From positions 1-64,000 of the IMG/VR virus record IMGVR_UViG_3300017989_000089: a DNA stretch of 64,000 nt. The stretch is one strand, 5' to 3'. The translations under genes and the position numbers were made by a program. Positions 1-64,000 of the stretch are shown here, piece after piece. The DNA is from a virus (taxonomy: Duplodnaviria > Heunggongvirae > Uroviricota > Caudoviricetes). Each line of letters starts with the position of its first letter. Position 1 is the first letter of the stretch. The notes under the pieces are model-generated. The model was given only the letters and a program-made list of their open reading frames with translations, searched no databases and was not told where the DNA came from.

Positions 1-538
1 AGGTTCTCTTCTTCGAGCGTTACGGGAGGATGCCGCCGCGTCCTTATATCCTGGATGTACTTGGGAAGGAACGCGAGATCAAGTGCCCAAAGTGGCCGTT
101 CAGGAGTGGACAATGACGAGACAGGAGATAGTGAATCTACTAGCCTTCATGCCGGTTGATGTCGAGGAAGACATTGCTGAGGGGAGAAAATACCATCGTG
201 TCGCTCTGGCCACCGCTGTGGAGTCGGCGACCTGCAACCACTGTATGGTTCACATGGATCCCTGTGATTTGCTTGACATTCTCGTCGGAAAGATCCAACA
301 TATACTAGAGGTCGACGGGAACCTAAGCCACAATGGTTGATCGAAGCAGTACAAAATATAGAGCGTGTTCTCGTCGGCCTCTTGTCTCAGATCGCCTGAG
401 GCTCGATCCGGAACTCACAAAGATCTCTATGCAGTACATTAGGGATATCGAAGAGATCAGGACATGCAAGAAGTGTGGTAGGTATCTAGATCCGATGAAG
501 TTCTTCTTCTGCTCCAACCCAGACTGTGAAGATTCCTT

Positions 539-772
539 CTAGCCTCTGTGCTCAAACTCCGCTTGATCCTCTTGTGTCTCGAGTAATCCTTGCTCCCGTT
601 TGACCATCAGGAAGTGCTGCTCCAAGACATATCGGCAGTAATCGGATACACTGCGCTTGGATTCATCAGCGAGTGCCTCCAACTGCTCTTTTAGCCCGGG
701 CTCCATACATACCGCCACTACAGTCGATCTAACCCGTGCTCCCATTCTTGGTCTTCCGGGAGGTCTACCCAT
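539..772 (-). CDS. Ribbon-helix-helix (CopG/Arc-like) DNA-binding protein
   Basis: 77-aa ORF. The segment RSVSDYCRYVLEQHF after a beta-strand-like STVVAVCMEPGLKEQLEALADE matches the RHH fold pattern. Its start overlaps the stop of the upstream SPFH gene. Confidence 0.45.
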   Translation of the reverse strand: MGRPPGRPRMGARVRSTVVAVCMEPGLKEQLEALADESKRSVSDYCRYVLEQHFLMVKREQGLLETQEDQAEFEHRG

Positions 773-1371
773 TACAACACCTTGATTACACCACTTCTCA
801 GATCCGGTCTGATGAATGATTGAATATAGAAATCAGTTAGCTCTGCACCCCACTTACGTGTCTCCTGGTTGCAGTGGGTACGCAGTTTCCAGGGAAGCCC
901 CTGCCGTCGATCCCCAATGCCTTCCTTTCTCATTTCCAGCAACTCTTCCCAAGTAAACTGGAAAAGGTATTCCTGTACCATCCCTTGAACATTTGTCAAG
1001 ACAGTATCGGCATCTTCGACCTCGATCTTGAACTTTTCGATGTCTGTTATTGCCCATAGCGCACTGAAAACGATGTACAGAGGCGTTCCACACTTCAGCG
1101 TCATCTCAATCTCGAGGTCTGGGAGATCTGATGGGACGACATTATCCACTAGCACCTCCTCCACACCGAATGGTAGTAGCAGATGGAATCCAGGACCAAG
1201 TGTTGGCGACTTCCTCCGGAATATCCAACGTTGAACACACCAATTCCTACGCTTGCCCCAAGTGAGTACAACACCTCTCTGATACTCGTCAAGGACAATC
1301 CAGAATTTGAACAGGTAAATGATCTCCAAGATGAGATCGATAATCCTGTCTATTCCGAGTCCGGCTGTCAT
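772..1371 (-). CDS. SPFH/band-7 (stomatin/HflKC-like) membrane protein
   Basis: 199 aa. N-terminal TM helix IIDLILEIIYLFKFWIVL is followed by EYQRGVVLTWGK...GPGFHLLLPF..VDNVV, which matches the conserved SPFH core. Confidence 0.5.
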   Translation of the reverse strand: MTAGLGIDRIIDLILEIIYLFKFWIVLDEYQRGVVLTWGKRRNWCVQRWIFRRKSPTLGPGFHLLLPFGVEEVLVDNVVPSDLPDLEIEMTLKCGTPLYIVFSALWAITDIEKFKIEVEDADTVLTNVQGMVQEYLFQFTWEELLEMRKEGIGDRRQGLPWKLRTHCNQETRKWGAELTDFYIQSFIRPDLRSGVIKVL

Positions 1372-1375
1372 CGCT

Positions 1376-1819
1376 CTACTCGTGAAGTATCGAGATGGCT
1401 ACCTCCACCGCGTCGATGATCGAAGTCACCACGAATCCGCAGGTTTCACGGATCATAGGATGGTCATGAACGTTTCCGTCCTCCATCACTAATATGACAG
1501 GAATCCTGTACAAGTCGGCCCAGGCGATTTCCATCACCGTACCTATAGACACCTTAGTTGTACCAAGTACGTTGACGATAATGAGGTCGGCTCTCGTACA
1601 GTCAAACCTGTCTCTCGTGGTGAGTCCTTTCTGACTGCTCAGAGGAAACTCTTCGTAAGCCGCACGAATCTTATCGGAGCCCTCGAGGTATTTTTTGGCA
1701 CGCAGTGGGGACAGCCCCTCGATACCATGTACGTTCAATCGTTTCTTTGCTTCGGCGCGCCACTCTGTAGCTTCATCCCAGGACGCACCTGTAATAGGAC
1801 CTGCTAGATAGACTTTCAT
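1376..1819 (-). CDS. Nucleoside 2-deoxyribosyltransferase-family protein
   Basis: 147 aa. N-terminal MKVYLAGPI and the later EIAWADLYRIPVILV are hallmark motifs of the Nuc_deoxyrib_tr/YtoQ family. Confidence 0.55.
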   Translation of the reverse strand: MKVYLAGPITGASWDEATEWRAEAKKRLNVHGIEGLSPLRAKKYLEGSDKIRAAYEEFPLSSQKGLTTRDRFDCTRADLIIVNVLGTTKVSIGTVMEIAWADLYRIPVILVMEDGNVHDHPMIRETCGFVVTSIIDAVEVAISILHE

Positions 1820-1836
1820 TCGTCTTTCTTCCTTTC

Positions 1837-3033
1837 TTATTCAACAAAGATCGGACAAGTGAATGTTCTTCCTCGTTTGCTGTCGATCACAAAGAATGTT
1901 TGACGCGGTGGTTCGTAGTCGGCCTTGATCCTAATCGCATATGGATTGTACCCAATGAGCGATCCATTAGAGATGAAGTTTCCTCCATCCTTCATCTGAT
2001 GGTAGTGGCCAAATACGTCCAGGTCTGCACGGCGAGCCCGGTTCCACTGAGCGATGCTCTTGTTGACCGGAATGTAGAGCCCTCCGACTCCACCGCGGTA
2101 TAGCATACCGTGTCCATGATGGAAACGCAACAGCAGATCGTATACCGGCAGGTAGGAATGGTAGGCACGTTTGATCTCGAACTTGATCCTGTTCTGGTTC
2201 TGAAACAGGAGTGCAAGGTTTTTGTACATTAGAAACTCGAGACTGTGTCCGTGTTCCGTCGCAATGAAGATCTTCTTCGTTGTTCTGGAGTGGTTCCCAA
2301 CGTGACAAGGGATAACAAGATCGTAAGGACTGTTGTCCAGTAGGAAGTTGATACCGTTGGCTATGAAGCATTGTGCGGCTTCGACGGCTTCCATCGGCAA
2401 CAACCCAGCTACCTCCCGATTCTCCTCGTGGATGTCTGTAGTAACGAAATCACCAAGAAGCGGGAGAACGATCGTTGTGATCTTGACGTCACGATCAATG
2501 ATCTCTGTCAACCGCAGACCGGATTGGAAGAACTTTGTGGCGCGTTTCTCCGCGATTCCGACGTTGTACTCGTTGAGCATGTTGACAGATTCTGGAGTCA
2601 CCTCTTCCTCGATATGCCAATCCGATGCAACCATGAACGCAGTCGCTTCTGTAGCACCCGATGGTTTCTTCTTTTGGATAGGTTCGAGGACAGGTAGACC
2701 GACCTTCTCGATGACACCAACTTGTTCAGTCAGATCATCATATTTGGTTTGTAGGATTTTGTGGACTGTCTTTACTCGGGACAACTCTGCCTTTGTCGCT
2801 TGGAGCTTTCGTTCAAGCTCTTCAATCTGGATAACCTTCGGATCAGTTGGGTCGCTGATTGCTTGAGCTTCGATCAGCGGAGGCGCACTCCACTTTTGTT
2901 TTACAGCCCAATCCTTTACAGTGGACTGCGGAATTCCGGTACGCCTTGCGATCTCCACATAAGGAAGACCCTGCTTCTCTCTGAGATCTTTGGCGCGTTT
3001 TACCGTTTCCGGTGAATACTTAGCCGATTCCAT
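1837..3033 (-). CDS. Calcineurin-like metallophosphoesterase with N-terminal HTH and coiled coil
   Basis: 398 aa. Metallophosphoesterase motifs are SDWHI (DxH), LGDFVTTDIHEE (GDxxD), VGNHS (GNHE-like), FHHGH and GHYHQ (GHxH). The N-terminus carries an HTH (YVEIARRTGIPQSTVKDWA). Confidence 0.55.
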   Translation of the reverse strand: MESAKYSPETVKRAKDLREKQGLPYVEIARRTGIPQSTVKDWAVKQKWSAPPLIEAQAISDPTDPKVIQIEELERKLQATKAELSRVKTVHKILQTKYDDLTEQVGVIEKVGLPVLEPIQKKKPSGATEATAFMVASDWHIEEEVTPESVNMLNEYNVGIAEKRATKFFQSGLRLTEIIDRDVKITTIVLPLLGDFVTTDIHEENREVAGLLPMEAVEAAQCFIANGINFLLDNSPYDLVIPCHVGNHSRTTKKIFIATEHGHSLEFLMYKNLALLFQNQNRIKFEIKRAYHSYLPVYDLLLRFHHGHGMLYRGGVGGLYIPVNKSIAQWNRARRADLDVFGHYHQMKDGGNFISNGSLIGYNPYAIRIKADYEPPRQTFFVIDSKRGRTFTCPIFVE

Positions 3034-3408
3034 TTAAAGCTCCTCTTCTGGTATTCCCTCCTCGTTTCCTATAGTCAGAAGGCAATGCATCCTCTGGAGT
3101 CGATCATCGACCTCATCCAAACCACCGTTTTCCACTATAGCGTCCGGCATGAGGTCTCTTGCTTCTATAACCAATTCCTCCAGCCTCCTTAGCTGTGGTG
3201 CCATTACCGCAACGTAGGAAACGAAGTCCAGAACTTCATCTACCAGCATAGGTAGACATTGCTTTCTCCACAACCTCCCCCCGTGTTCGTATTGACCCTT
3301 CATGTATTTCCTACGCCAGGCTTCTCCGAACGCGTTGAGGATGAGTTCCATGTGATCTTCTGGTGTACTCTCCTTGTTCAAGATGGGAATATCACTGAGA
3401 TTTTTCAC
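3034..3408 (-). CDS. hypothetical protein
   Basis: 124-aa ORF in the minus-strand operon, tightly packed next to the upstream gene. Confidence 0.35.
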   Translation of the reverse strand: MKNLSDIPILNKESTPEDHMELILNAFGEAWRRKYMKGQYEHGGRLWRKQCLPMLVDEVLDFVSYVAVMAPQLRRLEELVIEARDLMPDAIVENGGLDEVDDRLQRMHCLLTIGNEEGIPEEEL

Positions 3409-3509
3409 GCTTCTTTTCCTTTCTCATCGATCCATTTGTCAAAAGCTGTAATCATGCCCTTGAGTAGACGGACTAGTTGCTTGAAGAGTTTTCTGGTAGC
3501 TGGACTCAT

Positions 3510-3908
3510 TTACGGAACTTTCTGTAGATTGTGGACTACCAAATCAACTTGTTTTGCGCCGAATCGAGCATTGCCATCGAACTCGTACTCGAACAAGGCG
3601 CGGTGAATTTCTCTGTTGTTCTCAGCGTCGGACGTGTCAATGATCTCAAGATCATCTGGCTGTATATCCCACGTGAGGTTGCCACTTGCATCGATGGTTA
3701 CATTGTTCGTGTTTTTGATGTCCTGCTTGTTGCGAGAATTGACGATTGTCCCGGATTCCGGAACGAACAGTGTAAGCGTTGCTGCATCGATATCAGCGAC
3801 GTCAACTGGATCGCCATTTTCATCTTTTAGCACCGCAGTAAGCTGAGGGGTGGTTCCTTCCAGGACCTCATACGAAGGGATAGTAGTTGGGTCATTTCCT
3901 GTAGCCAT
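3510..3908 (-). CDS. hypothetical protein
   Basis: 132-aa acidic ORF in the operon. Confidence 0.35.
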   Translation of the reverse strand: MATGNDPTTIPSYEVLEGTTPQLTAVLKDENGDPVDVADIDAATLTLFVPESGTIVNSRNKQDIKNTNNVTIDASGNLTWDIQPDDLEIIDTSDAENNREIHRALFEYEFDGNARFGAKQVDLVVHNLQKVP

Positions 3909-4085
3909 CGTGCTAGTCTCCCGACGGAACCAACTCGATATCCGTCATAGATGGCTGGATCACAGAGATCTCATCGTCCTCCATAGTGGGGGTCGTGACC
4001 TCTATGTCCTGCATTTCTACGGTGATAGGCATGCTTCACCTCTTGTTTGTTGGGATTATACCCCAAAAGCTGTAGGAAAAACAGC

Positions 4086-4547
4086 CTATTGATCGTCCTG
4101 GCACCATTCTCTGAATAGGTCCATGTCGAGGTCAGGGCAGGTTTTCTGGTCGGTGAACTCGTAGTGTCCCTTTACGTGCTCAATCGTCGGAAACCTGTTC
4201 ATCATCAGCTTACATAAGCCGATAGCGGAGTCAATTTGCTTGGAGGTAAACCCGCCCTTCTTCCCGATCATACAGATCCCTATTGAGTGTCCGTTGTGCC
4301 CTTGAACATGTGCTCCTTCGAACTCTAGTGATCTGCCTGTATGAACTTTTCCATCGAATACACGATCAGGTTTCTTCGCCTCCCACTTATAGCGCGTCGG
4401 AAAACAATTGGTGATGACAAAGTGGTAGCCGATATCATCCCATCCGCGGTCCTTGTGCCACTGTCTAATTGTGGACACATCTCCGTAATAGGAGTCGGAA
4501 ATGTGAATGACGATCGTGTCGATTTCTTCTGGATCTATATGTCGCAT
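4086..4547 (-). CDS. N-acetylmuramoyl-L-alanine amidase (amidase_2/PGRP, T7-lysozyme-like) endolysin
   Basis: Motifs IVIHISDS, GYHFVI, GAHVQGHNGHSIGI and a C-terminal HYEF..KTCPD match zinc amidase_2. Start set at the internal ATG 4545-4547 (MRHIDPEE), which gives about 154 aa. The upstream stop overlaps as TAAGATG. Confidence 0.75.
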   Translation of the reverse strand: MRHIDPEEIDTIVIHISDSYYGDVSTIRQWHKDRGWDDIGYHFVITNCFPTRYKWEAKKPDRVFDGKVHTGRSLEFEGAHVQGHNGHSIGICMIGKKGGFTSKQIDSAIGLCKLMMNRFPTIEHVKGHYEFTDQKTCPDLDMDLFREWCQDDQ

Positions 4548-4548
4548 C

Positions 4549-4836
4549 TTACGGGTTCGGATTCGGGTTCTGATCGCCAGCACCGATGAAATCGTTGTCT
4601 CTCTCGAGCATTGTGCCCAGTGCGATAAGGCGTTTTGCGAACTGAGCCTTAGATCCAGCTGCAAGGTAACCCCAAACCGCCATGGAAGGCTTGAACACAA
4701 TACCGACGACTGCTAGATCTTCCGGGCCGAGTCCATTCTCGACTGCTTCATGGATGGCCTCATAGATCTTGTCGGCGTTCTCAGCCGCTACATGCTCTTC
4801 CTCTTTCCAGTTGACTTTCTCTCTGCTGTATGCCAC
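4549..4836 (-). CDS. small protein adjacent to endolysin (holin-like candidate)
   Basis: 95 aa with a hydrophobic stretch LAVVGIVFKPSMAVWGYLAAG. Sits immediately upstream of the amidase gene. Confidence 0.3.
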   Translation of the reverse strand: MAYSREKVNWKEEEHVAAENADKIYEAIHEAVENGLGPEDLAVVGIVFKPSMAVWGYLAAGSKAQFAKRLIALGTMLERDNDFIGAGDQNPNPNP

Positions 4837-4851
4837 GGTGTTGCTCCTTTC

Positions 4852-5220
4852 TTAGTTGATATCGAGCTTTCCTTTGATCTTCCCGATATCACTGTGTATC
4901 AGATCAAACCTTCTGTTGGTTTCAGACTTGTGTTGTTGTAGATCTTGATGGACAAGCTCGACGAGTTCGGAGATGGTACGTCCGGGATTCTTCTTTCCAG
5001 TAAGCGTAGCATCACCGTTTGTCCACTCTCTTTCAATCCTTTGCTCGACACGTCTGGATTGCTTCTTTTCAAGACGCACTATCCACCACGTTCTGAGCAT
5101 CCAAACAATTGCCGATAGCACTAGTGTCCATATACCTACCTCGTTTGGTTCGTCAAATGCTCTAGGTACCCAGCTGGTGATCTCCGGTGTTGCTTCTTGA
5201 ACGAAGAGTAGGAACCACAT
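4852..5220 (-). CDS. single-pass membrane protein (holin/spanin candidate)
   Basis: 122 aa. Contains a TM helix IWTLVLSAIVWMLRTWWIV and a charged C-terminus. Position is in the lysis cassette. Confidence 0.35.
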   Translation of the reverse strand: MWFLLFVQEATPEITSWVPRAFDEPNEVGIWTLVLSAIVWMLRTWWIVRLEKKQSRRVEQRIEREWTNGDATLTGKKNPGRTISELVELVHQDLQQHKSETNRRFDLIHSDIGKIKGKLDIN

Positions 5221-5231
5221 CCTCTTTCTCC

Positions 5232-6002
5232 TTAAATCGCATATTTAGGTCGTACGAACAGAGCGTTCAAGAGGATTTCCTTCTCCTCAGGAATATCCAT
5301 AGATGGGAGTCTGTCGGCGGAGTTACCTGGACATGCAATGATGTCTTTGAACTCAGCAAAGATTTTGTTCAGAACCTCAGTAGACTCGTGAAATAGATTT
5401 AGTCCTCCCCACCCTGCAGCAATGAGGGGGCCGAGCCATGAGATACCTGTCATGACTCTAGTAGCAGCAGCGCCTCTCCACGTGACATCGATACGGAAGT
5501 AGTAGACGTTCATGCCGGTGCCGATTGCAGGTCCCATGACGATCGCATAGAGATTGCCGTCTACTTGCGGCTGTGTCCATACAGTACCGTCTGGTGGCGT
5601 CGGCATTGGTGTCGTCGTTCTTCTCACGCCGCATGATCCGCCTGGAGCACCGGGTTGAATGGTTGCATAGTTTATACTATACGTGTAAGGACTTGGTGAG
5701 TACCCCATCACTCTGTACTGACCTGCAGTGGATCCTCCACCACGTCTAGCTGTAGTTTCGGCACTAACCGCATCGATCGCGCCACCACGTGCGTCATTTG
5801 GTAGTGACTGAAACTCGAACCTACCAAACCTAAGCGGGGTACTGTTTGGTTGTATGATCCTGGATCCCGACGAGCAGTCATCACTCTGCATGCACAGGAC
5901 GCAATTTCGCAGGGTGGGGCTCATCCACGGGCCGGTCAGGCAGTAATTGGGCGATATATTGCCGCTCTCGAGGACTTGAGGTAGAAGTGGTGTAAGGGGC
6001 AT
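5232..6002 (-). CDS. Gly-rich virion structural protein (tail fiber/baseplate accessory candidate)
   Basis: 256 aa, glycine- and threonine-rich, in the distal tail region. Confidence 0.35.
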   Translation of the reverse strand: MPLTPLLPQVLESGNISPNYCLTGPWMSPTLRNCVLCMQSDDCSSGSRIIQPNSTPLRFGRFEFQSLPNDARGGAIDAVSAETTARRGGGSTAGQYRVMGYSPSPYTYSINYATIQPGAPGGSCGVRRTTTPMPTPPDGTVWTQPQVDGNLYAIVMGPAIGTGMNVYYFRIDVTWRGAAATRVMTGISWLGPLIAAGWGGLNLFHESTEVLNKIFAEFKDIIACPGNSADRLPSMDIPEEKEILLNALFVRPKYAI

Positions 6003-6005
6003 CGT

Positions 6006-7034
6006 CTACCTCACAGAAGCCGGACTCAACCAGATCTCTTGCGGACGCTTCCAAGCTTTGTAGCGAATGTGGATGCCGAGTGTGTCCCCACCGGCAGTTG
6101 GCAAAGGAGCGTCGACTTCACTACGAATTAGGATACCGGCATTGCCCGGAGCGGCTGCAGCACCGGTCTCAAGGTAGGAGAAGCATCTACGGTTGTATGT
6201 ACTGTCAGGATTTGCATAGCCGTTATAGGCAGATACTGCAACCCGTGGACGACCACCAGCGGTGAACATGGAAGTGAATGTAGTACCATCCCATTGTAGA
6301 ACATCAGCAATCAGTGGATTGGTAACCGGCTGCGAATTCGTACGTAGTGCAACCTGTTCTACGATGAAAGGACGCTGAGGCATGTACTGATCGATGAACC
6401 CAAGGTACGGCGCACCGCGGATACCCATAAACAAGGTCTCTCGAATAAGGGGAGTAGGCACGAAACGATCCGGCTTGATGTCGCTAAATAGGAAAACAGG
6501 ACCACTGAAGATCGCGTTCCCTGCGCCCTCGACCCTCCCCTCGAAGCTGAGATAGGTCGCCGCAGGATTGATCAGATGCTCAAGATCCAGCCACTCAAAC
6601 GCACCACCGCCGGTATGATAGGCGGAGTCAGTTGTCGCTGCACCATCATCAATTCTGATCCTAGCTATACCGCCTGTCGCTGTCTTCACGAAGCACCCGG
6701 CTGTGACAACCCGTCCGTCGAAGAAGCTGTCGTAGTCGGCTGGATTGATAATATACTGCCATAGGCGAGCTACTGCAGATCCGTACGTCACGCGAGCGGA
6801 CATCTTTCCGACGGCTATATCGATCGCCGTGGTAACCCTAGCGATGAGCGCGCCGGTTCCGGACAAGTTCCAGGTCGCCGGTACGGTTGCATCATCATAG
6901 GCCCAGCACTCGTAGAGGGGATCCTGGAGGTAGTTGGCCGAGTACATGTGCCGCCGGGTCGCGAGGAAGTTGGCCCTCATGTCGCCGGAGATCAGCAGGC
7001 TCGAAGTCGGTGGGTTATTCTCGTTGAAAGACAT
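6006..7034 (-). CDS. tail/baseplate structural protein
   Basis: 342 aa, directly downstream of the large fiber gene. Confidence 0.4.
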   Translation of the reverse strand: MSFNENNPPTSSLLISGDMRANFLATRRHMYSANYLQDPLYECWAYDDATVPATWNLSGTGALIARVTTAIDIAVGKMSARVTYGSAVARLWQYIINPADYDSFFDGRVVTAGCFVKTATGGIARIRIDDGAATTDSAYHTGGGAFEWLDLEHLINPAATYLSFEGRVEGAGNAIFSGPVFLFSDIKPDRFVPTPLIRETLFMGIRGAPYLGFIDQYMPQRPFIVEQVALRTNSQPVTNPLIADVLQWDGTTFTSMFTAGGRPRVAVSAYNGYANPDSTYNRRCFSYLETGAAAAPGNAGILIRSEVDAPLPTAGGDTLGIHIRYKAWKRPQEIWLSPASVR

Positions 7035-7103
7035 CGTGTTCTCCCTCTTGCTCCCGAATTATAAGCTCCAAACCGGGTAGCAAGCAAGCAAAAACCTAAA
7101 CGG

Positions 7104-9935
7104 TTAGTTATCTGTAAGTTCCACGTTCACCTTACCCGTCTGGGGCTGCTTCCTGATCGAGACAATTCTGAAGATGACGTTGTCGATGGAGCCGTCCACA
7201 CCGACCCCAGTACTTTTATCAACCTGGATCTTGTCGCCAACATCGAAGCGAATGAACCGGCCACCCAAGAGATTCATGCTAGCCTTTCTAGGTTCCTTAT
7301 TGGCGAGGACAAGGAAACCGTCGGCGCGTGTCTTGGCATCGACCGGGTTCTTGATGAACGTGTTGAACTCCTTAGTGTCCGGACGCCCCAAACGGATAAC
7401 TACACTGTCATCCGTCGATTCCGCAGCGCGGTAGTTCCCGGTTGTTGGATCCTGATCGTACTTGATCCTAATAGTCTGGTAGACATCAGCAACGGCTCTA
7501 TCCTCGCCGTATTGCTGAATCTCTTTGTCATCGACTATAGGTACAGTCCCTGTAATGGTCTCGATATTCACCCTGTAGAAGACCACACCGTCTGCGTTAA
7601 CGATGATGTTGGCGGCATTCGACCACTCGAGCCCATCGAAGATATCCTTGGTTGAGATTGTGCTACCGAGATAGATCGCTAGTTCCTCTGGAGCGTTTGT
7701 ACGTGCATCCAAGAACGAGTCTTCATCGATAATATCCAGACCCTTCTTCATGTAGTTGCGTAGAACCACGCGGAGGATATCAGCCCCGATTGTGATTGGA
7801 CCTTCACCAGTTCCAGTAAACGTTCCTGCGTTGTTGTCCTTATACCCAGAGGCATCACATCTGATAATGTGGTTCGTTTCAGGATCCACGAATACTGGTT
7901 CATCACTCGTATAGCCGGTTGCGTCACCACCGGTCTTGTCGGCACCTTTAGTAAATCCTACGAGTGGCCAAATGGCGATATCCTTATCCGCTCCAGAGTT
8001 GGTCAACAACTCAAAAGTACCGACCGGGATCGCTCTGTGGAAAAAGAATGTGTGTGCTGCTTGATCATATGTAACGATGTAGTCGCTAGGACCAACACCT
8101 TCCATTGCAGTTTCGATCGCAGCCGCTAATTGTGTGGCGGTGTACAAACCTGTTGGTACTGCAGCAGTGTAGATGGATCCACCATCATTCCACTCGATGA
8201 TGTTATTCTCCGCAGTGACTTCGAATGGACCAACGTCGTTTATGATGGAGATGTTGCCAGCGGCTAGATCCTCCGTGTAGTCAACACCGAATACGAGGGC
8301 TATCCTTCTGTTAGTATCTACGAGGTCAGCCGCCTCCTTGTCTACGTAGGCGTACACAGCGTTTACCCCGTAGATCCCATTGGGAGCATCTAGCGTATCG
8401 GCGATCTCATATCTGCCATAGCCATTGGAAGCAAACTCGATGCGTCCAGGAGAAATGTTCTCCTTGGTCCCAAATAGGATCGGCCTCGCTTTGCCATCTA
8501 TTGCAGGATTGATATCAGGACTGCTTGTAATATCGTAGACACGCAGCGGCAAAATCGAATGGAAGAATGACCGCAGATCTTGTAGGCTTACCTTGAACTC
8601 CTCAGCATCTTCGTCGTGTTCCTGAATGAGGCCAGTAAAGGATCGTTCATAGTCCTCGAGTGGAATTTCTTGAGGTAGATCCCCGGGAGCCAGAGGTGGA
8701 AATTCACCTCCCCAAAGAACAACGGTGTTTTGGTTTCCCCACTCTACGAGCGGAATTAGGCGATAAAAGAAACCATCGTTGTTTATAAGTGAGACGGAGC
8801 CCACACCAATATTCTTACGTCCGAAGAAGACGTCATGGGATCCTACACGAGTGGAAGGAATCGAGGTCATCTTGATACGTGGTTCGTGATAATTGTACGA
8901 CCACACTCTGCGTACATCTACGTTGTCCCAATAAGCGGTACCACCACCGGTACCACCGATAGCACGAAGCATGAATGTGTGTGTAGTATCGAACGCCACG
9001 AAATCGATGAAGAACCTCTTCCATTCACCACCGGTTGCTGTAAGAGGAAGATGACCGGTAGCAGCAGTGGCCGTATAGCGACCATCTACACGAATAGCGT
9101 TGGTTCCGGCACCATCGGTAATCCTGATTTGAGGAGTGACATCCCCATCCGTTCTATATGCACCGTAGAATCGGTAGATCTTGCCTGGTGTGAACTCGTC
9201 GGTAAGTGTTTGCTCTACGCTAGTGATTCCCGTTGGAGCAACGGTCATTCCCATAGAACTCTTGCCCTCACGAACGATCGTCTGTTCCTGGAAGATCGCT
9301 TGCAGGAGTTCATCCCATGTAAGCGGAGGAGTATCCCATGAAGCGCCACTATCCCATGTAGTGAATCCTGTCCCCTCCACCGTTATCCAATTGTCTGCCT
9401 TCCCTGCAGTCCAGTCTTCCATATCTCCATTGATCAACTTCGTCGGACCAAACCGCGGGTTGAACATTCCTTTAGGCGCAAAGTTGAATGAATGGACGGC
9501 GACTATGGTCGTATCGTCCGGATCCGAGTCGTCCGATAGGTGGACGTGCAACTGTGTAAATTGATCCCATCTAGATACACCGTCGTCCCACAGGGTTGAA
9601 CCATCATCCCAAGCCCCAGATGGTGTGAACACGAGTGCAGGATCATAGAAGAAGGACCCAGGGATATCTCTACACTGCTGCACTGTTTCTACACGAAGGA
9701 GAGTGGGATCCACCAAACTACGAACATCAATGATATCGCGGCGCACGCCATCGAAGATGAAGTCTACATTGGCAATATATGCTCCATTTTGATCAGGAGC
9801 CCACCCAGTAACTTCTTGGATCGGTTGAAGCTCGACCAAGACAGTCTTATCCGAGTGGGACGCATTTACAAGATCAACGAAGTCCTTGATGCGATCCTTC
9901 AACCCAAGCGCACCATGTCCTCTGTTATCTGCCAT
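7104..9935 (-). CDS. large tail fiber / receptor-binding or baseplate protein
   Basis: 943-aa ORF after the Dit-like gene. W/D/G-rich composition typical of fibers. Confidence 0.5.
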   Translation of the reverse strand: MADNRGHGALGLKDRIKDFVDLVNASHSDKTVLVELQPIQEVTGWAPDQNGAYIANVDFIFDGVRRDIIDVRSLVDPTLLRVETVQQCRDIPGSFFYDPALVFTPSGAWDDGSTLWDDGVSRWDQFTQLHVHLSDDSDPDDTTIVAVHSFNFAPKGMFNPRFGPTKLINGDMEDWTAGKADNWITVEGTGFTTWDSGASWDTPPLTWDELLQAIFQEQTIVREGKSSMGMTVAPTGITSVEQTLTDEFTPGKIYRFYGAYRTDGDVTPQIRITDGAGTNAIRVDGRYTATAATGHLPLTATGGEWKRFFIDFVAFDTTHTFMLRAIGGTGGGTAYWDNVDVRRVWSYNYHEPRIKMTSIPSTRVGSHDVFFGRKNIGVGSVSLINNDGFFYRLIPLVEWGNQNTVVLWGGEFPPLAPGDLPQEIPLEDYERSFTGLIQEHDEDAEEFKVSLQDLRSFFHSILPLRVYDITSSPDINPAIDGKARPILFGTKENISPGRIEFASNGYGRYEIADTLDAPNGIYGVNAVYAYVDKEAADLVDTNRRIALVFGVDYTEDLAAGNISIINDVGPFEVTAENNIIEWNDGGSIYTAAVPTGLYTATQLAAAIETAMEGVGPSDYIVTYDQAAHTFFFHRAIPVGTFELLTNSGADKDIAIWPLVGFTKGADKTGGDATGYTSDEPVFVDPETNHIIRCDASGYKDNNAGTFTGTGEGPITIGADILRVVLRNYMKKGLDIIDEDSFLDARTNAPEELAIYLGSTISTKDIFDGLEWSNAANIIVNADGVVFYRVNIETITGTVPIVDDKEIQQYGEDRAVADVYQTIRIKYDQDPTTGNYRAAESTDDSVVIRLGRPDTKEFNTFIKNPVDAKTRADGFLVLANKEPRKASMNLLGGRFIRFDVGDKIQVDKSTGVGVDGSIDNVIFRIVSIRKQPQTGKVNVELTDN

Positions 9936-11065
9936 TACTGCAACACCTCGATGACATTAGTGGTGAAGCGCCAGTGGTATGGAGCCTGGAACACAGATTG
10001 CATTGGACGCTCGAGCATCACATACAGGGTCTTTTGTATATCGACCAAAGGCTCGAATGCTATAAAGAATGGTCTACCCACTTGTACGAGACTCGCAAGC
10101 GAATCCCATCGTGGCTTCTCCGCGGTAGGAATGCCGAGCCACTGTAACGGATACGCCATTCGAGTGGCACGTACATGTTGGAAGCTAGCTCCCTCTTCTG
10201 CGATATCGACAGAGGAAAGCTCTTCACGATCTTCAGTGAACGCAGCGGAATAGCCGTTGGATGGTTCGTAGTAATCACCTACATAAGGAACGCCCATCTC
10301 AACGAACCCATCTGGGTTCTGTGTGTTGTCGATTAGCATCCTCCACCAACGGTAGGCGACTGTAGAAGTGAGCCACTCGATCCCCTTAATGTAATCCCGA
10401 CCAGCATCCATTTGCAGCTGTATTGATAGTGGAGGGCTCCCCCACGAATCAATCGTGTTGGCCTGAATTGTGATAACCGTGTTCGCATCGAAGTTGCCAT
10501 CGAATGCTATAACAGCGGAGACAGGATACGAAGCATAACCAGTACCAAAGTCGAACTTGATCCACTCCAACGATCCGTGAGAAACATTGTCGGAGGAGTA
10601 TGATGTTCCGCCTGTGTCATCAGAGCTTGTGTCGAAGCCGATATCTCCACCGATAGTAGTTGCAGCGTTCGGTCCTGTGTTCCAGTCGAGATCGAATGTA
10701 GCAATCCCAGTAGCACGTGCGATCGTGAACAAGTTGGTGACCGGACTGTAAGTAACGGTGTATGTATTGTCGGTGGCGGCTGCATTTAGTTGAGTCTGGA
10801 TCTCAGCAGCCAATGTCACACCGCTCAGATAGTTCATTGCAGTAATAGTTGCTACTGCAGCACCGGATATGCTTTCGGTGAAGTCTAGTTTATCATTAAC
10901 ACCAGCGACGATATTCCACCCTAGCTCTGAGCGCCACCTCTTAGACCGCAGTGGATCATCCAAGAACGTTTTTGGAGCTTGTACCTGCTCAGAGCTTACA
11001 GTCACTACTGTGTTGTCAAGGAGCGCCCAATCCTCGAACAGGATTCTTCCACACGCTGTTCCCAT
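9935..11065 (-). CDS. distal tail protein (Dit-like)
   Basis: 376 aa, immediately downstream of the tape measure gene with overlapping stop and start. Confidence 0.45.
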   Translation of the reverse strand: MGTACGRILFEDWALLDNTVVTVSSEQVQAPKTFLDDPLRSKRWRSELGWNIVAGVNDKLDFTESISGAAVATITAMNYLSGVTLAAEIQTQLNAAATDNTYTVTYSPVTNLFTIARATGIATFDLDWNTGPNAATTIGGDIGFDTSSDDTGGTSYSSDNVSHGSLEWIKFDFGTGYASYPVSAVIAFDGNFDANTVITIQANTIDSWGSPPLSIQLQMDAGRDYIKGIEWLTSTVAYRWWRMLIDNTQNPDGFVEMGVPYVGDYYEPSNGYSAAFTEDREELSSVDIAEEGASFQHVRATRMAYPLQWLGIPTAEKPRWDSLASLVQVGRPFFIAFEPLVDIQKTLYVMLERPMQSVFQAPYHWRFTTNVIEVLQ

Positions 11066-14000
11066 TATCCGAACTCCCCAACTGCATCCGAATGGATACG
11101 GACATCACCTGTACGGCTGAGATCACCAATAACTTTACCGATTGTCTTGCCGTCGATCTGTAGAACCACAATGCTAGGACCACCGGTATCTCCACCACCA
11201 CGTCCGCCACCAGGGGTGATCTCTACGCGTTCCTCACCGGCCTCACCAGCAACGAATGGAGTAGGTACGCTAACGGTTGTAGCTAGGCCGAACTGACCGC
11301 CCTCTGGTGCTCCAGGTCCACCTCCACCTGTTTGATTTGCGGACGATGCAGCAGCCGCGGCATTTCTAGCAGCATCAGCCATCGCAGCGAATTTGTCTGC
11401 GCTTCCTAGAGCACTATCACCAAGGGCACCAACAGCGTCGACCGCAATGCTCATAGACTCGACAATACCAAGGGTTCCATCAGCCACACCTTGGTGTAGT
11501 ACCTGGAACTGCTCGAGGTCTTTGGCAGTGCCTTGTTCGAAGGAAGCCGTTAGTGCGTTCACTGCCTCCTGACCGGCGTTGGACAAAGTCTGCATCTCGT
11601 TCATGCCAGTACCACTGATCTGGCGGAGGTTCTCGGATGCGCCTTGCTCGAACCGTTCAAAGGCTTCACGACCGCGCCCCTCTATAAACTCTAGGTCGCG
11701 TCCGATCTCTTCACCAGCCATTCCGAAGCTCTCTGCAACATGTTGTCCGGCCTGTGCGCCAGCGTTACCAACCAATCCAAGCTCTTCTGCAGTGGCACCT
11801 AGCTTAGTAGCGACGATCTCGAGAACCTCAACCATCCGCTGCATTGGATCAGTCTTGAAACCGATTCCAGCAGCTTCGGCCTGATCAATGAGCTTCTGTG
11901 TGTTCTCATCGAGTTCAAAGCCGAACATCTGAGAAGCGTTCAAAGCTTCCTGTAGGAACGGAGCGATCTGTTGTAGAGCTTCCTCTTGGCTTAGCCCCGC
12001 GGCGGTCAACTGTTCGAAAGCAGCACCGGCTTGTTGTTGAAGGGCACCGAATGTCTCGGTCGTCAGATATCCAGCATTACCCAAACCGGTCATGGCCTCA
12101 GTCAACCCACCAATACCTTCGAGCAGTGGACGGAATTGAGGATCCTTCGCGATGTCGAAGAACCGTTGTACGCCACCGAAGTCAACCTCACCGCCGAATG
12201 CCTCGAGTTTTGCCTTGAGTTCCTGGAATGCAGGTTCGAAGGCATCAACCGCGGCAAGGAGTCCTTCCTCTTGTAGAGTTGCAAAGAAGGCTGCTGCGAA
12301 AATGGTAGCCTGAGCTTGAGCATCCTCAGCCGTCGCTACCTGAATACCACCGAACATCTTCTCACCGCCTTCCCCTTCCATTGCCTGACCGATCATCTTC
12401 GACACGCCTTCAGCTGCTTGTGCGAGTTGATCAGAGATGAAAGCTGCGATTTCTGGAATCTCCTGACCTAGCTCACGAGCACGATTGATGATGTTGAGCA
12501 TCGCGGCATCGGCGAACTTGCCAGCCTCGAATGTTTCTTCAGCCATCATGGAGAATGCATCACCAACGGCTTTGATCCCTTCTTCAGCAGGTACAGTACC
12601 AAGCTCGATCGAATTCAATAGATCGACGACTTGCTTCTCGGCATTTTCCATGCCAAATGCTACGGCACCACCGGCCTCCCGCATGATGTCGCCAAGATGG
12701 AGTAGACGAGACTCGAAACGCCCGAGGTCGAACTTCTCCTGGGTAGCCTCGATGGCTTTCGCGAGTTCCTCGGAGATCTTGACCCCAAAATCACGCTCGA
12801 TATCAGCGGCGATCTTCTCACTTTCGCTCTTCCACAAGTTACGGATTCCGCCGATCGCCGCACCCACAGCTGCTCCGATCCCGGCACCGATAGGACCACC
12901 GATTTGAGCACCCATTGACATACCGGCTGCAGCACCGCCGAAAATAGCTTTAGCTCCACCGCCAGCAGTGGCCTTCCAGATGGTACCGGCACCTTGAACA
13001 ACGTTGCCCATGAATTGCATACCGGCAGCGAGGCCTTCTGAAGAGAACAAGGAACCACCCTCTTTTTGCATGATACCTTGAATGTCTTTGAAGGAGGACT
13101 TCATCTCGGCACCGACTTGCATACCGACAGTCAGGCCACCCATAATCTTTCCAAAGGCGGAGTCAGCATCGATACCAAGGACCTGGAAGGCGGCAGCTAG
13201 ATCTCTAACGGCAGAGCGGAACTTCTTAGCTTGCTTCTCAGCTTCCTTCATCTGTTTCTCGGTCTCGGCGACGATAGCCGCACCGAGTGTACCAGGCATA
13301 TCTTTAGGCGTCTCACCGAACGAAGGCATCTCCGGCGCACCAGTGAATTTGAATCCAGCGGGCGGTTGTAGAGCTTCATCAGAGATATCGCTGAAATCTT
13401 TGAGGCTCTTGGACGCACTTTTGATTGCTTGATCGATTCCCTTAGCCCAATCGATAGAGGCTACAAGATTCTCGTTGAACTTCTTACGAAGATTCTCGAG
13501 AGCCGGATCGACTTCCATACCTGCCCGCTGTGCAAGCTCGAAGAGCTTCTTCGACATTGCATCTAGACCTTGATCCGTGAACTCTTTACCGGCAGCGAAG
13601 GCTTCGATCAGTGCCCGCTGATAATTTTCGAACTCAGTTACTGCGGTGTCGATGGTAAGAGCTTCGATCTCACTACGTAGGGCTTCAGCTGCTTTCTTCG
13701 CTTCCTCATCCGCCTTGATCTTCTCGCGCATTGCATCAACGGCATCCAAGAAGGACTCTCCCTGCTCACTAATGATCTTGGATAGTTCCTCTTCCTTAAT
13801 CCCTAGGAAGGATGCAGCGTCTTTCAAACGTTTGGCTTCCTCTGCAGACGCACGTAGACTCTCGATGATAGACTCGTTCTCCATCCTAAGATTGATCTTG
13901 GCTTCGGCAGCTTGACGTATTCCCTCGGCGGATGCAGCGAACTCTTCAGCTTCCTTGCGTGCGGCCTCGGCGAGTCTATTGGCGACATCGATCCCTTTCT

Positions 14001-16116
14001 CACCGGCTTCTATAGTGATACCAAGTTGCTCAGCCTGGTAACGCATTGCAGCGGTGACGGGGTCTGCATCTGGATCGATTTTCTCCATGGACATAATCCA
14101 ACCTTCGAAGAACTTAGTCATCTTGTCACTAAGTCCATCGAATAGGATTGCGAGTCCATCCAGTGCCGGTCCTATAAGTTTGAATCCTTCTACGAGTACT
14201 CCTATACCACTACCCCAATATAGTATTTGTTTACCGAACTCAATGACGGGACCCAAGACACCACCGACACTCCCACCGAATGATGTGATCCAAGTGATTA
14301 CTGCCGTGAATGTGGAAGCGATAGTGGTTCCCCAACCTTTTGCTACATCGATCCATCCCTTGATTGTCTCTATAATGATCCCGCCAGTATCCTTTGCAGC
14401 ACCGCCAAGAAGCTTGAATACTTCTATGGACCCATACCATGCTTTCTGGAAGATACCTGCATTGTTTATCGCATTCTTAGCTAGATCATCGGATTTGCCT
14501 TGCAACGCTTCCGCACGAGCAGACAGAAAATCTGCAGCGGCAACACCACTCAGGATCCCGGCGGCAATTGCAGCCGCTGCTGTACCAACCGAAGCAGCCA
14601 CAGGACCGACAGCTGATCCAATCGAACTAAAAGCTGGTCCCAGCTTTGTCACCATTGGTACGAGCTTGCTTAGGGCACCGCTGAACTTATTGGCGGCTGT
14701 TGTACCTTTATCGAAAGGCAACATCATTTGTCCACCAGCAACGCTTGTTGCCATGAAGACACCCTTCAGCTTCACGAGTTCACCGGCCAACAAAGCAAAG
14801 ACAGTCTTGGACTGGTTAATCAAACTGATTGTACCAACAAGAGCGCCACCCATGGTCCCAGCGGCGATAGTAAGAGCGACCAAGGCACCGGCCAATCCTA
14901 TCGCACCTAGAATTGCTACTTTGAACGGATCAGGTAGAGATTGGATCCACTTTGCCATGGTAGCTAGAGCACCAGCAAATTTGATCCCGACATCAATCAA
15001 GCCAAGGATTTGGTCCTTGAAGGCATTGAACAAATTGATCCCGATCTCTTCTACGGCTCTCTTCAAACGTCCGAATTGGGCAGATACAGTCGACAACTGA
15101 ACCGCGAACTCACGCTCCAACTTGAGGTGACGTTCACGATCCTTCGTAGCAGCATCCATCGCTTTGCGGAATAGATCGGCAGCACCAGCACCAGCCAACA
15201 TAGTTTGGACAGTACGCAGGTTCTGCAGATCCAACTTCTCGAGGGAGACGAGGAGTTTATCGGACCCTTCATCTTTCAGACGTCCCAGGCCTTCGATAAA
15301 CTGAGCAATCGCCTCACCGGCATCCTTTTGGAAGAGTTGTTGGAACTCATCCATGGACATCTTAGTAACGTTTGCAAACTCCTGAAGCTTTGGCCCACCG
15401 GTAGCGGTAGCCTCGATCATTTGTTGAACTAGCCGCTGTACCGCAGTCGAAGCACGTTCAGTACCAGGGACGACAGCGGAGAACCCACCAGCCAAACCAA
15501 GGAGTTGCTCACCGGAGAGATTGGCAGCTTTAGCCATACCACCGAGTAGCACGGAGAAGTTGAGGATTCGTTCTTCTGTAGTCGGCAGCTTATCGCCTAG
15601 GAAGGCGAGAGTAGACGCAAGCTTGTCGACGTCATCTATACTCTCTCCGGTGAGCGCAACGAGTCGAGCCAGACCTCTGGCAGCGGCTTCAGGAGTAAGT
15701 TCCGCGGCAGCAATGCTCAACTTAGCAATCGTATCTGTGAATTTGGCAAGCTGTTTCGTACCCTCTACACCAAGTTGTCCACCGATTCTCGTCAAGTCAG
15801 CGAGTTCAGCTGCAGCGATACCGGTCGCCTTGGAGGCATCCATCAAGGACGACTCCAACTTGGCGAAGTCCGTTGTGGCGGGGTCAACAGTCTTACGAAC
15901 TCCAGCCATCGCTGATTCGAAATCAGTACCAACTTTCAAAGCGAAGCCGGAGATAGCACCGAAGCTAGCCGCAAATGCTGCCCCCATTCTGTATCCGACG
16001 ACGTTAAGGGTTGCAGAGAATGACTGCACCGTCTTCATCGATTCGGACAAACCGGATCTGAACCCACGGGAGTCCACTCCCATGGACATCATTAGAGGGC
16101 CGATATCTCTTGCCAT
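11065..16116 (-). CDS. tail tape measure protein
   Basis: 1683 aa, Ala/Gly-rich with coiled-coil stretches. Contains a TP901-type TMP motif (..AQFIEGLGRLKDEGSDK..). Position after the tail chaperones. Confidence 0.8.
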   Translation of the reverse strand: MARDIGPLMMSMGVDSRGFRSGLSESMKTVQSFSATLNVVGYRMGAAFAASFGAISGFALKVGTDFESAMAGVRKTVDPATTDFAKLESSLMDASKATGIAAAELADLTRIGGQLGVEGTKQLAKFTDTIAKLSIAAAELTPEAAARGLARLVALTGESIDDVDKLASTLAFLGDKLPTTEERILNFSVLLGGMAKAANLSGEQLLGLAGGFSAVVPGTERASTAVQRLVQQMIEATATGGPKLQEFANVTKMSMDEFQQLFQKDAGEAIAQFIEGLGRLKDEGSDKLLVSLEKLDLQNLRTVQTMLAGAGAADLFRKAMDAATKDRERHLKLEREFAVQLSTVSAQFGRLKRAVEEIGINLFNAFKDQILGLIDVGIKFAGALATMAKWIQSLPDPFKVAILGAIGLAGALVALTIAAGTMGGALVGTISLINQSKTVFALLAGELVKLKGVFMATSVAGGQMMLPFDKGTTAANKFSGALSKLVPMVTKLGPAFSSIGSAVGPVAASVGTAAAAIAAGILSGVAAADFLSARAEALQGKSDDLAKNAINNAGIFQKAWYGSIEVFKLLGGAAKDTGGIIIETIKGWIDVAKGWGTTIASTFTAVITWITSFGGSVGGVLGPVIEFGKQILYWGSGIGVLVEGFKLIGPALDGLAILFDGLSDKMTKFFEGWIMSMEKIDPDADPVTAAMRYQAEQLGITIEAGEKGIDVANRLAEAARKEAEEFAASAEGIRQAAEAKINLRMENESIIESLRASAEEAKRLKDAASFLGIKEEELSKIISEQGESFLDAVDAMREKIKADEEAKKAAEALRSEIEALTIDTAVTEFENYQRALIEAFAAGKEFTDQGLDAMSKKLFELAQRAGMEVDPALENLRKKFNENLVASIDWAKGIDQAIKSASKSLKDFSDISDEALQPPAGFKFTGAPEMPSFGETPKDMPGTLGAAIVAETEKQMKEAEKQAKKFRSAVRDLAAAFQVLGIDADSAFGKIMGGLTVGMQVGAEMKSSFKDIQGIMQKEGGSLFSSEGLAAGMQFMGNVVQGAGTIWKATAGGGAKAIFGGAAAGMSMGAQIGGPIGAGIGAAVGAAIGGIRNLWKSESEKIAADIERDFGVKISEELAKAIEATQEKFDLGRFESRLLHLGDIMREAGGAVAFGMENAEKQVVDLLNSIELGTVPAEEGIKAVGDAFSMMAEETFEAGKFADAAMLNIINRARELGQEIPEIAAFISDQLAQAAEGVSKMIGQAMEGEGGEKMFGGIQVATAEDAQAQATIFAAAFFATLQEEGLLAAVDAFEPAFQELKAKLEAFGGEVDFGGVQRFFDIAKDPQFRPLLEGIGGLTEAMTGLGNAGYLTTETFGALQQQAGAAFEQLTAAGLSQEEALQQIAPFLQEALNASQMFGFELDENTQKLIDQAEAAGIGFKTDPMQRMVEVLEIVATKLGATAEELGLVGNAGAQAGQHVAESFGMAGEEIGRDLEFIEGRGREAFERFEQGASENLRQISGTGMNEMQTLSNAGQEAVNALTASFEQGTAKDLEQFQVLHQGVADGTLGIVESMSIAVDAVGALGDSALGSADKFAAMADAARNAAAAASSANQTGGGGPGAPEGGQFGLATTVSVPTPFVAGEAGEERVEITPGGGRGGGDTGGPSIVVLQIDGKTIGKVIGDLSRTGDVRIHSDAVGEFG

Positions 16117-16118
16117 TT

Positions 16119-16388
16119 TCAGATACCTAGATAGTTCCTATAGAACGGATTCCTAGGATCTATGTGGGATTCTTTGTAGAAGTCGACCATCTTTGCTCGC
16201 TTACCCTTCTTGAGGTGTCCGCAAGAATTGATGATCGATACGAGTGCGCTGGCACGTACTTTCTGATCGCGCTCGAGCTTCCAGTTAAAACCTCTAACTG
16301 CCGTCAGAAATTCACCAGGGGTTAGGGCTTCAAAGTCGTGGATACTCATTCCCATCACCCCCAGTGCCATCGGTTCAGCGTACTCCAC
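16119..16388 (-). CDS. tail assembly chaperone, frameshift-extension part (gpT-like)
   Basis: 89-aa ORF between the chaperone and the tape measure gene, in a different frame. Classic G/GT arrangement. Confidence 0.4.
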   Translation of the reverse strand: MEYAEPMALGVMGMSIHDFEALTPGEFLTAVRGFNWKLERDQKVRASALVSIINSCGHLKKGKRAKMVDFYKESHIDPRNPFYRNYLGI

Positions 16389-16417
16389 CCAATCACTCCA
16401 CGTTTCGATCCTAGGCT

Positions 16418-16828
16418 TTAGACGTTTGGGAGGTCTTTCCTACCACCAAGTGACTTGACCTCCCCACTTGGTGTATCATCTCTGTCGTCATCAGGCTCTT
16501 CCTCCTTGTCCGGCTTCTTCGCGATGATTCCAGCAGCCTGCATTGCCTCGATGACGTAGTCCGTCAATTCTCCAAGGTCTTTTCCGTTGTCCAACCACTT
16601 CTTTTGAACAAGTTCCCCAACCCTGGTGTCATTCAGCGGTCTCTTCTCAGATTCGCCGTATTTCAGCCCAATCGTGAGAAGCATGATGATCTCCTCGTAG
16701 CCAAGGTTGTTGGCATCGAAGATCTGACCGAACGTCTTTCCAAAATGACGCTCGAGTTCGCGAATTGCGTTGATCGTGTAACGAAGTCGTCTTGACTTGT
16801 CGAGAGGGATGTCAACATACTGTGCCAT
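16418..16828 (-). CDS. tail assembly chaperone (gpG-like)
   Basis: Start placed at the internal ATG 16826-16828 (MAQYVDIPL), preceded by AAAGGAGA. Acidic C-terminus. Confidence 0.5.
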   Translation of the reverse strand: MAQYVDIPLDKSRRLRYTINAIRELERHFGKTFGQIFDANNLGYEEIIMLLTIGLKYGESEKRPLNDTRVGELVQKKWLDNGKDLGELTDYVIEAMQAAGIIAKKPDKEEEPDDDRDDTPSGEVKSLGGRKDLPNV

Positions 16829-17010
16829 TGGTGTTCTCCTTTCTTGGCTGTGAAATTGTTGACTCGGTTGAATCCCTGAGGACCTTGTCCCCGTTGGGAT
16901 GGGGACGAGGCAGGTGTAGATGGTAGGCCGGTCATGACAACCAACCGTGAGGCCGGTGCCCGCGGCACCGAGTAGCACCGCGGGCCTCCGGTTTTAGATT
17001 CTACTCCAAC

Positions 17011-17784
17011 TTACGGCTTCACCGCAACTGCTACAGTGAAGGTGAAGGATGGAGTGGTTCCAGCGATAGTCCAATCAGCATGCAGATACTGATCGATGGT
17101 ATCGGATCCATTCGCCGTTTCGAGACGTTCGCAAGTAGGCGCGGTGGCCTGAGCGAAGGTCATTCCGGTAACAGGAGTCCACACCATGTCATCTGGGCTA
17201 TCCTCGATTACCACGTCGAGCGTAGGAGTGGTTCCAGATGCTAGGATGACGTGGAGGTGAGCGACGAGACCTTGAGTGGTTGTAGCAGCCCCACCGTAGA
17301 AATTGGTCATGTCGACGCTGGCTCCAGATCCGGTTGCAGACTCAGCGGCAATCGCGTGAAGCGAAACACCACGAGATAGGTCGCCGGAAAGTTGAAGATC
17401 CGCAGTCCACGCCTGTACACCATCCACCGGCTGAGTGGTGTTGTAGCTATTGATCAGCGCACGGAAAAGATATGCGATGTTCCCAATAGCCGCACCATTT
17501 GGAAAGTCGGTCCAGATGGATGCAGTCGGCGTATTGAAGGTCGCCTGCAGAATCGCATCGATGCCTTCATCGTAGTCATCATCGATGAAACCGGAAATAG
17601 ATCCGGTAGCATTCCGAAGACCATTGATGTAGGCTCGAGTGTCGTTGCAGTATGTCGTAACCTCGGGGAGGTCGATATCCTGCGTAAGATCGATGTTGTT
17701 CACGAAGCAGGTGATGTCGTGCTCACAGAGCACAACCTCAGTCTCTTTTCCGTGAAGGAACACAGGGTTGAGAATCTGACTCAT
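17011..17784 (-). CDS. major tail protein
   Basis: 257 aa, immediately upstream of the chaperones. Confidence 0.5.
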   Translation of the reverse strand: MSQILNPVFLHGKETEVVLCEHDITCFVNNIDLTQDIDLPEVTTYCNDTRAYINGLRNATGSISGFIDDDYDEGIDAILQATFNTPTASIWTDFPNGAAIGNIAYLFRALINSYNTTQPVDGVQAWTADLQLSGDLSRGVSLHAIAAESATGSGASVDMTNFYGGAATTTQGLVAHLHVILASGTTPTLDVVIEDSPDDMVWTPVTGMTFAQATAPTCERLETANGSDTIDQYLHADWTIAGTTPSFTFTVAVAVKP

Positions 17785-17790
17785 TGTGCC

Positions 17791-18033
17791 TTACTCCTCG
17801 AGTGCTCTGAGCACTCCTTTTCTTAGTAGAGACGCCTTGGCAACTTCACTGAGATCGCTTGGTACGTCATCTCCGGGGAGGACCTTCTGCTTCCCGTTGG
17901 TGAACGGCTTCACGACCTCAAACTTAGCTACCTTGGGCTCCGGTTTGGGTTCTTCCAGGATCTCCATTTCCTGGTCGTCGCCTTCCCATAGTTTGTGGGT
18001 TTTCATACTCCACCTCTTCTGTAAATTGCTCAC
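17791..18033 (-). CDS. hypothetical protein
   Basis: 80-aa acidic ORF. Overlaps the neighbouring ORF 17924-18226 in another frame. Confidence 0.25.
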   Translation of the reverse strand: MSNLQKRWSMKTHKLWEGDDQEMEILEEPKPEPKVAKFEVVKPFTNGKQKVLPGDDVPSDLSEVAKASLLRKGVLRALEE

Positions 18034-18226
18034 CGCACGTATTGCAGATTAAGGTTTTCTTTCCCATTCGCATTGTGAGCAACTCGGTAATGTCCGTGTG
18101 GGGACAAGTACCGGGTCCGCCTTTCTCCTTCTGGATTTCGGCATCGATTATGCCGATAGCCTTTATAAGGAGCTTTCGGATTATCTGCATTGTTGGTATG
18201 TTCATTAGTTTGGCCTCTTCCAGCAT
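17924..18226 (-). CDS. hypothetical zinc-ribbon protein
   Basis: 100-aa ORF with CPHTD...CNTCGEQF. Start is uncertain. Confidence 0.25.
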   Translation of the reverse strand: MLEEAKLMNIPTMQIIRKLLIKAIGIIDAEIQKEKGGPGTCPHTDITELLTMRMGKKTLICNTCGEQFTEEVEYENPQTMGRRRPGNGDPGRTQTGAQGS

Positions 18227-18615
18227 CTAAGTCCGAATCCGATCAACCAACGCCCTTGTTCATCGATCCCGATGTTGTAGGGCGACTGAGTAGCTTCTAT
18301 TACTGCGTAACGTGTTCCGGAAATCGTAATACCGACCAGGTTGTGTACGGCATGAAAAACTAGGTCAGCAAGATCTCTGGATGCTTTGTACTGATCCTTA
18401 GGAGTCCTCACTATTATCTGAATGTTCGGAAGCTCCATATGAAGCGTTGGACCTCTGCCCCTACCAACGAACGTTTCAGCAGGCGGCTCGCCACCAGGTC
18501 TCTCTATGATTCCGATCACCTGATCTGGATCTGTAGGTAGGAACCCAGTACGAATCGTTTCGGCAGGAAACTGTGCCGACAGATACGTGTGCAGATCATC
18601 AGTAACCGTAGCCAT
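18205..18615 (-). CDS. tail-completion/neck protein
   Basis: 136 aa. Stop and start are coupled with the gp10-like gene. Confidence 0.4.
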   Translation of the reverse strand: MATVTDDLHTYLSAQFPAETIRTGFLPTDPDQVIGIIERPGGEPPAETFVGRGRGPTLHMELPNIQIIVRTPKDQYKASRDLADLVFHAVHNLVGITISGTRYAVIEATQSPYNIGIDEQGRWLIGFGLRCWKRPN

Positions 18616-19103
18616 TAGATTGCTCCATAAACCGCAGCTTTGACCTTCTTTGCTATCCTATCCGCCATACCCGGAACCCTCTTTGCGGCGGCATTCTCCA
18701 GGAACTGGCTCTTAGTAGGATGCGTCTCGTGAACAATCACCGCGTAGTCAACAAACCTGCTTCCTCCTTCAGCCGATACAGTGATACCTCCGAACACGAC
18801 CTGGAAAGATGCCGTACCCTGCTTCTTATTGATACGAGGTTTGAACATCCTACCGGAAGTGACGAGGTGTCCCCTATCGATAGGTGTATTCGCCTTTGCA
18901 TCGTCCAAGATCATTTTCACTTCTTCTTCAGTTGCTTTTAGTGCGGCTTCAACACCCGCATCGCTAACCCTCTGCATCTGTTTCATCACTTGGCGAAGAC
19001 TAGCAGGAATGACCTCAATCTTTACGCGGGGAATTCCTTTACCCCTCGGTCCTCCTGCACCTCCGATGCCTCTTGCCGGAGGTCCTGTAAACATTCCAGG
19101 CAT
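18615..19103 (-). CDS. HK97 gp10-family tail completion protein
   Basis: 162 aa. The segment RFVDYAVIVHETH and overall size fit the HK97_gp10 family. Confidence 0.5.
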   Translation of the reverse strand: MPGMFTGPPARGIGGAGGPRGKGIPRVKIEVIPASLRQVMKQMQRVSDAGVEAALKATEEEVKMILDDAKANTPIDRGHLVTSGRMFKPRINKKQGTASFQVVFGGITVSAEGGSRFVDYAVIVHETHPTKSQFLENAAAKRVPGMADRIAKKVKAAVYGAI

Positions 19104-19436
19104 CTACGTCTCCAATACGATGTGATGAACCCCTTGATGATCGTGTGTGATCCTTACATCCAGAATCTTTGGTTGCAGTGGTTCGAAACCAGCAGGCAAC
19201 GTCAACCTATCCTTCGTCGTTATCCCCGTATATGTCGTGTACAGATAGATCAATCTACGTGATCTAATCGTGTGTTGATCCAAAGTACGTGTTATTCTCT
19301 CCTGCCTCTCGATCTTTGCTTTGTACTCCACCGGATCTCCGTATGTCGGACTCCCGCTATAGTCTTCAGAGATGAACGGCTCAATCGTCACCGTCCATAT
19401 AAAGAACTTCTTGAGCGGAGTGCCTATAATCGACAT
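19104..19436 (-). CDS. head-tail adaptor protein
   Basis: 110 aa, between the connector and gp10-like genes. Confidence 0.4.
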   Translation of the reverse strand: MSIIGTPLKKFFIWTVTIEPFISEDYSGSPTYGDPVEYKAKIERQERITRTLDQHTIRSRRLIYLYTTYTGITTKDRLTLPAGFEPLQPKILDVRITHDHQGVHHIVLET

Positions 19437-19886
19437 TTAAATCACCGTGAAGTCGACCGCAGGTCTACTACGACGAGTAGTACCCGGGTAGTCGTGCATC
19501 CCACGAAAGAAATCTCCACGTAGGATATTGGAATTCGACAACAGGGCATCCCGCTCGCTTTTGTACACACCTCCAATAGAAGGTTGCTGATGCATCGCAC
19601 CACGTGCTCGAAGCTGATCTTCCTTGACCTTGAGATCAGAGATCCTGCGAGCACGTAGACGTGTCTCACCAACTTTCTGTTCCTCCCAAATACCAGCTTG
19701 CAGCTTGAGAACCATCTGATTGACAGCCATAGCTGCGGCAAACCAGATATTAGGTTCCTGCGTCAGGATGAAGTCAATTTCTTCGTCCTCGAGTACGTGG
19801 TCATCCTTATTGGTATCGCCGGAGAGGAAACGTACCTTGTCTCGATCTCCTGGGAGACCCTCAGCAAGCTTGTACGAGAAAGTCAT
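19437..19886 (-). CDS. head-tail connector/head completion protein
   Basis: 149 aa, first gene after the head-module insertion. Confidence 0.4.
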   Translation of the reverse strand: MTFSYKLAEGLPGDRDKVRFLSGDTNKDDHVLEDEEIDFILTQEPNIWFAAAMAVNQMVLKLQAGIWEEQKVGETRLRARRISDLKVKEDQLRARGAMHQQPSIGGVYKSERDALLSNSNILRGDFFRGMHDYPGTTRRSRPAVDFTVI

Positions 19887-19898
19887 CTCTAAGCCCTC

Positions 19899-22800
19899 TT
19901 ATGGTGCATCACAGGCACTATCTGTGCGTAGGATGCTGATTACAACCTCGGTTCCGTTTGCTAGCTCCGCAATCAATGCACAGTCGTTGCCGGGGCCACC
20001 GGCACCACGATCTGACACATCGGAGAAATACAACCTGATATCGCTTCCACCAGGACTGGCTATAGCACCGCTTTGGTGCTCTAGATCCAAGTAAGCCCCG
20101 CTTTGGAGAGCGACCGTTCCGGTAGCTGCCGGGATAGTCACCGTATTCACTCCAGATGGAGAAGCAAAATCAAGATAGGTACCAGTCGTTGTGTTTCCCC
20201 ACAAGAACGTGTGATCCCATCCAGTACCCATCACGTGCAAAACCTCGTTTGCAGAGGATGGAGAGATACCGGACCACTGCACACCAAACTTGTTCCCAGC
20301 GGTGTGAGCGGCAGACGGGAAGTTGACCTTAAAGAACTCACGTTGATCTCCGGCGCTGTCCATCGCAGTCTCGTTCGTCTGCTCCATCAGGAAGCTGTAG
20401 CCGGAGTTGCCCGCCGCAACCTCTGATCCCATCTCGAAGTTAGGATCCTGAGTTGTCAACCTTGCCCAACGTATTGGACCGGTTGATGGAGCGAAGACGA
20501 TCGACCCTAGATACGGTGTATAGGTCTCTAGCCTCTGGTTCGGATCTCCGAAGTCACGGAGCTTAATGTATCCATCCGTTGTTGCGTCGTACCCGAAGTG
20601 GAGTTCAACCTCACTTGGAATCTGGATATCACCGGACGCACCGAGTGTAATATCAGCACCATCATCAGTGATCTGTGAGTCCGCCATCTCACTACCGTCC
20701 CACTTCGGTATAGCGTCGGAGGTAAGGCTGGAACCAGAAAGCGGTACACTACTTGCACCTGGATCGAAATAGCTAGACATGACCCACTGTGCTGTTGGGG
20801 TTGTCTGGTAAACGAATCCAATAGTGGACCCGGGCGTAAAGGTGAACGCGGATCCAGGTACCTCTTGTTGTCCTGCGATATCGTTCACAGTGATATCGAC
20901 GGAACCCTGGTTGTGTACGTAGAACCATACACCAGGCATGTCTCCGGCGCTTTCCGCAATCGACAAATCACAAGGTCCGGTAATGCAGGCGACGTTTCTC
21001 CACGAACCGGTTGGGGATTGCATCGGAGTTTCGGTAAGTGTCCCCGCGTTCAATTGATGTGTCGAGATGTTGAATCTGCGCGCACTTGCGAACTGGAAGT
21101 AACCGTTATCGGATGATGCGACAATGTCGTCTCCGGCTCCGTTCGCAGTGAGCAATAGGTTTCCACCGTTCACGGCGAACTGAAGCGTACCTGCTCTAGT
21201 GATGGTTCCAGCCCCGTTATCACTCATAGATCCGTCTACGATATTCGGTGAAGCAAACCTTGGGATGACGTTTGTAGTTCCGGATCCTGCGCTAACCAGC
21301 GCAACCGTCCCTGTTGCGTCTGGAAAGGTAACAGTGTTTGTGCCCGATGGGGACGGCACGTCAATGAAGAACTGGTTTCCCTGACCGGAAGTCGCGTCCG
21401 TATTGACCTCCAGCAGGTGATCGAACGTATTCCTCATCGACAGCAACGATTCCGTCGCATTGGCACTGTTAGCAGAGAGTTGTACACGAAAAGCATTCAA
21501 CCAGTTATTGGCTCCTGTGTGTGCGGCGTTTGTGATACTGGAGGAATACATATTCTTGACATCGTTACCATCCATCACTGCAGGATTGCCTAGGTGAACT
21601 ATGTCATTGGAGCTAGTTCCAGCCGCTCCAAATGTGGCATGCACACGAAACCGCTCCTGGTTGTTCTCTTCCAGTATCTTAAAGATGCCGGTTGGGTAAC
21701 TATCTAGGTAGAACCAATGAACAAGCCCGCCTCCTGTGGTCCCGTACTCGATATCAGTTCCCCAGTCCCAGATGTTGGAGTCCACCAGCTTTGTTCCATC
21801 CCAATAAGGGATCTTGTTTGCTGTCAAGCCGGATTCAAGTACGACTGTACCGCTAGCGTTTGGAAAAAGGATTGTTCTGTCAGCAGTAGGATTGACGACA
21901 TGAACTGTAGTCTCCCACGCATCGCCGACGCTCCCCTCAAATGCTAGACCTGCATCCATGTAACGCCCGAAGTAGATACCCCACTCGTCGGCATTTGCAT
22001 TTGGTGCGGTGAACGAATCGAGATAGAGCCAGGTCCATTCTCCGCCAGTGTGCGCCCCCTGAGCCACTTGCATATTGAATAGCTTTTGCACATCACCTGG
22101 AGCCATCGCGATAGTTGTTATGTTCCCAGCACCCATATAGCTACCGTTGGCAGCTGGTGTGAACAACTGGAACCACCACTCATCGGCGGTTGCATCATCA
22201 TCTATCACGAAATTGAAACTTACATCAGCCCCAAGTCTCATACCGTATGGGGCATCAGCATGGATGTGGCGGATCTCTCCGATATCGTTGGAGGTCTGAT
22301 GAAAGTTTATACCGTAGACAACCTCGGAGGAATCGTCCGCATCACCAAAGTTCATGTTGATGTAGTTGGTCTTTCCACTAGACAATGCCGTAATGTCCGG
22401 ATTGAAATTGAAGAGGTTGATTGTATTCCCCGCACCAGGGTCATTAAGCGTTGGTGCGATGGAAAGTACATCCCCTCCTGATGCCGCTGCTGGCACTGCC
22501 GCCTCTGCAATCTCGGAGTCAACTAGCTCGCCGGTTGTGCTTCCCTGGTACACATGTCTAGTTGCTGTCGACGTCACAACTCCAAACGTCCCAGACACGT
22601 CAGGTACAGCGATAGTCCGATTGGCGGTAGGAGTATTGAATCCAATATCAGTCGTGAACGTCGCAGTCTCGTAGCGAATCTCATTGTCCCAACCAGTCCC
22701 GAAGTTGATCGCGTTGTGGGTCGCGTTGGCTCCTGGTGTGATGTTCGAGAACTTGAAGCCATTCGCAACGTTGCCCGTTCCTGTATTTGCTGTAAACGTA

Positions 22801-24017
22801 GGCGAAAGTCTGAAAAAGTCCACAAGTGTTCGTGTGGTCCCGTTCATATCGCGGGCGTAGGCGTCGTACATAAACCAGCCAGTATCTGGAATCCCTGGTG
22901 CAGGTACATTGCTTCTATACCTGACATTGTAATCACCAGAATTCAATCCTGCCGCACCAACCGTCCATTCTTGGTAGGAGCCGTTGTTAATCAACGTGTC
23001 AATCACATCGAGGCGGTGCCGTCTATGAACCGTTCCAGTCCCGGAATCGAAATAGACTTCGTAGATCCCTCCGCCTCCTGGCCAACTAGAAAACAATAGC
23101 TTGTAGTCGTTAGGGAACCGTACACCATTTACACCATCATCGGTGATCATAGAGTCACCGATTGTAGTTGCTCCTGTGAACTTGGTCATGTAGTTTGTGG
23201 TTCCACCAGCAGAGAGCATAATCGTACCAGTGGCCGCAGGGATCGTTACAGTATTGTTCCCAGACGGAGCAGCAAAATCCAGGTACGTATTGTTCGCTCC
23301 AGCTGCATCACCCTTGTTCCAATCGTGATCCCATCCGCTACCAAGCTGTGTGTGGATCTCAGTTGCGGCAGATGGAGTGATAGATCCCCAAAACGCACCA
23401 TATTTGATTCCTGCAGTATGTGCTCCGGAAGCGGGTTCAATGTTAAGGTGGTACCGTCGATCATCTGCACTGTCCATCGCACTTTCAGTACCCTGACCGA
23501 TAATATTGAACTGAGGGCCAGACGTACCGGCTAGCACAAGAGCATTCATATTGATGTATGGCTTGTTGGCTCCACCATAATCGTAGATGACACTCCAAGG
23601 ACCACCAACGAACATCGCAATACCGGCGTTGTTGTTTTGTGCATCGATCTCGAAACGATCTGCAGCACCACCGAACGTGCGGTGGATAAGCGTAGTAATG
23701 TTGGCACCGGTACCAAAATCAACCTGATAGTCATAAGGAATGATCAGATTGGTGAGCGTGTCTTGAAGCGCGCTCGAGTCCTGAGTATGAGCACCACTCC
23801 AACGAACAAGATACGGAGACACACCAGTACCGGTCACATTATCAGCAGGGATAGGCCCACCACCACCACCACAGACGAAGTTGTCGTAGGCGTCAAAGCA
23901 GTTCTCGAGTGCCATAATCGCCTTAGACGACAGACCTCCGCCTTGTCTGCTACTCTGTGCAGATGCCATCCCGGCGATAGCCAAGAACACGACAAAGAAT
24001 AGGAATGTGCGTTTCAT
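19899..24017 (-). CDS. giant Sec-signal-peptide protein with internal ~150-250-aa repeats
   Basis: 1372 aa. N-terminus MKRTFLFFVVFLAIAGMASA-QSS is a typical signal peptide. At least four repeat units share ..AHTAG.K(Y/F)G..W...(P/S)..A.E...G.GWDH......YLDFA.PSG.NTVT(I/F)P(A/D)ATGT(I/V)AL.S. Confidence 0.6.
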   Translation of the reverse strand: MKRTFLFFVVFLAIAGMASAQSSRQGGGLSSKAIMALENCFDAYDNFVCGGGGGPIPADNVTGTGVSPYLVRWSGAHTQDSSALQDTLTNLIIPYDYQVDFGTGANITTLIHRTFGGAADRFEIDAQNNNAGIAMFVGGPWSVIYDYGGANKPYINMNALVLAGTSGPQFNIIGQGTESAMDSADDRRYHLNIEPASGAHTAGIKYGAFWGSITPSAATEIHTQLGSGWDHDWNKGDAAGANNTYLDFAAPSGNNTVTIPAATGTIMLSAGGTTNYMTKFTGATTIGDSMITDDGVNGVRFPNDYKLLFSSWPGGGGIYEVYFDSGTGTVHRRHRLDVIDTLINNGSYQEWTVGAAGLNSGDYNVRYRSNVPAPGIPDTGWFMYDAYARDMNGTTRTLVDFFRLSPTFTANTGTGNVANGFKFSNITPGANATHNAINFGTGWDNEIRYETATFTTDIGFNTPTANRTIAVPDVSGTFGVVTSTATRHVYQGSTTGELVDSEIAEAAVPAAASGGDVLSIAPTLNDPGAGNTINLFNFNPDITALSSGKTNYINMNFGDADDSSEVVYGINFHQTSNDIGEIRHIHADAPYGMRLGADVSFNFVIDDDATADEWWFQLFTPAANGSYMGAGNITTIAMAPGDVQKLFNMQVAQGAHTGGEWTWLYLDSFTAPNANADEWGIYFGRYMDAGLAFEGSVGDAWETTVHVVNPTADRTILFPNASGTVVLESGLTANKIPYWDGTKLVDSNIWDWGTDIEYGTTGGGLVHWFYLDSYPTGIFKILEENNQERFRVHATFGAAGTSSNDIVHLGNPAVMDGNDVKNMYSSSITNAAHTGANNWLNAFRVQLSANSANATESLLSMRNTFDHLLEVNTDATSGQGNQFFIDVPSPSGTNTVTFPDATGTVALVSAGSGTTNVIPRFASPNIVDGSMSDNGAGTITRAGTLQFAVNGGNLLLTANGAGDDIVASSDNGYFQFASARRFNISTHQLNAGTLTETPMQSPTGSWRNVACITGPCDLSIAESAGDMPGVWFYVHNQGSVDITVNDIAGQQEVPGSAFTFTPGSTIGFVYQTTPTAQWVMSSYFDPGASSVPLSGSSLTSDAIPKWDGSEMADSQITDDGADITLGASGDIQIPSEVELHFGYDATTDGYIKLRDFGDPNQRLETYTPYLGSIVFAPSTGPIRWARLTTQDPNFEMGSEVAAGNSGYSFLMEQTNETAMDSAGDQREFFKVNFPSAAHTAGNKFGVQWSGISPSSANEVLHVMGTGWDHTFLWGNTTTGTYLDFASPSGVNTVTIPAATGTVALQSGAYLDLEHQSGAIASPGGSDIRLYFSDVSDRGAGGPGNDCALIAELANGTEVVISILRTDSACDAP

Positions 24018-24511
24018 TATCTCAGTCTCCGCGAACCGTAGTAGTAGATGGAGATGTCTTCATCCGCCGCATCGCCATCGTCCGCACCATTGATCCTGAT
24101 ACCCACACGGATCTGTCTGAGGGCTTCAGGGATGACTACGTAGTGCGTGCCGACAGCTGCGAAGGAGTTTGTCAAACCGAGTTGAATGGGAGAAGTCCCT
24201 ACCTTGACTCTGGCGTAAATAGAGATATCGATGGTTCCGGCTGCTAGTGCCATCGCATCGACATGCATAGCGATCCCTTTGAAGTCTTCAGTACGCGCAT
24301 CAACCCATCCATCTTCAGCTGCGGTTCCGGTGGAGCACTGATCCATGCCCTCGGGAGGATTGGTCGCGTACGTAACAGGATCGCAGTAGACGTATGCAAC
24401 GGAGTCGAGGTCGTAGTTCTCGAAAATATCTGCCCGCTTGCCACCCGTTTGTGTAGCGGCTGGAATTGCCAGACACAATACGAGCGCGAGTGCGAAAGCT
24501 ATACGCTTCAT
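24017..24511 (-). CDS. small Sec-signal-peptide protein
   Basis: 164 aa. N-terminus MKRIAFALALVLCLAIPAATQ. Its stop overlaps the start of the giant protein as TAATGA. Confidence 0.5.
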   Translation of the reverse strand: MKRIAFALALVLCLAIPAATQTGGKRADIFENYDLDSVAYVYCDPVTYATNPPEGMDQCSTGTAAEDGWVDARTEDFKGIAMHVDAMALAAGTIDISIYARVKVGTSPIQLGLTNSFAAVGTHYVVIPEALRQIRVGIRINGADDGDAADEDISIYYYGSRRLR

Positions 24512-24591
24512 TTCAACACCTCAAGGCTCTGGGGGAAGAGCCCCTATGCAGAGGTGCATACACTCACGCCCTTCCCCCGGAAAGCATTGTT

Positions 24592-25050
24592 TTAGACTAG
24601 GTTCGCGTAGAGGATGTAGATATCCCCGCGGAACTGGACCCAGTCGCCAAGCGATCCGGCCTGGTACTGGATGGTCTCTCCACCACCATCGACATCGGCT
24701 TCAGGAACCAGAGTACCTGCTCCGTCTTCATCCACCACGAGCAGATCACCTCTTGTCTGCCCAGCATTGTCGAGTGTGGCCTTCTTCAGACCTGTCGTTG
24801 AAACATCAACTGCTGCCATGTACCCATTCGGATCACTCGTGCGTCCAACGTCGAGCGTCTTCGCGGCTCCTGCAACTTCAGCTACGCGAACATCCAGGAA
24901 GACATCGAGAACGACTGCTTTGGAGGGAAGAGTGAATCCTGTATTTTGAATGTTACCATCGGGTGCAGCATTGATGCGAATTCTCTTGATAGACGGAAGA
25001 AGCCCATCCATCACACGTGCTCTTGCTCGAGTTAGTTGCTGAATTCCCAT
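24592..25050 (-). CDS. hypothetical head-associated protein
   Basis: 152 aa, downstream of the capsid gene. Confidence 0.4.
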   Translation of the reverse strand: MGIQQLTRARARVMDGLLPSIKRIRINAAPDGNIQNTGFTLPSKAVVLDVFLDVRVAEVAGAAKTLDVGRTSDPNGYMAAVDVSTTGLKKATLDNAGQTRGDLLVVDEDGAGTLVPEADVDGGGETIQYQAGSLGDWVQFRGDIYILYANLV

Positions 25051-25056
25051 TTCACA

Positions 25057-25383
25057 TTACCCCTTTTTAGCCACCGGCACCCTTCCGACTGCAGGGACAT
25101 CCCCTACATCCTTCCCTCCAGGTCTCTCGGAGAGAACAGGAGGTTTCGGTGACACCGACAGCTTAGAAACTTCCCGAGAAGTAGGTAGCGGTTCACGCTC
25201 GTTCTTCACGATGCGGTTACCGGACTTCACTTGCTCCTTGTCCTTCTCGGGCGCAGAAGGCTTACCGATGAATCGGTGCTCCAAGAGGAGGCGCTCATTC
25301 TTCCAGTGAGACGTCTCAACTATCTCCCCTCTTTCGAGCATGCGTCCTTCTGCCTTAAACTTCTTCAGAACTTGGTGCAACAT
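25057..25383 (-). CDS. hypothetical protein
   Basis: 108 aa, basic and Pro-rich. Confidence 0.3.
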   Translation of the reverse strand: MLHQVLKKFKAEGRMLERGEIVETSHWKNERLLLEHRFIGKPSAPEKDKEQVKSGNRIVKNEREPLPTSREVSKLSVSPKPPVLSERPGGKDVGDVPAVGRVPVAKKG

Positions 25384-25454
25384 CTCAGATTCCTTTCTCT
25401 GAGTTGCTGGTGGACCCCGTAGGGCCCACCAACTCAGTTAACGGTTACGCTGCT

Positions 25455-26405
25455 TTAGGAAACAGCGTTAGTCCAGAAGTAGCCCATGTCAGGCGCGACA
25501 ACCTTGTTGTCCCACGCCTTCTCGGCCTCGACCCGCTCCGCCTTCTTGAGGCGCATTGGGATACGAGTGATTCCGATGGCTTCTCCGAGACCTTGGCTGA
25601 CTCCACGCCAAGCGAAGGTGTATCCAGCGGAAGGCTCATAGAGCCCAGGTGCGCTGGCAACGTACATGAGCAACGCCTGCTTTCCTTGGATGAAATCGTA
25701 AGCTTCGGCCTCACCCTCAGCATTGGTCGCCTGAATTGCACGACACACCATGATCCGCTCTACACCAAACAGGGTGGCGAGAAGATCTTCAGCAACGACA
25801 CGGAACTGCGTGTACTTGATCCGGTCGATGATGTCCGGATGGTTCTTCAGCTTCCGGAACACCTGGTAGCCCATAACAAGCGTGTTAGGCTTGTGGCCGG
25901 TCGTACCAAGAATGGTCTCCTTTCCTTCTTCGACATCGTCGATAGGATCGGAGGACGCATAGTCGTCCCAGGAATCGGTGAGAGTGATATCGCTATCCCA
26001 AACACCGATAGTGAAGAAGTCAGCCGCCCACTGATTCTCTTGACGGAGAAGCATCTTCTGCGTCACGAACCGAGTGGCATCACGGAACGGATTGAGAGGT
26101 ACGTCCGTATTGGACGCAGTCTGGTTGTCCACATCCTTGTGGATGGCCCAGACGTCGCAGTTGTAGTTGTCGGTTCCGACGTTATATCCAGACCCCTCCG
26201 ACTCGGTAGCCGGTGCTCGCCGTTTCGCCTCATCGCGGAACCAATCATTCTTGTCATAGACATAGTAGAGGTCGCTCTTCTTGTCTACAGGAATGATCGG
26301 AAATACCTTCGTAGCACAAAAGGCATCCTGTTCCTGGATGTACGCAACGGAGACCTGGGTGAGGATCGCGTCTACGTGAACTTGATTGAGTGTAGGTTGT
26401 GGCAT
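25455..26405 (-). CDS. major capsid protein
   Basis: 316 aa, after scaffold and decoration genes. Preceded by AAGGAGGA. Confidence 0.65.
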   Translation of the reverse strand: MPQPTLNQVHVDAILTQVSVAYIQEQDAFCATKVFPIIPVDKKSDLYYVYDKNDWFRDEAKRRAPATESEGSGYNVGTDNYNCDVWAIHKDVDNQTASNTDVPLNPFRDATRFVTQKMLLRQENQWAADFFTIGVWDSDITLTDSWDDYASSDPIDDVEEGKETILGTTGHKPNTLVMGYQVFRKLKNHPDIIDRIKYTQFRVVAEDLLATLFGVERIMVCRAIQATNAEGEAEAYDFIQGKQALLMYVASAPGLYEPSAGYTFAWRGVSQGLGEAIGITRIPMRLKKAERVEAEKAWDNKVVAPDMGYFWTNAVS

Positions 26406-26418
26406 TGGTCAATCCTCC

Positions 26419-26814
26419 TTATGCAGCCCTGGAAGGCGCTGCGCAATCGATCAACGCCGAGAAGATCGTTCCAGCACCGGACGCATCTTCCATAGCTTTT
26501 CCAAGCTTGAACTGCGTCACGTCCATACCAGAAACAATCGTGTCTCCCTCACCATCTGCAGAGGTTCCGAGTTCGTCGCCGTAGCTGATACCACTGTCGG
26601 CGACAAGCTTGGTGATACCGTATACAACGATCTCAACCTCTTCCCCTTCCTCGGGATCACCTTGCTGGACTCCAACAGGCTCATCCGTATTTGCGGTCAC
26701 CTTGATGACCTCATTGGGGTTGGCAGGGTCGATTTTCACGAAGCGATACTGGTTGTCCGAAAGATCCTCTCCAGCAACCCTAGTGATCTTGAAACCATGA
26801 AGTTCGGTAGCCAT
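26419..26814 (-). CDS. head decoration / DUF2190-like protein
   Basis: 131 aa, acidic and Gly-rich, located between the scaffold and major capsid genes. Confidence 0.4.
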   Translation of the reverse strand: MATELHGFKITRVAGEDLSDNQYRFVKIDPANPNEVIKVTANTDEPVGVQQGDPEEGEEVEIVVYGITKLVADSGISYGDELGTSADGEGDTIVSGMDVTQFKLGKAMEDASGAGTIFSALIDCAAPSRAA

Positions 26815-26820
26815 GTTTAG

Positions 26821-28281
26821 TTACCCCCTGGTTTCCGCTAGGTACTCGTCATAGAGTCGCGGATTCTCTTCGGTAGCTCTGACGAACGCTTGCGCTTCCG
26901 TCATGCCGTTTTCACTCTTCTCGACGATGGACTTCGCGATCTCCTTGATACGAGCGTATGCAGATCCAGCTTCAGAAAGTTGGAACGATCCGCCCTTCGC
27001 GTCCTCGAAAGCCTTCGTTGCCGCAATGGCTTCGTCAGCAGCCTTCAAGATCCGCTCAAAGGTCTCCGCTTGCTCCTTCGTGAGAGCTTCATGAACCGCC
27101 TGGACCATAGGACCGAGTTCATCCGACTTCACAGGAAGATTCGGATAGTCCTCTGCGGCCTTGGCGATCGCCTTCTCGTTGGCACGAGCTTTACGCTCTG
27201 CCTCGAGTTCTGCTTTGGTCTCCGCTTGCTCCTTACGAATAGCAGCGATTTCCTTTTGCTGCTTCTCGTAATCAGCCTTGGAGATGGTTACTTCCTCGGA
27301 AGCTTCGTCGGCCTTCTTCATCTTCGCCTTCTTCATCTTCTCTTCCTCCTCCTCTTCTTCCTCTTCAGAGGGCATAGGAGGTTGCTTCGAAACTTTGGCC
27401 TTCTCTACTTCCTCGGACTTCGGTGTCTGCTCTTCCTCGAGTTCGCCCTTTTGGACTTCCTCTTCTAGAGCAGTCTTTTCATCAGCCATGGGTTTTTCCT
27501 CCGTGTCCGATTTGAGAATGTTTGGAAGGTCTTCACGAGACTTTTCTGGGTTGGCCTTCAACCACGCAGCGCGAACTCTAGCTCTTACCCTCCCGCGATC
27601 AGCCGCAGGAAGCTGGACTTTTTGTCCGCGGAATCCTTTGCCGAGTGCAGCAACAGCTGCTCCGACGATTCTGGGATCTGGGGCTCCACCAGGAGTGTTG
27701 GTGAGACGTAGCTTCCAAGTTGATGGTTTCTGAGGGTCCGGTACGTACGCGTAGTCGGAGGCAAAGAAATTTCTACCGCCCTCAGACTTCGTTGGTTTTT
27801 CCGCCTTATCTACGTTGCATTCCGCAGTTTCGGTCGCCTCCAGGTACGCGTCAACTTCTTCCTTGGTGATCTTTACATCACCATACTCGTAGACGTATTT
27901 GGACTGTGGTGCAATCTTCTCGATGACGTCTTCGGGTATTTCATCTCCGAAAGCCTTGAAAAGTCGGAGGGTGCCCTTTAGGGCGTTCCAGGCACGACTA
28001 GAGAGGTTCTCTTTCTCCACCATACCTTCAAGAATGGTGTCTTCGTTCTCAACTTCGGTAGTCAATGCTTCCTCCAAGTCGGCTTTCAGGATCTCTTCCT
28101 CAAATTGCTGGGTGTCGTTGAGATCCGACATTGGATCCTCCATTTTCATGAGTAGAAATCGTTGCTTGTTTGCGGCTTTGGGGACTAGGGACACCTCTCG
28201 CGCATCAATGTCTGCTAGTCTGTATTTTGCTCGCTCGTTAAGCCGCGTAGTCATGGCAATCACTTGTTCTGGATTGCTCAA
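26821..28281 (-). CDS. scaffolding protein
   Basis: 486 aa. Extremely E/K-rich coiled-coil region (EEEEEEEEEKMKKAKMKK). Confidence 0.5.
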   Translation of the reverse strand: MSNPEQVIAMTTRLNERAKYRLADIDAREVSLVPKAANKQRFLLMKMEDPMSDLNDTQQFEEEILKADLEEALTTEVENEDTILEGMVEKENLSSRAWNALKGTLRLFKAFGDEIPEDVIEKIAPQSKYVYEYGDVKITKEEVDAYLEATETAECNVDKAEKPTKSEGGRNFFASDYAYVPDPQKPSTWKLRLTNTPGGAPDPRIVGAAVAALGKGFRGQKVQLPAADRGRVRARVRAAWLKANPEKSREDLPNILKSDTEEKPMADEKTALEEEVQKGELEEEQTPKSEEVEKAKVSKQPPMPSEEEEEEEEEKMKKAKMKKADEASEEVTISKADYEKQQKEIAAIRKEQAETKAELEAERKARANEKAIAKAAEDYPNLPVKSDELGPMVQAVHEALTKEQAETFERILKAADEAIAATKAFEDAKGGSFQLSEAGSAYARIKEIAKSIVEKSENGMTEAQAFVRATEENPRLYDEYLAETRG

Positions 28282-28434
28282 CGCGACCCTTGCGAGACCC
28301 TTGCGGGTGAGGCAAGTAGGGTAGGGTTGAAGCGCGATGTCGACGCTTACTTTTGAGGAGCGTCGATAGGCTTACCCAGCATCATCTGGATGATGCAAAA
28401 TTTGCGTAGGTTTTGTCAAGAGGATTTTCCCAGA

Positions 28435-29928
28435 TCAGGCATTTTTTCTGCGAGTTCCGTGCCCTCCAACGCTGAATCCGTTGTACTCACCACGTTCAAC
28501 TCCGGCCCAGAGTGCAGGATCTTTCACCTTCACCCCAATGATCCAGGTGCCGACCTTCAAGCTTTTTGGACCGAGCTTGGTACGCCCTTGTGTCACGTAA
28601 CTATCTGTCAACTCAACACCTTCCGCGACTTTACGATGACGCAGACCAATCCGGCGAGAACGGAGCATGAAGCTCTCCGCAGCTTTTTCGATCTCTTCTG
28701 CACTCACCGTATCATCTTGAGTGTCGGTCTCTTCTGGCTCGAGAACGATTCCGTAAATTTTTTGCTTTTTCTTGTCGATTTTCGCGATTGGGACGTTGAA
28801 CCAGACATCTTCTTTCTTTATTTCGTCGTCTTCCTCATCCTCGTCCTTCCCACTACCTGGTTGGTGAACCTGCCCAAGTGTGGGCTGTCCTTTATCCACC
28901 TTTCCCCCACATTTCTTGTCAAGTTTGTTGGTTTCACGCTCCAGCTTGGCTTTCACTTTCTGCTTCACAGTTTCCTCACCTTGCCGTTTGAGCTTCGAGG
29001 ACTCGATAGCAGCGAGTTGGCGAATCGCATCGGAACGCTTGTCGTGTGTTCCAAGAACTTTCTGCCCAGAATCATCAGTTACTTCCCATTTTCCACTAGC
29101 AGTAGGACGAATACGCTTGCGGATCTTGGCCTTGACGAGTTCCATCACTGGCTTTTTAGGATCAGTATTTTCGTCATCATCATTTCCCATCTCGGATGCT
29201 TTGTGTAGACCGAGAGCTTGGTCCATCAATTCAGAATGGATAAGCTCCTGCGCAAGACGGAACCTGAACTCAGATAGATACTTCGCGCAGATGTTGAGAT
29301 CGCACTTGGCAAACCAGTAAATGGGATCGCCGTCCACGACTTGACATGTCCCCGCCTCACCCATGGAGCGCATGAAGAAACGGCAACCGGAGCAAGTAGT
29401 GTGGCCATCCGGAGCGCGATCGATATAGTTCGCCTGTTCCAAGGTGAACTTACCATTCTCCGAAACCATCTGAAGCGTCTCTTCTACAGTGTAGCCTCGA
29501 TCGCTCATTGGAGCATCGCGCATAATTTCACCCTGGAGTGTCTTCTCGACTTCGTCGTCAGTCTTCCCGATGTACTCCTGGATAACAGCCAGCTTCGTAT
29601 CGATAGAAAGTTTTCGTTCACGCATCTCTTGTACCACCCAATTGCTAGCCTTAAGGAAGGCTGATGTGTCTTCTTTCGTCCGCTTCGCAGTCACAAATAT
29701 CCTATTGAGCCGAGAAAGAATTGTTTTGAGTTCCTTATCCTTTAGGTTCTTCAAGCGTTCCGGCCTAAGCTGAGGGATCGCGATCTTCTCGAAGATAGAC
29801 GGGCCAGACATCTTCCATCTGGCCTGTGCCCCCGACATAGGGATGGCGGCAGACTTGATCTGCTCGTACAAGAACTCCGGAATGAGTTCCTTTGCTTTCT
29901 GGTGAAACGCCGAGTGGAATTCAGACAT
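28435..29928 (-). CDS. minor head protein (MuF-like) with C-terminal XkdF-like domain
   Basis: 497 aa, immediately after portal with overlapping stop and start. C-terminus KIYGIVLEPEETDTQDD...GFSVGG resembles the XkdF domain. Confidence 0.45.
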   Translation of the reverse strand: MSEFHSAFHQKAKELIPEFLYEQIKSAAIPMSGAQARWKMSGPSIFEKIAIPQLRPERLKNLKDKELKTILSRLNRIFVTAKRTKEDTSAFLKASNWVVQEMRERKLSIDTKLAVIQEYIGKTDDEVEKTLQGEIMRDAPMSDRGYTVEETLQMVSENGKFTLEQANYIDRAPDGHTTCSGCRFFMRSMGEAGTCQVVDGDPIYWFAKCDLNICAKYLSEFRFRLAQELIHSELMDQALGLHKASEMGNDDDENTDPKKPVMELVKAKIRKRIRPTASGKWEVTDDSGQKVLGTHDKRSDAIRQLAAIESSKLKRQGEETVKQKVKAKLERETNKLDKKCGGKVDKGQPTLGQVHQPGSGKDEDEEDDEIKKEDVWFNVPIAKIDKKKQKIYGIVLEPEETDTQDDTVSAEEIEKAAESFMLRSRRIGLRHRKVAEGVELTDSYVTQGRTKLGPKSLKVGTWIIGVKVKDPALWAGVERGEYNGFSVGGHGTRRKNA

Positions 29929-31490
29929 TATGCTGTCTCCCCTCCCTCAGGTGGGAATGCTTGTTGTTCCTCCCCCGGCTTTTTCTTCGGCTGATCAGAG
30001 AAAGCGTCCTCCGCCGGTCCCGGACGGGCACCGACATTTGGCTGATCATGTGGATCATCATCGTCTGAAGGATCCATCACGTCACCAATCGCTGGTAATG
30101 TCTCTCTAGGATCGATTCGTATTGGAAATGATGCAATCTCCCTCATGTGTCTCTCGAGGTTCTGGTCGGGAGTCAATACATTGTTCCCAACGAGCTTGTT
30201 CACATATTCTGCGAGTGACTTGAGATCTGGAGTATCGATCGGACCGAATCTAATGTACGGCGTCTTCTCTGTACGCATCCCATTCATTCGGAGCAGTCTA
30301 GGAATGGCGTGTCGATTGAATTCACCTTCGATAACATTTGCCACGGATCTAAGTGCCTTGCTGAACAAACTCACTTTCGCCGCAACGAGAGCAAACGAAC
30401 CAACACGTTCCTGCCCAATAAGAAGCATATCCGCAAGAGCTACAGTAGCGATGCGCTGTGCGTAACGGTTGATGATGATCGATGTGTCGAGAGATCTTTG
30501 GCCGGTCGCACTCAGAAGAGTCAATGTCCATCCGAATGGGAGCACGACACCTTGATGCATATCCTGTCGAATGTTCCTCACCAGTTCCTCTGCGCGGGTC
30601 AACAGGGTTTGAGCAACTGGATCTTTCGTGTTCCATAGGTTATATCCCTCAGGAGGCTGCAATACAGGCATACCATTGAGTTCACGCTCAACGGCGATGG
30701 CTTCGATCTCTTCGATCCTTTTCATGAAGAACCAAGGTCTGTATGCATTGCGTAGGATGGAGCGCCCTTCAGGATTCGACTTGTACGGACGGATCGTGAA
30801 GTGAAGAGCTTTCTCCCTTGGTACCAGGGTATTTATGAAATGCGGTGGCGGCAGTTGCTCAAGAGCAACTACATTCATGGTCTCGTCCATGTGCCACCGA
30901 TACGTAGTATCTTGGCCGCGGAGCGCCATCTTGCTCCAACCGATCAAACCATCGTTGTATTGAGAATCCTTATTCGGATCTCTGTGGTGACCCCTACGAT
31001 GCTTCAGCGTCACCTCCATGTACGAATAACCGAACGGCAGAAACGTGAGGATCTCAGAGAAGACATGGTTCCATGGGTGGATCATGTCGTTGATAGAGGT
31101 TTCAACCAGCATGCGCGCCTTCTCGCCCTGCGGAGAGGTATCATCGGTTAGCACATTCAAGGTCGCGTTACCAATAAGGTGCTCCATAACGTAGAGCATC
31201 GCGCCGACAGTCGGATCATTGTCACGCATCTCTTGATAGACACGCGCAGCAAGATGCCCGCGGAGTTCAGGAAGGAATTCCTCCTCGAGAAACCCTGAAT
31301 AGATTCTAAGACCAGGAGCACCAACATCCCTGAAATGAGCAGCACGAGGTATTCGCTTGGCGACCTGGCTCATATCGTAGCCAGTACCGAGGTCGCGCAT
31401 GAACTCGGATTGCTTTTCTAGGTAGGTCTCGTAGTCTTTAGGATCCAGGTATTCCCTGGCCGACTTCAAAATAGGAGTAGTGCTTGGCAT
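29928..31490 (-). CDS. portal protein
   Basis: 520 aa, downstream of the large terminase gene. Acidic C-terminus. Confidence 0.65.
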   Translation of the reverse strand: MPSTTPILKSAREYLDPKDYETYLEKQSEFMRDLGTGYDMSQVAKRIPRAAHFRDVGAPGLRIYSGFLEEEFLPELRGHLAARVYQEMRDNDPTVGAMLYVMEHLIGNATLNVLTDDTSPQGEKARMLVETSINDMIHPWNHVFSEILTFLPFGYSYMEVTLKHRRGHHRDPNKDSQYNDGLIGWSKMALRGQDTTYRWHMDETMNVVALEQLPPPHFINTLVPREKALHFTIRPYKSNPEGRSILRNAYRPWFFMKRIEEIEAIAVERELNGMPVLQPPEGYNLWNTKDPVAQTLLTRAEELVRNIRQDMHQGVVLPFGWTLTLLSATGQRSLDTSIIINRYAQRIATVALADMLLIGQERVGSFALVAAKVSLFSKALRSVANVIEGEFNRHAIPRLLRMNGMRTEKTPYIRFGPIDTPDLKSLAEYVNKLVGNNVLTPDQNLERHMREIASFPIRIDPRETLPAIGDVMDPSDDDDPHDQPNVGARPGPAEDAFSDQPKKKPGEEQQAFPPEGGETA

Positions 31491-31586
31491 GTGGTGTTCT
31501 CCCCACGGTAGAATGTAGGAAAACTACCACGTTTGTCAAGATGCTATTTCCAGAAATACGCAAAAAATATGGAGTTAACCCCTATG

Positions 31587-31994
31587 CTACTGATTCTGCT
31601 GATTATAGGTATTTCTGAGGACGCCTTTCGGGGTGTAGACAATCTCTAACTTCCCAGCCATCAATGCTTTATACATGGTGTCAACGGTGCCAGTGGATTC
31701 TTTATTTACGGACCAGAAGGCGTAAATCTTGTCCGAATCCTCGACGATCTTCGTGTTTCGATCATTCGCAGCCTTGACAAATGGCTTGACATTTGGATCG
31801 GGTAGGTGCTCTTTGTACTCTATTTTCAAGCGTTTAGCGGTGTCGACTGCAGTCTTGTCAACACCACGGGCTCCACCAGAGACAATGACAATCCCATCGC
31901 CGTAGGCCTCATGCAGAGCTTCTACGAGACTCGAGACTCGGGAGAGGTCACCGAAATTTCTGGACCCAACGATTCCTATACGAAGTTTTCCCAT
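31587..31994 (-). CDS. DUF2493 / SLOG-family (DprA/Smf-like Rossmann) protein
   Basis: 135 aa. IGIVGSRNFGD...IVIVSGGARGVDKTA...KIYAFW matches the DUF2493 motifs. Confidence 0.55.
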   Translation of the reverse strand: MGKLRIGIVGSRNFGDLSRVSSLVEALHEAYGDGIVIVSGGARGVDKTAVDTAKRLKIEYKEHLPDPNVKPFVKAANDRNTKIVEDSDKIYAFWSVNKESTGTVDTMYKALMAGKLEIVYTPKGVLRNTYNQQNQ

Positions 31995-32266
31995 GGTATC
32001 CCTTTCGAGGAGAGCTTGTGAGAGAGAGGCTTGAACTGCCCATGATCAAGGTAGGCCGGTTTCTCAAAGCCATCTCGACACTTCCACCAGCACGACACAC
32101 CGGCTTTCTCCTGGCGGTGAATGATTATCTGATGGCAACAAGGATAGCACTGTCCGCAACGTGAGCAAATGTAGTACTCATTATGCCCACTATGGGTGCA
32201 AACGTTCCCATTTTGGGAACGGTTTACTTTGCTCCCCTTACGTCTCTTTTCCTTCTTCGCAGCCAT
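31976..32266 (-). CDS. Cys-rich small protein
   Basis: 96 aa with more than 8 cysteines (CSRCGQCYPCC). Confidence 0.3.
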   Translation of the reverse strand: MAAKKEKRRKGSKVNRSQNGNVCTHSGHNEYYICSRCGQCYPCCHQIIIHRQEKAGVSCWWKCRDGFEKPAYLDHGQFKPLSHKLSSKGIPWENFV

Positions 32267-32600
32267 GCCAGCTGTTGTGGACCTTTCCGCAGACCTTGTG
32301 AAGCGTCCGCCAATCTAGGATCTTACCACAGTTCCGGCATTTGTAAACCTGATGTTCGTATTCGTAATTCGGGCGCATTACGGAGAGCCAACCATAGCTT
32401 TCGCTAGGAACCCACGCAGGCTCGTGGGAAATTCCCACTTTCCCTTTACACCATTTCCGTGTTTTCTTCTTGGAACGGTGACGTGGGGGGAGTTCAGATT
32501 GGGGAAGCTCCTTCACTTTCTTCTCTCCGGTAAGTTTGTGAGGCTTACACATAAGGCAACCGGCGCGGCGGGCTTTCGGTCTTTTCCTCTTGTGTTTCAT
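32238..32600 (-). CDS. basic Cys-rich small protein
   Basis: 120 aa. K/R-rich N-terminus; CxxC motif (CRNCGK). Confidence 0.3.
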   Translation of the reverse strand: MKHKRKRPKARRAGCLMCKPHKLTGEKKVKELPQSELPPRHRSKKKTRKWCKGKVGISHEPAWVPSESYGWLSVMRPNYEYEHQVYKCRNCGKILDWRTLHKVCGKVHNSWHGCEEGKET

Positions 32601-32611
32601 ACAAACCTGTT

Positions 32612-34321
32612 CTACCTACGGCGGACCCCCCAACTACCCATGACATCTTTTCGGGTAGTATAGCTATCTTCAGGAGACCATCCAGTCTCGTGTTGGAATC
32701 TATTCTCGAAGCCGACACCAGTCGGGAAAGCATCAGGATCTATTTGGAATGCAGCATAGCGTATCAGTGCATGCGTCATGGAGTCAACTATATCATCTCT
32801 AGATGCTTTCGGGAATCTACAAGCTTCATCCAAAACAAGTTCGACCCAAGAATACATCTCTGGATCAGGAAGACGTACATTACCAGCTTCGATCAACCAG
32901 AGAACAGAGCCATAGCGAGCAGTCTTCGGTTCGTTCCCTGTGTCGACCGCGATGATACCAGCGACTTTCTTGCGCATCGTCGCCATAATTGCGGTACCAT
33001 TGGCGCGATCCTCTACGAGCTTCTCTTGCGCCTTCGGGAAATCTTGGTGGACCTTGATGAAAGCCTTGAGCGTGTCGTTGAAACCAATTTGCGCACGGAA
33101 CATATGAATGAGATAGAGATACAAACCAATCTGTGCCCACACTGTGCCGACGACATAAGAGGTATCGGTACTGGCTTCTTCCTCATCCTTGAAGCTCATA
33201 TCCCATGACGTGAAGATCTTGTATGCTCTCTCATAGATCTCCATCGGATCGTCTTTGTAGAATGCATCCTCGAACCACTTTCTCTTCGCCATACCACCCT
33301 CAAGGGGTACGGGATCTTGTTGGAACTGTCCTGCGTAGGACCAGGAATCCATCTTGCGATTGAGCTTGGGGTTCTTGCCGGATACGTTCGCGCCTTTCTG
33401 TTTATCGACCCACTCTTGATCGAAACGCTTTGGATTGAGAAGCTCTCCATCCTTCTCACGAGGATCAGTCAAACCGAGATCCGGGACGATGCATCGACTC
33501 TTCTTCACGAACTCCATTGGAAGACAAAGATGCGTCCATCCTCCTTGTTCAAGCACATGTCCAGATAGATCACGATCATGAACACGCTGCATAATGATCA
33601 TCCGGCGAAGATTCCTAGGATCACCCTCGGCACGGGTCGACATTACTTGATCCCACCAAATGAGTACGCCCTCCCTTTTGATCTCCGAGTGGGCTTCACG
33701 AACGTTGTGTGGGTCGTCCACTACGATGATGTCACCACCACGACCGGTCGCCATACCACCAACGGATGTCGTGAGGCGGTATCCCATCTTGTCGTTTTCG
33801 ATTTCCTTGATAGCCTCAGAGGTGATCGTGTACATGTGCCCAAAGTGTCTTCTGTACCACCTAGACTGCATCACCTTCTTTGCATACCCGGAGTGCTTGA
33901 GCGAAAGGGTTGCGGAATAAGAAGAGTAGATCCATCTGAGGTGTGGCCACTTCGTCCAGACCCACGGTTGGAACATGACTGTTGATACCATGGACTTGGT
34001 ATGCCGCGGAGGAACGTTGATCAATAGGTCTTTGATCTGGCCTACAGCGAGAGCTTCCAAAGCCTCGCAGATATAGCCTATATGCCAGTTGCTGACGAAC
34101 GGATTCTCCGGCTCTATGACATGCCAAGCATTCTCGATAAACGTAATGAGATGGCGAGAAGACTTTTCCGCACGTATGGAGTCCAGATCTAGGATACGAT
34201 CAAAGGCCTCAACTTTTGTATCGGTGATTTCCCGCTTTCTGCGGGCTCTGGGTTTCTTTGGAAGAGGTCCTAGCTCTTTTATCTCTTCGAGGGTCGGATC
34301 GTCATTCAATGATCTCTGCAT
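32612..34321 (-). CDS. terL: terminase large subunit
   Basis: 569 aa. The segment IIVVDDPHNVREAHSEIKRE..W and a nuclease-domain-like C-terminus fit the Terminase_6 family. Confidence 0.8.
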   Translation of the reverse strand: MQRSLNDDPTLEEIKELGPLPKKPRARRKREITDTKVEAFDRILDLDSIRAEKSSRHLITFIENAWHVIEPENPFVSNWHIGYICEALEALAVGQIKDLLINVPPRHTKSMVSTVMFQPWVWTKWPHLRWIYSSYSATLSLKHSGYAKKVMQSRWYRRHFGHMYTITSEAIKEIENDKMGYRLTTSVGGMATGRGGDIIVVDDPHNVREAHSEIKREGVLIWWDQVMSTRAEGDPRNLRRMIIMQRVHDRDLSGHVLEQGGWTHLCLPMEFVKKSRCIVPDLGLTDPREKDGELLNPKRFDQEWVDKQKGANVSGKNPKLNRKMDSWSYAGQFQQDPVPLEGGMAKRKWFEDAFYKDDPMEIYERAYKIFTSWDMSFKDEEEASTDTSYVVGTVWAQIGLYLYLIHMFRAQIGFNDTLKAFIKVHQDFPKAQEKLVEDRANGTAIMATMRKKVAGIIAVDTGNEPKTARYGSVLWLIEAGNVRLPDPEMYSWVELVLDEACRFPKASRDDIVDSMTHALIRYAAFQIDPDAFPTGVGFENRFQHETGWSPEDSYTTRKDVMGSWGVRRR

Positions 34322-35063
34322 CGATAGCCTCTTCTTTCAGCCGCTCTCTTTGGGCTTTCAAGGCGAGGCTCTCTGCTTGATCCAATTCCTCATCAGTGAA
34401 TCCAGAGTAGTCTACCCTTTTGGCTGTGTGCTCGTGTTCTACTTTCCCGGTGACTTTATGTGTCGTCTGCTTTCCATAATCTTCCGGGAAGAGCTTCTCT
34501 AGAAGTTGGATTGCCACCCTTCCATCTTCTCGGGCATGCCGCCAACAGATAGCGACGAGCCCCATCTTTCCACCAGCACGTGCCTGTCTACACAATTCGG
34601 AGAATTCATATAGCTCGAGATCGATACCTTCGGAGTCTGGCCCAGCCATCTGACCGCGGGCCCACCAATCCAGTAGGGTCTTCTTCGTGATTCCGCCGTG
34701 GTCTGCTGCGGTCTCAGGAGTGTGTCCCATTTTGAGCGCGACGAGGATCTTACGCTTGGCTTGGTGAGTAAACTTCCGCGGACGTCTCGCGATATCCTTG
34801 TTCTCCGGCGGGATTGGAGCGAGATCAAAACGAGGAGGTAGTGTAACATCGTCGGGTGACACCGGCCTGCCTTCTACCAGATATCCGTCACCCCGCATTC
34901 CTTGCACTTCCGAAACAGGCGCATCCGCATTCCGGTGCCCATTATCCTTGTCTCCCATCTGTGGAGGTGGATACGGCAAAGGAATCTTCTCCACCGCTTC
35001 CGGAGCTTCCCGGTCCTGCGCATCGCTTACCTCACTCGACTTCGCATTCGTCACAGCGATCAC
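34302..35063 (-). CDS. terS: terminase small subunit
   Basis: 253 aa with an HTH (KILVALKMGHTPETAADHGGITKKTLLDWW), immediately upstream of and overlapping terL. Confidence 0.5.
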   Translation of the reverse strand: MIAVTNAKSSEVSDAQDREAPEAVEKIPLPYPPPQMGDKDNGHRNADAPVSEVQGMRGDGYLVEGRPVSPDDVTLPPRFDLAPIPPENKDIARRPRKFTHQAKRKILVALKMGHTPETAADHGGITKKTLLDWWARGQMAGPDSEGIDLELYEFSELCRQARAGGKMGLVAICWRHAREDGRVAIQLLEKLFPEDYGKQTTHKVTGKVEHEHTAKRVDYSGFTDEELDQAESLALKAQRERLKEEAIDAEIIE

Positions 35064-35241
35064 ACTCCAATACTAATAGGGCTCCAGGCTTCATCTCACC
35101 TGTCAGTGGATCACGCCTGAAGGTCTCTTGATATTCACAGTGTATCACACCTCCACAGCTGCAATACCCGAACTGCTCTTCACAACCAGGGCATTCCAAA
35201 TCCCCAGGCTCGTGATTCTTCACGAGATTTCCGAAAGACAT
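35032..35241 (-). CDS. Cys-rich mini-protein
   Basis: 69 aa with 10 cysteines (CPGCEE...CSCGG...CDRCDEC). Confidence 0.3.
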   Translation of the reverse strand: MSFGNLVKNHEPGDLECPGCEEQFGYCSCGGVIHCEYQETFRRDPLTGEMKPGALLVLECDRCDECEVE

Positions 35242-35359
35242 GTCGCACTATCGCTTTCTTCCGCGAACACGCTTACGCCTGCGTCTACCGGCCTGGGGAC
35301 GCTGTCTGCGTGTCTCACCCTGCTTTTGTATTCTCTGGCGTTGGGTTGCCATGATACCT

Positions 35360-35683
35360 CTACTCGTTCAGTGCCAGATCATCTGCAGCATCAGGGCAGT
35401 GATCCAACCAGAACTCTGCATATTGTTCCTTGCGTAATTGTTCAATCTCATTCTCCGTGGACTTTATCCAATAGCATGGATGAAAATTCTGAGGCTCCTT
35501 CATACCCTCACGGAGAACCGTCAAGATTCCATTCTCGAACTTGACGACCTTTCCAAATGTGTAGGCATAATTAACACCAAGACCCGCTTCCCACCCCCAT
35601 ACGGTTAATTCAACCAAGTCGCCGGGCTTGAAGTCTGCGTATCTGCAGAAGCCCAACGCTATATGAGTACAAGCGTCTGCCAT
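35360..35683 (-). CDS. hypothetical protein
   Basis: 107-aa ORF. Confidence 0.35.
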   Translation of the reverse strand: MADACTHIALGFCRYADFKPGDLVELTVWGWEAGLGVNYAYTFGKVVKFENGILTVLREGMKEPQNFHPCYWIKSTENEIEQLRKEQYAEFWLDHCPDAADDLALNE

Positions 35684-35952
35684 GGGCCTGCCTCCGATGC
35701 TGGTATACCATAAATCATGTCCTTGGATCTACCTTGGAATCCCCGAGACGGAGGAAAACAGGCTTCGGGAGTTGCTTTATTGAGAAAATGGACATGTCAC
35801 AGAGTGTACCATCATCGTGAAAATACACATGTCCTATCACGATACGGCGTTCGGAACGCGAGTATGGTACGACATCAGTTGGTGGGCAATCAGCCCAACG
35901 TGCCTTACCACTCACGACAGGCTTGCCACAGTTAGGACATGTCGGTAGAACA

Positions 35953-37467
35953 CTATTTCTCTGGCGTTGTGGCACGCTTCGTCTCTCTTCCTCTCCGACG
36001 CTTGCGGAGTTCAAGGAGATGAGGATCCGTCTCCTTCACTCTAGCTTCCTTTTTACGAACTTCGGAAGACGTCCTCAATACAGTAGTAGGTACGGGAAGG
36101 TTGAAGCTATCGATCATTTCCCTCCCGTTCTTACCGGCATAGATTAGAAGGTGTCCCGGCTTGAGAATATCCAGGGCATCAAGCAGATTACGCTCAATAA
36201 TTGGCACCCTCTCCTGATCAAACTCCGTTTGGAACTGTGTTGCAACGATAGGAGGATTGAAAGGAATACCCATCAAGCAATATTGTTGTGACTTTTCCTG
36301 GAAGAACTCAAGTCTCGGGATCACCTTCAGCCCAGCCTCTTGGAAGTAACGCCCAAGCCAGGCAGAGCGATAAAGTGACCAGATATGTGCGGCGGTCGGA
36401 GCGAAATCCCACAAGGAGAAATCAGGGACGACGATCGTCTTCACACCAGCGACTAGAATCTGACCGACACGATACGCTGGAGTCGCCCACCAGGTCTCGA
36501 TGTGGGCGTCATGCGTGAAGAAAGAAAAGATCGTACGATCGAACGGCAATCCACGGTGTGGGCATGCACCATAGTTGTAGTAGTAGAAGCTCTTTCCATC
36601 GTCTGGAGTGGATAGGCGATCGCCCCAGATCTTGATATCGTCTGGAAGTGTCTCGGCGAGCATGTCAGGACGGAGGTTAGGAATCCCGATCGAATTGGCA
36701 CCGGGGAACGTGATCCATCCACCACCTTGTTTCTTGTTGACTCCAGCAATGCACTGATCTGCGAAGTCATCATCCTCTGGAAGCCAGTACTCCTCTTCAG
36801 AAAGTTTGAAGACACCTTCAAGCTCAAAAGGGAGTTGATCATAGATCTGCTGATCGTCGAGCTTCTTTTCGTGGGGTTCTTTCTCCTCTTCCTGCTCTTC
36901 TTGTGAGTCGGTGGGTTCCCGTTCGTTTTGTTCCGATGGCTGTTGTTCACCGATTTCGTTGATCTCTGGCACTTCGAACTCTTCTTCGTCGTGATGCTCA
37001 ATTTCACGCTCCACTTCGTTTGCTATTTCCGCAATGTCGGCCTCGAGTACAGCTTCAGCGGCGATAATATCATGATCGAACTCCTCAACCATGCGCTGAA
37101 GCTCAGCCTCGTCGAACCCTCCCTCGACTGTCAATAGATTGGCTGTAGCTCCGTACTCCTCTGCATCTTCCTCGGACTCGAAGGTCACGCCGCGGATGAC
37201 CGGAATACACCATGCACCATTCTGATCCAGTTTTATACGCTTTGGGGGCGGCTTACCGGAGTCGCGCTCTTCCTCAAGTTTCTCGAGCCTTCCATGACCG
37301 GCTACGAGCTTACCAGAGCCCTCATCTATCAATACAGGATCCACGAAGCCGAATCTGGCGAAGGAGTCCTTGATTTTCTCGGAATGGAGTTTGGGATTGC
37401 GCTCCATCTTGATTAGATCTTGTAGACGGTGGTACTCTATCCACATGTCTTTTTCTTCTGACATCAT
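35953..37467 (-). CDS. ParB-like nuclease domain protein with DUF4417-like C-terminal domain
   Basis: N-terminus (ERNPKLHSEKIKDSFARFGFVDPVLID...GHGR) is ParB/Srx-like, followed by an acidic linker and a large C-terminal domain. Start chosen at ATGATG (37462-37467), which sits behind GGAGGT. Confidence 0.45.
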   Translation of the reverse strand: MMSEEKDMWIEYHRLQDLIKMERNPKLHSEKIKDSFARFGFVDPVLIDEGSGKLVAGHGRLEKLEEERDSGKPPPKRIKLDQNGAWCIPVIRGVTFESEEDAEEYGATANLLTVEGGFDEAELQRMVEEFDHDIIAAEAVLEADIAEIANEVEREIEHHDEEEFEVPEINEIGEQQPSEQNEREPTDSQEEQEEEKEPHEKKLDDQQIYDQLPFELEGVFKLSEEEYWLPEDDDFADQCIAGVNKKQGGGWITFPGANSIGIPNLRPDMLAETLPDDIKIWGDRLSTPDDGKSFYYYNYGACPHRGLPFDRTIFSFFTHDAHIETWWATPAYRVGQILVAGVKTIVVPDFSLWDFAPTAAHIWSLYRSAWLGRYFQEAGLKVIPRLEFFQEKSQQYCLMGIPFNPPIVATQFQTEFDQERVPIIERNLLDALDILKPGHLLIYAGKNGREMIDSFNLPVPTTVLRTSSEVRKKEARVKETDPHLLELRKRRRGRETKRATTPEK

Positions 37468-37481
37468 TACCTCCAGGCCGC

Positions 37482-37511
37482 AATATACCATGTCTCATTC
37501 TCCCTCTACAA
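37482..37511 (-). promoter_or_regulatory. candidate sigma70-like promoter for the leftward structural operon
   Basis: On the minus strand, TTGTAG, 18 nt, TATATT lies just upstream of the ParB-like gene RBS. Confidence 0.3.
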
Positions 37512-37526
37512 TATATAAAAGGGAGA

Positions 37527-37555
37527 TTGCGACAAGCGGGGAAACGTGCTAATGT
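37527..37555 (+). promoter_or_regulatory. candidate sigma70-like promoter for the rightward tRNA/RNA-repair region
   Basis: TTGCGA, 17 nt, TAATGT lies about 20 nt upstream of RBS TAGGAGGA and the ATG at 37578. Confidence 0.35.
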
Positions 37556-37577
37556 ATTCTTTCGTTAGGAGGACTGA

Positions 37578-38444
37578 ATGGATAAGAAAATTCCTGACAA
37601 TCCTGGCATCACCCACGTTCTCTACCACGGAAATTGCTACGATGGGTTTACTGCGGCATGGATCGCACGTAACGCTGGTGTGCCAGAAGAAAACATCCGC
37701 CCTGTGAACTATGGAGGGGAGTGTCCACCATTACCGGATCCACCAGGGTCCAAAGTTTTGATGACTGACTTCTCCCTGCCCAGAGAGGGTCTCCAGATGA
37801 TGGAGAAGGCGGTGGAAACTCTGATCGTTCTCGATCATCACAAGACTGCTGAAGCTCAGCTGCATGGACTGCCTTGGGCATACTTCGACATGAACGAATC
37901 GGGTGCGAGCTTGACATGGGACTTCTTCCATCCAGGCGAGCCACGACCGAAATTTGTCAAGTACATCCGTGAACACGATCTATGGAGGTTTGAACTGGCA
38001 CAGTCTGCACAGGTGAGAGCGTTCATTCGATCCTACCCTATGTCCTATGAAAACTGGGATTACCTCAATACGACGATTGAAATGGATTTTGAGATCGTGG
38101 AGCGTGAAGGTGCAGCAATCCAGCGTGGACATGAGGCGTTGATCAGCGAGATGTGCAAACAGGCTGTTATCATGAAAATCGGTGGGCATGAAGTACCGGT
38201 TGTCAATGCGACAATCCTGTTTTCCGAAGTAGCAACACGCCTTCTGAAGCTGTATCCAAATGCTTCATTCGCCGCATACTACATGGATCGCGCTGACGGC
38301 GTTCGTCAATGGGGAATGAGATCACGGAGTGATTTCGACTGCTCAAAGGTCGCGAAACGTTACGGTGGTGGGGGCCACCCTGGAGCATCCGGCTTCGTCA
38401 CAGAAGTCCCAACAATAATCGAAGAAGAGAAAGAAAAGGCTTGA
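37578..38444 (+). CDS. DHH/DHHA1-family phosphoesterase (NrnA-like)
   Basis: 288 aa. Motifs are HGNCYDGFTAAW (DxD), VLDHHKT (DHH) and a C-terminal GGGHPGASGF (DHHA1 GGGH). Confidence 0.65.
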   Translation: MDKKIPDNPGITHVLYHGNCYDGFTAAWIARNAGVPEENIRPVNYGGECPPLPDPPGSKVLMTDFSLPREGLQMMEKAVETLIVLDHHKTAEAQLHGLPWAYFDMNESGASLTWDFFHPGEPRPKFVKYIREHDLWRFELAQSAQVRAFIRSYPMSYENWDYLNTTIEMDFEIVEREGAAIQRGHEALISEMCKQAVIMKIGGHEVPVVNATILFSEVATRLLKLYPNASFAAYYMDRADGVRQWGMRSRSDFDCSKVAKRYGGGGHPGASGFVTEVPTIIEEEKEKA

Positions 38445-38478
38445 CAGCTTAGCTACTGGATCCTACAATTATTCACGT

Positions 38479-38555
38479 AGCGGAGTGGGGGAGAGGCCGT
38501 CCCCGCTGGGCTCATATCCCGGAGATCGCTGGTTCGAATCCAGTCTCCGCCACCA
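38479..38555 (+). tRNA. tRNA-Met (CAT), initiator-like
   Basis: Hand-folded. D-stem gggg/cccc. Anticodon stem ctggg/cccgg has three G-C pairs next to loop ctCATat. T-loop ttcgaat. Position 1:72 is an A-C mismatch. Encoded CCA. Confidence 0.7.
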
Positions 38556-38666
38556 TATTCGAGGTTTGATCCCAGCCTTACCCAAATGGGAGCCGGGCAC
38601 GGTCGGAACCGGGGTACAAACGGGGCCGAGGAATTATCATGAGAGTCAGCGAAAGCATAATACGAC

Positions 38667-38742
38667 TGGGCACGGAGGTCTGGTCGATCCACTGACTCTT
38701 ATAAGGCCGGTGCGCTGGGTTCGATTCCCAGGTGCCCAACCA
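38667..38742 (+). tRNA. tRNA-like / possible pseudo-tRNA (canonical 3' half, aberrant D/anticodon region)
   Basis: Acceptor tgggcac/gtgccca, T-arm ctggg-ttcgatt-cccag and CCA are clean. The intervening 41 nt do not fold into D and anticodon arms. An 8-bp stem agagtcag/ctgactct overlaps the region. Confidence 0.35.
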
Positions 38743-38862
38743 AAAAGAAAGTTGGAAATTATGAGACCTAAAGGCATTGTAAGGACGACTCAGGTGGTCA
38801 TTAATGCCTCCGCGAAGGGGGATACCTCTACGTAGGGCTCGGTCCATACTTCCACAATTCAT

Positions 38863-38892
38863 AGGCCGGGTCCTACGGGGTCCGGCCTTTTT
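38863..38892 (+). terminator. rho-independent terminator
   Basis: GC stem aGGCCGG...CCGGCCt followed by TTTTT. Confidence 0.5.
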
Positions 38893-38968
38893 ACTTTAGG
38901 GGTAAATAAGGTTTGTCCATTAAATTAGTCTGTTCACGTTTCGTGGACACGCAGAAATAATGAACGTT

Positions 38969-39046
38969 CCGGCCCGAGGAAGCTGGTCGTAACCGCTACA
39001 CTGATAATGTAGGTCGAGCGTGGTTCGATTCCACGGGGCCGGACCA
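38969..39046 (+). tRNA. tRNA-Ile (GAT)
   Basis: Acceptor ccggccc/gggccgg. Anticodon stem ctaca/tgtag, loop ctGATaa. T-arm cgtgg-ttcgatt-ccacg. CCA. Confidence 0.7.
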
Positions 39047-39119
39047 ACTAAGAAGGAATAGGAGGTGTGTCAAGTCACTTTCAGCAGGACGTTAACCAAT
39101 TTCCTGCTGGAGGTGTATC

Positions 39120-39449
39120 ATGGCACAGAAAGTTTACTGTGGTGTGCCAGAGAAGGAATGCTTCGGTACTCACCACATTTCAAATGCGATGCTGAATCAC
39201 GCAGCGAGTGTCAAGCTTCACGCGACACACGAAGAAGCCTTCAAGTGTTATAAGCGGTGGTTGATGACGCAAGGGTACGAGCAAATCGGCCCACGTGAGT
39301 TCAGGAAAGAGGGCGAACCGATTCGTGTTCTAACGCGGAAGAGTAAGTTCGGGACAACGATGCGATCAGGAAAGGGAAAAGATGGCTCAAGTCCAGGAAG
39401 TACAAGATACGTTCCGCAAACGACGCGGGGGTTCATCCACAGGAGCTAA
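39120..39449 (+). CDS. hypothetical protein
   Basis: 109-aa ORF between tRNAs. Basic. Confidence 0.3.
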   Translation: MAQKVYCGVPEKECFGTHHISNAMLNHAASVKLHATHEEAFKCYKRWLMTQGYEQIGPREFRKEGEPIRVLTRKSKFGTTMRSGKGKDGSSPGSTRYVPQTTRGFIHRS

Positions 39450-39571
39450 GTTCGGTGCTTGGAGTTTCCGGGTAGTCCGCAGTGTAGGAAGCGGAGGATT
39501 TTGCTTGAGGGTATATGAGACTGCGGAGAGCACCGTCGATGAACAATTGGTTGATTTAATGTTGGAGGAGA

Positions 39572-39647
39572 TCAGGGGTAGCTTAGCGGCTAAAGCGTCC
39601 GGCTGTTAACCGGGTCATCGTGGGTTCGAGTCCCACCCTCTGAGCCA
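39572..39647 (+). tRNA. tRNA-Asn (GTT)
   Basis: D-stem gctt/aagc. Anticodon stem tccgg/ccggg, loop ctGTTaa. T-arm gtggg-ttcgagt-cccac. CCA. Confidence 0.75.
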
Positions 39648-39900
39648 GCTATCATGAACAGAGCGACGAAGAGAATGTACTGCAAGAGTTGCCGTAAGGA
39701 CACTATGTGGTCCCGCGGGATTGCTCTGATCAATAGGTGGCTCGTGAGCGCCGATTTCCTGGGCGACTTCATGGGGACTCTCGAGGAAGCAAAAGCAAAA
39801 GGGATCGACGTGACCGGGCAAACAATGAGCGCAAGCGGACCTCCGTACATAACGAACGCGATGAAGTGCAGCGAGTGTGGGAGGTCGATTACGGATTAGT

Positions 39901-39975
39901 GGGCTGGTAGCTTAATGGGAGAGCGGGTGCTTTGCAAGCATTCAGATGTCGGTTCGACCCCGACCTGGTCCACCA
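39901..39975 (+). tRNA. tRNA-Ala (TGC)
   Basis: G3:U70 pair in the acceptor stem. Anticodon loop ttTGCaa. T-arm gtcgg-ttcgacc-ccgac. CCA. Confidence 0.65.
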
Positions 39976-40342
39976 AACAGACATACCCAGTGGGACATCT
40001 CACGGGGAGGCTTCATACGATACGAATGAGATCGTCACTGTTGCAGTTAGAGCCCAAAGATGTTGTCGGCTCCCCCCGTGCCACTGGGGTGTTCTTGGAA
40101 AGTAGGATGCAGACTTTCGATGAAAGGGGCAAGATGCAAGTTTTCGACAAAAAGGAAGGCAAGTTGATCTCATTGTCTCCCGGCGAGTACGCAGACTTGC
40201 TACAGAGGAAGCACAACGAAGTGAATCAAGGAGGCGGCGTGGAAGCTTGGATGGATTTGATGGGGCTCTTGATTACAGGATTCCCTGCCATCATACAAGC
40301 TCTCAGGCTGACGGACGCCATGACGGAAGTTGATACCAATTA

Positions 40343-40418
40343 GCCCCTGTAGCTTAATTGGAAGAGCGGACGCCTTGTAAGCGACCAGATGCGGGTTCGA
40401 GTCCTGCCGGGGGCTCCA
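40343..40418 (+). tRNA. tRNA-Thr (TGT)
   Basis: Acceptor gcccctg/cgggggc. D-stem gctt/gagc. Anticodon loop ctTGTaa. T-arm gcggg-ttcgagt-cctgc. CCA. Confidence 0.7.
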
Positions 40419-40765
40419 ATGATACGGCATATTAATCGTAGTCATTTGAAACGGAGATGGGGGCGCAAATGGACTAAAAGAGCATGTCCTTGTTGTGGTG
40501 CTGGAGATGATTACAACAGGGAGCGCCAACGAAGGAATCTCAAGGAACGTCTGATCAAGGCAGAGATCAAAGATGGATTGGCCAAAGTGTCCTAAGTGTG
40601 GCACGCCTGGATCTTCAAAAGGATTCCAGGGAGAACTAATTTGGATTCCTACTTGCCAATGTGGCAAAGGACTGTTTCCTGAGAAGCCGATGGTTCGCAT
40701 TTGGGAAACACCTGAGGAGGAAGAAGTGAAGAAGCTCAAACGTAGGAGACGGGAAGAGTAACACC

Positions 40766-40842
40766 GCCTCCATAGTTCAACTGCGCAGAACAACGGGCTT
40801 TTAACCCGTGAGATGTAGGTTCGAATCCTGCTGGGGGCACCA
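40766..40842 (+). tRNA. tRNA-Lys (TTT)
   Basis: Acceptor gcctcca/tgggggc. D-stem gttc/gaac. Anticodon stem acggg/cccgt, loop ctTTTaa. T-arm gtagg-ttcgaat-cctgc. CCA. Confidence 0.8.
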
Positions 40843-40844
40843 GA

Positions 40845-40919
40845 GCCCCCGTAGTCTAATAGGAAAGGCACTGGACTTCTAATCCAGGAGATGTAGGTTC
40901 GAGCCCTACCGGGGGTTCC
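40845..40919 (+). tRNA. tRNA-Arg (TCT)
   Basis: Lies 2 nt after tRNA-Lys. Anticodon stem ctgga/tccag, loop ctTCTaa. T-arm gtagg-ttcgagc-cctac. CCA. Confidence 0.8.
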
Positions 40920-41071
40920 AAGATGGTGGACATAACACCAAATGATCCAGGTTGGATCACACTGATCGAGGACGACGAGCCGATTACCGGCGAATCGCTA
41001 TGCAAGGAATGTGGGAGGCCTATTAAGGATCACTACAACGAACGATCCTGCCCTGAACTGAAAGGGGGAAT

Positions 41072-41566
41072 ATGATCTATCTAGTTTCCTACATAGAGGA
41101 AGTGAAGATCGGTTGGCGTGCGTACGATCGCTGGATGTTCGATATATTGGATACAGGATTCGGCATCGACATTCACTATTACATCCCAATCGATCTACAA
41201 AAAGACGGAGACTGGTTCTGGAGCAAAGGAAGAGGAGGGGAGGACAAAAGGTTCGTTGCAGATCTCCCAATGCTGAAGAGAGTGCTCGGTGATATCAACT
41301 ATGTAAATGTCCAACCTGCAAAAGTGCTGAGGTCACTTGGTAAGGTGGGACAGAACCTAACGAACTTCATCCATCCCGATGAAGACGTTTGTTACATCTT
41401 CGGACCAAATAAAGGGAAGATAGAACTACTGCCGGGTTATAATGTCTACATCACGCTCGAGAAGAGTGCGCTGCATGCTTCATCCGCTGCAGCAATCGTG
41501 CTTTATGACCGAAGAGCAAAGATCGAAACTGGTACTCGTGGTTGGCCCACCGAGAAGCGGGACTAG
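41072..41566 (+). CDS. SPOUT-class RNA 2'-O-methyltransferase (TrmL/TrmH-like)
   Basis: 164 aa. The C-terminal half (YIFGPNKGKIELLPGYNVYITLEKSALHASSAAAIVLYD) matches TrmL motifs (FGPE..G; IPM..SLN.S.A.A..LYE). Confidence 0.45.
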   Translation: MIYLVSYIEEVKIGWRAYDRWMFDILDTGFGIDIHYYIPIDLQKDGDWFWSKGRGGEDKRFVADLPMLKRVLGDINYVNVQPAKVLRSLGKVGQNLTNFIHPDEDVCYIFGPNKGKIELLPGYNVYITLEKSALHASSAAAIVLYDRRAKIETGTRGWPTEKRD

Positions 41567-42107
41567 CGTCACTGCTAGGATCCTTCATGAGAAGATCGGC
41601 ATTTGTTTTGGACATAATCTAGTACCAGGCAATGCTGGCAACCCGAAAGGGTTCTACGAAGATTCACAGATGGTGGCAGCGACCTTGACCAAGAACACGG
41701 CGATCTGGAGAACGATGCTCGAGTATGTTCACAGCAAATGTAACAAACCGAGAGGAGTGAAAACACCTGAGCTAGCTTTCATGGAGATCAGAGAACTACA
41801 ACCGGATCTCATTTTTAGAACATGTAGGTCTCCTATAGCGATCGCAGACAGCTTGGAGCGTTGGTATCAACCGAAACCATCGTGTGCAGATGCACTGTCG
41901 ATGGCAGTAAAATACGAAAAGGCTATCGAGGAAAAACTAACCGGAATCAGTTGTCATGTCCATCGTGTTGACTTCTACCGACAGCGCGACGAGGGAGAGT
42001 TGGAGGAAGAGTTGAGAAAGGCATGTACCTCCGTAATTCAGCGGATAGAAGGCCGGACTCTTAATCCGGAGGTCGTAGGTTCGAATCCTACCGGGGGTAC
42101 CAAATGA
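41505..42107 (+). CDS. PAPS-dependent sulfotransferase-family protein
   Basis: LVLVVGPPRSGTS matches the 5'-PSB P-loop (PKSGTT) and RSPIAIADSLERWY matches the 3'-PB motif (R.P.D...S.Y..W). The ORF begins at 41442; internal ATG 41505 was chosen. It overlaps the SPOUT gene, and its 3' end runs into tRNA-Lys(CTT). Confidence 0.5.
   Translation: MTEEQRSKLVLVVGPPRSGTSVTARILHEKIGICFGHNLVPGNAGNPKGFYEDSQMVAATLTKNTAIWRTMLEYVHSKCNKPRGVKTPELAFMEIRELQPDLIFRTCRSPIAIADSLERWYQPKPSCADALSMAVKYEKAIEEKLTGISCHVHRVDFYRQRDEGELEEELRKACTSVIQRIEGRTLNPEVVGSNPTGGTK
42027..42101 (+). tRNA. tRNA-Lys (CTT)
   Basis: Anticodon stem ccgga/tccgg, loop ctCTTaa. T-arm gtagg-ttcgaat-cctac. Acceptor 3' cgggggt, then A and CCA. 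Confidence 0.7.
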
Positions 42108-42173
42108 TCTACTGCCACATTTGCAAGAAGAACTACAAGGAATGCACGTGTGGTCTCTCAGAAAGGATGAAGG

Positions 42174-42419
42174 ATGCCCGAGAAAGGCAACGTAGAGAAA
42201 AAGAGGACACCAAAGGGGGATATGATAGACGGTCCGGCCCACTACAAGGGGTACGACGTTCTGGAGTTCATAAATCGACATGACCTCGGTTTCGAGCTTG
42301 GTAACGCAGTCAAGTACATTGCTCGAGCACAAGCCAAGGGTAAAGAGATCGAGGACTTGAAAAAAGCGGTATTCTATTTGAATTGGTACATCGAAAGAAA
42401 GGAGAGTGGAGCGGAGTAG
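42174..42419 (+). CDS. hypothetical protein
   Basis: 81-aa ORF between two tRNAs. Confidence 0.35.
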   Translation: MPEKGNVEKKRTPKGDMIDGPAHYKGYDVLEFINRHDLGFELGNAVKYIARAQAKGKEIEDLKKAVFYLNWYIERKESGAE

Positions 42420-42486
42420 TTCAGTTGGCTAGAACGTCCGGCTCTGAACCGGAAGGTCGCTGGTTCGAGCCCAGCCTCCGCTTCCA
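42410..42486 (+). tRNA. tRNA-Gln (CTG)
   Basis: D-stem gttc/gaac with D-loop agttggcta. Anticodon stem tccgg/ccgga, loop ctCTGaa. T-arm gctgg-ttcgagc-ccagc. CCA. Confidence 0.8.
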
Positions 42487-42495
42487 ATTAGGACA

Positions 42496-43482
42496 ATGAG
42501 CGACGAGAGAGTACACAGCTACAGCAGCCCGTACGCAGTTGGGCACAAGATGCTCGCCCGTTACGAAGATCGCCCAGGCATCTTCGAGGTGGAGGTCTTT
42601 GTCGAAGAGAAGATCGATGGAAGCCAGTTCTCCTTTCGTAAAGAAGGAGACGAGGTGAAGTTCCGCTCTCGCAAGACAGATCTCTACCCCGGCAATGCGG
42701 GGATGTTCGAGAAGGGAGTACAATCTGTACTCGAGGTTGCCGATCGCCTCTCCGAAGGTTGGACGTATCGTGGTGAGTATCTCATGAAGCCAAAACACAA
42801 TACACTATGCTACGAGCGTGTACCGAATAGAAACGTCGTGATCTTCGATATCGAGAAGGCACCGAATGACTTCCTGACTCCAGACCAGCGAATGGAGGAA
42901 GCAACACGGCTCGGGTTCGATGTCGTTCCTGTGTACTTCACCGGAATGATCGACGACATGAACCAGCTGAAGCAGTTCCTGACCAAGGTTTCCATACTTG
43001 GTGGACCGATCGAGGGGATCGTAATCAAGCCAAAGAGTCAGATGCTATTCGGTATCGACAAGAAGCTTCTCATGGCTAAGTTCGTTGCCGAAGACTTCAA
43101 GGAGAAGCATGAAGGTGAGTGGAAGAAGTCCAATCCAGGACGGAAGGACATCGTTCAGGAGATCATCGAGACTTACAAAACGCCTCAGAGATGGAACAAA
43201 GCCGTACAGCACCTTCGTGAGGCTGGTAAGCTCGAGGGATCTCCACGGGACATTGGACTTCTCATGAAGGAAGTCCCAAGCGACGTCTACAAGGAATGCG
43301 CCGAAGAGATCAAGGAACAGATCTTCAAGTACTTTTGGAGACAGATCTCTAGAGCATTGACGAGTGGACTACCCGAGTGGTACAAGGAAAAACTTGCGAA
43401 GGACGCGTTCGAGAATCCGGAAGGTTGTCAGCCTCATGAGAGTGTCCAAGCCGAGAACGGGGAAGGAGCAAAGCCAGAATGA
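42496..43482 (+). CDS. ATP-dependent nucleic-acid ligase (Rnl2-like RNA ligase / small DNA ligase)
   Basis: 328 aa. Nucleotidyltransferase motif I is EEKIDGSQ (KxDG), motif IV is EGIVIKP, motif V is LLMAKFVAEDFKEK. Size and context suggest RNA ligase. Confidence 0.65.
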   Translation: MSDERVHSYSSPYAVGHKMLARYEDRPGIFEVEVFVEEKIDGSQFSFRKEGDEVKFRSRKTDLYPGNAGMFEKGVQSVLEVADRLSEGWTYRGEYLMKPKHNTLCYERVPNRNVVIFDIEKAPNDFLTPDQRMEEATRLGFDVVPVYFTGMIDDMNQLKQFLTKVSILGGPIEGIVIKPKSQMLFGIDKKLLMAKFVAEDFKEKHEGEWKKSNPGRKDIVQEIIETYKTPQRWNKAVQHLREAGKLEGSPRDIGLLMKEVPSDVYKECAEEIKEQIFKYFWRQISRALTSGLPEWYKEKLAKDAFENPEGCQPHESVQAENGEGAKPE

Positions 43483-43676
43483 GAGAGCGTTGTCCACGGT
43501 GTGGTATCCCATTTCTGAAGCACGAAGTAATAGTTGGTGAGGAGATGCCTCTTGGAGACGGTACGAAGTGCTATGGGCGTAAAGGGGTAATCTACTACCA
43601 CAAAACAGGCATCCACTGTGGGATCAAAGATGATGGGACAATGTACGAGATAGACTGCAGAGCAAAGCCCGATTAG
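43479..43676 (+). CDS. zinc-ribbon mini-protein
   Basis: 65 aa with CPRCG...C..C-like cysteine pairs. Overlaps the ligase stop. Confidence 0.3.
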   Translation: MRERCPRCGIPFLKHEVIVGEEMPLGDGTKCYGRKGVIYYHKTGIHCGIKDDGTMYEIDCRAKPD

Positions 43677-43740
43677 CTCAATAGGAGAGCCACCGGCCTA
43701 CACCCGGAAGACGGGGGAGCGTTACCTCCATCGGGCACCA
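43667..43740 (+). tRNA. atypical tRNA-like (anticodon TAC?, non-canonical T-loop agcgtta)
   Basis: Perfect acceptor gcccgat/atcgggc and CCA. D-stem gctc/gagc. T-stem ggggg/cctcc, but the loop is agcgtta (not TTC). Anticodon loop cctacac carries C33. Confidence 0.35.
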
Positions 43741-43745
43741 AGTTT

Positions 43746-43855
43746 GGCTGGGGTGAGATTCGTCTGGCACCCTCCATGGCAAGCCAACGCGGGGGCTATC
43801 CTGGACGCAGGGTACGGTGGGTACACGGTAAACAGTCCCACAGCTTACCCCAGCC
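43746..43855 (+). ncRNA. structured RNA-like element closed by a 9-bp stem (unknown)
   Basis: ggctggggt (43746-43754) pairs perfectly with accccagcc (43847-43855). Interior is GC-rich with local hairpins. No canonical tRNA fold. Confidence 0.25.
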
Positions 43856-43913
43856 AAAAAGTATACGATTATCTACCTTAAGTAGGGATAGGGTACATAA
43901 TTGTGGACATTAT

Positions 43914-44012
43914 GGAGGTGTGAGCGGAAATAGGCTATCGCCCCTCGTTGGAAGCGAGGCTCGCCTCGGTCAGCGCCGGGGCGTGTAGGTTCGAGTCCTA
44001 CCACCTCCGCCA
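43914..44012 (+). tRNA. tRNA-Ser (GGA), class II
   Basis: Acceptor ggaggtg/cacctcc. Anticodon stem cctcg/cgagg, loop ttGGAag. Long variable arm with 6-bp stem cctcgg/ccgggg. T-arm gtagg-ttcgagt-cctac. CCA. Confidence 0.55.
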
Positions 44013-44050
44013 TGCACCCTTGAGTGTATGCAAAGAGGTAATACACCCTC

Positions 44051-44377
44051 TTGAGGGTACAAAAGAGGGTAACACAGAAAGTAGGTAATATGACCTGGAA
44101 TTTAGGTGTTGCTAAATGGATCGCCTTATTGACTGTGGTCACCTGCATAAGATGGGTAGATATCACAGGTGATTCTGGTTGGGTATCCAAAGAGGAGATT
44201 ACCGAGGCAGCAGAGATTACCAGCTGTGGGATCCTTGTGAAAGAGGATGACGAATTTCTCTGGCTCGCTATGGACGCATCTGAGGACGAGGAGTTCAATT
44301 CAACCGGTGTCTTCCCAAAGGGGGTCATCCTGAAGAGGATAGATACCGAAGTTGACATGGATCTCGAAAAGGACTAG
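44051..44377 (+). CDS. hypothetical protein
   Basis: 108-aa ORF with a hydrophobic N-region and acidic C-terminus. Confidence 0.3.
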   Translation: MRVQKRVTQKVGNMTWNLGVAKWIALLTVVTCIRWVDITGDSGWVSKEEITEAAEITSCGILVKEDDEFLWLAMDASEDEEFNSTGVFPKGVILKRIDTEVDMDLEKD

Positions 44378-44409
44378 ACGCAGAGAGCCCAACCACGTAT
44401 AATTCGGAC

Positions 44410-44488
44410 GGAACCTTGGTCTAGATAGGACTAGGATGCCCGGCTGTCTACCGGGAGGTCACGGGTTCGAATCCCGTAGGTTCCGCCA
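44410..44488 (+). tRNA. tRNA-Asp (GTC)
   Basis: Acceptor ggaacct/aggttcc. Anticodon stem cccgg/ccggg, loop ctGTCta. T-arm acggg-ttcgaat-cccgt. CCA. Confidence 0.7.
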
Positions 44489-44578
44489 AAATCAATGAGT
44501 TGCCTACTTTGCTTTTTGACGTTCGTAGCGTTTATACTTGTGTCTGCATTGTATGCAAGGAAACGCAAGAAGGGTTGA

Positions 44579-44654
44579 GCGTGTGTGGTGCTAATGGTAA
44601 GTCGCAGGCCTTCCAAGCCTTGAGATGCGGGTTCGAATCCTGTCACACGCTCCA
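44579..44654 (+). tRNA. tRNA-Gly (TCC)
   Basis: Acceptor gcgtgtg/cacacgc. Anticodon stem aggc/gcct, loop ctTCCaa. T-arm gcggg-ttcgaat-cctgt. CCA. Confidence 0.65.
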
Positions 44655-44668
44655 AAAGAGCACAACCT

Positions 44669-45244
44669 ATGCCACAGTATGCCCGACCTATTGAAGACGC
44701 TTTTCTGTATATCCCTCCACCTGAGTATGATGGTGGGCCATTCGGGGACAGCTGGCGCGATAACATCGGAGGCACGTCTGACTTGTTCCAGCGAATTGGG
44801 ACGAACATTCCGAACGACACCGACTACGCTGAATCAGATCTAATACTAGGTCCCCTCTTTCCAGATGCTGACGAAGATGGCGATCCTGGAGAAGCAGCTT
44901 TTACGGAATCCACTGCCTATGTTTGCAAACTGTCCGAAGTGGTTGATCCTGTGATAGACGAAGGCTTCACCATACGTGCAAGGTTGGCGAAGAACGAACC
45001 TGATGGTGTGAATGTCGACTGCCTCATAGAACTGCGGAAGGACTACAATGTAGAGGGTGATGCGCTCGAGAGCGATGGTGACCTTGGTCAGCTTATCGCT
45101 TCCCACATCTTTGAAGGCATCACTTCCGAGTTCATCGAGTACAGCTTTGTCGTTACACCGGAGGAAGCAGCCAGTATAGATAACTACGACGATCTCTATC
45201 TGCGTTTTGTTTTCTCTGCATCCCTCAAGGGAGTGTACGCATGA
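44669..45244 (+). CDS. paralog family member A (unknown function)
   Basis: 191 aa. Shares N-terminal G.TS.L...I, central Y.CKLS.V.DP, DLTVEL-like and C-terminal DLYLRFV motifs with the next two ORFs. Confidence 0.5.
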   Translation: MPQYARPIEDAFLYIPPPEYDGGPFGDSWRDNIGGTSDLFQRIGTNIPNDTDYAESDLILGPLFPDADEDGDPGEAAFTESTAYVCKLSEVVDPVIDEGFTIRARLAKNEPDGVNVDCLIELRKDYNVEGDALESDGDLGQLIASHIFEGITSEFIEYSFVVTPEEAASIDNYDDLYLRFVFSASLKGVYA

Positions 45245-45717
45245 CCCAGATAGCATTACCTGAAGAAGATGCGTACGCCGACGCGACATGGAGTGGCGGC
45301 GGTGACTTGATTGGTGAACCACCAACCTACCCCGACGTTTCATATCCAGACCTCTACACGATGATCAGAGATCAATCTGATGACTTTTGGATGCACACAG
45401 AGCATCTTCCCAGCAATGTTATCTACGTCTGCAAGCTTTCCCAAATTGTGAACCCGGAGGATCTCGCGGGGGACTGGACCGTACGTGTAAGAGCAAAGAA
45501 GGCGAGCACATCTATCACACCACTCGATCTCACCGTTGAGCTATACCAGAACTATGGTACCGGTGCCGGTCCACCACCTACCGGCTTGATTGCATCCGAA
45601 ACATTCTACGATATCCCGAGTACGCTGACTGATCTAGAATTGGTCGTACCTGAGGAGAACAGAGAGTTCGTTCTAGATCCGATGCTTCTCTATGTTCGTA
45701 TCATCGCGGACACATAG
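45241..45717 (+). CDS. paralog family member B (unknown function)
   Basis: 158 aa. IYVCKLSQIVNPED...DLTVELYQ...MLLYVRII. Start overlaps the stop of member A. Confidence 0.5.
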   Translation: MTQIALPEEDAYADATWSGGGDLIGEPPTYPDVSYPDLYTMIRDQSDDFWMHTEHLPSNVIYVCKLSQIVNPEDLAGDWTVRVRAKKASTSITPLDLTVELYQNYGTGAGPPPTGLIASETFYDIPSTLTDLELVVPEENREFVLDPMLLYVRIIADT

Positions 45718-45731
45718 GAGGAATTTGAAAA

Positions 45732-46172
45732 ATGTCTCAGTTTGGAAGACCTAGCACCGATGCACATATCGGTAACTGGGAGGATCAACTTGGTGGCACA
45801 TCTCTCATTTACCAAGCTATTGACGAGGTGTCTCCAAGCGATTCCGACTATGTTACCTCCGAATATGCGCCCGCGAACAGCCCCTACGTAACGAAACTGT
45901 CTGCCGTAACGGATCCGAACGTAACAAGCGGGCACTACATCCGTTTCAGGACAAGGAAAGATCCGGCTACAGGTTCGCAGGTTGATCTCACTGTTGAACT
46001 ACGTGAAGGATACGTTAGCGAAGCCAGCCAAGGAACACTGATCGCGACAACCACAATCGTCAACGTACCAAACGTGTTCACCGAGTACTTCTACCTACTG
46101 TCCGCAATCGAGGCCGGAAACATCACCGACTATTCCGACCTCTTCTTGAGATTCGTTGCCAACCAACCATAA
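45732..46172 (+). CDS. paralog family member C (unknown function)
   Basis: 146 aa. YVTKLSAVTDPN...DLTVELREG...DLFLRFV. Confidence 0.5.
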   Translation: MSQFGRPSTDAHIGNWEDQLGGTSLIYQAIDEVSPSDSDYVTSEYAPANSPYVTKLSAVTDPNVTSGHYIRFRTRKDPATGSQVDLTVELREGYVSEASQGTLIATTTIVNVPNVFTEYFYLLSAIEAGNITDYSDLFLRFVANQP

Positions 46173-46184
46173 GGAGTAAAGGAA

Positions 46185-46496
46185 ATGGCTTTTGGAACCT
46201 ACAAAGAAGACGTGACCGCTGAGGCGATCAAAACTCAGCTTGGGCGCACCGCAAAGGATTTGGCGCGTGCAATAGAGAACGGAAACATGCTAAACGAAGA
46301 GTGGGAGGCCTACAAGCAAGGCAAGACCGACGTCGACATTCAATCTGCTCTTGGTATCTCTTCGGATGAACTCACTGATGTCAAACAGGCGTTTATCTCT
46401 CTCAGGGATCTGTATAGCATTGCGAGCGGTGATGATACAGTCACCATTCCAACAGGAATTGGCACCTATTTTCGCCGCCTAAGGGAGTTCTCGTAA
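46185..46496 (+). CDS. hypothetical protein
   Basis: 103-aa ORF behind RBS AAGGAGTAAAGGAAATGG. Confidence 0.4.
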   Translation: MAFGTYKEDVTAEAIKTQLGRTAKDLARAIENGNMLNEEWEAYKQGKTDVDIQSALGISSDELTDVKQAFISLRDLYSIASGDDTVTIPTGIGTYFRRLREFS

Positions 46497-46801
46497 TGTC
46501 CCTCTACGCCAAACTGGTTGGGACGGATCCAACAAAGCGAGTTGCCGTCCACAACTTCATGGCTGCTATCGCTGAGAGACATCGCGGGATCCTTACGAGA
46601 GATGACATCATCCTGATGTTCAATCTCGAGGTCGCAGATCACTTGGAGCTAGACGAAATCCTGGATAAGTCCGATGCATTGGCTGCAGACAGGCGCTTCG
46701 AGTTCAGCAGAATGATCCACGATATCTTGTTGCTCTCCGAATCCGGGCTTGCGTTCACGACTAGCGAAGACTTCTACAGCAGGATAGAAGCATTCACCTA
46801 G
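46496..46801 (+). CDS. hypothetical protein
   Basis: 101 aa. Start overlaps the previous stop (TAATG). Confidence 0.4.
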   Translation: MSLYAKLVGTDPTKRVAVHNFMAAIAERHRGILTRDDIILMFNLEVADHLELDEILDKSDALAADRRFEFSRMIHDILLLSESGLAFTTSEDFYSRIEAFT

Positions 46802-46814
46802 GAAGGGGCTTCCG

Positions 46815-48806
46815 ATGGGTGCGAAGTTCTCGACCATACAAACGCAGTCTATCACCTCTACGGGGGGTCAGGAGATTCTGACCCCTCTAGATGGTGCTGT
46901 ACCAAGGGCTGCGATCATCTTCTCCACTTACTCCAATCCGATATCTACAATCACGGATCATGCACGCATGTCCATTGGAGTTGCTACCGCTCTTGATCAA
47001 TATGTATGGTGTGGGCGTGGTCGAGACTCTTCAGGTACCACACAGACGAGAAGAGTATCCAACTCTGGAAGCATTGTACAACATCTAGAATACAATGGTA
47101 ACACCCTCACCGCCGATGCACGACTAAGCTCATTTGTGCCGGATGGACTAAGACTCGATTGGGTAACACCTCCACCGGATCCGGTGAGCTTGTTCATAAT
47201 CTTGATCTCTGGTGACGACGTACTTGTTCACGCAGGTGTGGAGAATCTCCTGAATACAATGGATCTAGAGATTGATGTTACCGATCCTGGATTCAGACCG
47301 GATTTCCTATTTCTAGGTGGTGGGAGCAATCTATTTGATGGCACCGTTGAACAAGACTATCGCTGCTCTTTTGGCATCGCAGTCAACGGTGGTAATCAGT
47401 ACGGGCAATATTTCGAGTATCCTGCAAACACAGGATCCGGCACAGCCGAGGCGGAGACATTCACCAATAGAGTCGCTGCGGATAGAACGAACTACACTGT
47501 CGAGGTGGATAACTTTGATGCAGATGGATTTTCTTTGTTTGCTCGTGGGGGTGGAGGGCTCGATCATGATATAGCCTACCTCGCGATCAGCCTTGGTTTC
47601 GGATCATACCTTCAAGAGTTCACATACGACACTCCTACAGCTACAGGACCATACCAAAAAACTGGGATCGGTTTCACACCTGACTTCGTGTTCCTCGGCA
47701 CGAACATGCTCGATGCTCGAGACTCTTACACGACAGATCTGAAGGCTGGGGCAAACGGCTTCGCTTCCGTCTTCACTGAGCCGCTCCCATCACGTGACTT
47801 CGCCGGAATGGTGACCAATGAAGTAGGAGCAGGTACTACCAACTGTGCTTCATTGATGGATTCTCGAGTAACACTCAACCAACACGACAGATCTATAGGT
47901 ATCCAGGGCGACCTCATTTCTCTAGATGCGGTTGGCTTCACGATCGACTACTCCTACGTTATGGGATCTGCGCGAAAGTGGTGGGGATTTGCCGTCAATG
48001 ACCCTCCTGGCAGACCTCGCACACAGGTGTCATGGGCTGCGTTCGAAGTGGGCGATCCCGTGCCCGACGCAAGAGGTAACGTAAGCTGGGCTGAATTCGA
48101 GGTGCCCGAGTATGTCCCTTGCGCCGGACAGGTATCCTGGGCCGCACTCAAGACACCAGATGTTCATGGAGCAGGGAGCACTTGTTGGGTAAGCTGGGGA
48201 CTGTTCGAGGTTCCTGACTCCGACTCTGCAATCATCACACAGGTATCACTCGAGACTCCTGATCCTCGTAGAAGAGGTAGGGTCTCGTGGGCAACCGTGC
48301 AGTTCGATGCGCCACCTGGTGAAGGTACAAAGCTGATCAGAGTATATTTGAAAGACTTCAATAGAGATCTGGTTCTAGAAGAACTGGATGCTTATGGACT
48401 GAGGCCAGACATTCTATTCGCCCTTGCTGGATTTGAACCGCTGGACAGTTCGATCGACTCCAACCTCCGAGTCTGGACACCATCATCGAACCCAGATCCT
48501 TACTACAATGATGTGGATGTAGAAGTCGGAGAGATCTGGCTCGAGTATAGCTATACACTGACGGCACAAAATATAGCAGACATCGAACTCGTCTTGTATA
48601 ACCACAACGCTGGCTACCTCACTGAGGATCAGCAGGAGTACGATCAGGATGTAGAAGATCGTGCAACCTTGCAGCAGTATCTCGATAACCCTTGCGCCTC
48701 CTTGACACCAAGTGAACAAACTGATGCTCTTTGCCGAATCATGAGGCTGCTGCTAAGGTATCATCCGCACGACTTGCCAACATTCCCGGACGAGTACGAT
48801 GGCTAA
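46815..48806 (+). CDS. large repeat-containing protein (unknown; structural/adhesin-like)
   Basis: 663 aa. Two tandem domains are marked by GFRPDFLFLGGGSN and GFTPDFVFLGTNM. A run of five to six ~18-aa repeats follows ((V/I)SWA.FEVP...). Confidence 0.55.
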   Translation: MGAKFSTIQTQSITSTGGQEILTPLDGAVPRAAIIFSTYSNPISTITDHARMSIGVATALDQYVWCGRGRDSSGTTQTRRVSNSGSIVQHLEYNGNTLTADARLSSFVPDGLRLDWVTPPPDPVSLFIILISGDDVLVHAGVENLLNTMDLEIDVTDPGFRPDFLFLGGGSNLFDGTVEQDYRCSFGIAVNGGNQYGQYFEYPANTGSGTAEAETFTNRVAADRTNYTVEVDNFDADGFSLFARGGGGLDHDIAYLAISLGFGSYLQEFTYDTPTATGPYQKTGIGFTPDFVFLGTNMLDARDSYTTDLKAGANGFASVFTEPLPSRDFAGMVTNEVGAGTTNCASLMDSRVTLNQHDRSIGIQGDLISLDAVGFTIDYSYVMGSARKWWGFAVNDPPGRPRTQVSWAAFEVGDPVPDARGNVSWAEFEVPEYVPCAGQVSWAALKTPDVHGAGSTCWVSWGLFEVPDSDSAIITQVSLETPDPRRRGRVSWATVQFDAPPGEGTKLIRVYLKDFNRDLVLEELDAYGLRPDILFALAGFEPLDSSIDSNLRVWTPSSNPDPYYNDVDVEVGEIWLEYSYTLTAQNIADIELVLYNHNAGYLTEDQQEYDQDVEDRATLQQYLDNPCASLTPSEQTDALCRIMRLLLRYHPHDLPTFPDEYDG

Positions 48807-49113
48807 ACGTGTCGATGCGAACCAAGCGCAGATAGTCAAAGAACTGCGAGATGCTGGATGTTCCGTCCAGTGTTTACACGAAGTTGGGAAGGGATGCCCT
48901 GATATCCTGGTGGGCTATGAGGGCTACAATTTCCTTTTCGAGATCAAGGATCCATCCAAACCGCCTAGCAAGAGAAAGTTGACTTCCGATGAAGAAACAT
49001 GGCATAATTCTTGGGCTGGAGATGCTACCATCATCTTCACATCAGAGTATGCGCTTCACTATATGGAGTCCTGTGTTGGCTGTAGCTCAAGTAGTCAGAG
49101 CACCGGCCTGTGA
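48799..49113 (+). CDS. VRR-NUC-domain (PD-(D/E)xK) nuclease-like protein
   Basis: 104 aa. GCPDILVGYEGYNFLFEIKD matches the VRR-NUC core (G.PD......EvK). The 3' end runs into tRNA-His. Confidence 0.45.
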   Translation: MAKRVDANQAQIVKELRDAGCSVQCLHEVGKGCPDILVGYEGYNFLFEIKDPSKPPSKRKLTSDEETWHNSWAGDATIIFTSEYALHYMESCVGCSSSSQSTGL

Positions 49114-49151
49114 AGCCGGGGATGCGGGTGCGAGTCCCGTCGGCCACCCCA
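49075..49151 (+). tRNA. tRNA-His (GTG) with encoded G-1
   Basis: 8-bp acceptor in which G-1 pairs with C73. D-stem gctc/gagc. Anticodon stem ccggc/gccgg, loop ctGTGaa. T-loop tgcgagt. CCA. Confidence 0.65.
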
Positions 49152-49184
49152 ACAACCACCAACCCAAAATGAAAGGGAGAGCTA

Positions 49185-50228
49185 GTGAAACAGTATATTG
49201 GTTTCGTAAGGGACCACTCCATCTCAATGACCCACCTGGCAGCAGGAGCAGCTAGGGACTACAACACAAACGTCAAGGCAGTTCAAGACGCAGCGAACGC
49301 ACACCAACTGGATACGATCGTAAGCACAGTACTGTGTGGGATCAAAGGCGAAGGTTGGAATGATCGCGGCGTGGTAAAGCGTGAGATCGTCAATTCGAAC
49401 GTTCACATGCTGAAGCCCATTCCAGAACAAACATACCTTACGAATGGGTCCTCCACTCCTCTTCTCGACTCCGTTGGAGAACTGATCGAGATCATGGAGT
49501 CTATGCCTGATGCACAAGACCAGAATGTCTCCTTCCTTCTGATTGTGATCACAGATGGACAGGAGAACGACTCACACAAGTGGGATAGGTACAGTCTCAC
49601 TGAGAAGATCAAGAAGCTTCAGTACTCGGACCGCTGGACCTTCACATTCAGGGTTCCCCGCGGAGAGACTTGGTACCTCGAGCAACTTGGCATCCCACGC
49701 GGCAACATCCTCGAATGGGATCAGACGCAGCATGGATTGGAGAGAGCGACCAAAGACACAGTGCGTGCGGTGACTCATTACTACACGCAGCGCAGCAAGG
49801 GTGTGACAAGCTCTCGCTCATTCTACGCTGACCTCAGTGACGTCAGCATTCACGAGGTCAAACGAAACCTCAAGGATATCTCGAAGGAGATCGAGGTGTG
49901 GCCCGTCAAAAATGCTGGCAGTGAAATCCGAACCTTCTGTGAGTTCCACACCAACGATGGTGACTACCTGAAGGGTGCGGCTTTCTACGAACTCACGAAG
50001 CCGGAGACAGTTCAGGACTACAAGCAGATCGTGATCAGGAATCGGAAGAACGGAAAGTGCTATGGTGGTCCCGCAGCAAGACAAATGCTGGGGCTCCCCG
50101 ATTTCGGACAAGTCAGACTGCGTCCTGGCGACCACGGGCAGTACGACATCTTCATTCAGTCGACGAGCGTGAATCGGAAGCTGATGAAGGGTACACGTGT
50201 CGTGTATTGGGAAGGCGCGGTGCGGTAA
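49185..50228 (+). CDS. von Willebrand factor A (vWA) domain protein
   Basis: 347 aa. MIDAS motif DHSISM (DxSxS) near the N-terminus, plus VITDGQEN. Confidence 0.55.
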   Translation: MKQYIGFVRDHSISMTHLAAGAARDYNTNVKAVQDAANAHQLDTIVSTVLCGIKGEGWNDRGVVKREIVNSNVHMLKPIPEQTYLTNGSSTPLLDSVGELIEIMESMPDAQDQNVSFLLIVITDGQENDSHKWDRYSLTEKIKKLQYSDRWTFTFRVPRGETWYLEQLGIPRGNILEWDQTQHGLERATKDTVRAVTHYYTQRSKGVTSSRSFYADLSDVSIHEVKRNLKDISKEIEVWPVKNAGSEIRTFCEFHTNDGDYLKGAAFYELTKPETVQDYKQIVIRNRKNGKCYGGPAARQMLGLPDFGQVRLRPGDHGQYDIFIQSTSVNRKLMKGTRVVYWEGAVR

Positions 50229-50473
50229 TGCCTGGGCCGGTATCGGATAGCTACGACCCTGAATGGGGAACCGGAGCAAATAGGGACAGGATCGAGAACG
50301 AGCTAACGGCTATGTACCGAGAGTTGGGCAGAGTCATTGGAGGACCACCGAAGTATATCATGGAAGTAGTTGACGGTACGGATGGACCTCTATTGGATGT
50401 TCAGCCTGGATACACGGAGAAGCAGTGGAGGCTACTCCGGTTCGCGCTCGAACGTGCCATAGAGTCTCTATGA
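50228..50473 (+). CDS. hypothetical protein
   Basis: 82 aa. Start is the internal ATG 50228, overlapping the vWA stop as TAATG. Confidence 0.35.
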   Translation: MPGPVSDSYDPEWGTGANRDRIENELTAMYRELGRVIGGPPKYIMEVVDGTDGPLLDVQPGYTEKQWRLLRFALERAIESL

Positions 50474-50733
50474 AAACCACAGTAGTCAACAAGAACTACG
50501 AACTTTACGATGTCTATATCGGACGTCCCTCGAAATGGGGGAATCCGTTTAGACCAAAGGGCAGATCTGAGAAGGCTAGGCTTGAAGCGATCCGTAAGTA
50601 TGCACTCTGGATTGCTGAGCAGCCTGAGCTACTCAAAGCTGCCAAGACAGAATTGCGTGGCAAACGGCTTGGGTGTTACTGTAAGCCCAAGCCGTGCCAC
50701 GGTGATATTCTAGCGGAGATTGCAGATGCCTAG
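50470..50733 (+). CDS. DUF4326-family protein
   Basis: YELYDVYIGRPSKWGNPF and LGCYCKPKPCHGDILAE match the conserved DUF4326 motifs. Start is the internal ATG 50470. Confidence 0.55.
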   Translation: MKTTVVNKNYELYDVYIGRPSKWGNPFRPKGRSEKARLEAIRKYALWIAEQPELLKAAKTELRGKRLGCYCKPKPCHGDILAEIADA

Positions 50734-51154
50734 AGTAAAGTTTATCTCTTCCATCACCGATTGGTTCCTTGTCATAACGGCAGCGGTACTCTTCACTCTG
50801 GAAATGGTTGCCGTGGCAGGATACGTGCCTCTAATCACGACCGAGACCGTTGAGATCTCCGTATTTCAGCTTTGGGTCCCGGCGGCATTGGGTGCCCTCA
50901 TGGGCCACTTCTTCCCGCTACCTTTTTCGCTGTTCGGGCGTAAGAAGTACTACACCAGGAACTTCCTGATTGCCTTATTCGCTGGTGTGGGATTCTACCT
51001 ACTGTGGTACTTCAAGGCTCCAGAGGCCCAGGTAAATTCTGTCCTTGACATTCTCGCCGATCGTTTGTATGCTTTCTTCCTAGGCGGTTACTTCATAGGG
51101 AGTGAGTTCTTCCTTAGAGGGCTTCACCCGCTGGAAAGAGAGGATACAGAATGA
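50720..51154 (+). CDS. multi-pass membrane protein
   Basis: 144 aa with about four predicted TM helices. Confidence 0.45.
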   Translation: MQMPRVKFISSITDWFLVITAAVLFTLEMVAVAGYVPLITTETVEISVFQLWVPAALGALMGHFFPLPFSLFGRKKYYTRNFLIALFAGVGFYLLWYFKAPEAQVNSVLDILADRLYAFFLGGYFIGSEFFLRGLHPLEREDTE

Positions 51155-51239
51155 GAGCTACGATGCAACCTTTATTGCGACTCGCTTATCGATTTAGTCG
51201 GTCACGACTGAGTTGGCGGTCGTATGCCCTCCAAGCGTA

Positions 51240-51316
51240 GCCCCCGTAGTCTAACTTGGCAAAGACGACGGGCTCAAACCCCGCAGTTAGAGGTTCGAAT
51301 CCTCTCGGGGGTACCA
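51240..51316 (+). tRNA. type-I tRNA with anticodon CAA (Leu-type anticodon; unusual short form)
   Basis: Acceptor gcccccg/cgggggt. D-stem gtct/agac with D-loop aacttggcaa. Anticodon stem (a)cggg/cccg(c), loop ctCAAac. 4-nt variable loop. T-arm agagg-ttcgaat-cctct. A73 and CCA. Confidence 0.5.
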
Positions 51317-51361
51317 CTTGGCTCCAGCCACCAACCAAAGCAATTATTCCAGGAGTGATCT

Positions 51362-51751
51362 ATGTCTAAAAAGTTTGTCGATGCTATAGCCAAGTACAAT
51401 CGTGTCGCAATCGCTGGAGGACCGAGGACAGGCAAGACGACGTTGGCTGCATTGGGAGCTTCTCCCAATCGGCGAGTCTACCACACGGATGACTTCATGC
51501 ATCTCAACTGGAAGGATCAGCCGGAGTTCATTATCCAGCTACTGAAGGATCAGTCACGATACATTGTCGAAGGTGTCCAGGTTGCTAGAGCATTGAGAAG
51601 CGGGTTGCAGGTTGATGCTGTCGTCTTCATTCGAACCCCTAAGGTTGTTCTGAATACGCGGCAAGAGGGAATGCGGAAGACGATCGACAAGATCTTCACC
51701 GATTGGTACGACGCGAACAACGGCAGGGTACCGATCATCTTTATAGAATGA
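51362..51751 (+). CDS. P-loop NTPase / small kinase (possible polynucleotide kinase)
   Basis: 129 aa. Walker A is VAIAGGPRTGKTTLA. Preceded by RBS AGGAG. Confidence 0.45.
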   Translation: MSKKFVDAIAKYNRVAIAGGPRTGKTTLAALGASPNRRVYHTDDFMHLNWKDQPEFIIQLLKDQSRYIVEGVQVARALRSGLQVDAVVFIRTPKVVLNTRQEGMRKTIDKIFTDWYDANNGRVPIIFIE

Positions 51752-51975
51752 TGAAAGAAGATCTGTTCGTAACTGGTTTCATTCTGATGTACTTCGCGTT
51801 CGCCTTCGGTGCAGGGTTCTACACCGGATGGATGAAACGAAAGCATTGGGTTGAGCAGAGACTCTCGAGAAGTCGTCCTCGAGAGAACCCGGTAGAGGGT
51901 GACCGAGACGATCCGGGTAATCCCTTTTGACGGGGATCCGGGGTCGCCCTCACCGTTAACGAAAGGAAGAATCAA

Positions 51976-52200
51976 ATGTCCAAGCATGTCGTTATCGAAG
52001 CGCACCTCGTGGCGGATAATTCGATTCACAATCCGCACAATGTTGCAGACAGAGCGGCACAGAAGGTTAAGGAGATGCTCGAAGAGAACTACAAGAAGAA
52101 GGAGTTGCTCAAGGACAAAGATGGGAAAGTCCAAGAGCAACCGGTGAAGGTTCTTCTTGTAACACACCGCATCTCAGACATTCTGGATACACCGGAATGA
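51976..52200 (+). CDS. hypothetical protein
   Basis: 74 aa, behind RBS GAAAGGAAG. Confidence 0.35.
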   Translation: MSKHVVIEAHLVADNSIHNPHNVADRAAQKVKEMLEENYKKKELLKDKDGKVQEQPVKVLLVTHRISDILDTPE

Positions 52201-52623
52201 GCAATGGTGCGAGGCTCGTAGGACGCCCACCCCATCCGGAGTGGTGCCGTTGCTGCGAATATTGGAGGAATCTGTTAAAGCAGATCTTGGAGGAAAACAA
52301 TGCCAAGGCGGGGAAGAGCGAAGAAAGGGAAGATGTCGCCGCAGAGCCTGATGAACTCAGGACAGTTTGGCGATCTCCCGACCATTAATGTACCTGGATG
52401 GAAGGCGGATTACGGAGCAACGGAGCTTCGCATTCTGGTCGAAGGCCTTCTTCGTCAGGGCTACTCGTTCCAAGACTGCAGAAGGAAAGTCCACGAGCTA
52501 ACCGGACAAATTATCGTCGAGGATGAACGTGGAAACGTTCGCTGGCTTCACCGAAATAGTAGAGGTAACAAAGTCAGCAAGGCGGTTGGATACGCGAAGG
52601 GACCTTATAGGCAAACAGATCGT

Positions 52624-52699
52624 GCTCCTGTAGCTCAGAAGGTAGAGCGCCGCCCTGAAGAGGCGGGCGTCGGTGGTTCGATTCCACCTGGGAGCACCA
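52624..52699 (+). tRNA. tRNA-Phe (GAA)
   Basis: D-stem gctc/gagc. Anticodon stem ccgcc/ggcgg, loop ctGAAga. T-arm ggtgg-ttcgatt-ccacc. CCA. Confidence 0.75.
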
Positions 52700-53222
52700 C
52701 TACTCCTACTGGCAGAATTGTCAAAGAAGATGACGTTGCCTATGTGCTACCGAGTGGGAAGATCAGATCGAAACGCGCCATGATGGCCATCCTCTATGGA
52801 ATGGACGAGCGACAAGCTGACGAGAAGTATCCTCCATATCGGGATAACTCATGGGATCGTTTAAAGCCGGGTGAAGTCAAAAGCGAACGTCAATCGATAA
52901 GGATGGGGACGTATGAAACTAAATTTACCCAAACTGCCGGAGGGGCTGAAGATCAACATAGGCGGAAAGAAAGAATCCGAGAGCGGATCCGAGAAAAAAG
53001 AGAAGCCAAAGTTTCTCGCGCCAAATCTGAGAGAGTACTGGCTGGACGGTCGGGGGTTCGTGCGGAGGATCGATCTCCGTGGTACAACGAGGAAAGAAGC
53101 GAAGGAAGAGAAACGTCGGCAGAAGAAAGAACGCGTGAAGGAATTGAAACGATTGAAGAACTTGCAAGCGCGATCGAAGGAATAGCAAAGGCTTTAGGAT
53201 CATGAAAGTATGGTGGTGTCTA

Positions 53223-53291
53223 GGCGTGCCCTCTGGGAGGAGCGAGGTCTCCAAAACCTTGCAGCTGGGTTCGATTCCTAGGCGCGCCGCC
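53223..53291 (+). tRNA. tRNA-Trp (CCA)-like with truncated D-arm (69 nt)
   Basis: Good acceptor ggcgtgc/gcgcgcc. Anticodon stem gaggt/acctt, loop ctCCAaa. T-arm ctggg-ttcgatt-cctag. CCA. Only 14 nt lie between the acceptor and anticodon stems. Confidence 0.4.
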
Positions 53292-53300
53292 AAAGAAAGT

Positions 53301-53378
53301 GCCGGTGTAGCCCAACCAGGCAGAGGCGACTGGCTTAGAACCAGGAGGTTGTAGGTTCGAATCCTACCACCGGTACCA
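53301..53378 (+). tRNA. type-I tRNA with anticodon TAG (Leu-type anticodon; unusual short form)
   Basis: Acceptor gccggtg/caccggt. D-stem gccc with D-loop aaccaggcag. Anticodon stem (a)ctgg/ccag(g), loop ctTAGaa. 5-nt variable loop. T-arm gtagg-ttcgaat-cctac. A73 and CCA. Confidence 0.5.
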
Positions 53379-53389
53379 GGAGTCATAAA

Positions 53390-53593
53390 ATGCTGACTTG
53401 TCCGATTTGCGGAAAGAAATTCAATCCTGTGGAGGACCTTGGTGATCCTATCACGGTGCGTATCGCGCTTTATAGAGGCCAGGCAGCTGAATTGAAGATC
53501 GTTCCATGCGCTGAGTGCTACGCAAAGGCCGATGAACTCATAAGCAAGTACGCAAAAGCCCTCGTAGCCCAACTGGCAGAGGCGTTGGTCTGA
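53390..53593 (+). CDS. zinc-ribbon mini-protein
   Basis: 67 aa with CPICGKK...CAEC. Confidence 0.35.
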   Translation: MLTCPICGKKFNPVEDLGDPITVRIALYRGQAAELKIVPCAECYAKADELISKYAKALVAQLAEALV

Positions 53594-53634
53594 GAGGCCA
53601 AAGGTTGGTAGTTCGAATCTACCCGGGGGCACCA
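53558..53634 (+). tRNA. type-I tRNA with anticodon GAG (Leu-type anticodon; unusual short form)
   Basis: Acceptor gccctcg/cgggggc. D-stem gccc with D-loop aactggcag. Anticodon stem ttggt/gccaa, loop ctGAGag. 5-nt variable loop. T-arm ggtag-ttcgaat-ctacc. A73 and CCA. Confidence 0.5.
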
Positions 53635-53648
53635 GAAAGGAACCTGAA

Positions 53649-53885
53649 ATGGCTGACTATTTCGTGATTCAGCGACTGAACGAGAATCAGACTGCGGTCT
53701 ACAAGTTTAGTAGCAAAAGAGATCTACAGATCGCATTGCAGGAAGGTAAATTCGTCCCGAAGTTCGTTGGCGACATTGACGAGGTCGACGAGGTCGAGTA
53801 CTGGGAATACGATTCAATCATGATCATCAAAGGCAACATCATCGTACCGGAAGCGAAAGAGCAAGTGACCGTTTGGGAGGTCTGA
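53649..53885 (+). CDS. hypothetical protein
   Basis: 78 aa, behind RBS AAAGGAAC. Confidence 0.35.
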   Translation: MADYFVIQRLNENQTAVYKFSSKRDLQIALQEGKFVPKFVGDIDEVDEVEYWEYDSIMIIKGNIIVPEAKEQVTVWEV

Positions 53886-54124
53886 AAATGAAGGATATGC
53901 TTCGTTATGCGGTCCAGTTCAGTGTTTATCCGATGGCGTGCAAGCGTGTTCGCATCGAGGCTCTGACAAAGTGTGGCGACGACAAACTGTGGGCAGTACA
54001 CGTGGACGTCGGCCCTATCATCACTGAGGGTGCCGTCGCGAACGCTGTTGACATGCTCCTATTTCGGATCGCACAAAGGGCACAAACGGAGTCGAGCAAT
54101 GGAGTGATTGAAGTGGAAGGGTGA
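53873..54124 (+). CDS. hypothetical protein
   Basis: 83-aa ORF overlapping the previous stop. Confidence 0.35.
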   Translation: MGGLKMKDMLRYAVQFSVYPMACKRVRIEALTKCGDDKLWAVHVDVGPIITEGAVANAVDMLLFRIAQRAQTESSNGVIEVEG

Positions 54125-54202
54125 CCGAGTGGTAAGGTGCCCGGCTGCTACCCGGAGGCTGTCTTAACCGGCACGGAGGTTCAATTCCTCCTCCTTCCGC
54201 CA
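54115..54202 (+). tRNA. tRNA-Ser (GCT), class II
   Basis: Acceptor ggaaggg/tccttcc. Anticodon stem cccgg/ccggg, loop ctGCTac. Long variable arm. T-arm ggagg-ttcaatt-cctcc. CCA. 88 nt. Confidence 0.65.
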
Positions 54203-54219
54203 AAAGAAAGGAGAGGACA

Positions 54220-54561
54220 ATGTTAACAGTTTACAAGTACCAAATTCCGGCTACGCTCACTGGAAACGGTATCAGGTTCGAGAATGAGTTTACACTCGAG
54301 ATACCTAATCCTGGAATCATAACAACGATGGGGGTGCAACCGTCCAGGAGCCCTCACTTGCAGATCTGGGCACTGGTGGACGATGAACCTACAGTTATAC
54401 GTGAACGCCGTTTCGTTTTTCTAGGAACTGGACACACGACGAAGCATGCGAATCTGCAATTCATCGACGCATGGGTAACAGACGGACTCGTTTTTCACCT
54501 GTTCGAGGTGATGAATCCGGAACTCGAAGCCGGAGAAGACAAGGTTGGAGGAACCGATTAA
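54220..54561 (+). CDS. hypothetical protein
   Basis: 113 aa, behind RBS AAAGGAGAGG. Confidence 0.4.
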   Translation: MLTVYKYQIPATLTGNGIRFENEFTLEIPNPGIITTMGVQPSRSPHLQIWALVDDEPTVIRERRFVFLGTGHTTKHANLQFIDAWVTDGLVFHLFEVMNPELEAGEDKVGGTD

Positions 54562-54586
54562 TGAAAGGTGAAGGATCATCGAGACT

Positions 54587-54681
54587 GGAGGGTGCCGGGC
54601 CAATGGGTGCCCAACCGGTCTCGAAAACCGGGGGACCTCCCGAGAAGGGGGGTCGGGGTTCGAATCCTCCACCCTCCGCCA
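54587..54681 (+). tRNA. tRNA-Ser (CGA), class II
   Basis: Acceptor ggagggt/accctcc. Anticodon stem ccggt/accgg, loop ctCGAaa. Long G-rich variable arm. T-loop ttcgaat. CCA. Confidence 0.55.
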
Positions 54682-54883
54682 GAATGCCTGTGACGGCTTA
54701 TCGATTGCCTCACATGACTTATAACGAAGTCATCTTCTGTGATGGGTACAGTAGGCATTATATGCGGTTGGATGTGAAAAGTGACAACTTCGTTTGTCAG
54801 TTCTGCAAGCGGGATATGGTAGTCACCAAACAAACCATTCGGATGTTCCTGCAGGAGCATTACGGAACAAAGGAAGTGGGATT

Positions 54884-55204
54884 ATGAGACAGAAGGAATG
54901 GAATATCGGAGTGAAAATCGAGAGAGAAGCCATGGAGAATGGTTACCTCGGTTTACTACACAAGTACGGAACCCGTGTACTCGCCGGTAACATGAAGCTG
55001 GCTAGTCAGCTTATCAAGACCGGAGTCGTGTTCACGTTCTACGACAACTTCACCACTGCGGTTATCATAGATAAGTACGGTAGAATGGTCTCTGCCGGTG
55101 CTGCGAAAAGACTGCCGACCGACAAGGTGAATCCAAACATTGGCAAGTGTGTCGCTCTGTGGAGAGCATTCGATGCCTACTTCGTTAGGGTAGCGAAGAG
55201 ATGA
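54884..55204 (+). CDS. hypothetical protein
   Basis: Start is the internal ATG 54884, behind AAGGAAG. Stop overlaps the rtcB start as GATGA. Confidence 0.35.
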   Translation: MRQKEWNIGVKIEREAMENGYLGLLHKYGTRVLAGNMKLASQLIKTGVVFTFYDNFTTAVIIDKYGRMVSAGAAKRLPTDKVNPNIGKCVALWRAFDAYFVRVAKR

Positions 55205-56430
55205 ACGATCACCACTATGATGTCTACGTGGCTGATGGTAAACCGGTGTATGCCTGGGTGAAGGGTGTACCGATCGAGGACGAAGCACTGACACAAGTGC
55301 TCAACGTCTCGAGAATGCCTTTCATCCACCATCACGTTGCGGTTATGCCCGACGTCCATGCGGGGATGGGTGCTACTATCGGATCAGTGATCCCAACAAA
55401 GGGTGCCATCATCCCTGCGGCGGTAGGCGTGGACATTGGTTGTGGTATGCAGGCTTGCCACACCAACTGGGGTATCCACGATCTTCCGAAGGACCTTAGC
55501 AAGCTGCGTGAAGCCATTGAGAAGCTCGTACCCCACGGAAGGACGGATAATGGTGGGCCGATGGACCGCGGTGCGTGGGGAACACCTCCACCGGGCGTGA
55601 ACACCGCGTGGCAGAACGAGTGTGACCCCGATAAGTTGGCTACACTCGTAGCGAAGTATCCTGAGTTGGGAAAGGCGAACTCGACCAGACATCTCGGGAC
55701 TCTAGGTACGGGTAATCACTTTATTGAGATCTGCCTGGACGAAAACGACAGCGTGTGGGTAATGCTCCACTCAGGCTCGAGAGGGATCGGTAACAAGATT
55801 GGTAGCTTCTTTATAAGACTAGCGAAGGAAGACATGAAGAAGTACTATATCACTCTACCGGATCCAAATCTGGCTTACTTTGTCGAGGGTACCACGAACT
55901 TTACCGACTACATACTTGCGGTAAAGTGGGCTCAGAGGTTCGCGCAGGTGAACAGATGGTTCATGATGAACCAGACACTGGCGGCTATGGAGCATGCAAC
56001 CAAGATCCACTGCTATGGAAAGGAGCCGATCATTGACTGTCACCACAACTACGTCGAACTCGAGCATCACTACAACGAGAACATTTGGGTCACTCGTAAG
56101 GGAGCTACAAGAGCTAGAGAAGGCGATTTTGGAATTATTCCAGGATCCATGGGTGCTCGAAGCTATATCGTCCGTGGAAGAGGCGTTCAGGAATCTTTCC
56201 ACAGCTGCTCGCACGGCGCTGGAAGGGCTATGTCTCGTACCGCAGCTAAGAAGCGATTCTCTATCGAGGATCACAAGAAGGCCACCGAGGGGATCGAGTG
56301 CAAGAAAGATGACTCTGTCCTCGATGAAACCCCAGGTGCATACAAGGATATTGACGCGGTCATGGAAGCGCAGAAGGACCTAGTGGAGGTTGTTCATGAA
56401 CTCAAGCAGGTGGTTTGTATCAAAGGCTAG
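55201..56430 (+). CDS. rtcB: RtcB-family RNA ligase (3'-phosphate/5'-hydroxyl)
   Basis: 409 aa. Motifs are MPDVHAGMGATIGSV, GTGNHFIEI, HSGSRGIGNK and CSHGAGR. Size equals E. coli RtcB. Confidence 0.8.
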   Translation: MNDHHYDVYVADGKPVYAWVKGVPIEDEALTQVLNVSRMPFIHHHVAVMPDVHAGMGATIGSVIPTKGAIIPAAVGVDIGCGMQACHTNWGIHDLPKDLSKLREAIEKLVPHGRTDNGGPMDRGAWGTPPPGVNTAWQNECDPDKLATLVAKYPELGKANSTRHLGTLGTGNHFIEICLDENDSVWVMLHSGSRGIGNKIGSFFIRLAKEDMKKYYITLPDPNLAYFVEGTTNFTDYILAVKWAQRFAQVNRWFMMNQTLAAMEHATKIHCYGKEPIIDCHHNYVELEHHYNENIWVTRKGATRAREGDFGIIPGSMGARSYIVRGRGVQESFHSCSHGAGRAMSRTAAKKRFSIEDHKKATEGIECKKDDSVLDETPGAYKDIDAVMEAQKDLVEVVHELKQVVCIKG

Positions 56431-57061
56431 TCTATTACTGGTCTGGTTGACACTTAGTTGCGGGAATTGGCCTATCGAGCCGCCTCCACCTCCACCGCCG
56501 CCTCCTACAACGACGTCTACAACCAGCACTACCACTACGACAACACCAGTAACGACGACCACGACCAGCACTACGACGACGATCGATGATATACAGGCGA
56601 AGGATTACTACACGCTCGATCTTGCGGGAACTTTGCCTGCAGATTACACGCAGGACTGTAGAGACGCCACTGGGATGGTACTGAAGCTCTGTGTGCAGCG
56701 ACAGGAGTTGATATGGCAGGGATACAGAGGTCCGAATAAGGCACGCTATGATTGCAGAGACGAGCTACACGTGATTGGAGTCGACCCTGAAGACCTCGAT
56801 GCTCTTGTTGAGAGAGTGGAGGGTCCTGAAGGACTGTTGGCGCGCCTTGATCGTTTCATCGTGCGGCTACCGATGGAGAACTCTGATTTCCCTGGGCGAT
56901 CGGTCGTGAGGAAGGAATACTACAGAGCGTTCCAGAACGATCTCGTCGCCCACCTGGAAGAAGCAGGGATCTACAATGACGCGACACAAACCGATCCGTG
57001 TCGCCAAACGGAGGCTTACGACAACCTCCAAGGATGGTGCGAAAAATGTTACGCAAACTGA
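56396..57061 (+). CDS. putative lipoprotein with poly-Pro/poly-Thr linker
   Basis: Start ATG 56396 sits behind TGGAGGT. Signal peptide with Cys (LLLVWLTLSC-G), then PPPPPPPPPTTTSTTSTTTTTTPVTTTTTSTTTT, then a Cys-containing globular domain. Confidence 0.45.
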   Translation: MNSSRWFVSKASLLLVWLTLSCGNWPIEPPPPPPPPPTTTSTTSTTTTTTPVTTTTTSTTTTIDDIQAKDYYTLDLAGTLPADYTQDCRDATGMVLKLCVQRQELIWQGYRGPNKARYDCRDELHVIGVDPEDLDALVERVEGPEGLLARLDRFIVRLPMENSDFPGRSVVRKEYYRAFQNDLVAHLEEAGIYNDATQTDPCRQTEAYDNLQGWCEKCYAN

Positions 57062-58500
57062 CACTGGTATTCACGTTCTTGCTCATTGCCTCATTCGCTT
57101 CGGCTGAGGTCGTGGTCAAGAACGGAAAGTTTTGGTTCAACGGTGAGAAGAAGGATATCGTTTGGGGACGTACAAGCTTCAAGCTGGCGAACATCATCAC
57201 CTATCACTACACGGGCCAAGGTGGAGGGAAATACAATCTTGGTTATGCGATGGAATGGGTGAAGCACAACCAGAGACTGTTCGGCAAAGATGTCGTGCTT
57301 CGGGTATTCCTGGAGACTGCCGGGTGGAGTCCGTGCGATGACGAGAACGGTACTCCAGAGAACTGTATGTTCGGAAGCGAGCCAAGAGACCAGGGCTTTT
57401 GGGTACGCGCTCGTTTGAGGGACGGTAACCGTGAAACCGAGGTACACCCTGTCGGTAAAGCAGTGCTCGAGTGGTTCTTCAAGACGAGTCAGGAGACCGG
57501 TTGTGCGTTCGAGCTAGTTATCGATGCGACTCTGAAGCATGACGACATTCCAAAAGGAGAGATTGATCATGTGATTCGTGTAGTCGGTGTCTACATGGGT
57601 GAGGTACTACAACCAAAGTACCCGCAGGCGCTGATCATCCCGAACATGCGAAATGAATGGAACGCACACAACCAAAGCGGACACACGTTGAACGACGTCA
57701 ACATGTGGGCAGTTCGGTGGGACAGGGACAACTATTCCCCGGGCTGGAACGCTCCGAAAATCGTCGATGGTGGCGGGGGCAATACCTTTGCGTTTGATGT
57801 TGGACCGGAAGCTGGCAAATACAGAGCAGGAATGATTCACCCAACACGGGATGGAGGATGGGAGCAGTTTCCCAACCGTGCGCAGATGAATCAACTCCGT
57901 ACCGACGCTCGTGGGATGCCGGTCGGATCCAATGAGAGTATGTACTATGTCGAGCAGGAAGATCGGCCTAGGGCGGAAGGTTGGTACCGTAGTGGTGGAT
58001 GGACAAGCAATTGGTCGATGTACAAACAGCATCTTGAGAGTCTAGAGGCCGGTGGGTTCGATTACATCATCGTCCACGACGAGAAGGGTGTGCAGTGTGA
58101 TTTGAACTGGCCGCGGCCTATGACTCGTGTGGAGCAGTGGGCATTGACGAAGTTCGGCGGAGAAGTCTGTGAAGCCCCGGCTGAGTGTGGAGCTACCGGA
58201 GGGACTTGGGATACTACTACATGTGTGTGCAACTGTCCTGACGGAAAGAACTACGTAGAAGGACAAGGTTGTGTTGGTGACGAGCCTCCACCGCCTCCAA
58301 CTGAGGTCAGCTACGATCGAATCATCAATGAAATGTACATGAGAATCCTCGAGCGACCTGCTGATCCTGATGGATTGGCTGTGTACAACGAGTGGTTGGC
58401 GAGGTGTTACGATCTCCCAATCGATTTCATCCCGTGCTCGGCGATGATAGAGGATATCTTGATCAGGAGCGACGAGTACAAGGAGAAGAACAAGAGGTAA
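57034..58500 (+). CDS. secreted protein (possible glycoside-hydrolase-like enzyme) with Cys-rich C-terminal region
   Basis: Sec signal MVRKMLRKLTLVFTFLLIASFASA-EVV. About 470-aa mature part with NEW/NEP-like and aromatic-rich segments. C-terminus contains CEAPAECGATGG..CVCNCPDG plus a PPPPP stretch. Confidence 0.45.
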   Translation: MVRKMLRKLTLVFTFLLIASFASAEVVVKNGKFWFNGEKKDIVWGRTSFKLANIITYHYTGQGGGKYNLGYAMEWVKHNQRLFGKDVVLRVFLETAGWSPCDDENGTPENCMFGSEPRDQGFWVRARLRDGNRETEVHPVGKAVLEWFFKTSQETGCAFELVIDATLKHDDIPKGEIDHVIRVVGVYMGEVLQPKYPQALIIPNMRNEWNAHNQSGHTLNDVNMWAVRWDRDNYSPGWNAPKIVDGGGGNTFAFDVGPEAGKYRAGMIHPTRDGGWEQFPNRAQMNQLRTDARGMPVGSNESMYYVEQEDRPRAEGWYRSGGWTSNWSMYKQHLESLEAGGFDYIIVHDEKGVQCDLNWPRPMTRVEQWALTKFGGEVCEAPAECGATGGTWDTTTCVCNCPDGKNYVEGQGCVGDEPPPPPTEVSYDRIINEMYMRILERPADPDGLAVYNEWLARCYDLPIDFIPCSAMIEDILIRSDEYKEKNKR

Positions 58501-58605
58501 GTCTTGTGCGGGTTCTCGTATCTTGGTTGGCCGAGATATGGACGTAAGCGGGGTTCCGTCCTCTCTCCCCGGCCCGCTCCAACTTCTGAAAGAAAGGAAG
58601 TAGAA

Positions 58606-58977
58606 ATGAATCAGACTCAGAGGAAATATGCGTTGGAACGCATACAAGGGATCTACAAAGAGAAGGCTGCAGATTTGAAGAAACACTGTGACATCTCACC
58701 GGCTCCCATAACGCATGGAGAGCTACAGAAGCAGATCAAGTCTGGGGCAGTCAAGGTTATTCGTCCGAAGTCGGAGCTATACAAATATGCCGACGTCAAG
58801 GACGTGTTCGATCTGCCCGATGGACTCTTCGAACAAGACGAGATGTTCGACGGGACATACGAAGGGCGCAAGAAGAAACTCGATGCGTACTTCATGAAGA
58901 TCAAAGACGAACTCATGCTTGGAGATGCCGAAGAAGCAGTGAAGCTGATCAAGGCATTCGACAGCGAGAAGTTTTAG
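58606..58977 (+). CDS. hypothetical protein
   Basis: Start is the internal ATG 58606, behind AAAGGAAG. Stop abuts tRNA-Tyr. Confidence 0.4.
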   Translation: MNQTQRKYALERIQGIYKEKAADLKKHCDISPAPITHGELQKQIKSGAVKVIRPKSELYKYADVKDVFDLPDGLFEQDEMFDGTYEGRKKKLDAYFMKIKDELMLGDAEEAVKLIKAFDSEKF

Positions 58978-59069
58978 GGGTAGCTGGGGAGATTGGTGGG
59001 CCCCGCCGGACTGTAACTCCGGACTCGGGAAACCGGGCGTTGTAGGTTCGAATCCTACCTGCCCCACCA
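58977..59069 (+). tRNA. tRNA-Tyr (GTA), class II
   Basis: Acceptor ggggtag/ctgcccc. Anticodon stem ccgga/tccgg, loop ctGTAac. Long variable arm (tcggg-aaa-ccggg). T-arm gtagg-ttcgaat-cctac. CCA. Confidence 0.7.
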
Positions 59070-59079
59070 CAAAAAGAGG

Positions 59080-59322
59080 ATGCCGATGGACAAGGAAGCG
59101 TATAACAAAGAATGGCTGAAGCGCCGAAGACTATCCAAGTGGAAGATGTACACTAAGGCAGTATCCCTCGCTGCCGTCGTACTGATCGCCATCTATTTCG
59201 TGCTCGGTTGGCGTATGGGTTGTGAAACATGTGAGATGCCATTCATGGTCTGGCTCACAGAGCAAGCAACAGTAGCTGATATCTTCGTGACGGCGTTCTT
59301 CCTGCTGTGGTTGACAAAGTGA
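59080..59322 (+). CDS. small membrane protein
   Basis: 80 aa with two hydrophobic helices, behind RBS AAGAGGATG. Confidence 0.35.
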   Translation: MPMDKEAYNKEWLKRRRLSKWKMYTKAVSLAAVVLIAIYFVLGWRMGCETCEMPFMVWLTEQATVADIFVTAFFLLWLTK

Positions 59323-59546
59323 GGGAGATCAGCTTCAACAATGTCGCCTACTGGATGCGCAATTCAGAAGTTGGTGACTGCGTTCCGACACTGAGCAGAG
59401 TGAAGAGTGGACTACCACCGAGATCTCACTTCGAGGCTGCTTACTTGATTGCGATGAAGTGCCTGAGTTGGGATGGCGAGAAGCTGTCTATCACGGAGAA
59501 AGGTGAAGAGGCATTGGCTTTCTTCACTCATACTAAGCCCGCGTAG
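59307..59546 (+). CDS. hypothetical protein
   Basis: 79-aa ORF ending at the start of tRNA-Arg. Confidence 0.3.
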   Translation: MVDKVREISFNNVAYWMRNSEVGDCVPTLSRVKSGLPPRSHFEAAYLIAMKCLSWDGEKLSITEKGEEALAFFTHTKPA

Positions 59547-59612
59547 CGTAGTGGACGACGCGCCCGGCTACGAACCGGGTATACGGAGGTTCGATTCCTC
59601 CCGCGGGCTCCA
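59537..59612 (+). tRNA. tRNA-Arg (ACG)
   Basis: Acceptor gcccgcg/cgcgggc. Anticodon stem cccgg/ccggg, loop ctACGaa. T-arm ggagg-ttcgatt-cctcc. CCA. Confidence 0.75.
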
Positions 59613-59874
59613 GAGGTTGGGAGGGGGATGCGCAGGGAATCCGCTTGGGCAGGACCCTAGGGAACGGGAGCGATAGCTAACCTTGGAGGCTAGTCGCTCC
59701 TATCGTTCTTACTCTGAGGTAGCCACAATCCCGCCCCCTCCCGACACAAGGAAGTTATCATGCGTGATAAGATTTTTCGTATCGGCTGGTGGCAACCGGT
59801 AGACGGCAGTTGGGAATGGCATGAGGAAATCATCGACATCCCTGATGGGGCCGTTAGTGTCGTATTCTTTGCTG

Positions 59875-59949
59875 AGCCTCGTAGCTCACCGGCTAGAGCG
59901 CCGGGCTTTGAACCCGGAGAACCAGGTTCGACCCCTGGCGGGGCTTCCA
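59875..59949 (+). tRNA. tRNA-Gln (TTG)
   Basis: D-stem gctc/gagc. Anticodon stem ccggg/cccgg, loop ctTTGaa. T-arm ccagg-ttcgacc-cctgg. CCA. Confidence 0.75.
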
Positions 59950-60053
59950 CAATCGTTTGCGACAACGGCTGCGGCGTGGTTGGGTGGATGAACATCTCCC
60001 CCAAGATGCTCGGTGCTCCATGTCCCCTATGTAAAGAGGGTAATGCCGTCCCT

Positions 60054-60129
60054 GGCCCCGTAGCTCAGCAGGATAGAGCACTGCCCTCCGAAGGCAAAGA
60101 TCCTGGTTCGAGTCCAGGCGGGGCTTCCA
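60054..60129 (+). tRNA. tRNA-Arg (CCG)
   Basis: Acceptor ggccccg/cggggct. D-stem gctc/gagc. Anticodon loop ctCCGaa. T-arm cctgg-ttcgagt-ccagg. CCA. Confidence 0.65.
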
Positions 60130-60131
60130 CT

Positions 60132-60160
60132 TGACTTTGGATTTCTCAGGATGATACAAT
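60132..60160 (+). promoter_or_regulatory. strong sigma70-like promoter candidate
   Basis: TTGACT, 18 nt, TACAAT lies directly after tRNA-Arg(CCG), followed by RBS CCTAGGAGGA and a 51-codon ORF (60186-60341). Confidence 0.45.
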
Positions 60161-60335
60161 AACCTAAGCGCCTAGGAGGATAGCCAATGTCGAACATATA
60201 TGGAGACTGGGACCAAGCGATCGCCCACAAACGATCGGACCACGTTAAAGTACACCCTTCCATTGCGGCTACCTTCCAACTTCTTTGGTTGCCTCCTAGG
60301 CAAAACGTTATCAAATCAGTAACGAAAGGCAAATT

Positions 60336-60683
60336 ATGGAACTAGTGTATGGAGAGGATCCCCCAGTCCATCCACAATACCGTTTGATGGCTGTCGACAA
60401 CTGGCCATACGCACGAATTGCACAACCTGGGGACAGAGCTTTGTTTTGGTGTGAGCGTCCCGGAGCGGAGCGGTGGAACTTCCCGTTGTGGGCTCCGATT
60501 CCGAAAGGGATAGTGAAGCTCATTGTATCATCTTCAGTGAGGGCACGGGATCTCGTCACACTAGGACCTGATGGCACTGTTACCTACTCTTATTTCGACC
60601 ACGACGTAGATAGGCATATTGCACAAGCGTTGCAGGATGGTAAGACCGGCGACCTTGTTTACTGCTATTGGCTAGGAGGATGA
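60336..60683 (+). CDS. hypothetical protein
   Basis: 115-aa ORF. Confidence 0.4.
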   Translation: MELVYGEDPPVHPQYRLMAVDNWPYARIAQPGDRALFWCERPGAERWNFPLWAPIPKGIVKLIVSSSVRARDLVTLGPDGTVTYSYFDHDVDRHIAQALQDGKTGDLVYCYWLGG

Positions 60684-60684
60684 A

Positions 60685-61029
60685 ATGGCAAGCATAGGTG
60701 GATTTTTCAAAGCGATCGGCGGATTCTTCATTGGCCTGTTTCCTCTGATCAAAAAGCTACTCAGCAACCCGGTGATCAAAGCGATCGTCGTTTCCAAGAT
60801 TGGACAAAAGTGGTATGAGGTCATCAAGGCTCTCATCGAGGCCGCGGATGAAATGGATGATCTTACGAGTGAAGCGAAACATGCGTACGTCGTCAATGAG
60901 GCTCGCATGCGGGGACTCGACACATACACTGCCCCTGATGCCGAACTCGACATGATGATCTCCGGTATCGTTGCAGAGAAGCGCAGACCTGATCGTGTTC
61001 GTGTGTTGACGGAAGAGAGCAGAGCGTGA
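60685..61029 (+). CDS. hypothetical protein (N-terminal hydrophobic segment)
   Basis: 114 aa. N-terminus MASIGGFFKAIGGFFIGLFPLI. Confidence 0.4.
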   Translation: MASIGGFFKAIGGFFIGLFPLIKKLLSNPVIKAIVVSKIGQKWYEVIKALIEAADEMDDLTSEAKHAYVVNEARMRGLDTYTAPDAELDMMISGIVAEKRRPDRVRVLTEESRA

Positions 61030-61391
61030 GCACAATAGAGTTGCCTAAGCTGCGTATCGAGGTAGAAGTCAAAGATACGACACCGTTATCTATCCCGGAT
61101 ACGGAATGGTTCTGCTATGACAGCAAAGGACACTTACATAAATGGCAACTCATTGGTGGGGAGCGCAGACTACCAACTCTGAAACTCGTTGGTGGCTCCG
61201 GCAGATTTTACTATATCTGTAAGAAGTGTGGAGAGCAGGTGAATCCAGTATGGAACTCTTCGCCATCGCAAGCAATGTACGGACCTCGCCACTACTTCGT
61301 AAATGATGTAGAGGTCGACAAGAAGGAATTCGACATGTGGGTGGAGGCATTCCAACGCTTCTGTGAGAAGTACAAGGAGAATCTGCTATGA
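61026..61391 (+). CDS. zinc-ribbon protein
   Basis: 121 aa with CYDSKGHLH...CKKCGEQ. Start overlaps the previous stop. Confidence 0.4.
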   Translation: MSTIELPKLRIEVEVKDTTPLSIPDTEWFCYDSKGHLHKWQLIGGERRLPTLKLVGGSGRFYYICKKCGEQVNPVWNSSPSQAMYGPRHYFVNDVEVDKKEFDMWVEAFQRFCEKYKENLL

Positions 61392-61780
61392 CCGCCGATA
61401 TGCTACTTGCTATGTTAAAGGGTATGTCTCCCTCTGCAAGAGACAACTTGTTGAATAGCATGGACGAGACCTCGAAGGTATCGATCATCCTCATGGATCT
61501 GTTGAATAGGTTGACCAAGCTGTCCAATGAGTTGAGACTCGGTCCATGGGCTACGATGAAGGTACCTGGAACGCTGAGCACGATCGTCATCGACGCCATA
61601 GACAATATCACAAAAGACATGGCTGCTAGGAACAAAGAGAAAGATCCCATGCTTGCAGTGGCCGAGAAAATTCTGAAGGAAATGGAAGGATATGTGTCAG
61701 AAGAAGGACAAGGAAAGAATCGAGATCCTAAGAAGCCGCCTAAGGGCACTCGAGGCAAAGGACCCAAAAACATCCATTGA
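61388..61780 (+). CDS. hypothetical protein
   Basis: 130 aa. Start overlaps the previous stop. Confidence 0.4.
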   Translation: MTADMLLAMLKGMSPSARDNLLNSMDETSKVSIILMDLLNRLTKLSNELRLGPWATMKVPGTLSTIVIDAIDNITKDMAARNKEKDPMLAVAEKILKEMEGYVSEEGQGKNRDPKKPPKGTRGKGPKNIH

Positions 61781-61860
61781 CGAGATCGGGATCGATGCGA
61801 TCAAGACCGAACTCGAGAAGCTGTCAAATGGACTCACCAAGAGTTGGAACATGGTGCTAA

Positions 61861-62043
61861 ATGCGGAGAGTAAATGTTGAGTGCCCTTATGGACATAAGC
61901 AAACGATCTGGCTCGAGGACGGGAAACCGATACCAAGGTGCCCTGTCATGAAGAATGTAGAGCGTTGTGAGGGACGAAGGCGTCAGCCTTGCGGAAGGAA
62001 GCGAAAGGAAGTCAATGCCGAGAAGAATAACGGTCGAGTGTGA
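61861..62043 (+). CDS. zinc-ribbon mini-protein (paralog 1)
   Basis: 60 aa: VECPYGHKQTIWLEDGKPIPRCPVM. Confidence 0.3.
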   Translation: MRRVNVECPYGHKQTIWLEDGKPIPRCPVMKNVERCEGRRRQPCGRKRKEVNAEKNNGRV

Positions 62044-62197
62044 AGCAGGACATCGAGAGGAGATCATCATCGGAGCAAACGACAAGATCCCGCGGTGCCC
62101 TACCTGCAGAAAAAAGAGGGAGATTGTATGGGACGAGAAAGGAACACAGGGAGCACCGGGGTTCAGGGTGAAGGGACTGACCAAGAACTTCCGGTGA
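62015..62197 (+). CDS. zinc-ribbon mini-protein (paralog 2)
   Basis: Start is the internal ATG 62015 (MPRRITVECEAGHREEIIIGANDKIPRCPTCRKK). Similar to the preceding mini-protein. Confidence 0.3.
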   Translation: MPRRITVECEAGHREEIIIGANDKIPRCPTCRKKREIVWDEKGTQGAPGFRVKGLTKNFR

Positions 62198-62389
62198 AAC
62201 CGAAGGCGCTGAGGAAAGAGCACCTACAATTCCTGGATAACCTTCGTGAGTCCGGCGAGACCAACATGTATGGATCCCCTCGGTACCTGCGTGAAGGTTT
62301 TTCAGAGTTGACCAAGAACGATGCATCCGAGATCGTCTCATACTGGATGAAGACGTTCTCGCTACGTCACGGGTGAAGGGAGGAAGCCT

Positions 62390-62617
62390 ATGGACACGAA
62401 ATGCATTTGCGGTAAGGAAATGAGAGTGGAACAAGGCAGCGATGCCGTGCAACTCATTTGCGGCTGTGGTCACCATCGAACGGTGAGTCTGCAGATACTC
62501 AAAGGTAGGGGTCCATCCGATACGCAACCGATCAATCCTGTGCCGAAGCCAAAAGGAATGAGTGAAGTGGAACTCAGGAAGGCTCGAGCAAGAATGATGG
62601 AGAAGGTCTATGAATGA
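62390..62617 (+). CDS. zinc-ribbon mini-protein
   Basis: 75 aa with CICGKE...CGCGHH. RBS GGGAGGAAG. Confidence 0.35.
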   Translation: MDTKCICGKEMRVEQGSDAVQLICGCGHHRTVSLQILKGRGPSDTQPINPVPKPKGMSEVELRKARARMMEKVYE

Positions 62618-62749
62618 CGGAAGTTTCGAGAGGAGATTCAGCCTGATCTTCTGGATCAGTTGGATCTTTGGTGTGATGGGAGGGATACTCGGACTTGCCG
62701 CAATGGCGCTCGTCGTGTATGCTCTCTACCTGCTGGTCACCGGGCAAGT

Positions 62750-62824
62750 GCCCCTGTAGGCCATTGGTAAAGCCACAGGACTTTCAATCCTGGGATCGGG
62801 GTTCGATTCCCCGCAGGGGTACCA
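62750..62824 (+). tRNA. tRNA-Glu (TTC)
   Basis: Acceptor gcccctg/caggggt. Anticodon stem cagga/tcctg, loop ctTTCaa. T-arm cgggg-ttcgatt-ccccg. CCA. Confidence 0.75.
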
Positions 62825-62826
62825 AA

Positions 62827-63108
62827 ATGTTTACTGAAACGCTGTCATCCAATCTGTTATTCAAAGTCTGCGAGAGATGTGGAGGGGACCTATTCAGGAT
62901 TTTCTTTGCACGCAACGGCAATCTCATGTGGTGCTGCGCGAACAAAGACTGCGGGTTCAGGGGGAGGGTGATTGAACTCGTAGGAACAAGAGAAAGGAGA
63001 GAGCATGGCAAGCATGCCGATCGAGCTAGCAGAGCACATCGTCGACAAGATCATCGCGGATCTAAGAAATCGAAAGGGTCTAAGGCAAGAGTGGGATCTG
63101 ATCGATAA
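62827..63108 (+). CDS. zinc-ribbon basic protein
   Basis: Starts 3 nt after tRNA-Glu. Contains CERCGG...CCANKDCG. Basic C-terminus. Confidence 0.3.
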   Translation: MFTETLSSNLLFKVCERCGGDLFRIFFARNGNLMWCCANKDCGFRGRVIELVGTRERREHGKHADRASRAHRRQDHRGSKKSKGSKARVGSDR

Positions 63109-63158
63109 GGAGATCCAGGAAGACATCAAACATACCTGGAGATCAATTATCGAGTACT

Positions 63159-63374
63159 ATGGAGACTGACATGGCTGAGCCTACAAAGAAAGCGCCCGAG
63201 ATCAATCAGTTCATCTCTAACATGATGGGGAGAGAGCGTGAAGCTACCATCCGCGAAGATCGCTGTATGGTTTGCGGAGGTCCTGCGGCGAATTTCCGTG
63301 ACGCCCTTTCCGAGAAGGAGTATACTATTTCCGGCATGTGCCAGAACTGCCAGGATGAAATGTTTGGAGTTTGA
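63159..63374 (+). CDS. zinc-ribbon mini-protein
   Basis: 71 aa with CMVCGG...CQNCQ. Confidence 0.35.
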   Translation: METDMAEPTKKAPEINQFISNMMGREREATIREDRCMVCGGPAANFRDALSEKEYTISGMCQNCQDEMFGV

Positions 63375-63380
63375 TCTAAA

Positions 63381-63456
63381 GGCCCCGTCGTCTAGTGGTC
63401 TAGGATTCCGCCCTCTCACGGCGGCGACATGGGTTCAAATCCCGTCGGGGCTACCA
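63381..63456 (+). tRNA. tRNA-Glu (CTC)
   Basis: D-arm tcgtctagtggtctagga closely resembles bacterial tRNA-Glu. Anticodon stem ccgcc/ggcgg, loop ctCTCac. T-loop ttcaaat. CCA. Confidence 0.7.
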
Positions 63457-63469
63457 ACCACGAAAGGAA

Positions 63470-63676
63470 GTGGATATGCCTACACCAAAAAACCCGACCA
63501 AGAAAGAGCAGTTGGGTCAGCTTCTTGATTCATTGAACGAAGCTATCGTTACCTACTCGCAGTCACACCTTCACCTGTTCGTCAATCACCTCCGAGACAA
63601 GGGATTCATGAGCGACGAGCAAGTCCTGAAAGCGTTGGAGTCGTTCAATGAAAGTCTCGACGATCCCGCTTATTGA
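63470..63676 (+). CDS. hypothetical protein
   Basis: 68 aa, behind RBS GAAAGGAAGTGG. Confidence 0.35.
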   Translation: MDMPTPKNPTKKEQLGQLLDSLNEAIVTYSQSHLHLFVNHLRDKGFMSDEQVLKALESFNESLDDPAY

Positions 63677-63845
63677 CATGAAGGGCAAAATACCACAAAC
63701 CTACTGCTCCGAGTGCATGGCACCGGCACGCATCGAGTATGCAGTCGGCAAACAGGTCTTCAAGCTTTGTCTCCGGTGCCTAATAGAGATGGAGCGACAA
63801 ACCAGCGAAGCGTTGAAAGGTCTACTCAACGAAAGGACACACTGA
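63648..63845 (+). CDS. zinc-ribbon mini-protein
   Basis: 65 aa with CSECM...CLRC. Confidence 0.3.
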   Translation: MKVSTIPLIDMKGKIPQTYCSECMAPARIEYAVGKQVFKLCLRCLIEMERQTSEALKGLLNERTH

Positions 63846-64000
63846 ATGGCTACCTACGAGAAAATCAAATGTGACAACTGTGGCAAGGAATGTGAAACCA
63901 TCCATGCCATGAATTGGATACACATTGGTATCGTTGGGATTGATGGCAGGTCGTTCAGCGATCCTGTCCTTCCTGCTGACCTCTGCTCTCCTACGTGTGT

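Follow-up and report, generated by a model that had tools for sequence, protein, structure and literature searches.

We analyzed a 64,000-nucleotide stretch of a Caudoviricetes virus (positions 1 to 64,000 of IMG/VR record IMGVR_UViG_3300017989_000089), hereafter called the window. Two overlapping genes, ORF1 and ORF2, precede a tRNA-Lys(CTT) gene there (Table 1). An earlier note on this DNA had described a 62-nt out-of-frame overlap between the two genes and an ORF2 frame that continues through the tRNA, and both features are present: the ORF2 ATG lies at 41505, and no stop codon occurs before the TGA at 42105-42107. The quoted motifs also translate as claimed (VCYIFGPNKGK...SALHASSAAAIVLYDR for ORF1, GPPRSGTS and RSPIAIADS for ORF2). 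The genes had further been said to abut the tRNA; they do lie close to it, but the ORF2 frame overlaps tRNA-Lys(CTT) by 81 nt instead of abutting it. On the upstream side, an ATGA junction couples the start of ORF1 to the stop of a 50-aa zinc-ribbon ORF. Between ORF1 and the tRNA we found no promoter-like or convincing terminator-like site, the single terminator-pattern match (41365-41384, in ORF1) having no T-run, and co-transcription of ORF1 and ORF2 with the tRNAs is probable.

Table 1 Coordinates of ORF1, ORF2, their motifs and the neighbouring genes in the window
Feature	Position	Strand	Remarks
DHH/DHHA1 phosphoesterase (context gene)	37578..38444	+	phrog_4771, E 6.7e-69; Pfam DHHA1, E 4.5e-5, 24.3 bits, below cutoff
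Zinc-ribbon ORF, 50 aa	40923..41075	+	directly upstream of ORF1; weak zinc-ribbon Pfam matches
ORF1	41072..41566	+	164 aa; divergent SpoU/TrmL-class SPOUT-like protein; from the ORF list
ORF1 residues 106-147, SPOUT motif 2/3 region CYIFGPN...SALHASSAAAIVLYDR	41387..41512	+	from the translation; presumed SAM-binding knot
ORF2, open frame	41442..42107 (ATG at 41505)	+	200 aa; public gene call P0001 has the same start
ORF2, conserved core	41505..42026	+	174 aa; compact sulfotransferase-like P-loop-fold protein
Overlap of ORF1 tail and ORF2 N-terminus	41505..41566	+	62 nt, out-of-frame; contains the first 23 nt of P-loop coding sequence
ORF2 residues 14-21, GPPRSGTS	41544..41567	+	5'-phosphosulfate-binding-type loop; Walker-A lysine absent
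ORF2 R108...S116, RSPIAIADS (R-x7-S)	41826..41852	+	3'-phosphate-binding-type motif; from the translation
tRNA-Lys(CTT)	42027..42102	+	ARAGORN; Rfam 67.1 bits; CCA encoded; wholly within the ORF2 frame
ORF2 tail and stop	42027..42107	+	27 codons, the first 25 being tRNA sequence; TGA (42105-42107) overlaps the ATG of the next ORF
CxxC ORF, 59 aa	42104..42283	+	begins 2 nt past the tRNA 3' end; kept behind the tRNA in relatives
RNA ligase (context gene)	42496..43482	+	PF09414, E 3.8e-15; phrog_548, E 1.8e-31

The extent of the ORF1/ORF2 overlap differs from locus to locus: 62 nt in the window, 56 nt in L001, 26 nt in L103 and none in L007, where the genes are separated by a 3-nt gap. The ORF2 stop is equally mobile: at eight loci it falls anywhere between 5 nt short of the tRNA start and 81 nt inside the tRNA, the latter being the case in the window. 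The ORF1 tail here extends beyond the usual end of the family, and ORF2 closes with ~26 codons that come from the tRNA, a stretch which is not conserved as protein and forms a tail common only to P0017. Since both features vary between relatives, the overlap and the run into the tRNA look incidental, as by-products of tight packing with drifting stop codons and not as a functional design. A programmed frameshift fusion of ORF1 and ORF2 was rejected, ORF2 being in the +1 frame relative to ORF1 and the two genes being separate in L007, and a functional need for read-through of the tRNA was rejected on the basis of the variable stop positions. A speculative corollary, to which we give little weight, concerns lineages whose ORF2 stop falls within or past the tRNA: cleavage by RNase P would there leave a non-stop ORF2 mRNA and so couple the protein yield to tRNA maturation.

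ORF1 and its relation to the SPOUT methyltransferases

The ORF1 family consists of 14 members besides the window protein. Direct database comparisons yielded no Pfam match in any of the 15 proteins, no match for ORF1 in PHROG or NCBIfam, nothing among PDB sequences with single-sequence and profile queries, and no homolog in tblastn searches of the phage and viral collections. The family profile, which has 277 matches at E<=1e-3, provides the link to a known family. Profile A6, used against 1.84e9 proteins, retrieved P0102, P0104 and P0142 (E 2.5e-6, 2.9e-6 and 1.3e-5, respectively), and these three score 7e-22, 1.5e-18 and 2.8e-15 on PF00588, the bona fide SpoU_methylase family. A scan of 82 remote hits of the profile assigned 19 to SpoU_methylase as well. 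The hhalign comparison of ORF1 with its SpoU relatives gave 98.1% and E 7e-14 over residues 27-155, a value that is partly circular because the templates came from the ORF1 profile; a comparison with TrmL only gave P 0.017, with the alignment placed at the correct motifs 2/3. In this region, ORF1 CYIFGPN...I..(6)..SALHASSAAAIVLYD aligns with TrmL LMFGPE...IPM..SRSMNLSNAVSVVVYE, and G111 is invariant. AF2 modelling of ORF1 from two aligned sequences gave a low-confidence model (pLDDT 36).

These profile searches and alignments support ORF1 as a probable SpoU/TrmL-class SPOUT domain, divergent, minimal and full-length, as judged from sequence comparison. The assignment of ORF1 to the SpoU/TrmH-TrmL family in the earlier note is thus backed, but its description as a "C-terminal half" is not, since the minimal domain that aligns over residues 27-155 is whole. 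ORF1 resembles TrmL (YibK) in being a single domain of about 130-165 aa, and SpoU/TrmH proteins (PF00588) in the motif 2/3 region and in its profile links to members of that family. It differs from them in a signature of its own (YVNVQ, F-x-HP, C-Y-x-FGPN and LYDR), in a variable 25-aa insertion and, above all, in the canonical catalytic positions. Motif 1, N-x-G-x-x-x-R, is absent from the ORF1 clade, whereas P0102, P0104, P0142 and TrmL retain N.G..[LI]R in the same alignment (A8); the column of its arginine, the catalytic Arg41 of TrmH, holds a non-conserved D, N, Q or G. In motif 2 the canonical Glu is replaced by Asn (FGPE to FGPN), and in motif 3 the canonical Asn is replaced by His or Tyr (SLN to SLH/SLY).

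These replacements, together with the lack of any direct Pfam match and the neutral to acidic pI of ORF1, would fit a SPOUT-fold pseudo-enzyme that binds RNA or protein and has no methyltransferase activity, with ORF2 functioning independently of it. Such a loss of activity is a realistic possibility, to which we give somewhat less than even weight. Arguing against it, the family has acquired invariant polar residues of its own (Y7, H35, N79, Q81, H101, C107, N113 and R147), suggesting that a site is maintained, and motifs 2/3 still show the glycines and hydrophobic residues that SAM binding calls for. Moreover, different catalytic residues serve in other SPOUT classes. ORF1 may be a methyltransferase whose active site has been rebuilt, or it may bind its target without catalysis. 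The relatives of the ORF1 clade have so far been found only on phage-like and metagenomic contigs.

ORF2 between sulfotransferases and P-loop kinases

ORF2 has 16 non-self homologs with 44-69% identity, and the proteins of the family are about 170-185 aa in length. All 18 family sequences carry PRSGTS, then K-x-P, then R-x7-S, in a TPST-like order, and R17, S18, T20, S21, K86, P88, R108 and S116 are invariant. The succession of PRSGTS, K86 and R108/S116 is that of R78, K158 and R183/S191 in human TPST2. The consensus of the 5'-phosphosulfate loop, P-[KR]-x-G-T-[TS], is found at residues 14-21 behind the strand formed by residues 9-13, just as the PRSGT[ST] loop follows strand 1 in TPST1/TPST2 (PDB 5WRI, 3AP1), and hhalign aligns GPPRSGTS of ORF2 to GVPRSGTT of TPST2. 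K86 lies within G-[VI]-K-x-P, which resembles N-K158-D-P of TPST2. The 3'-phosphate motif R-x7-S is represented by R108...S116, which comes after the strand of residues 102-107 and opens the helix of residues 110-120, again similar to TPST2, where R-x7-S follows a later strand; some relatives have RNPADIAVS at this position. A further residue, H37, is nearly invariant, with Glu in the Pseudomonas homolog (L098). The hhalign alignment ends at ORF2 G36/TPST2 G97, so that H37 falls opposite Glu98, one residue off the catalytic Glu99; ORF2 may have an acidic/His residue near the Glu99 position, as in TPST2, with His in the place of the Glu of TPST. The claim that ORF2 carries both PAPS-binding-type motifs therefore holds across the whole family.

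Among the Pfam families, Sulfotransfer_3 ranked first in 16 of 17 ORF2 members (best E 7.7e-6, 26.8 bits), always under the PF13469 gathering score of 27 bits, with the window ORF2 at 16 bits. In two members, an alignment to Sulfotransfer_1 or Sulfotransfer_4 spans both motifs. We take the further kin in Sulfotransfer_3 to include the CurM/OLS sulfotransferase domains and the mycobacterial Stf0/Stf1. Other collections were less informative: NCBIfam gave no match in the three members scanned, PHROG gave no sulfotransferase for the family, its sole match being a weak one of a single member to an ATPase (E 0.013), and PDB sequence searches with the single ORF2 sequence, two profiles, the Y4 homolog described below and the N-terminal peptide returned no sulfotransferase, only noise or non-significant adenylate-kinase P-loops. 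The Pfam check proposed in the earlier note thus leaves ORF2 consistent with Sulfotransfer_3 at sub-threshold scores and ORF1 with no direct SpoU_methylase match. Its assignment of ORF2 to the sulfotransferases agrees with the best family match, and the searches led neither to a non-sulfotransferase P-loop family for ORF2 nor to a non-SPOUT fold for ORF1.

The structure model of ORF2 has a pLDDT of 88, with a disordered tRNA-encoded tail (pLDDT 48-55). By fold, it resembles sulfotransferases as much as NMP kinases: adenylate kinases are the best Foldseek matches (E about 4e-5), and the BFVD viral library again returned a mixture of kinases and sulfotransferases. At about 175 aa, ORF2 is considerably shorter than the known sulfotransferase catalytic domains of about 250-300 aa. 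Its conserved core stops near residue 174, just past the strand and helix behind the 3'-phosphate-binding helix, and no further domain follows. Compared with TPST2, it is devoid of the Ser285 segment and of the dimer and acceptor-binding elements, and the GxxGxxK loop of the cytosolic enzymes is also absent. Taken together, the motifs and family matches support ORF2 as a probable, stripped-down protein of the PAPS-type sulfotransferase fold; because it ends before the TPST2 Ser285 region and the C-terminal nucleotide-binding loop of the cytosolic enzymes, we regard it as a putative, not a proven, PAPS binder.

Could ORF2 instead be a degenerate P-loop protein of the NMP-kinase type that has lost the Walker lysine and serves in nucleotide binding, regulation or another role unrelated to phosphotransfer? 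The Foldseek ranking, the kinase-like length, AAA_18 matches in 11 members, the weak resemblance of the N-terminal peptide to adenylate-kinase P-loops (GPPGSGK[ST]) and the sub-threshold nature of every sulfotransferase match all point in this direction. However, the Walker A consensus GxxxxGK[ST] of adenylate kinase and hCINAP/Fap7 does not occur in ORF2; Thr20 fills the position of the essential Lys in 18 of 18 sequences, and an Arg occupies the Lys/Arg position of sulfotransferases. The R-x7-S and K-x-P motifs are invariant and stand in sulfotransferase order, Sulfotransfer_3 outscores AAA_18 in every case, and the hhalign P value is about 30-fold better for the verified TPST2 (1.4e-4) than for E. 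coli adenylate kinase (4.3e-3). In addition, the invariant polar residues argue for a selected active site. We therefore consider a kinase-like identity rather unlikely. A narrower candidate, a polynucleotide kinase acting as a partner of the RNA ligase, was ruled out by the absence of the Walker lysine.

If ORF2 is a sulfotransferase, a reaction path can be proposed. ORF2 would bind host PAPS, and H37 would deprotonate the acceptor hydroxyl, which would then attack the sulfuryl group in-line while R17 and K86 steady the transition state; pAp would be released after the transfer. Larger sulfotransferases have C-terminal elements and elements enclosing the acceptor that ORF2 lacks; its site should therefore be open, and a macromolecule would fit best as the acceptor.

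Synteny, neighbouring genes and the acceptor

In a group of large uncultured phages, ORF2 belongs to a module with the conserved order tRNA-Lys(TTT), tRNA-Arg(TCT), [ORF1], ORF2, tRNA-Lys(CTT), DUF3310 and tRNA-Gln. The tRNA-Lys(CTT) gene follows the ORF2 homolog in L001-L008, L094, L095 and L101-L103. ORF1 is adjacent to ORF2 or one gene off at eight loci and is missing at 5 of the 13 independent ORF2 loci. At L090, the surroundings of a 42%-identical ORF2 homolog consist of ParB, replication and DNA-methylase genes, and no tRNA occurs in the 4 kb upstream of it or in the 1.8 kb downstream, where the contig ends. The IMG/VR search returned a single locus. In the phage and viral collections, blastn gave tRNA matches only, and tblastn with ORF2 gave only a partial, N-terminal match to the Y4 protein and no full-length homolog.

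The earlier note had read the island placement as a sign of an RNA or nucleotide-linked substrate. In its full form, this explanation has ORF1 methylating and ORF2 sulfating tRNA, repaired RNA or a nucleotide-linked substrate, with products tied to tRNA-Lys(CTT) and the RNA ligase, and the DHH protein clearing the pAp released. The position of ORF2 directly 5' of tRNA-Lys(CTT) at every syntenic locus, the proximity of ORF1 at eight of them, the presence of RNA ligase and DHH genes in the same island, and the fact that the SpoU relatives of ORF1 are RNA 2'-O-methyltransferases are in line with it. Nevertheless, ORF2 owes its place beside tRNA-Lys(CTT) and the RNA ligase to inherited synteny: the loci form a single block in related phages and amount to one observation, and together with the L090 homolog that has no tRNA nearby, this leaves the inferred substrate without the backing that the placement had seemed to give. 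A functional pairing of ORF1 with ORF2 is not borne out either, given the five loci without ORF1 and the loss of the canonical SpoU catalytic residues from ORF1. The pI values of both families, about 5 to 9, are not consistently basic in either, and net charge did not separate RNA-binding from other roles.

The suggested pAp link fared no better. The DHH gene resembles NrnA-type pAp phosphatases/oligoribonucleases in its DHH/DHHA1-like domains; however, it scores E 0.021 and 13.8 bits on the NrnA model NF053633, against a cutoff of 350, and its homologs occur in 128 phage records, all of them without a full-length ORF2 homolog. Furthermore, we know of no RNA sulfotransferase, and literature searches turned up neither a phage sulfotransferase described from a tRNA island nor a SPOUT-based anti-nuclease system in phages. 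An RNA-directed pair of enzymes is consequently improbable in our judgement. More doubtful still, and worth only slight credence, is the specific proposal that ORF2 is a minimal sulfotransferase for a nucleic acid or nucleotide-linked group, such as a hydroxyl of ribose, or a modified base, in a tRNA of the phage or the host (tRNA-Lys, for example), alongside a rebuilt SPOUT protein.

The nearest ORF2 homolog found in the phage sequence collection, which lies outside the phage family described here, points to a different acceptor. It forms the N-terminal domain of a 414-aa protein (L098:2471-3715) in the unannotated, UNVERIFIED record of "Pseudomonas phage Y4" (OQ572406), and hhalign of the ORF2 family against this protein gave 97.9% and E 5e-13. 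All four motifs are shared (GMHRSGTS, NPKGYWED, GIKDP and RHPLSVAES), whereas the Y4 protein has about 70 extra residues within the domain, a ~200-aa coiled-coil C-terminal extension and Glu in place of His37. Its gene adjoins a GT4 glycosyltransferase gene, and tRNAs are not among its neighbours. The glycosyltransferase beside the Y4 homolog therefore favours a glycan acceptor, which the earlier note had raised as its alternative; for ORF2, a glycan or a protein tyrosine would be a likelier acceptor than RNA.

Finally, the notion that one or both ORFs are spurious frames thrown up by tRNA-rich sequence, to which several island ORFs running into or out of tRNA genes and the tRNA-derived ORF2 tail could lend colour, is hardly credible in view of the confident ORF2 model and is effectively refuted by the conservation of both proteins (33-70% identity across many contigs, motifs being invariant).

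On balance, ORF1 and ORF2 represent distinct and real accessory genes of a conserved phage module, and it is somewhat more likely than not that ORF2 has a minimal PAPS-type sulfotransferase fold and ORF1 a minimal SPOUT domain, with the overlap and the run into the tRNA reflecting packing. As it stands, the analysis extends known superfamilies by two divergent proteins and describes a tightly packed set of genes with a tRNA. The ORF1 clade, with its 277 profile relatives, would be an uncharacterised SPOUT branch with a rebuilt active site, and could represent either a new RNA-modifying activity or a pseudo-enzyme. Should ORF2 modify RNA, it would be the first RNA sulfotransferase, and tRNAs might thereby gain protection against the host's anticodon nucleases. 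An active ORF2 would be the smallest sulfotransferase scaffold known so far, at about 175 aa, with a potential use in enzyme engineering, and it would mean that large phages tap the host PAPS pool for the sulfation of macromolecules, offering insight into how phages remodel host surfaces or proteins.

Arrangement around tRNA-Lys(CTT)

ORF1 (SPOUT-like) and ORF2 (sulfotransferase-like) lie beside tRNA-Lys(CTT) at the start of a tRNA island, whose 27 genes share one strand and cover most amino acids. The island comes after a minus-strand block, and near 38 kb the sign of the GC skew reverses. Two very long ORFs in this block presumably encode structural or tail proteins.

Features of the tRNA island and adjoining block
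Feature	Position	Strand	Remarks
ORF1	41072-41566	+	164 aa
ORF2	41505-42107	+	ATG at 41505; frame open from 41442; 200-aa product; stop TGA 42105-42107
tRNA-Lys(CTT)	42027-42102	+	encoded CCA; ARAGORN; Rfam 67 bits
tRNA island	38479-63456	+	27 tRNA genes
tRNA-Ile(TAT)	38667-38742	+	
DHH gene	37578-38444	+	
ParB-N + DUF4417 protein	35953-37491	-	512 aa; nuclease-like
Sigma-70-type promoter	38441-38469		TTGACA-17-TACAAT
Terminator-like hairpin	38863-38888		11 pairs, T-run
Terminator-pattern match	41365-41384		inside ORF1; without T-run
ORFs starting inside tRNA-Ala and tRNA-Thr	39915-40343, 40389-40595		
CxxC zinc-ribbon ORFs	40573-40761, 40923-41075, 42104-42283, 43479-43676		
DUF3310 gene	42174-42419		
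Long ORF	11065-16116	-	1683 aa
Long ORF	19899-24017	-	1372 aa

The earlier note had described a 62-nt out-of-frame overlap between ORF1 and ORF2, a figure that assumes the ORF2 ATG at 41505, and an ORF2 frame running through the tRNA. Both are borne out by the coordinates, the whole tRNA lying inside the ORF2 frame, and the motifs quoted there translate exactly at their positions. In addition, a public ENA gene call on the same contig (83 kb; P0001) is identical to our ORF2. The overlap is 56 nt and 26 nt in the related loci L001 and L103, and is replaced by a 3-nt gap in L007; it arises in the window because the ORF1 tail extends beyond the usual family end. The conserved frame within it is that of ORF2, KLVLVVGPPRSGTS.

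In L004 and L005 the ORF2 stop precedes the tRNA by 5 nt; it falls 8-38 nt into the tRNA in L006, L007, L001, L094 and L095, and beyond it in the window and in the homolog P0017. Since a 25-codon tRNA would lack an in-frame stop by chance in ~30% of cases, (61/64)^25, the read-through is unremarkable. The window tRNA begins with A1, paired to U72, whereas all seven relatives examined start with G1 or, in L001, T1; A1 also abolishes the stops at which, in relatives, ORF2 terminates within the tRNA. Two further ORFs start inside tRNA genes, and ORF-tRNA overlaps are therefore common in the island and partly artefacts of longest-ORF choice.

The ORF2 stop shares nucleotides with the start codon (ATG) of the small ORF that follows. 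This is one of four small zinc-ribbon ORFs among the tRNAs; it begins 2 nt past the CCA, so that its ribosome-binding site could be the G-run in the acceptor stem, and its homologs begin 0-8 nt past the same tRNA in L001, L005, L094 and L095. It and the DUF3310 gene overlap in different frames, as do their counterparts in the distant relative L005 (6605-6862 versus 6669-7034); the pair could be two overlapping genes or one frameshift-joined product.

Between ORF1/ORF2 and tRNA-Lys(CTT) we found no promoter-like or convincing terminator-like site, the one terminator-pattern match lying inside ORF1, and a strong near-consensus promoter is located 10 nt before the first tRNA-Met. Co-transcription of both ORFs with the tRNA is therefore likely. 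If so, processing by RNase P at the 5' end of the tRNA would in most lineages yield an ORF2 message lacking a stop codon, which we regard as a curiosity and not as evidence of design. Elsewhere in the island, a strong terminator-like hairpin lies downstream of tRNA-Ile(TAT), a tRNA expected to decode AUA with no need of the lysidine pathway.

Family, motifs and fold of ORF2

Searches of 5.8 billion proteins yielded 16 non-self ORF2 homologs (44-69% identity), all metagenomic and nearly all 167-185 aa. They align with the window protein end to end up to approximately residue 174, past which the window protein and P0017 continue as translated tRNA and the others end earlier. The conservation set also included two homologs at greater distance, the L090 protein, encoded on an IMG/VR contig, and the N-terminal domain of a protein of 414 aa from an unverified "Pseudomonas phage Y4" record. 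Across this set the invariant residues are G14, R17, S18, T20, S21, G36, N46, P47, G49, E52, G84, K86, P88, R108, S116 and Y137; position 37 is His in nearly all sequences, with Glu in the Pseudomonas protein.

The confident AlphaFold model (pLDDT 88, pTM 0.82) is a five-stranded P-loop-type alpha/beta fold with a disordered tRNA-encoded tail. Adenylate kinases led the Foldseek ranking (E ~4e-5, TM ~0.5), and a viral structure library returned the same kinase/sulfotransferase mixture; the predicted fold thus does not decide between the two. The motifs, as aligned, do decide, in favor of the sulfotransferase. The loop after strand 1 reads G-P-P-R-S-G-T-S, with Thr at the Walker-A lysine position in 18 of 18 sequences, which argues against a kinase, and its Arg occupies the site where sulfotransferases put the Lys/Arg contacting the 5'-phosphosulfate. 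R108-x7-S116 follows strand 102-107, like the 3'-phosphate-binding motif (RNPADIA[VI]S in three members), and G-[VI]-K86-x-P parallels N-K158-D-P of human TPST2. The TPST2 sequence used is 100% identical to PDB 3AP1, and its R78, E99, K158, R183 and S191 agree with their placement in the literature. Furthermore, hhalign gave the family P 1.4e-4 against TPST2, covering the loop and helix, but 4.3e-3 against E. coli adenylate kinase.

Sulfotransfer_3 is the best Pfam family in 16 of 17 members, with AAA_18 always below it, and alignments of two members to Sulfotransfer_1 or Sulfotransfer_4 extend over ~120 residues and take in both motifs. The sulfotransferase claim of the earlier note thus gains from motifs and family ranking, yet every score is sub-threshold (best 26.8 bits versus a Pfam gathering threshold of 27; window protein, 16), and NCBIfam, PHROG and PDB-sequence searches gave no sulfotransferase match. 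ORF2 also stops short of the C-terminal third of known sulfotransferase catalytic domains. We consider it reasonably probable that ORF2 is a compact sulfotransferase-like protein, probably PAPS-binding; the main rival reading is a degenerate, kinase-like nucleotide binder.

Relationship of ORF1 to SPOUT proteins

Single-sequence searches with ORF1 gave no match, the first homolog search found one relative, and the AlphaFold model on this two-sequence alignment was of very low confidence (pLDDT 36). Homologs in the related loci examined and a profile search widened the family to 15 sequences (131-171 aa), which share Y7, H35, YVNVQ, F-x-H101-P, C107-Y-x-F-G-P-N113, L134 and L-Y-D-R147 and carry a variable 25-aa insertion. 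An exhaustive HMMER search of 1.84 billion representatives with this profile retrieved 277 proteins at E<=1e-3, and Pfam SpoU_methylase was found in 19 of the 82 remote matches scanned. The profile matched three bona fide SpoU_methylase proteins, P0102 (E 2.5e-6), P0104 (2.9e-6) and P0142 (1.3e-5); with PF00588 these score far over threshold (7e-22, 1.5e-18 and 2.8e-15), and they also match NCBIfam RlmB, TrmJ, TrmL and TrmH models. Alignment of the family to these proteins plus TrmL gave 98.1% hhalign probability over ORF1 residues 27-155, a partly circular value because the ORF1 profile had served to choose the templates; comparison with an alignment of TrmL alone, which avoids the circularity, placed the same motifs in register (P 0.017).

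As judged from these alignments, ORF1 is an entire, divergent SpoU/TrmL-type SPOUT domain; the earlier note named this family but took ORF1 for a C-terminal half. In the joint alignment, the clade lacks the motif-1 N-x-G-x-x-x-R (D, N, Q or G in the Arg column), and has Asn where SpoU relatives have Glu in motif 2, and His or Tyr where they have Asn in motif 3. In the TrmH literature these are the positions of the catalytic Arg and of AdoMet-handling residues, and methyltransferase activity of ORF1 is therefore not to be assumed.

Genomic context and candidate acceptors

Related contigs (up to 315 kb) keep the same order, from a minus-strand DUF4417/ParB nuclease gene through DHH to a run of tRNAs, then tRNA-Lys(TTT), tRNA-Arg(TCT), [ORF1], [small ORF], ORF2, tRNA-Lys(CTT), [DUF7574], DUF3310, tRNA-Gln and RNA ligase. 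tRNA-Lys(CTT) is directly 3' of ORF2 in every syntenic locus with the 3' side present. ORF1 adjoins ORF2 in the window, L001-3, L007/8, L092 and L103, is separated from it by one gene in L005, L095 and L101/2, and was not found in the flanking sequence retrieved for L004, L006, L093, L090 and L097. The syntenic loci are one inherited block, so these adjacencies amount to a single evolutionary observation. The ParB-N + DUF4417 gene, divergent from the island, keeps this position in L004 and L005, and a ParB-like gene also flanks ORF2 in the unrelated L090.

The proposal that ORF2 acts on RNA is not supported. In L090, a high-GC, 47.7-kb viral contig, ORF2 is flanked by ParB-like, replication-like and ParB-DNA-methylase genes, and neither the 4 kb upstream nor the 1.8 kb downstream, where the contig ends, contains a tRNA; the Pseudomonas-type homolog is directly 3' of a GT4 glycosyltransferase gene. 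In that unverified, unannotated record (OQ572406.1 22432-27581), the glycosyltransferase is followed by the 414-aa sulfotransferase-like protein, which has a coiled-coil region; the pair looks like a bacterial glycan-modification cassette.

The suggestion that the DHH phosphoesterase degrades pAp released by ORF2 is possible, yet found no support. DHH homologs occur in 128 phage records, among them those of Caulobacter phiCbK-like and Brevundimonas jumbo phages, whereas the collection holding these records contained no full-length ORF2 homolog, and the DHH protein matches NrnA marginally only. The closest cultured-phage DHH homologs (33-36% identity) are from Caulobacter phiCbK-like giant and Brevundimonas jumbo phages, which hints at the kind of phage behind the window.

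Taken together, both family assignments of the earlier note are supported, with sub-threshold scores for ORF2 and altered motifs for ORF1 as caveats, and the two are best read as independent accessory proteins. ORF1 would be a SPOUT-fold protein with its active site rebuilt or lost, and ORF2 a putative minimal sulfotransferase of the PAPS type, its site open to a macromolecular acceptor that is more likely a glycan or protein tyrosine than RNA.

What the first reader, a model, noticed from the sequence alone, without database searches (positions are those of the whole stretch)
44669..48806. Operon of three tandem paralogs, two small ORFs and a 663-aa protein with short VSWA-FEVP repeats, bracketed by tRNAs
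ORFs 44669-45244, 45241-45717 and 45732-46172 are clearly paralogous. They share Y.CKLS.V.DP, DLTVEL and a C-terminal DL(Y/F)LRFV, with no recognisable family. The operon ends in a 663-aa protein with an internal domain duplication (GFRPDFLFLGG versus GFTPDFVFLGTN). That protein also carries five to six tandem ~18-aa repeats ((V/I)SWA(A/E)(F/L)EVP...). The unit sits between tRNA-Gly and tRNA-His, away from the structural arm. It could be an accessory structural set (decoration, fibers), a receptor-binding module or an entirely uncharacterised system.
Basis: seen in the sequence. Interest (0 to 1): 0.6.

Follow-up and report, generated by a model that had tools for sequence, protein, structure and literature searches.

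The report
Phage lectin-like proteins plus docking-repeat scaffold
This phage gene cassette encodes three small sugar-binding-like proteins and a large protein carrying a string of short peptide repeats that, in hundreds of uncultured phages, always travel with that small protein, which suggests a previously undescribed way of building a multi-headed adhesion appendage.

Summary
Six tightly packed + strand genes (44669-48806) start 14 nt after tRNA-Gly. They comprise three significant paralogs, two small proteins and a 663-aa protein.

The paralogs belong to a large unannotated family: 4,782 clusters, no Pfam/PHROG/NCBIfam match, and no hit in cultured phages. A confident model shows a CBM-like beta-jelly-roll.

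The 663-aa protein has three parts:
- Three homologous ~130-aa subdomains (a triplication, not a duplication). Their model best matches single-chain C1q/TNF trimers.
- Five or six VSW repeats.
- A C-terminal domain found only in this lineage.

The repeats are a diverged form of a widespread 16-aa unit (~RRAQVSWAELEVPxAP).

Two links connect domain and repeat. In 32 of 50 loci, a stand-alone family member has an array protein just downstream. In many fusion proteins, each CBM-like domain is directly followed by one motif. About 25 clusters insert three domains plus 1-3 motifs into a known virion structural protein.

I infer an externally displayed adhesin. Motif-less lectin-like subunits would dock onto the repeat array of a scaffold that carries a C1q-like head. 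Binding, virion location and ligand are all untested.

The parts
44579..44654 (+). tRNA-Gly (tcc). Upstream boundary, 14 nt before the first cassette gene.
   Evidence: ARAGORN. A promoter-like site lies at 44375-44403, upstream of tRNA-Asp and tRNA-Gly.
44669..45244 (+). Paralog 1 (191 aa). A divergent CBM-like jelly-roll family member with no cis motif.
   Evidence: Family profile E 7.5e-45. BLASTP to paralog 3 gives E 7e-26. Orthologs occupy the same position in L006 and L007.
45241..45717 (+). Paralog 2 (158 aa). The most divergent CBM-like family member, with no cis motif.
   Evidence: Family profile E 1.5e-37. BLASTP gives E 6e-14 and 2e-9. Positional orthologs exist in L006 and L007.
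45732..46172 (+). Paralog 3 (146 aa). The canonical stand-alone family member, ending LRFVANQP with no cis motif.
46185..46496 (+). Small protein p103 (103 aa). Function unknown; possibly an assembly factor or adaptor.
   Evidence: Conserved only in the syntenic cassettes of L006 and L007. No family match.
46496..46801 (+). Small protein p101 (101 aa). Function unknown.
   Evidence: Conserved in L006 and L007, and in the simpler cassette of L013, where it lies between the CBM-like gene and the array gene (jackhmmer E 3.5e-31). The only Pfam hit is a weak sub-threshold match to DUF7418.
46815..48008 (+). 663-aa protein, residues 1-398. Three homologous ~130-aa beta subdomains, modelled as a C1q/TNF-like single-chain pseudo-trimer ('head').
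48021..48308 (+). 663-aa protein, residues 403-498. An array of five clear and one degenerate VSWxEFEVP-type repeats; the proposed docking sites.
   Evidence: The region matches the canonical 16-aa arrays of L003 (phmmer domain E 4e-9). The repeat number varies between orthologs: 5-6, 7, 11 and 6-10. AlphaFold2 pLDDT is below 50.
48312..48806 (+). 663-aa protein, residues 500-663. A lineage-specific C-terminal domain, partly helical; the candidate anchor.
   Evidence: Found only in the window, P0001, L006 and L007 (jackhmmer). The AlphaFold2 model is low-confidence, with helices at 584-648.
49076..49151 (+). tRNA-His (gtg). Downstream boundary; overlapped by the 3' end of ORF 48799-49113.
   Evidence: ORF list.

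Best explanation
The cassette encodes a multi-subunit, externally displayed adhesin or receptor-binding appendage.

The 663-aa protein is the scaffold. It has an N-terminal globular head made of three C1q/TNF-like jelly rolls in one chain. A central array of five or six short VSWxEFEVP repeats follows. A C-terminal domain probably anchors it to the particle or to a partner.

The three small paralogs are lectin-like (CBM-fold) subunits that lack the motif. I propose that they dock non-covalently onto the repeats, roughly one domain per repeat. The result would be a multivalent 'beads on a string' binder.

The two ~100-aa proteins would be assembly factors or adaptors.

Shown:
- the folds, at model level
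- the homologies
- the genomic coupling of domain and repeat, both in cis and in trans
- the fusion of both elements, and of the head domain, to virion or tail-hub proteins in other phages.

Inferred:
- physical docking of domain on repeat
- the stoichiometry
- glycan binding
- virion attachment in this particular phage.
For: 1. Cassette conservation. The whole six-gene cassette recurs in L006 and L007, with a variable repeat number. A simpler version (one domain gene, a p101 homolog, then a head-plus-array protein) occurs in L013.

2. Coupling in trans. 32 of 50 loci with a stand-alone family member have an array of at least three motifs downstream on the same strand within 5 kb. Nine of the 18 negatives are contigs that end within 2.7 kb. 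The window itself is a regex false negative. No arrays occur elsewhere in about 1 Mb of fetched DNA, nor in the 15 loci where the domain is embedded in large proteins.

3. Coupling in cis. In proteins such as P0229, P0138, P0158, P0155, P0198, P0219 and P0134, each domain is followed, after a short (often Gly-rich) linker, by exactly one motif. Overall, 37 of 63 eligible domain ends have a motif within 45 residues, against 0.011 expected.

4. Fusion to a virion protein. About 25 representative clusters have an N-terminal leader, three tandem domains and 1-3 regex-detected motifs (three by eye in the three sequences read), then a body that matches phrog_3287 'virion structural protein' (E 1.8e-44). 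That body also matches GenBank 'stabilization protein' and LUZ24 gp56 'phage particle protein'.

6. Fusion partners of the paralog domain. They are Laminin_G_3, Beta_helix, polysaccharide lyase, chondroitinase B and Ig-like domains.

7. Head domain. It best matches single-chain C1q/TNF trimers. Its homologs are N-terminal extensions of GTA-type hubs or lie next to T7-type fibre genes or in tail-like modules. C1q-like domains in environmental phages are regarded as putative receptor-binding proteins (PMC7468147).

8. The window paralogs lack a cis motif, as expected if the motifs are supplied in trans.
Against: - No physical or structural evidence shows that the domain binds the motif. The repeat region is modelled at pLDDT below 50, and no complex prediction could be run.
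- The paralog model is a complete fold without the motif, so strand complementation is not required.
- In the window, L006 and L007 the cassette lies among tRNAs and nucleic-acid-metabolism genes on the non-structural arm.
- In most other phages the pair sits between terminase or portal and scaffold or capsid genes, not with tail genes. The attachment site on the virion, head or tail, is therefore unresolved.
- Motif counts are not simple multiples of the domain-gene number.
- 26 of 63 eligible domain ends have no motif.
- Several loci with ample downstream sequence have no regex-detected array (L031, L045, L047, L049, L053, L066).
Confidence: 0.45

Rival explanations
1. The proteins are virion-associated, but the repeats are only a spacer, stalk or oligomerisation element (for example a beta-rich neck). 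The CBM-like proteins would attach elsewhere, or act as independent decoration or adhesin proteins. Under this reading, co-localisation reflects co-function, not direct docking.
For: In the fusion proteins the motifs lie as a block between the third domain and the virion-protein body, where a linker or neck would sit. In the hub fusions P0003 and P0004, a different 17-aa repeat occupies the same head-to-hub position. The paralog fold is complete without the motif. Repeat number varies freely between orthologs.
Against: A mere spacer would not be expected to keep near-invariant W/F, E, E and P positions across unrelated phage lineages (230 units). It would also not be expected to follow single domains one-for-one after a flexible linker, including at the very C-terminus of P0134. 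Array-only proteins of 100-300 aa have nothing to space.
Confidence: 0.22
2. The pair is a capsid (head) decoration or head-fibre system rather than a tail or receptor-binding device. It would bind environmental or host-surface glycans to improve adsorption or retention.
For: In at least three or four lineages the domain gene and the array gene lie inside the head and packaging block. The observed orders are TerL-portal-CBM-array-scaffold-MCP, TerL-CBM-array-portal-scaffold-MCP, and portal-CBM-...-array-adaptor. In MW202710 the same portal-to-scaffold slot holds other accessory genes.
Against: The fusions place the same elements in a phrog_3287 protein that lies after the capsid gene and before the tail fibre. 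The head-domain homologs are fused to tail hubs. There is no similarity to any known decoration protein. Gene position alone is weak evidence.
Confidence: 0.18
3. The cassette is not a virion component. It would be an intracellular or cell-surface accessory system, for example superinfection exclusion, host-envelope remodelling or a secreted binder, expressed with the tRNA and nucleic-acid-metabolism arm.
For: In the window, L006 and L007 the cassette sits among tRNAs, an RNA ligase, an Hjc-like nuclease and RtcB, on the strand opposite the structural arm. No virion data exist. The family is absent from all cultured phages searched.
Against: No signal peptides or transmembrane segments were noticed by eye in the six proteins; this was not formally tested. 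Both elements are fused to virion structural and hub proteins elsewhere. In other lineages the pair lies within morphogenesis operons.
Confidence: 0.12
4. The arrays are precursors of multiple short peptides, released by cleavage at the dibasic RR sites that flank many units. The CBM-like protein would be their binder or processing partner.
For: RR occupies the two positions before the core in about 70% of 230 units. Many array proteins are almost nothing but repeats.
Against: The arrays in the window, L006 and L007 lack RR; they have GQ or RG instead. In fusion proteins the motifs are covalently embedded between folded domains of a structural protein. No protease is consistently linked.
Confidence: 0.03

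Closest known systems
C1q-like-domain putative receptor-binding proteins of environmental phages (hypervariable metagenomic-island genes; PMC7468147 and the marine study it cites)
   Same: The N-terminal 398 residues are modelled as C1q/TNF-type jelly rolls. Homologs sit beside tail-fibre genes or on tail hubs.
   Different: There is no sequence match to the Pfam C1q or TNF families. Three jelly rolls lie in one chain as a pseudo-trimer, rather than as a homotrimer. The head is N-terminal and is followed by a peptide-repeat array.
Carbohydrate-binding modules (CBM4, CBM6, CBM16, CBM32; galactose-binding-like jelly rolls), including CBM-type decorations on phage tail proteins
   Different: It belongs to no CAZy or Pfam CBM family. 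It is mostly a stand-alone ~146-aa protein. It is coupled to a specific 16-aa peptide motif. No ligand is known.
Rhodobacter GTA g13 / phiJL001 gp84-type tail hub proteins (PF09931 + PF09356)
   Same: P0003 and P0004 carry the same N-terminal head domain, then short repeats, then these hub domains. They lie in a GTA-like tail module.
   Different: The window protein has no hub domains. Its C-terminal domain is unrelated and lineage-specific.
phrog_3287 'virion structural protein' / GenBank 'phage stabilization protein' (for example LUZ24 gp56)
   Same: About 25 clusters insert three CBM-like domains plus 1-3 motifs into this protein.
   Different: The window phage encodes the elements as separate genes and no phrog_3287 body was found in the window. 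Pfam PF11134 is not matched by the fusion bodies.
Cohesin-dockerin scaffoldins of cellulosomes, and split tag-catcher domain-peptide pairs (analogy only)
   Same: A scaffold protein carries a tandem array of short docking units. Separately encoded modules each carry, or recognise, one unit. Cis and trans versions both exist.
   Different: There is no sequence or fold relationship. Here the array units are 16-aa peptides, not folded cohesins. Binding has not been demonstrated.

Membership tests
Carbohydrate-binding module (CBM) families | Beta-sandwich or jelly-roll fold | tested here: met
Carbohydrate-binding module (CBM) families | Sequence membership in a curated CBM family | tested here: not met
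   No Pfam or NCBIfam hit at E up to 1 or 0.1. Profile search against PDB sequences finds nothing below E 0.7.
Carbohydrate-binding module (CBM) families | Demonstrated carbohydrate binding | not testable with these tools
   Needs glycan arrays or binding assays.
C1q/TNF superfamily | Ten-stranded jelly-roll protomer | tested here: met
C1q/TNF superfamily | Three protomers packed around a threefold axis | tested here: inconclusive
   199-233 residues align to single-chain trimers. That implies at least two subdomains superpose together. The model coordinates could not be inspected.
C1q/TNF superfamily | Sequence signature (Pfam C1q or TNF) | tested here: not met
   No Pfam hit.
Named phage tail-fibre, tailspike or RBP families | Sequence membership (Pfam or PHROG tail categories) | tested here: not met
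Named phage tail-fibre, tailspike or RBP families | Presence in the virion and a role in adsorption | not testable with these tools
   No cultured relative carries the cassette.
GTA g13 / phiJL001 gp84 hub (PF09931 + PF09356) | Presence of both hub domains | tested here: not met
   Absent from the 663-aa protein. Present in homologs P0003 and P0004.
Phage stabilisation protein (Pfam PF11134, P22 gp10 type) | Pfam match | tested here: not met
   No hit for the fusion bodies or for the window C-terminal domain at E up to 1. Only phrog_3287 and GenBank names link them.
Head decoration proteins (lambda gpD, T4 Soc/Hoc, phage L Dec types) | Sequence or fold similarity to a known decoration protein | tested here: not met
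Scaffold-docking systems (cohesin-dockerin-like logic) | Tandem docking units on one protein, and a partner module found with one unit in cis or encoded nearby in trans | tested here: met
   (architecture and synteny only).
Scaffold-docking systems (cohesin-dockerin-like logic) | Physical binding of the module to the unit | not testable with these tools

The most novel reading that the evidence does not exclude
The ~146-aa jelly-roll domain and the 16-aa VSWxELEVP motif form a specific domain-peptide docking pair, a natural 'catcher and tag'. Phages would use it modularly. In cis it would lock domains. In trans it would load many lectin-like subunits onto a repeat scaffold. That would create multivalent adhesion fibres whose valency is tuned simply by repeat number. 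This would be a viral counterpart of the cellulosome principle and a new protein-assembly module. The family has thousands of members and none has been characterised.
Probability: 0.35. Interest if true: 0.8.

Novelty: new variant of a known kind. Interest (0 to 1): 0.66.

Why it matters
If the docking model holds, it defines a widespread but unrecognised way for phages to build and tune multivalent adhesins. The domain family has about 4,800 clusters at 50% identity and is absent from cultured phage genomes.

It would also provide a compact, portable domain-peptide pair that could serve as a protein-engineering tool.

Even without docking, the work gives a first structural and contextual annotation for three large 'hypothetical' families: the CBM-like domain, the 16-aa array proteins, and the triple C1q-like head. 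It links all three to the virion surface and to host recognition. This is directly testable with complex prediction, pull-downs and cryo-EM.

Tried and rejected
- Nucleotide and protein searches of the region, the 663-aa protein, paralog 3 and the two-domain relative P0155 against 50,697 deposited phage genomes found nothing.
- Pfam, PHROGs and NCBIfam gave no family for any of the six proteins. Weak hits (DUF7418, GbpA_D3, Tox-ART-HYD1, DUF1431) were below threshold or were repeat artefacts.
- A profile search of PDB sequences with the paralog family found nothing meaningful.
- A scan of reference bacterial genomes with the family pattern found no relatives, but only one narrow pattern was used.
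- A scan of viral contigs with fusion protein P0136 matched no pattern.
- The word-indexed protein search was saturated for the 663-aa protein and its N-domain, giving only 5 and 9 hits and missing the L006/L007 orthologs.
- The repeat and C-terminal regions of the 663-aa protein could not be modelled (pLDDT below 50).
- I considered a trimeric triple-beta-spiral shaft for the repeats and consider it unlikely. The hydrophobic spacing does not fit the adenovirus or reovirus pattern (own knowledge), and the head is a single-chain pseudo-trimer.
- One-to-one orthology between the window's three paralogs and the three tandem domains of the fusion proteins was rejected. The two triplications are independent.
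- p103 and p101 are not detectably related to each other.
- There is no DNA-level tandem repeat and no compositional island.
- Membership of the fusion bodies in Pfam PF11134 is not supported.


Full report
**Observation**

The six + strand ORFs are present exactly as described:
- 44669-45244
- 45241-45717
- 45732-46172
- 46185-46496
- 46496-46801
- 46815-48806

They are packed with overlaps of 1-4 nt or gaps of 12-14 nt. No sigma-70-like promoter or intrinsic terminator lies inside the cassette on the coding strand.

tRNA-Gly ends 14 nt before the first gene. tRNA-His follows at 49076. A seventh ORF (48799-49113; phrog_93 'endonuclease', E 4.8e-7) overlaps both the stop of the 663-aa gene and the tRNA.

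The window belongs to a phage with 27 tRNA genes. Its terminase, portal, protease and major capsid genes lie on the minus strand. The capsid protein is 55% identical to those of Arthrobacter siphoviruses and 38-43% identical to Pseudomonas KPP23 and Roseobacter RDJL phages.

The three small ORFs are true paralogs (BLASTP E 7e-26, 6e-14 and 2e-9; alignment).

The 663-aa protein has five clear VSW repeats and one degenerate one.

**The paralogs**

None of the six proteins matches Pfam, PHROGs or NCBIfam. tblastn of paralog 3, of the 663-aa protein and of a two-domain relative against 50,697 deposited phage genomes finds nothing.

The paralogs nevertheless belong to a very large family:
- 408 hits in the word-indexed search.
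- 4,782 representative clusters at E ≤ 1e-3 in an exhaustive HMMER search of 1.84 billion representatives, of which 2,903 are at E ≤ 1e-10.

The typical member is a stand-alone protein of 146-148 aa.

When the domain is part of larger proteins, its partners are glycan-binding, glycan-degrading or adhesin-type modules (57 proteins surveyed):
- Laminin_G_3
- right-handed beta-helix
- polysaccharide lyase
- chondroitinase B
- fn3, Big_2 and He_PIG
- BspA-type LRR

**The 663-aa protein**

Its full-length relatives are P0001 and the orthologs in L006 and L007.

The N-terminal ~400 residues alone recur in three other settings:
- Proteins whose C-terminal half is a GTA/phiJL001-type tail hub (PF09931 + PF09356; P0003 and P0004). 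These lie in a GTA-like tail module: DUF2460 / x / hub / x / Phage-tail_3 + Rcc01698_C / DUF2793.
- A protein directly after the T7-type tail-fibre gene of a T7-like contig (P0005).
- A tail-like module next to a lytic transglycosylase (P0129).

The AlphaFold2 model is confident over most of residues 1-398 and poor beyond. Each subdomain has ten strands.

Weaker matches follow to phage baseplate, fibre and RBP proteins. BFVD's top hit is a DUF7483 protein of an uncultured phage.

I therefore read the N-terminal region as a single-chain pseudo-trimer of C1q/TNF-like jelly rolls. I could not inspect the coordinates, so the threefold packing is inferred from the alignment lengths.

C1q-like domains in environmental phages are regarded as putative receptor-binding proteins located in hypervariable islands (PMC7468147).

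The C-terminal domain (residues 500-663) is confined to the window's own lineage.

**The repeats and their link to the paralog domain**

This is the main finding.

The window repeats match arrays in unrelated phages. Across 27 array proteins and 230 units, the dominant period is 16 residues. The consensus is about RRAQVSWAELEVPxAP, with near-invariant W/F, E, E and P. Many array proteins are little more than 4-17 units. Others carry various N-terminal domains.

There are three lines of coupling.

1. In trans.
   - Among 50 loci with a stand-alone family member, 32 have an array of at least three units downstream on the same strand within 5 kb (often the next gene).
   - Nine of the 18 negatives are contigs that end within 2.7 kb.
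   - The window itself is missed only because its units are diverged.
   - No arrays occur anywhere else in the roughly 1 Mb fetched, nor in the 15 loci where the domain is embedded in large proteins.

2. In cis.
   - In many multidomain members, each domain is followed after a short (often Gly-rich) linker by exactly one unit.
   - Examples are P0229 '…LFLRFVASAGGGGVKRRAQVSWAEFEVPDAP', P0138, P0158, P0155 (twice), P0198, P0219 and P0134 (three times, including its C-terminal end).
   - Overall, 37 of 63 eligible domain ends have a unit within 45 residues, against 0.011 expected from the background density.

3. Fusion to a virion protein.
   - About 25 distinct clusters of ~1,000-aa proteins share one plan: a ~65-aa leader, three tandem domains, 1-3 regex-detected units (three by eye in the three sequences read), and a ~440-aa body.
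   - The body matches phrog_3287 'virion structural protein' over profile positions 69-524 (E 1.8e-44).
   - The body also matches GenBank proteins annotated 'phage stabilization protein', LUZ24 gp56 'phage particle protein' and similar. In one annotated genome the homolog lies after the capsid gene and before the tail fibre.
   - L059-L063 carry this fusion.
   - Pfam PF11134 is not matched, so I do not file the body under the P22 gp10 family.

The window's three paralogs carry no unit of their own. The units are supplied by the 663-aa protein.

The triplication in the window lineage is shared with L006 and L007. It arose independently of the three tandem domains of the fusion proteins.

**Context**

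The complete cassette (three paralogs, p103, p101, head-array-C-domain protein) recurs in L006 and L007. The neighbours are also the same: DUF3310, RNA ligase, an Hjc-like nuclease, the 347-aa phrog_26613 protein and RtcB. The repeat number is 11 or more in L006 and 7 or more in L007, against 5-6 in the window.

L013 carries a simpler version: one domain gene, a p101 homolog, then a head-plus-array protein.

In other lineages the domain gene and the array gene lie inside the head and packaging block:
- TerL-portal-CBM-array-96aa-scaffold-MCP (L040, L041, L012).
- TerL-CBM-(103 aa)-array-portal-scaffold-MCP (L033, L018, L039).
- TerL-portal-98aa-CBM-…-array-adaptor-like (L027).
- CBM-array-…-TerL-…-portal (L003).

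Gene position therefore argues as much for a head-associated role as for a tail-associated one. The fusions argue for tail-proximal display.

**Mechanism**

My best reading (confidence about 0.45) is an externally displayed multi-subunit adhesin.

The 663-aa protein is the scaffold, with a C1q-like head, a docking array and an anchor. The motif-less CBM-like paralogs would bind the array units. The two small proteins would assist assembly.

| Status | Items |
|---|---|
| Shown | Folds (model level); homologies; cis and trans coupling; fusion of both elements to virion or hub proteins |
| Inferred | Physical docking; stoichiometry; glycan binding; virion attachment in this phage |

The rival readings are:
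- The repeats are a mere stalk or neck (0.22).
- The pair is a capsid decoration rather than a tail device (0.18).
- The cassette has a non-virion function (0.12).
- The arrays are cleaved peptide precursors (0.03).

**Novelty**

Lectin-like and C1q-like accessory receptor-binding modules are a known kind in phages. I therefore rate this 'new variant of a known kind'.

The new elements are:
- The domain-peptide pair, with both cis and trans forms and with tandem arrays.
- The single-chain triple C1q-like head.
- The size of the wholly uncharacterised family, and its absence from cultured phages.

If the docking model is correct (about 0.35), it would be a new assembly principle for viral adhesins.

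Noticed in passing
window 38479-63456: There are 27 tRNA genes, all on the + strand, interspersed with small ORFs. That is an unusually large tRNA complement if the phage genome is about 83 kb, the length of the longest contig carrying the window's proteins.
   Followed up: partly
window 48799-49151: ORF 48799-49113 (104 aa; phrog_93 'endonuclease', E 4.8e-7) overlaps the stop of the 663-aa gene by 8 nt. Its last 38 nt overlap tRNA-His. Either the ORF end or the co-transcription arrangement is unusual.
   Followed up: no
window 49185-50228: A 347-aa protein (phrog_26613, E 9e-101; weak sub-threshold VWA hit) is a conserved downstream neighbour of the cassette in L006. Its function is unknown.
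   Followed up: partly
L068 3446-14773: The head-domain homolog P0132 (715 aa) lies next to a block of nonulosonic-acid and sugar biosynthesis genes (NeuB, CTP_transf_3, aminotransferase, acetyltransferase, epimerase), with an MptE-like gene upstream. This hints at phage-encoded glycosylation of virion or host-surface proteins.
   Followed up: no
P0003, P0004, P0005 (L002 2061-4283; L001 10001-11452): A different 17-aa repeat, R(I/V)SQVARL(S/T)LxExxxD or ATQAMLETL-like, lies between the C1q-like head and the hub domain or the C-terminus. It occupies the same position as the VSW repeats.
   Followed up: no
L006 (contig of 314,847 bp): The same cassette and neighbours occur on a 315-kb contig, against 72 kb (L007) and 83 kb (the window's own contig). 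This could be a jumbo relative, a concatemer or a mis-assembly.
   Followed up: no
window 44669-46172 versus P0135-P0276 fusion proteins: Three copies of the CBM-like domain arose independently in the window lineage (separate genes) and in the phrog_3287 fusions (tandem domains). This suggests that three copies have a functional meaning, for example a pseudo-trimer.
   Followed up: partly
array proteins in L003-L061: About 70% of the 230 repeat units are preceded by RR (a dibasic pair). The arrays of the window, L006 and L007 have GQ or RG instead.
   Followed up: partly
window 11065-16116 and 19899-24017 (minus strand): Two very large structural-arm ORFs (1,683 and 1,372 aa) have almost no family matches. 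The only hit is a weak phrog_38058 'tail fiber' match in the 1,372-aa protein.
   Followed up: no
window 35953-37491 (minus strand): A 512-aa protein combines ParB-like nuclease matches (phrog_940, phrog_620) with a DUF4417 domain. A DUF4417 protein (508 aa) is also called in L006; homology between the two was not tested.
   Followed up: no
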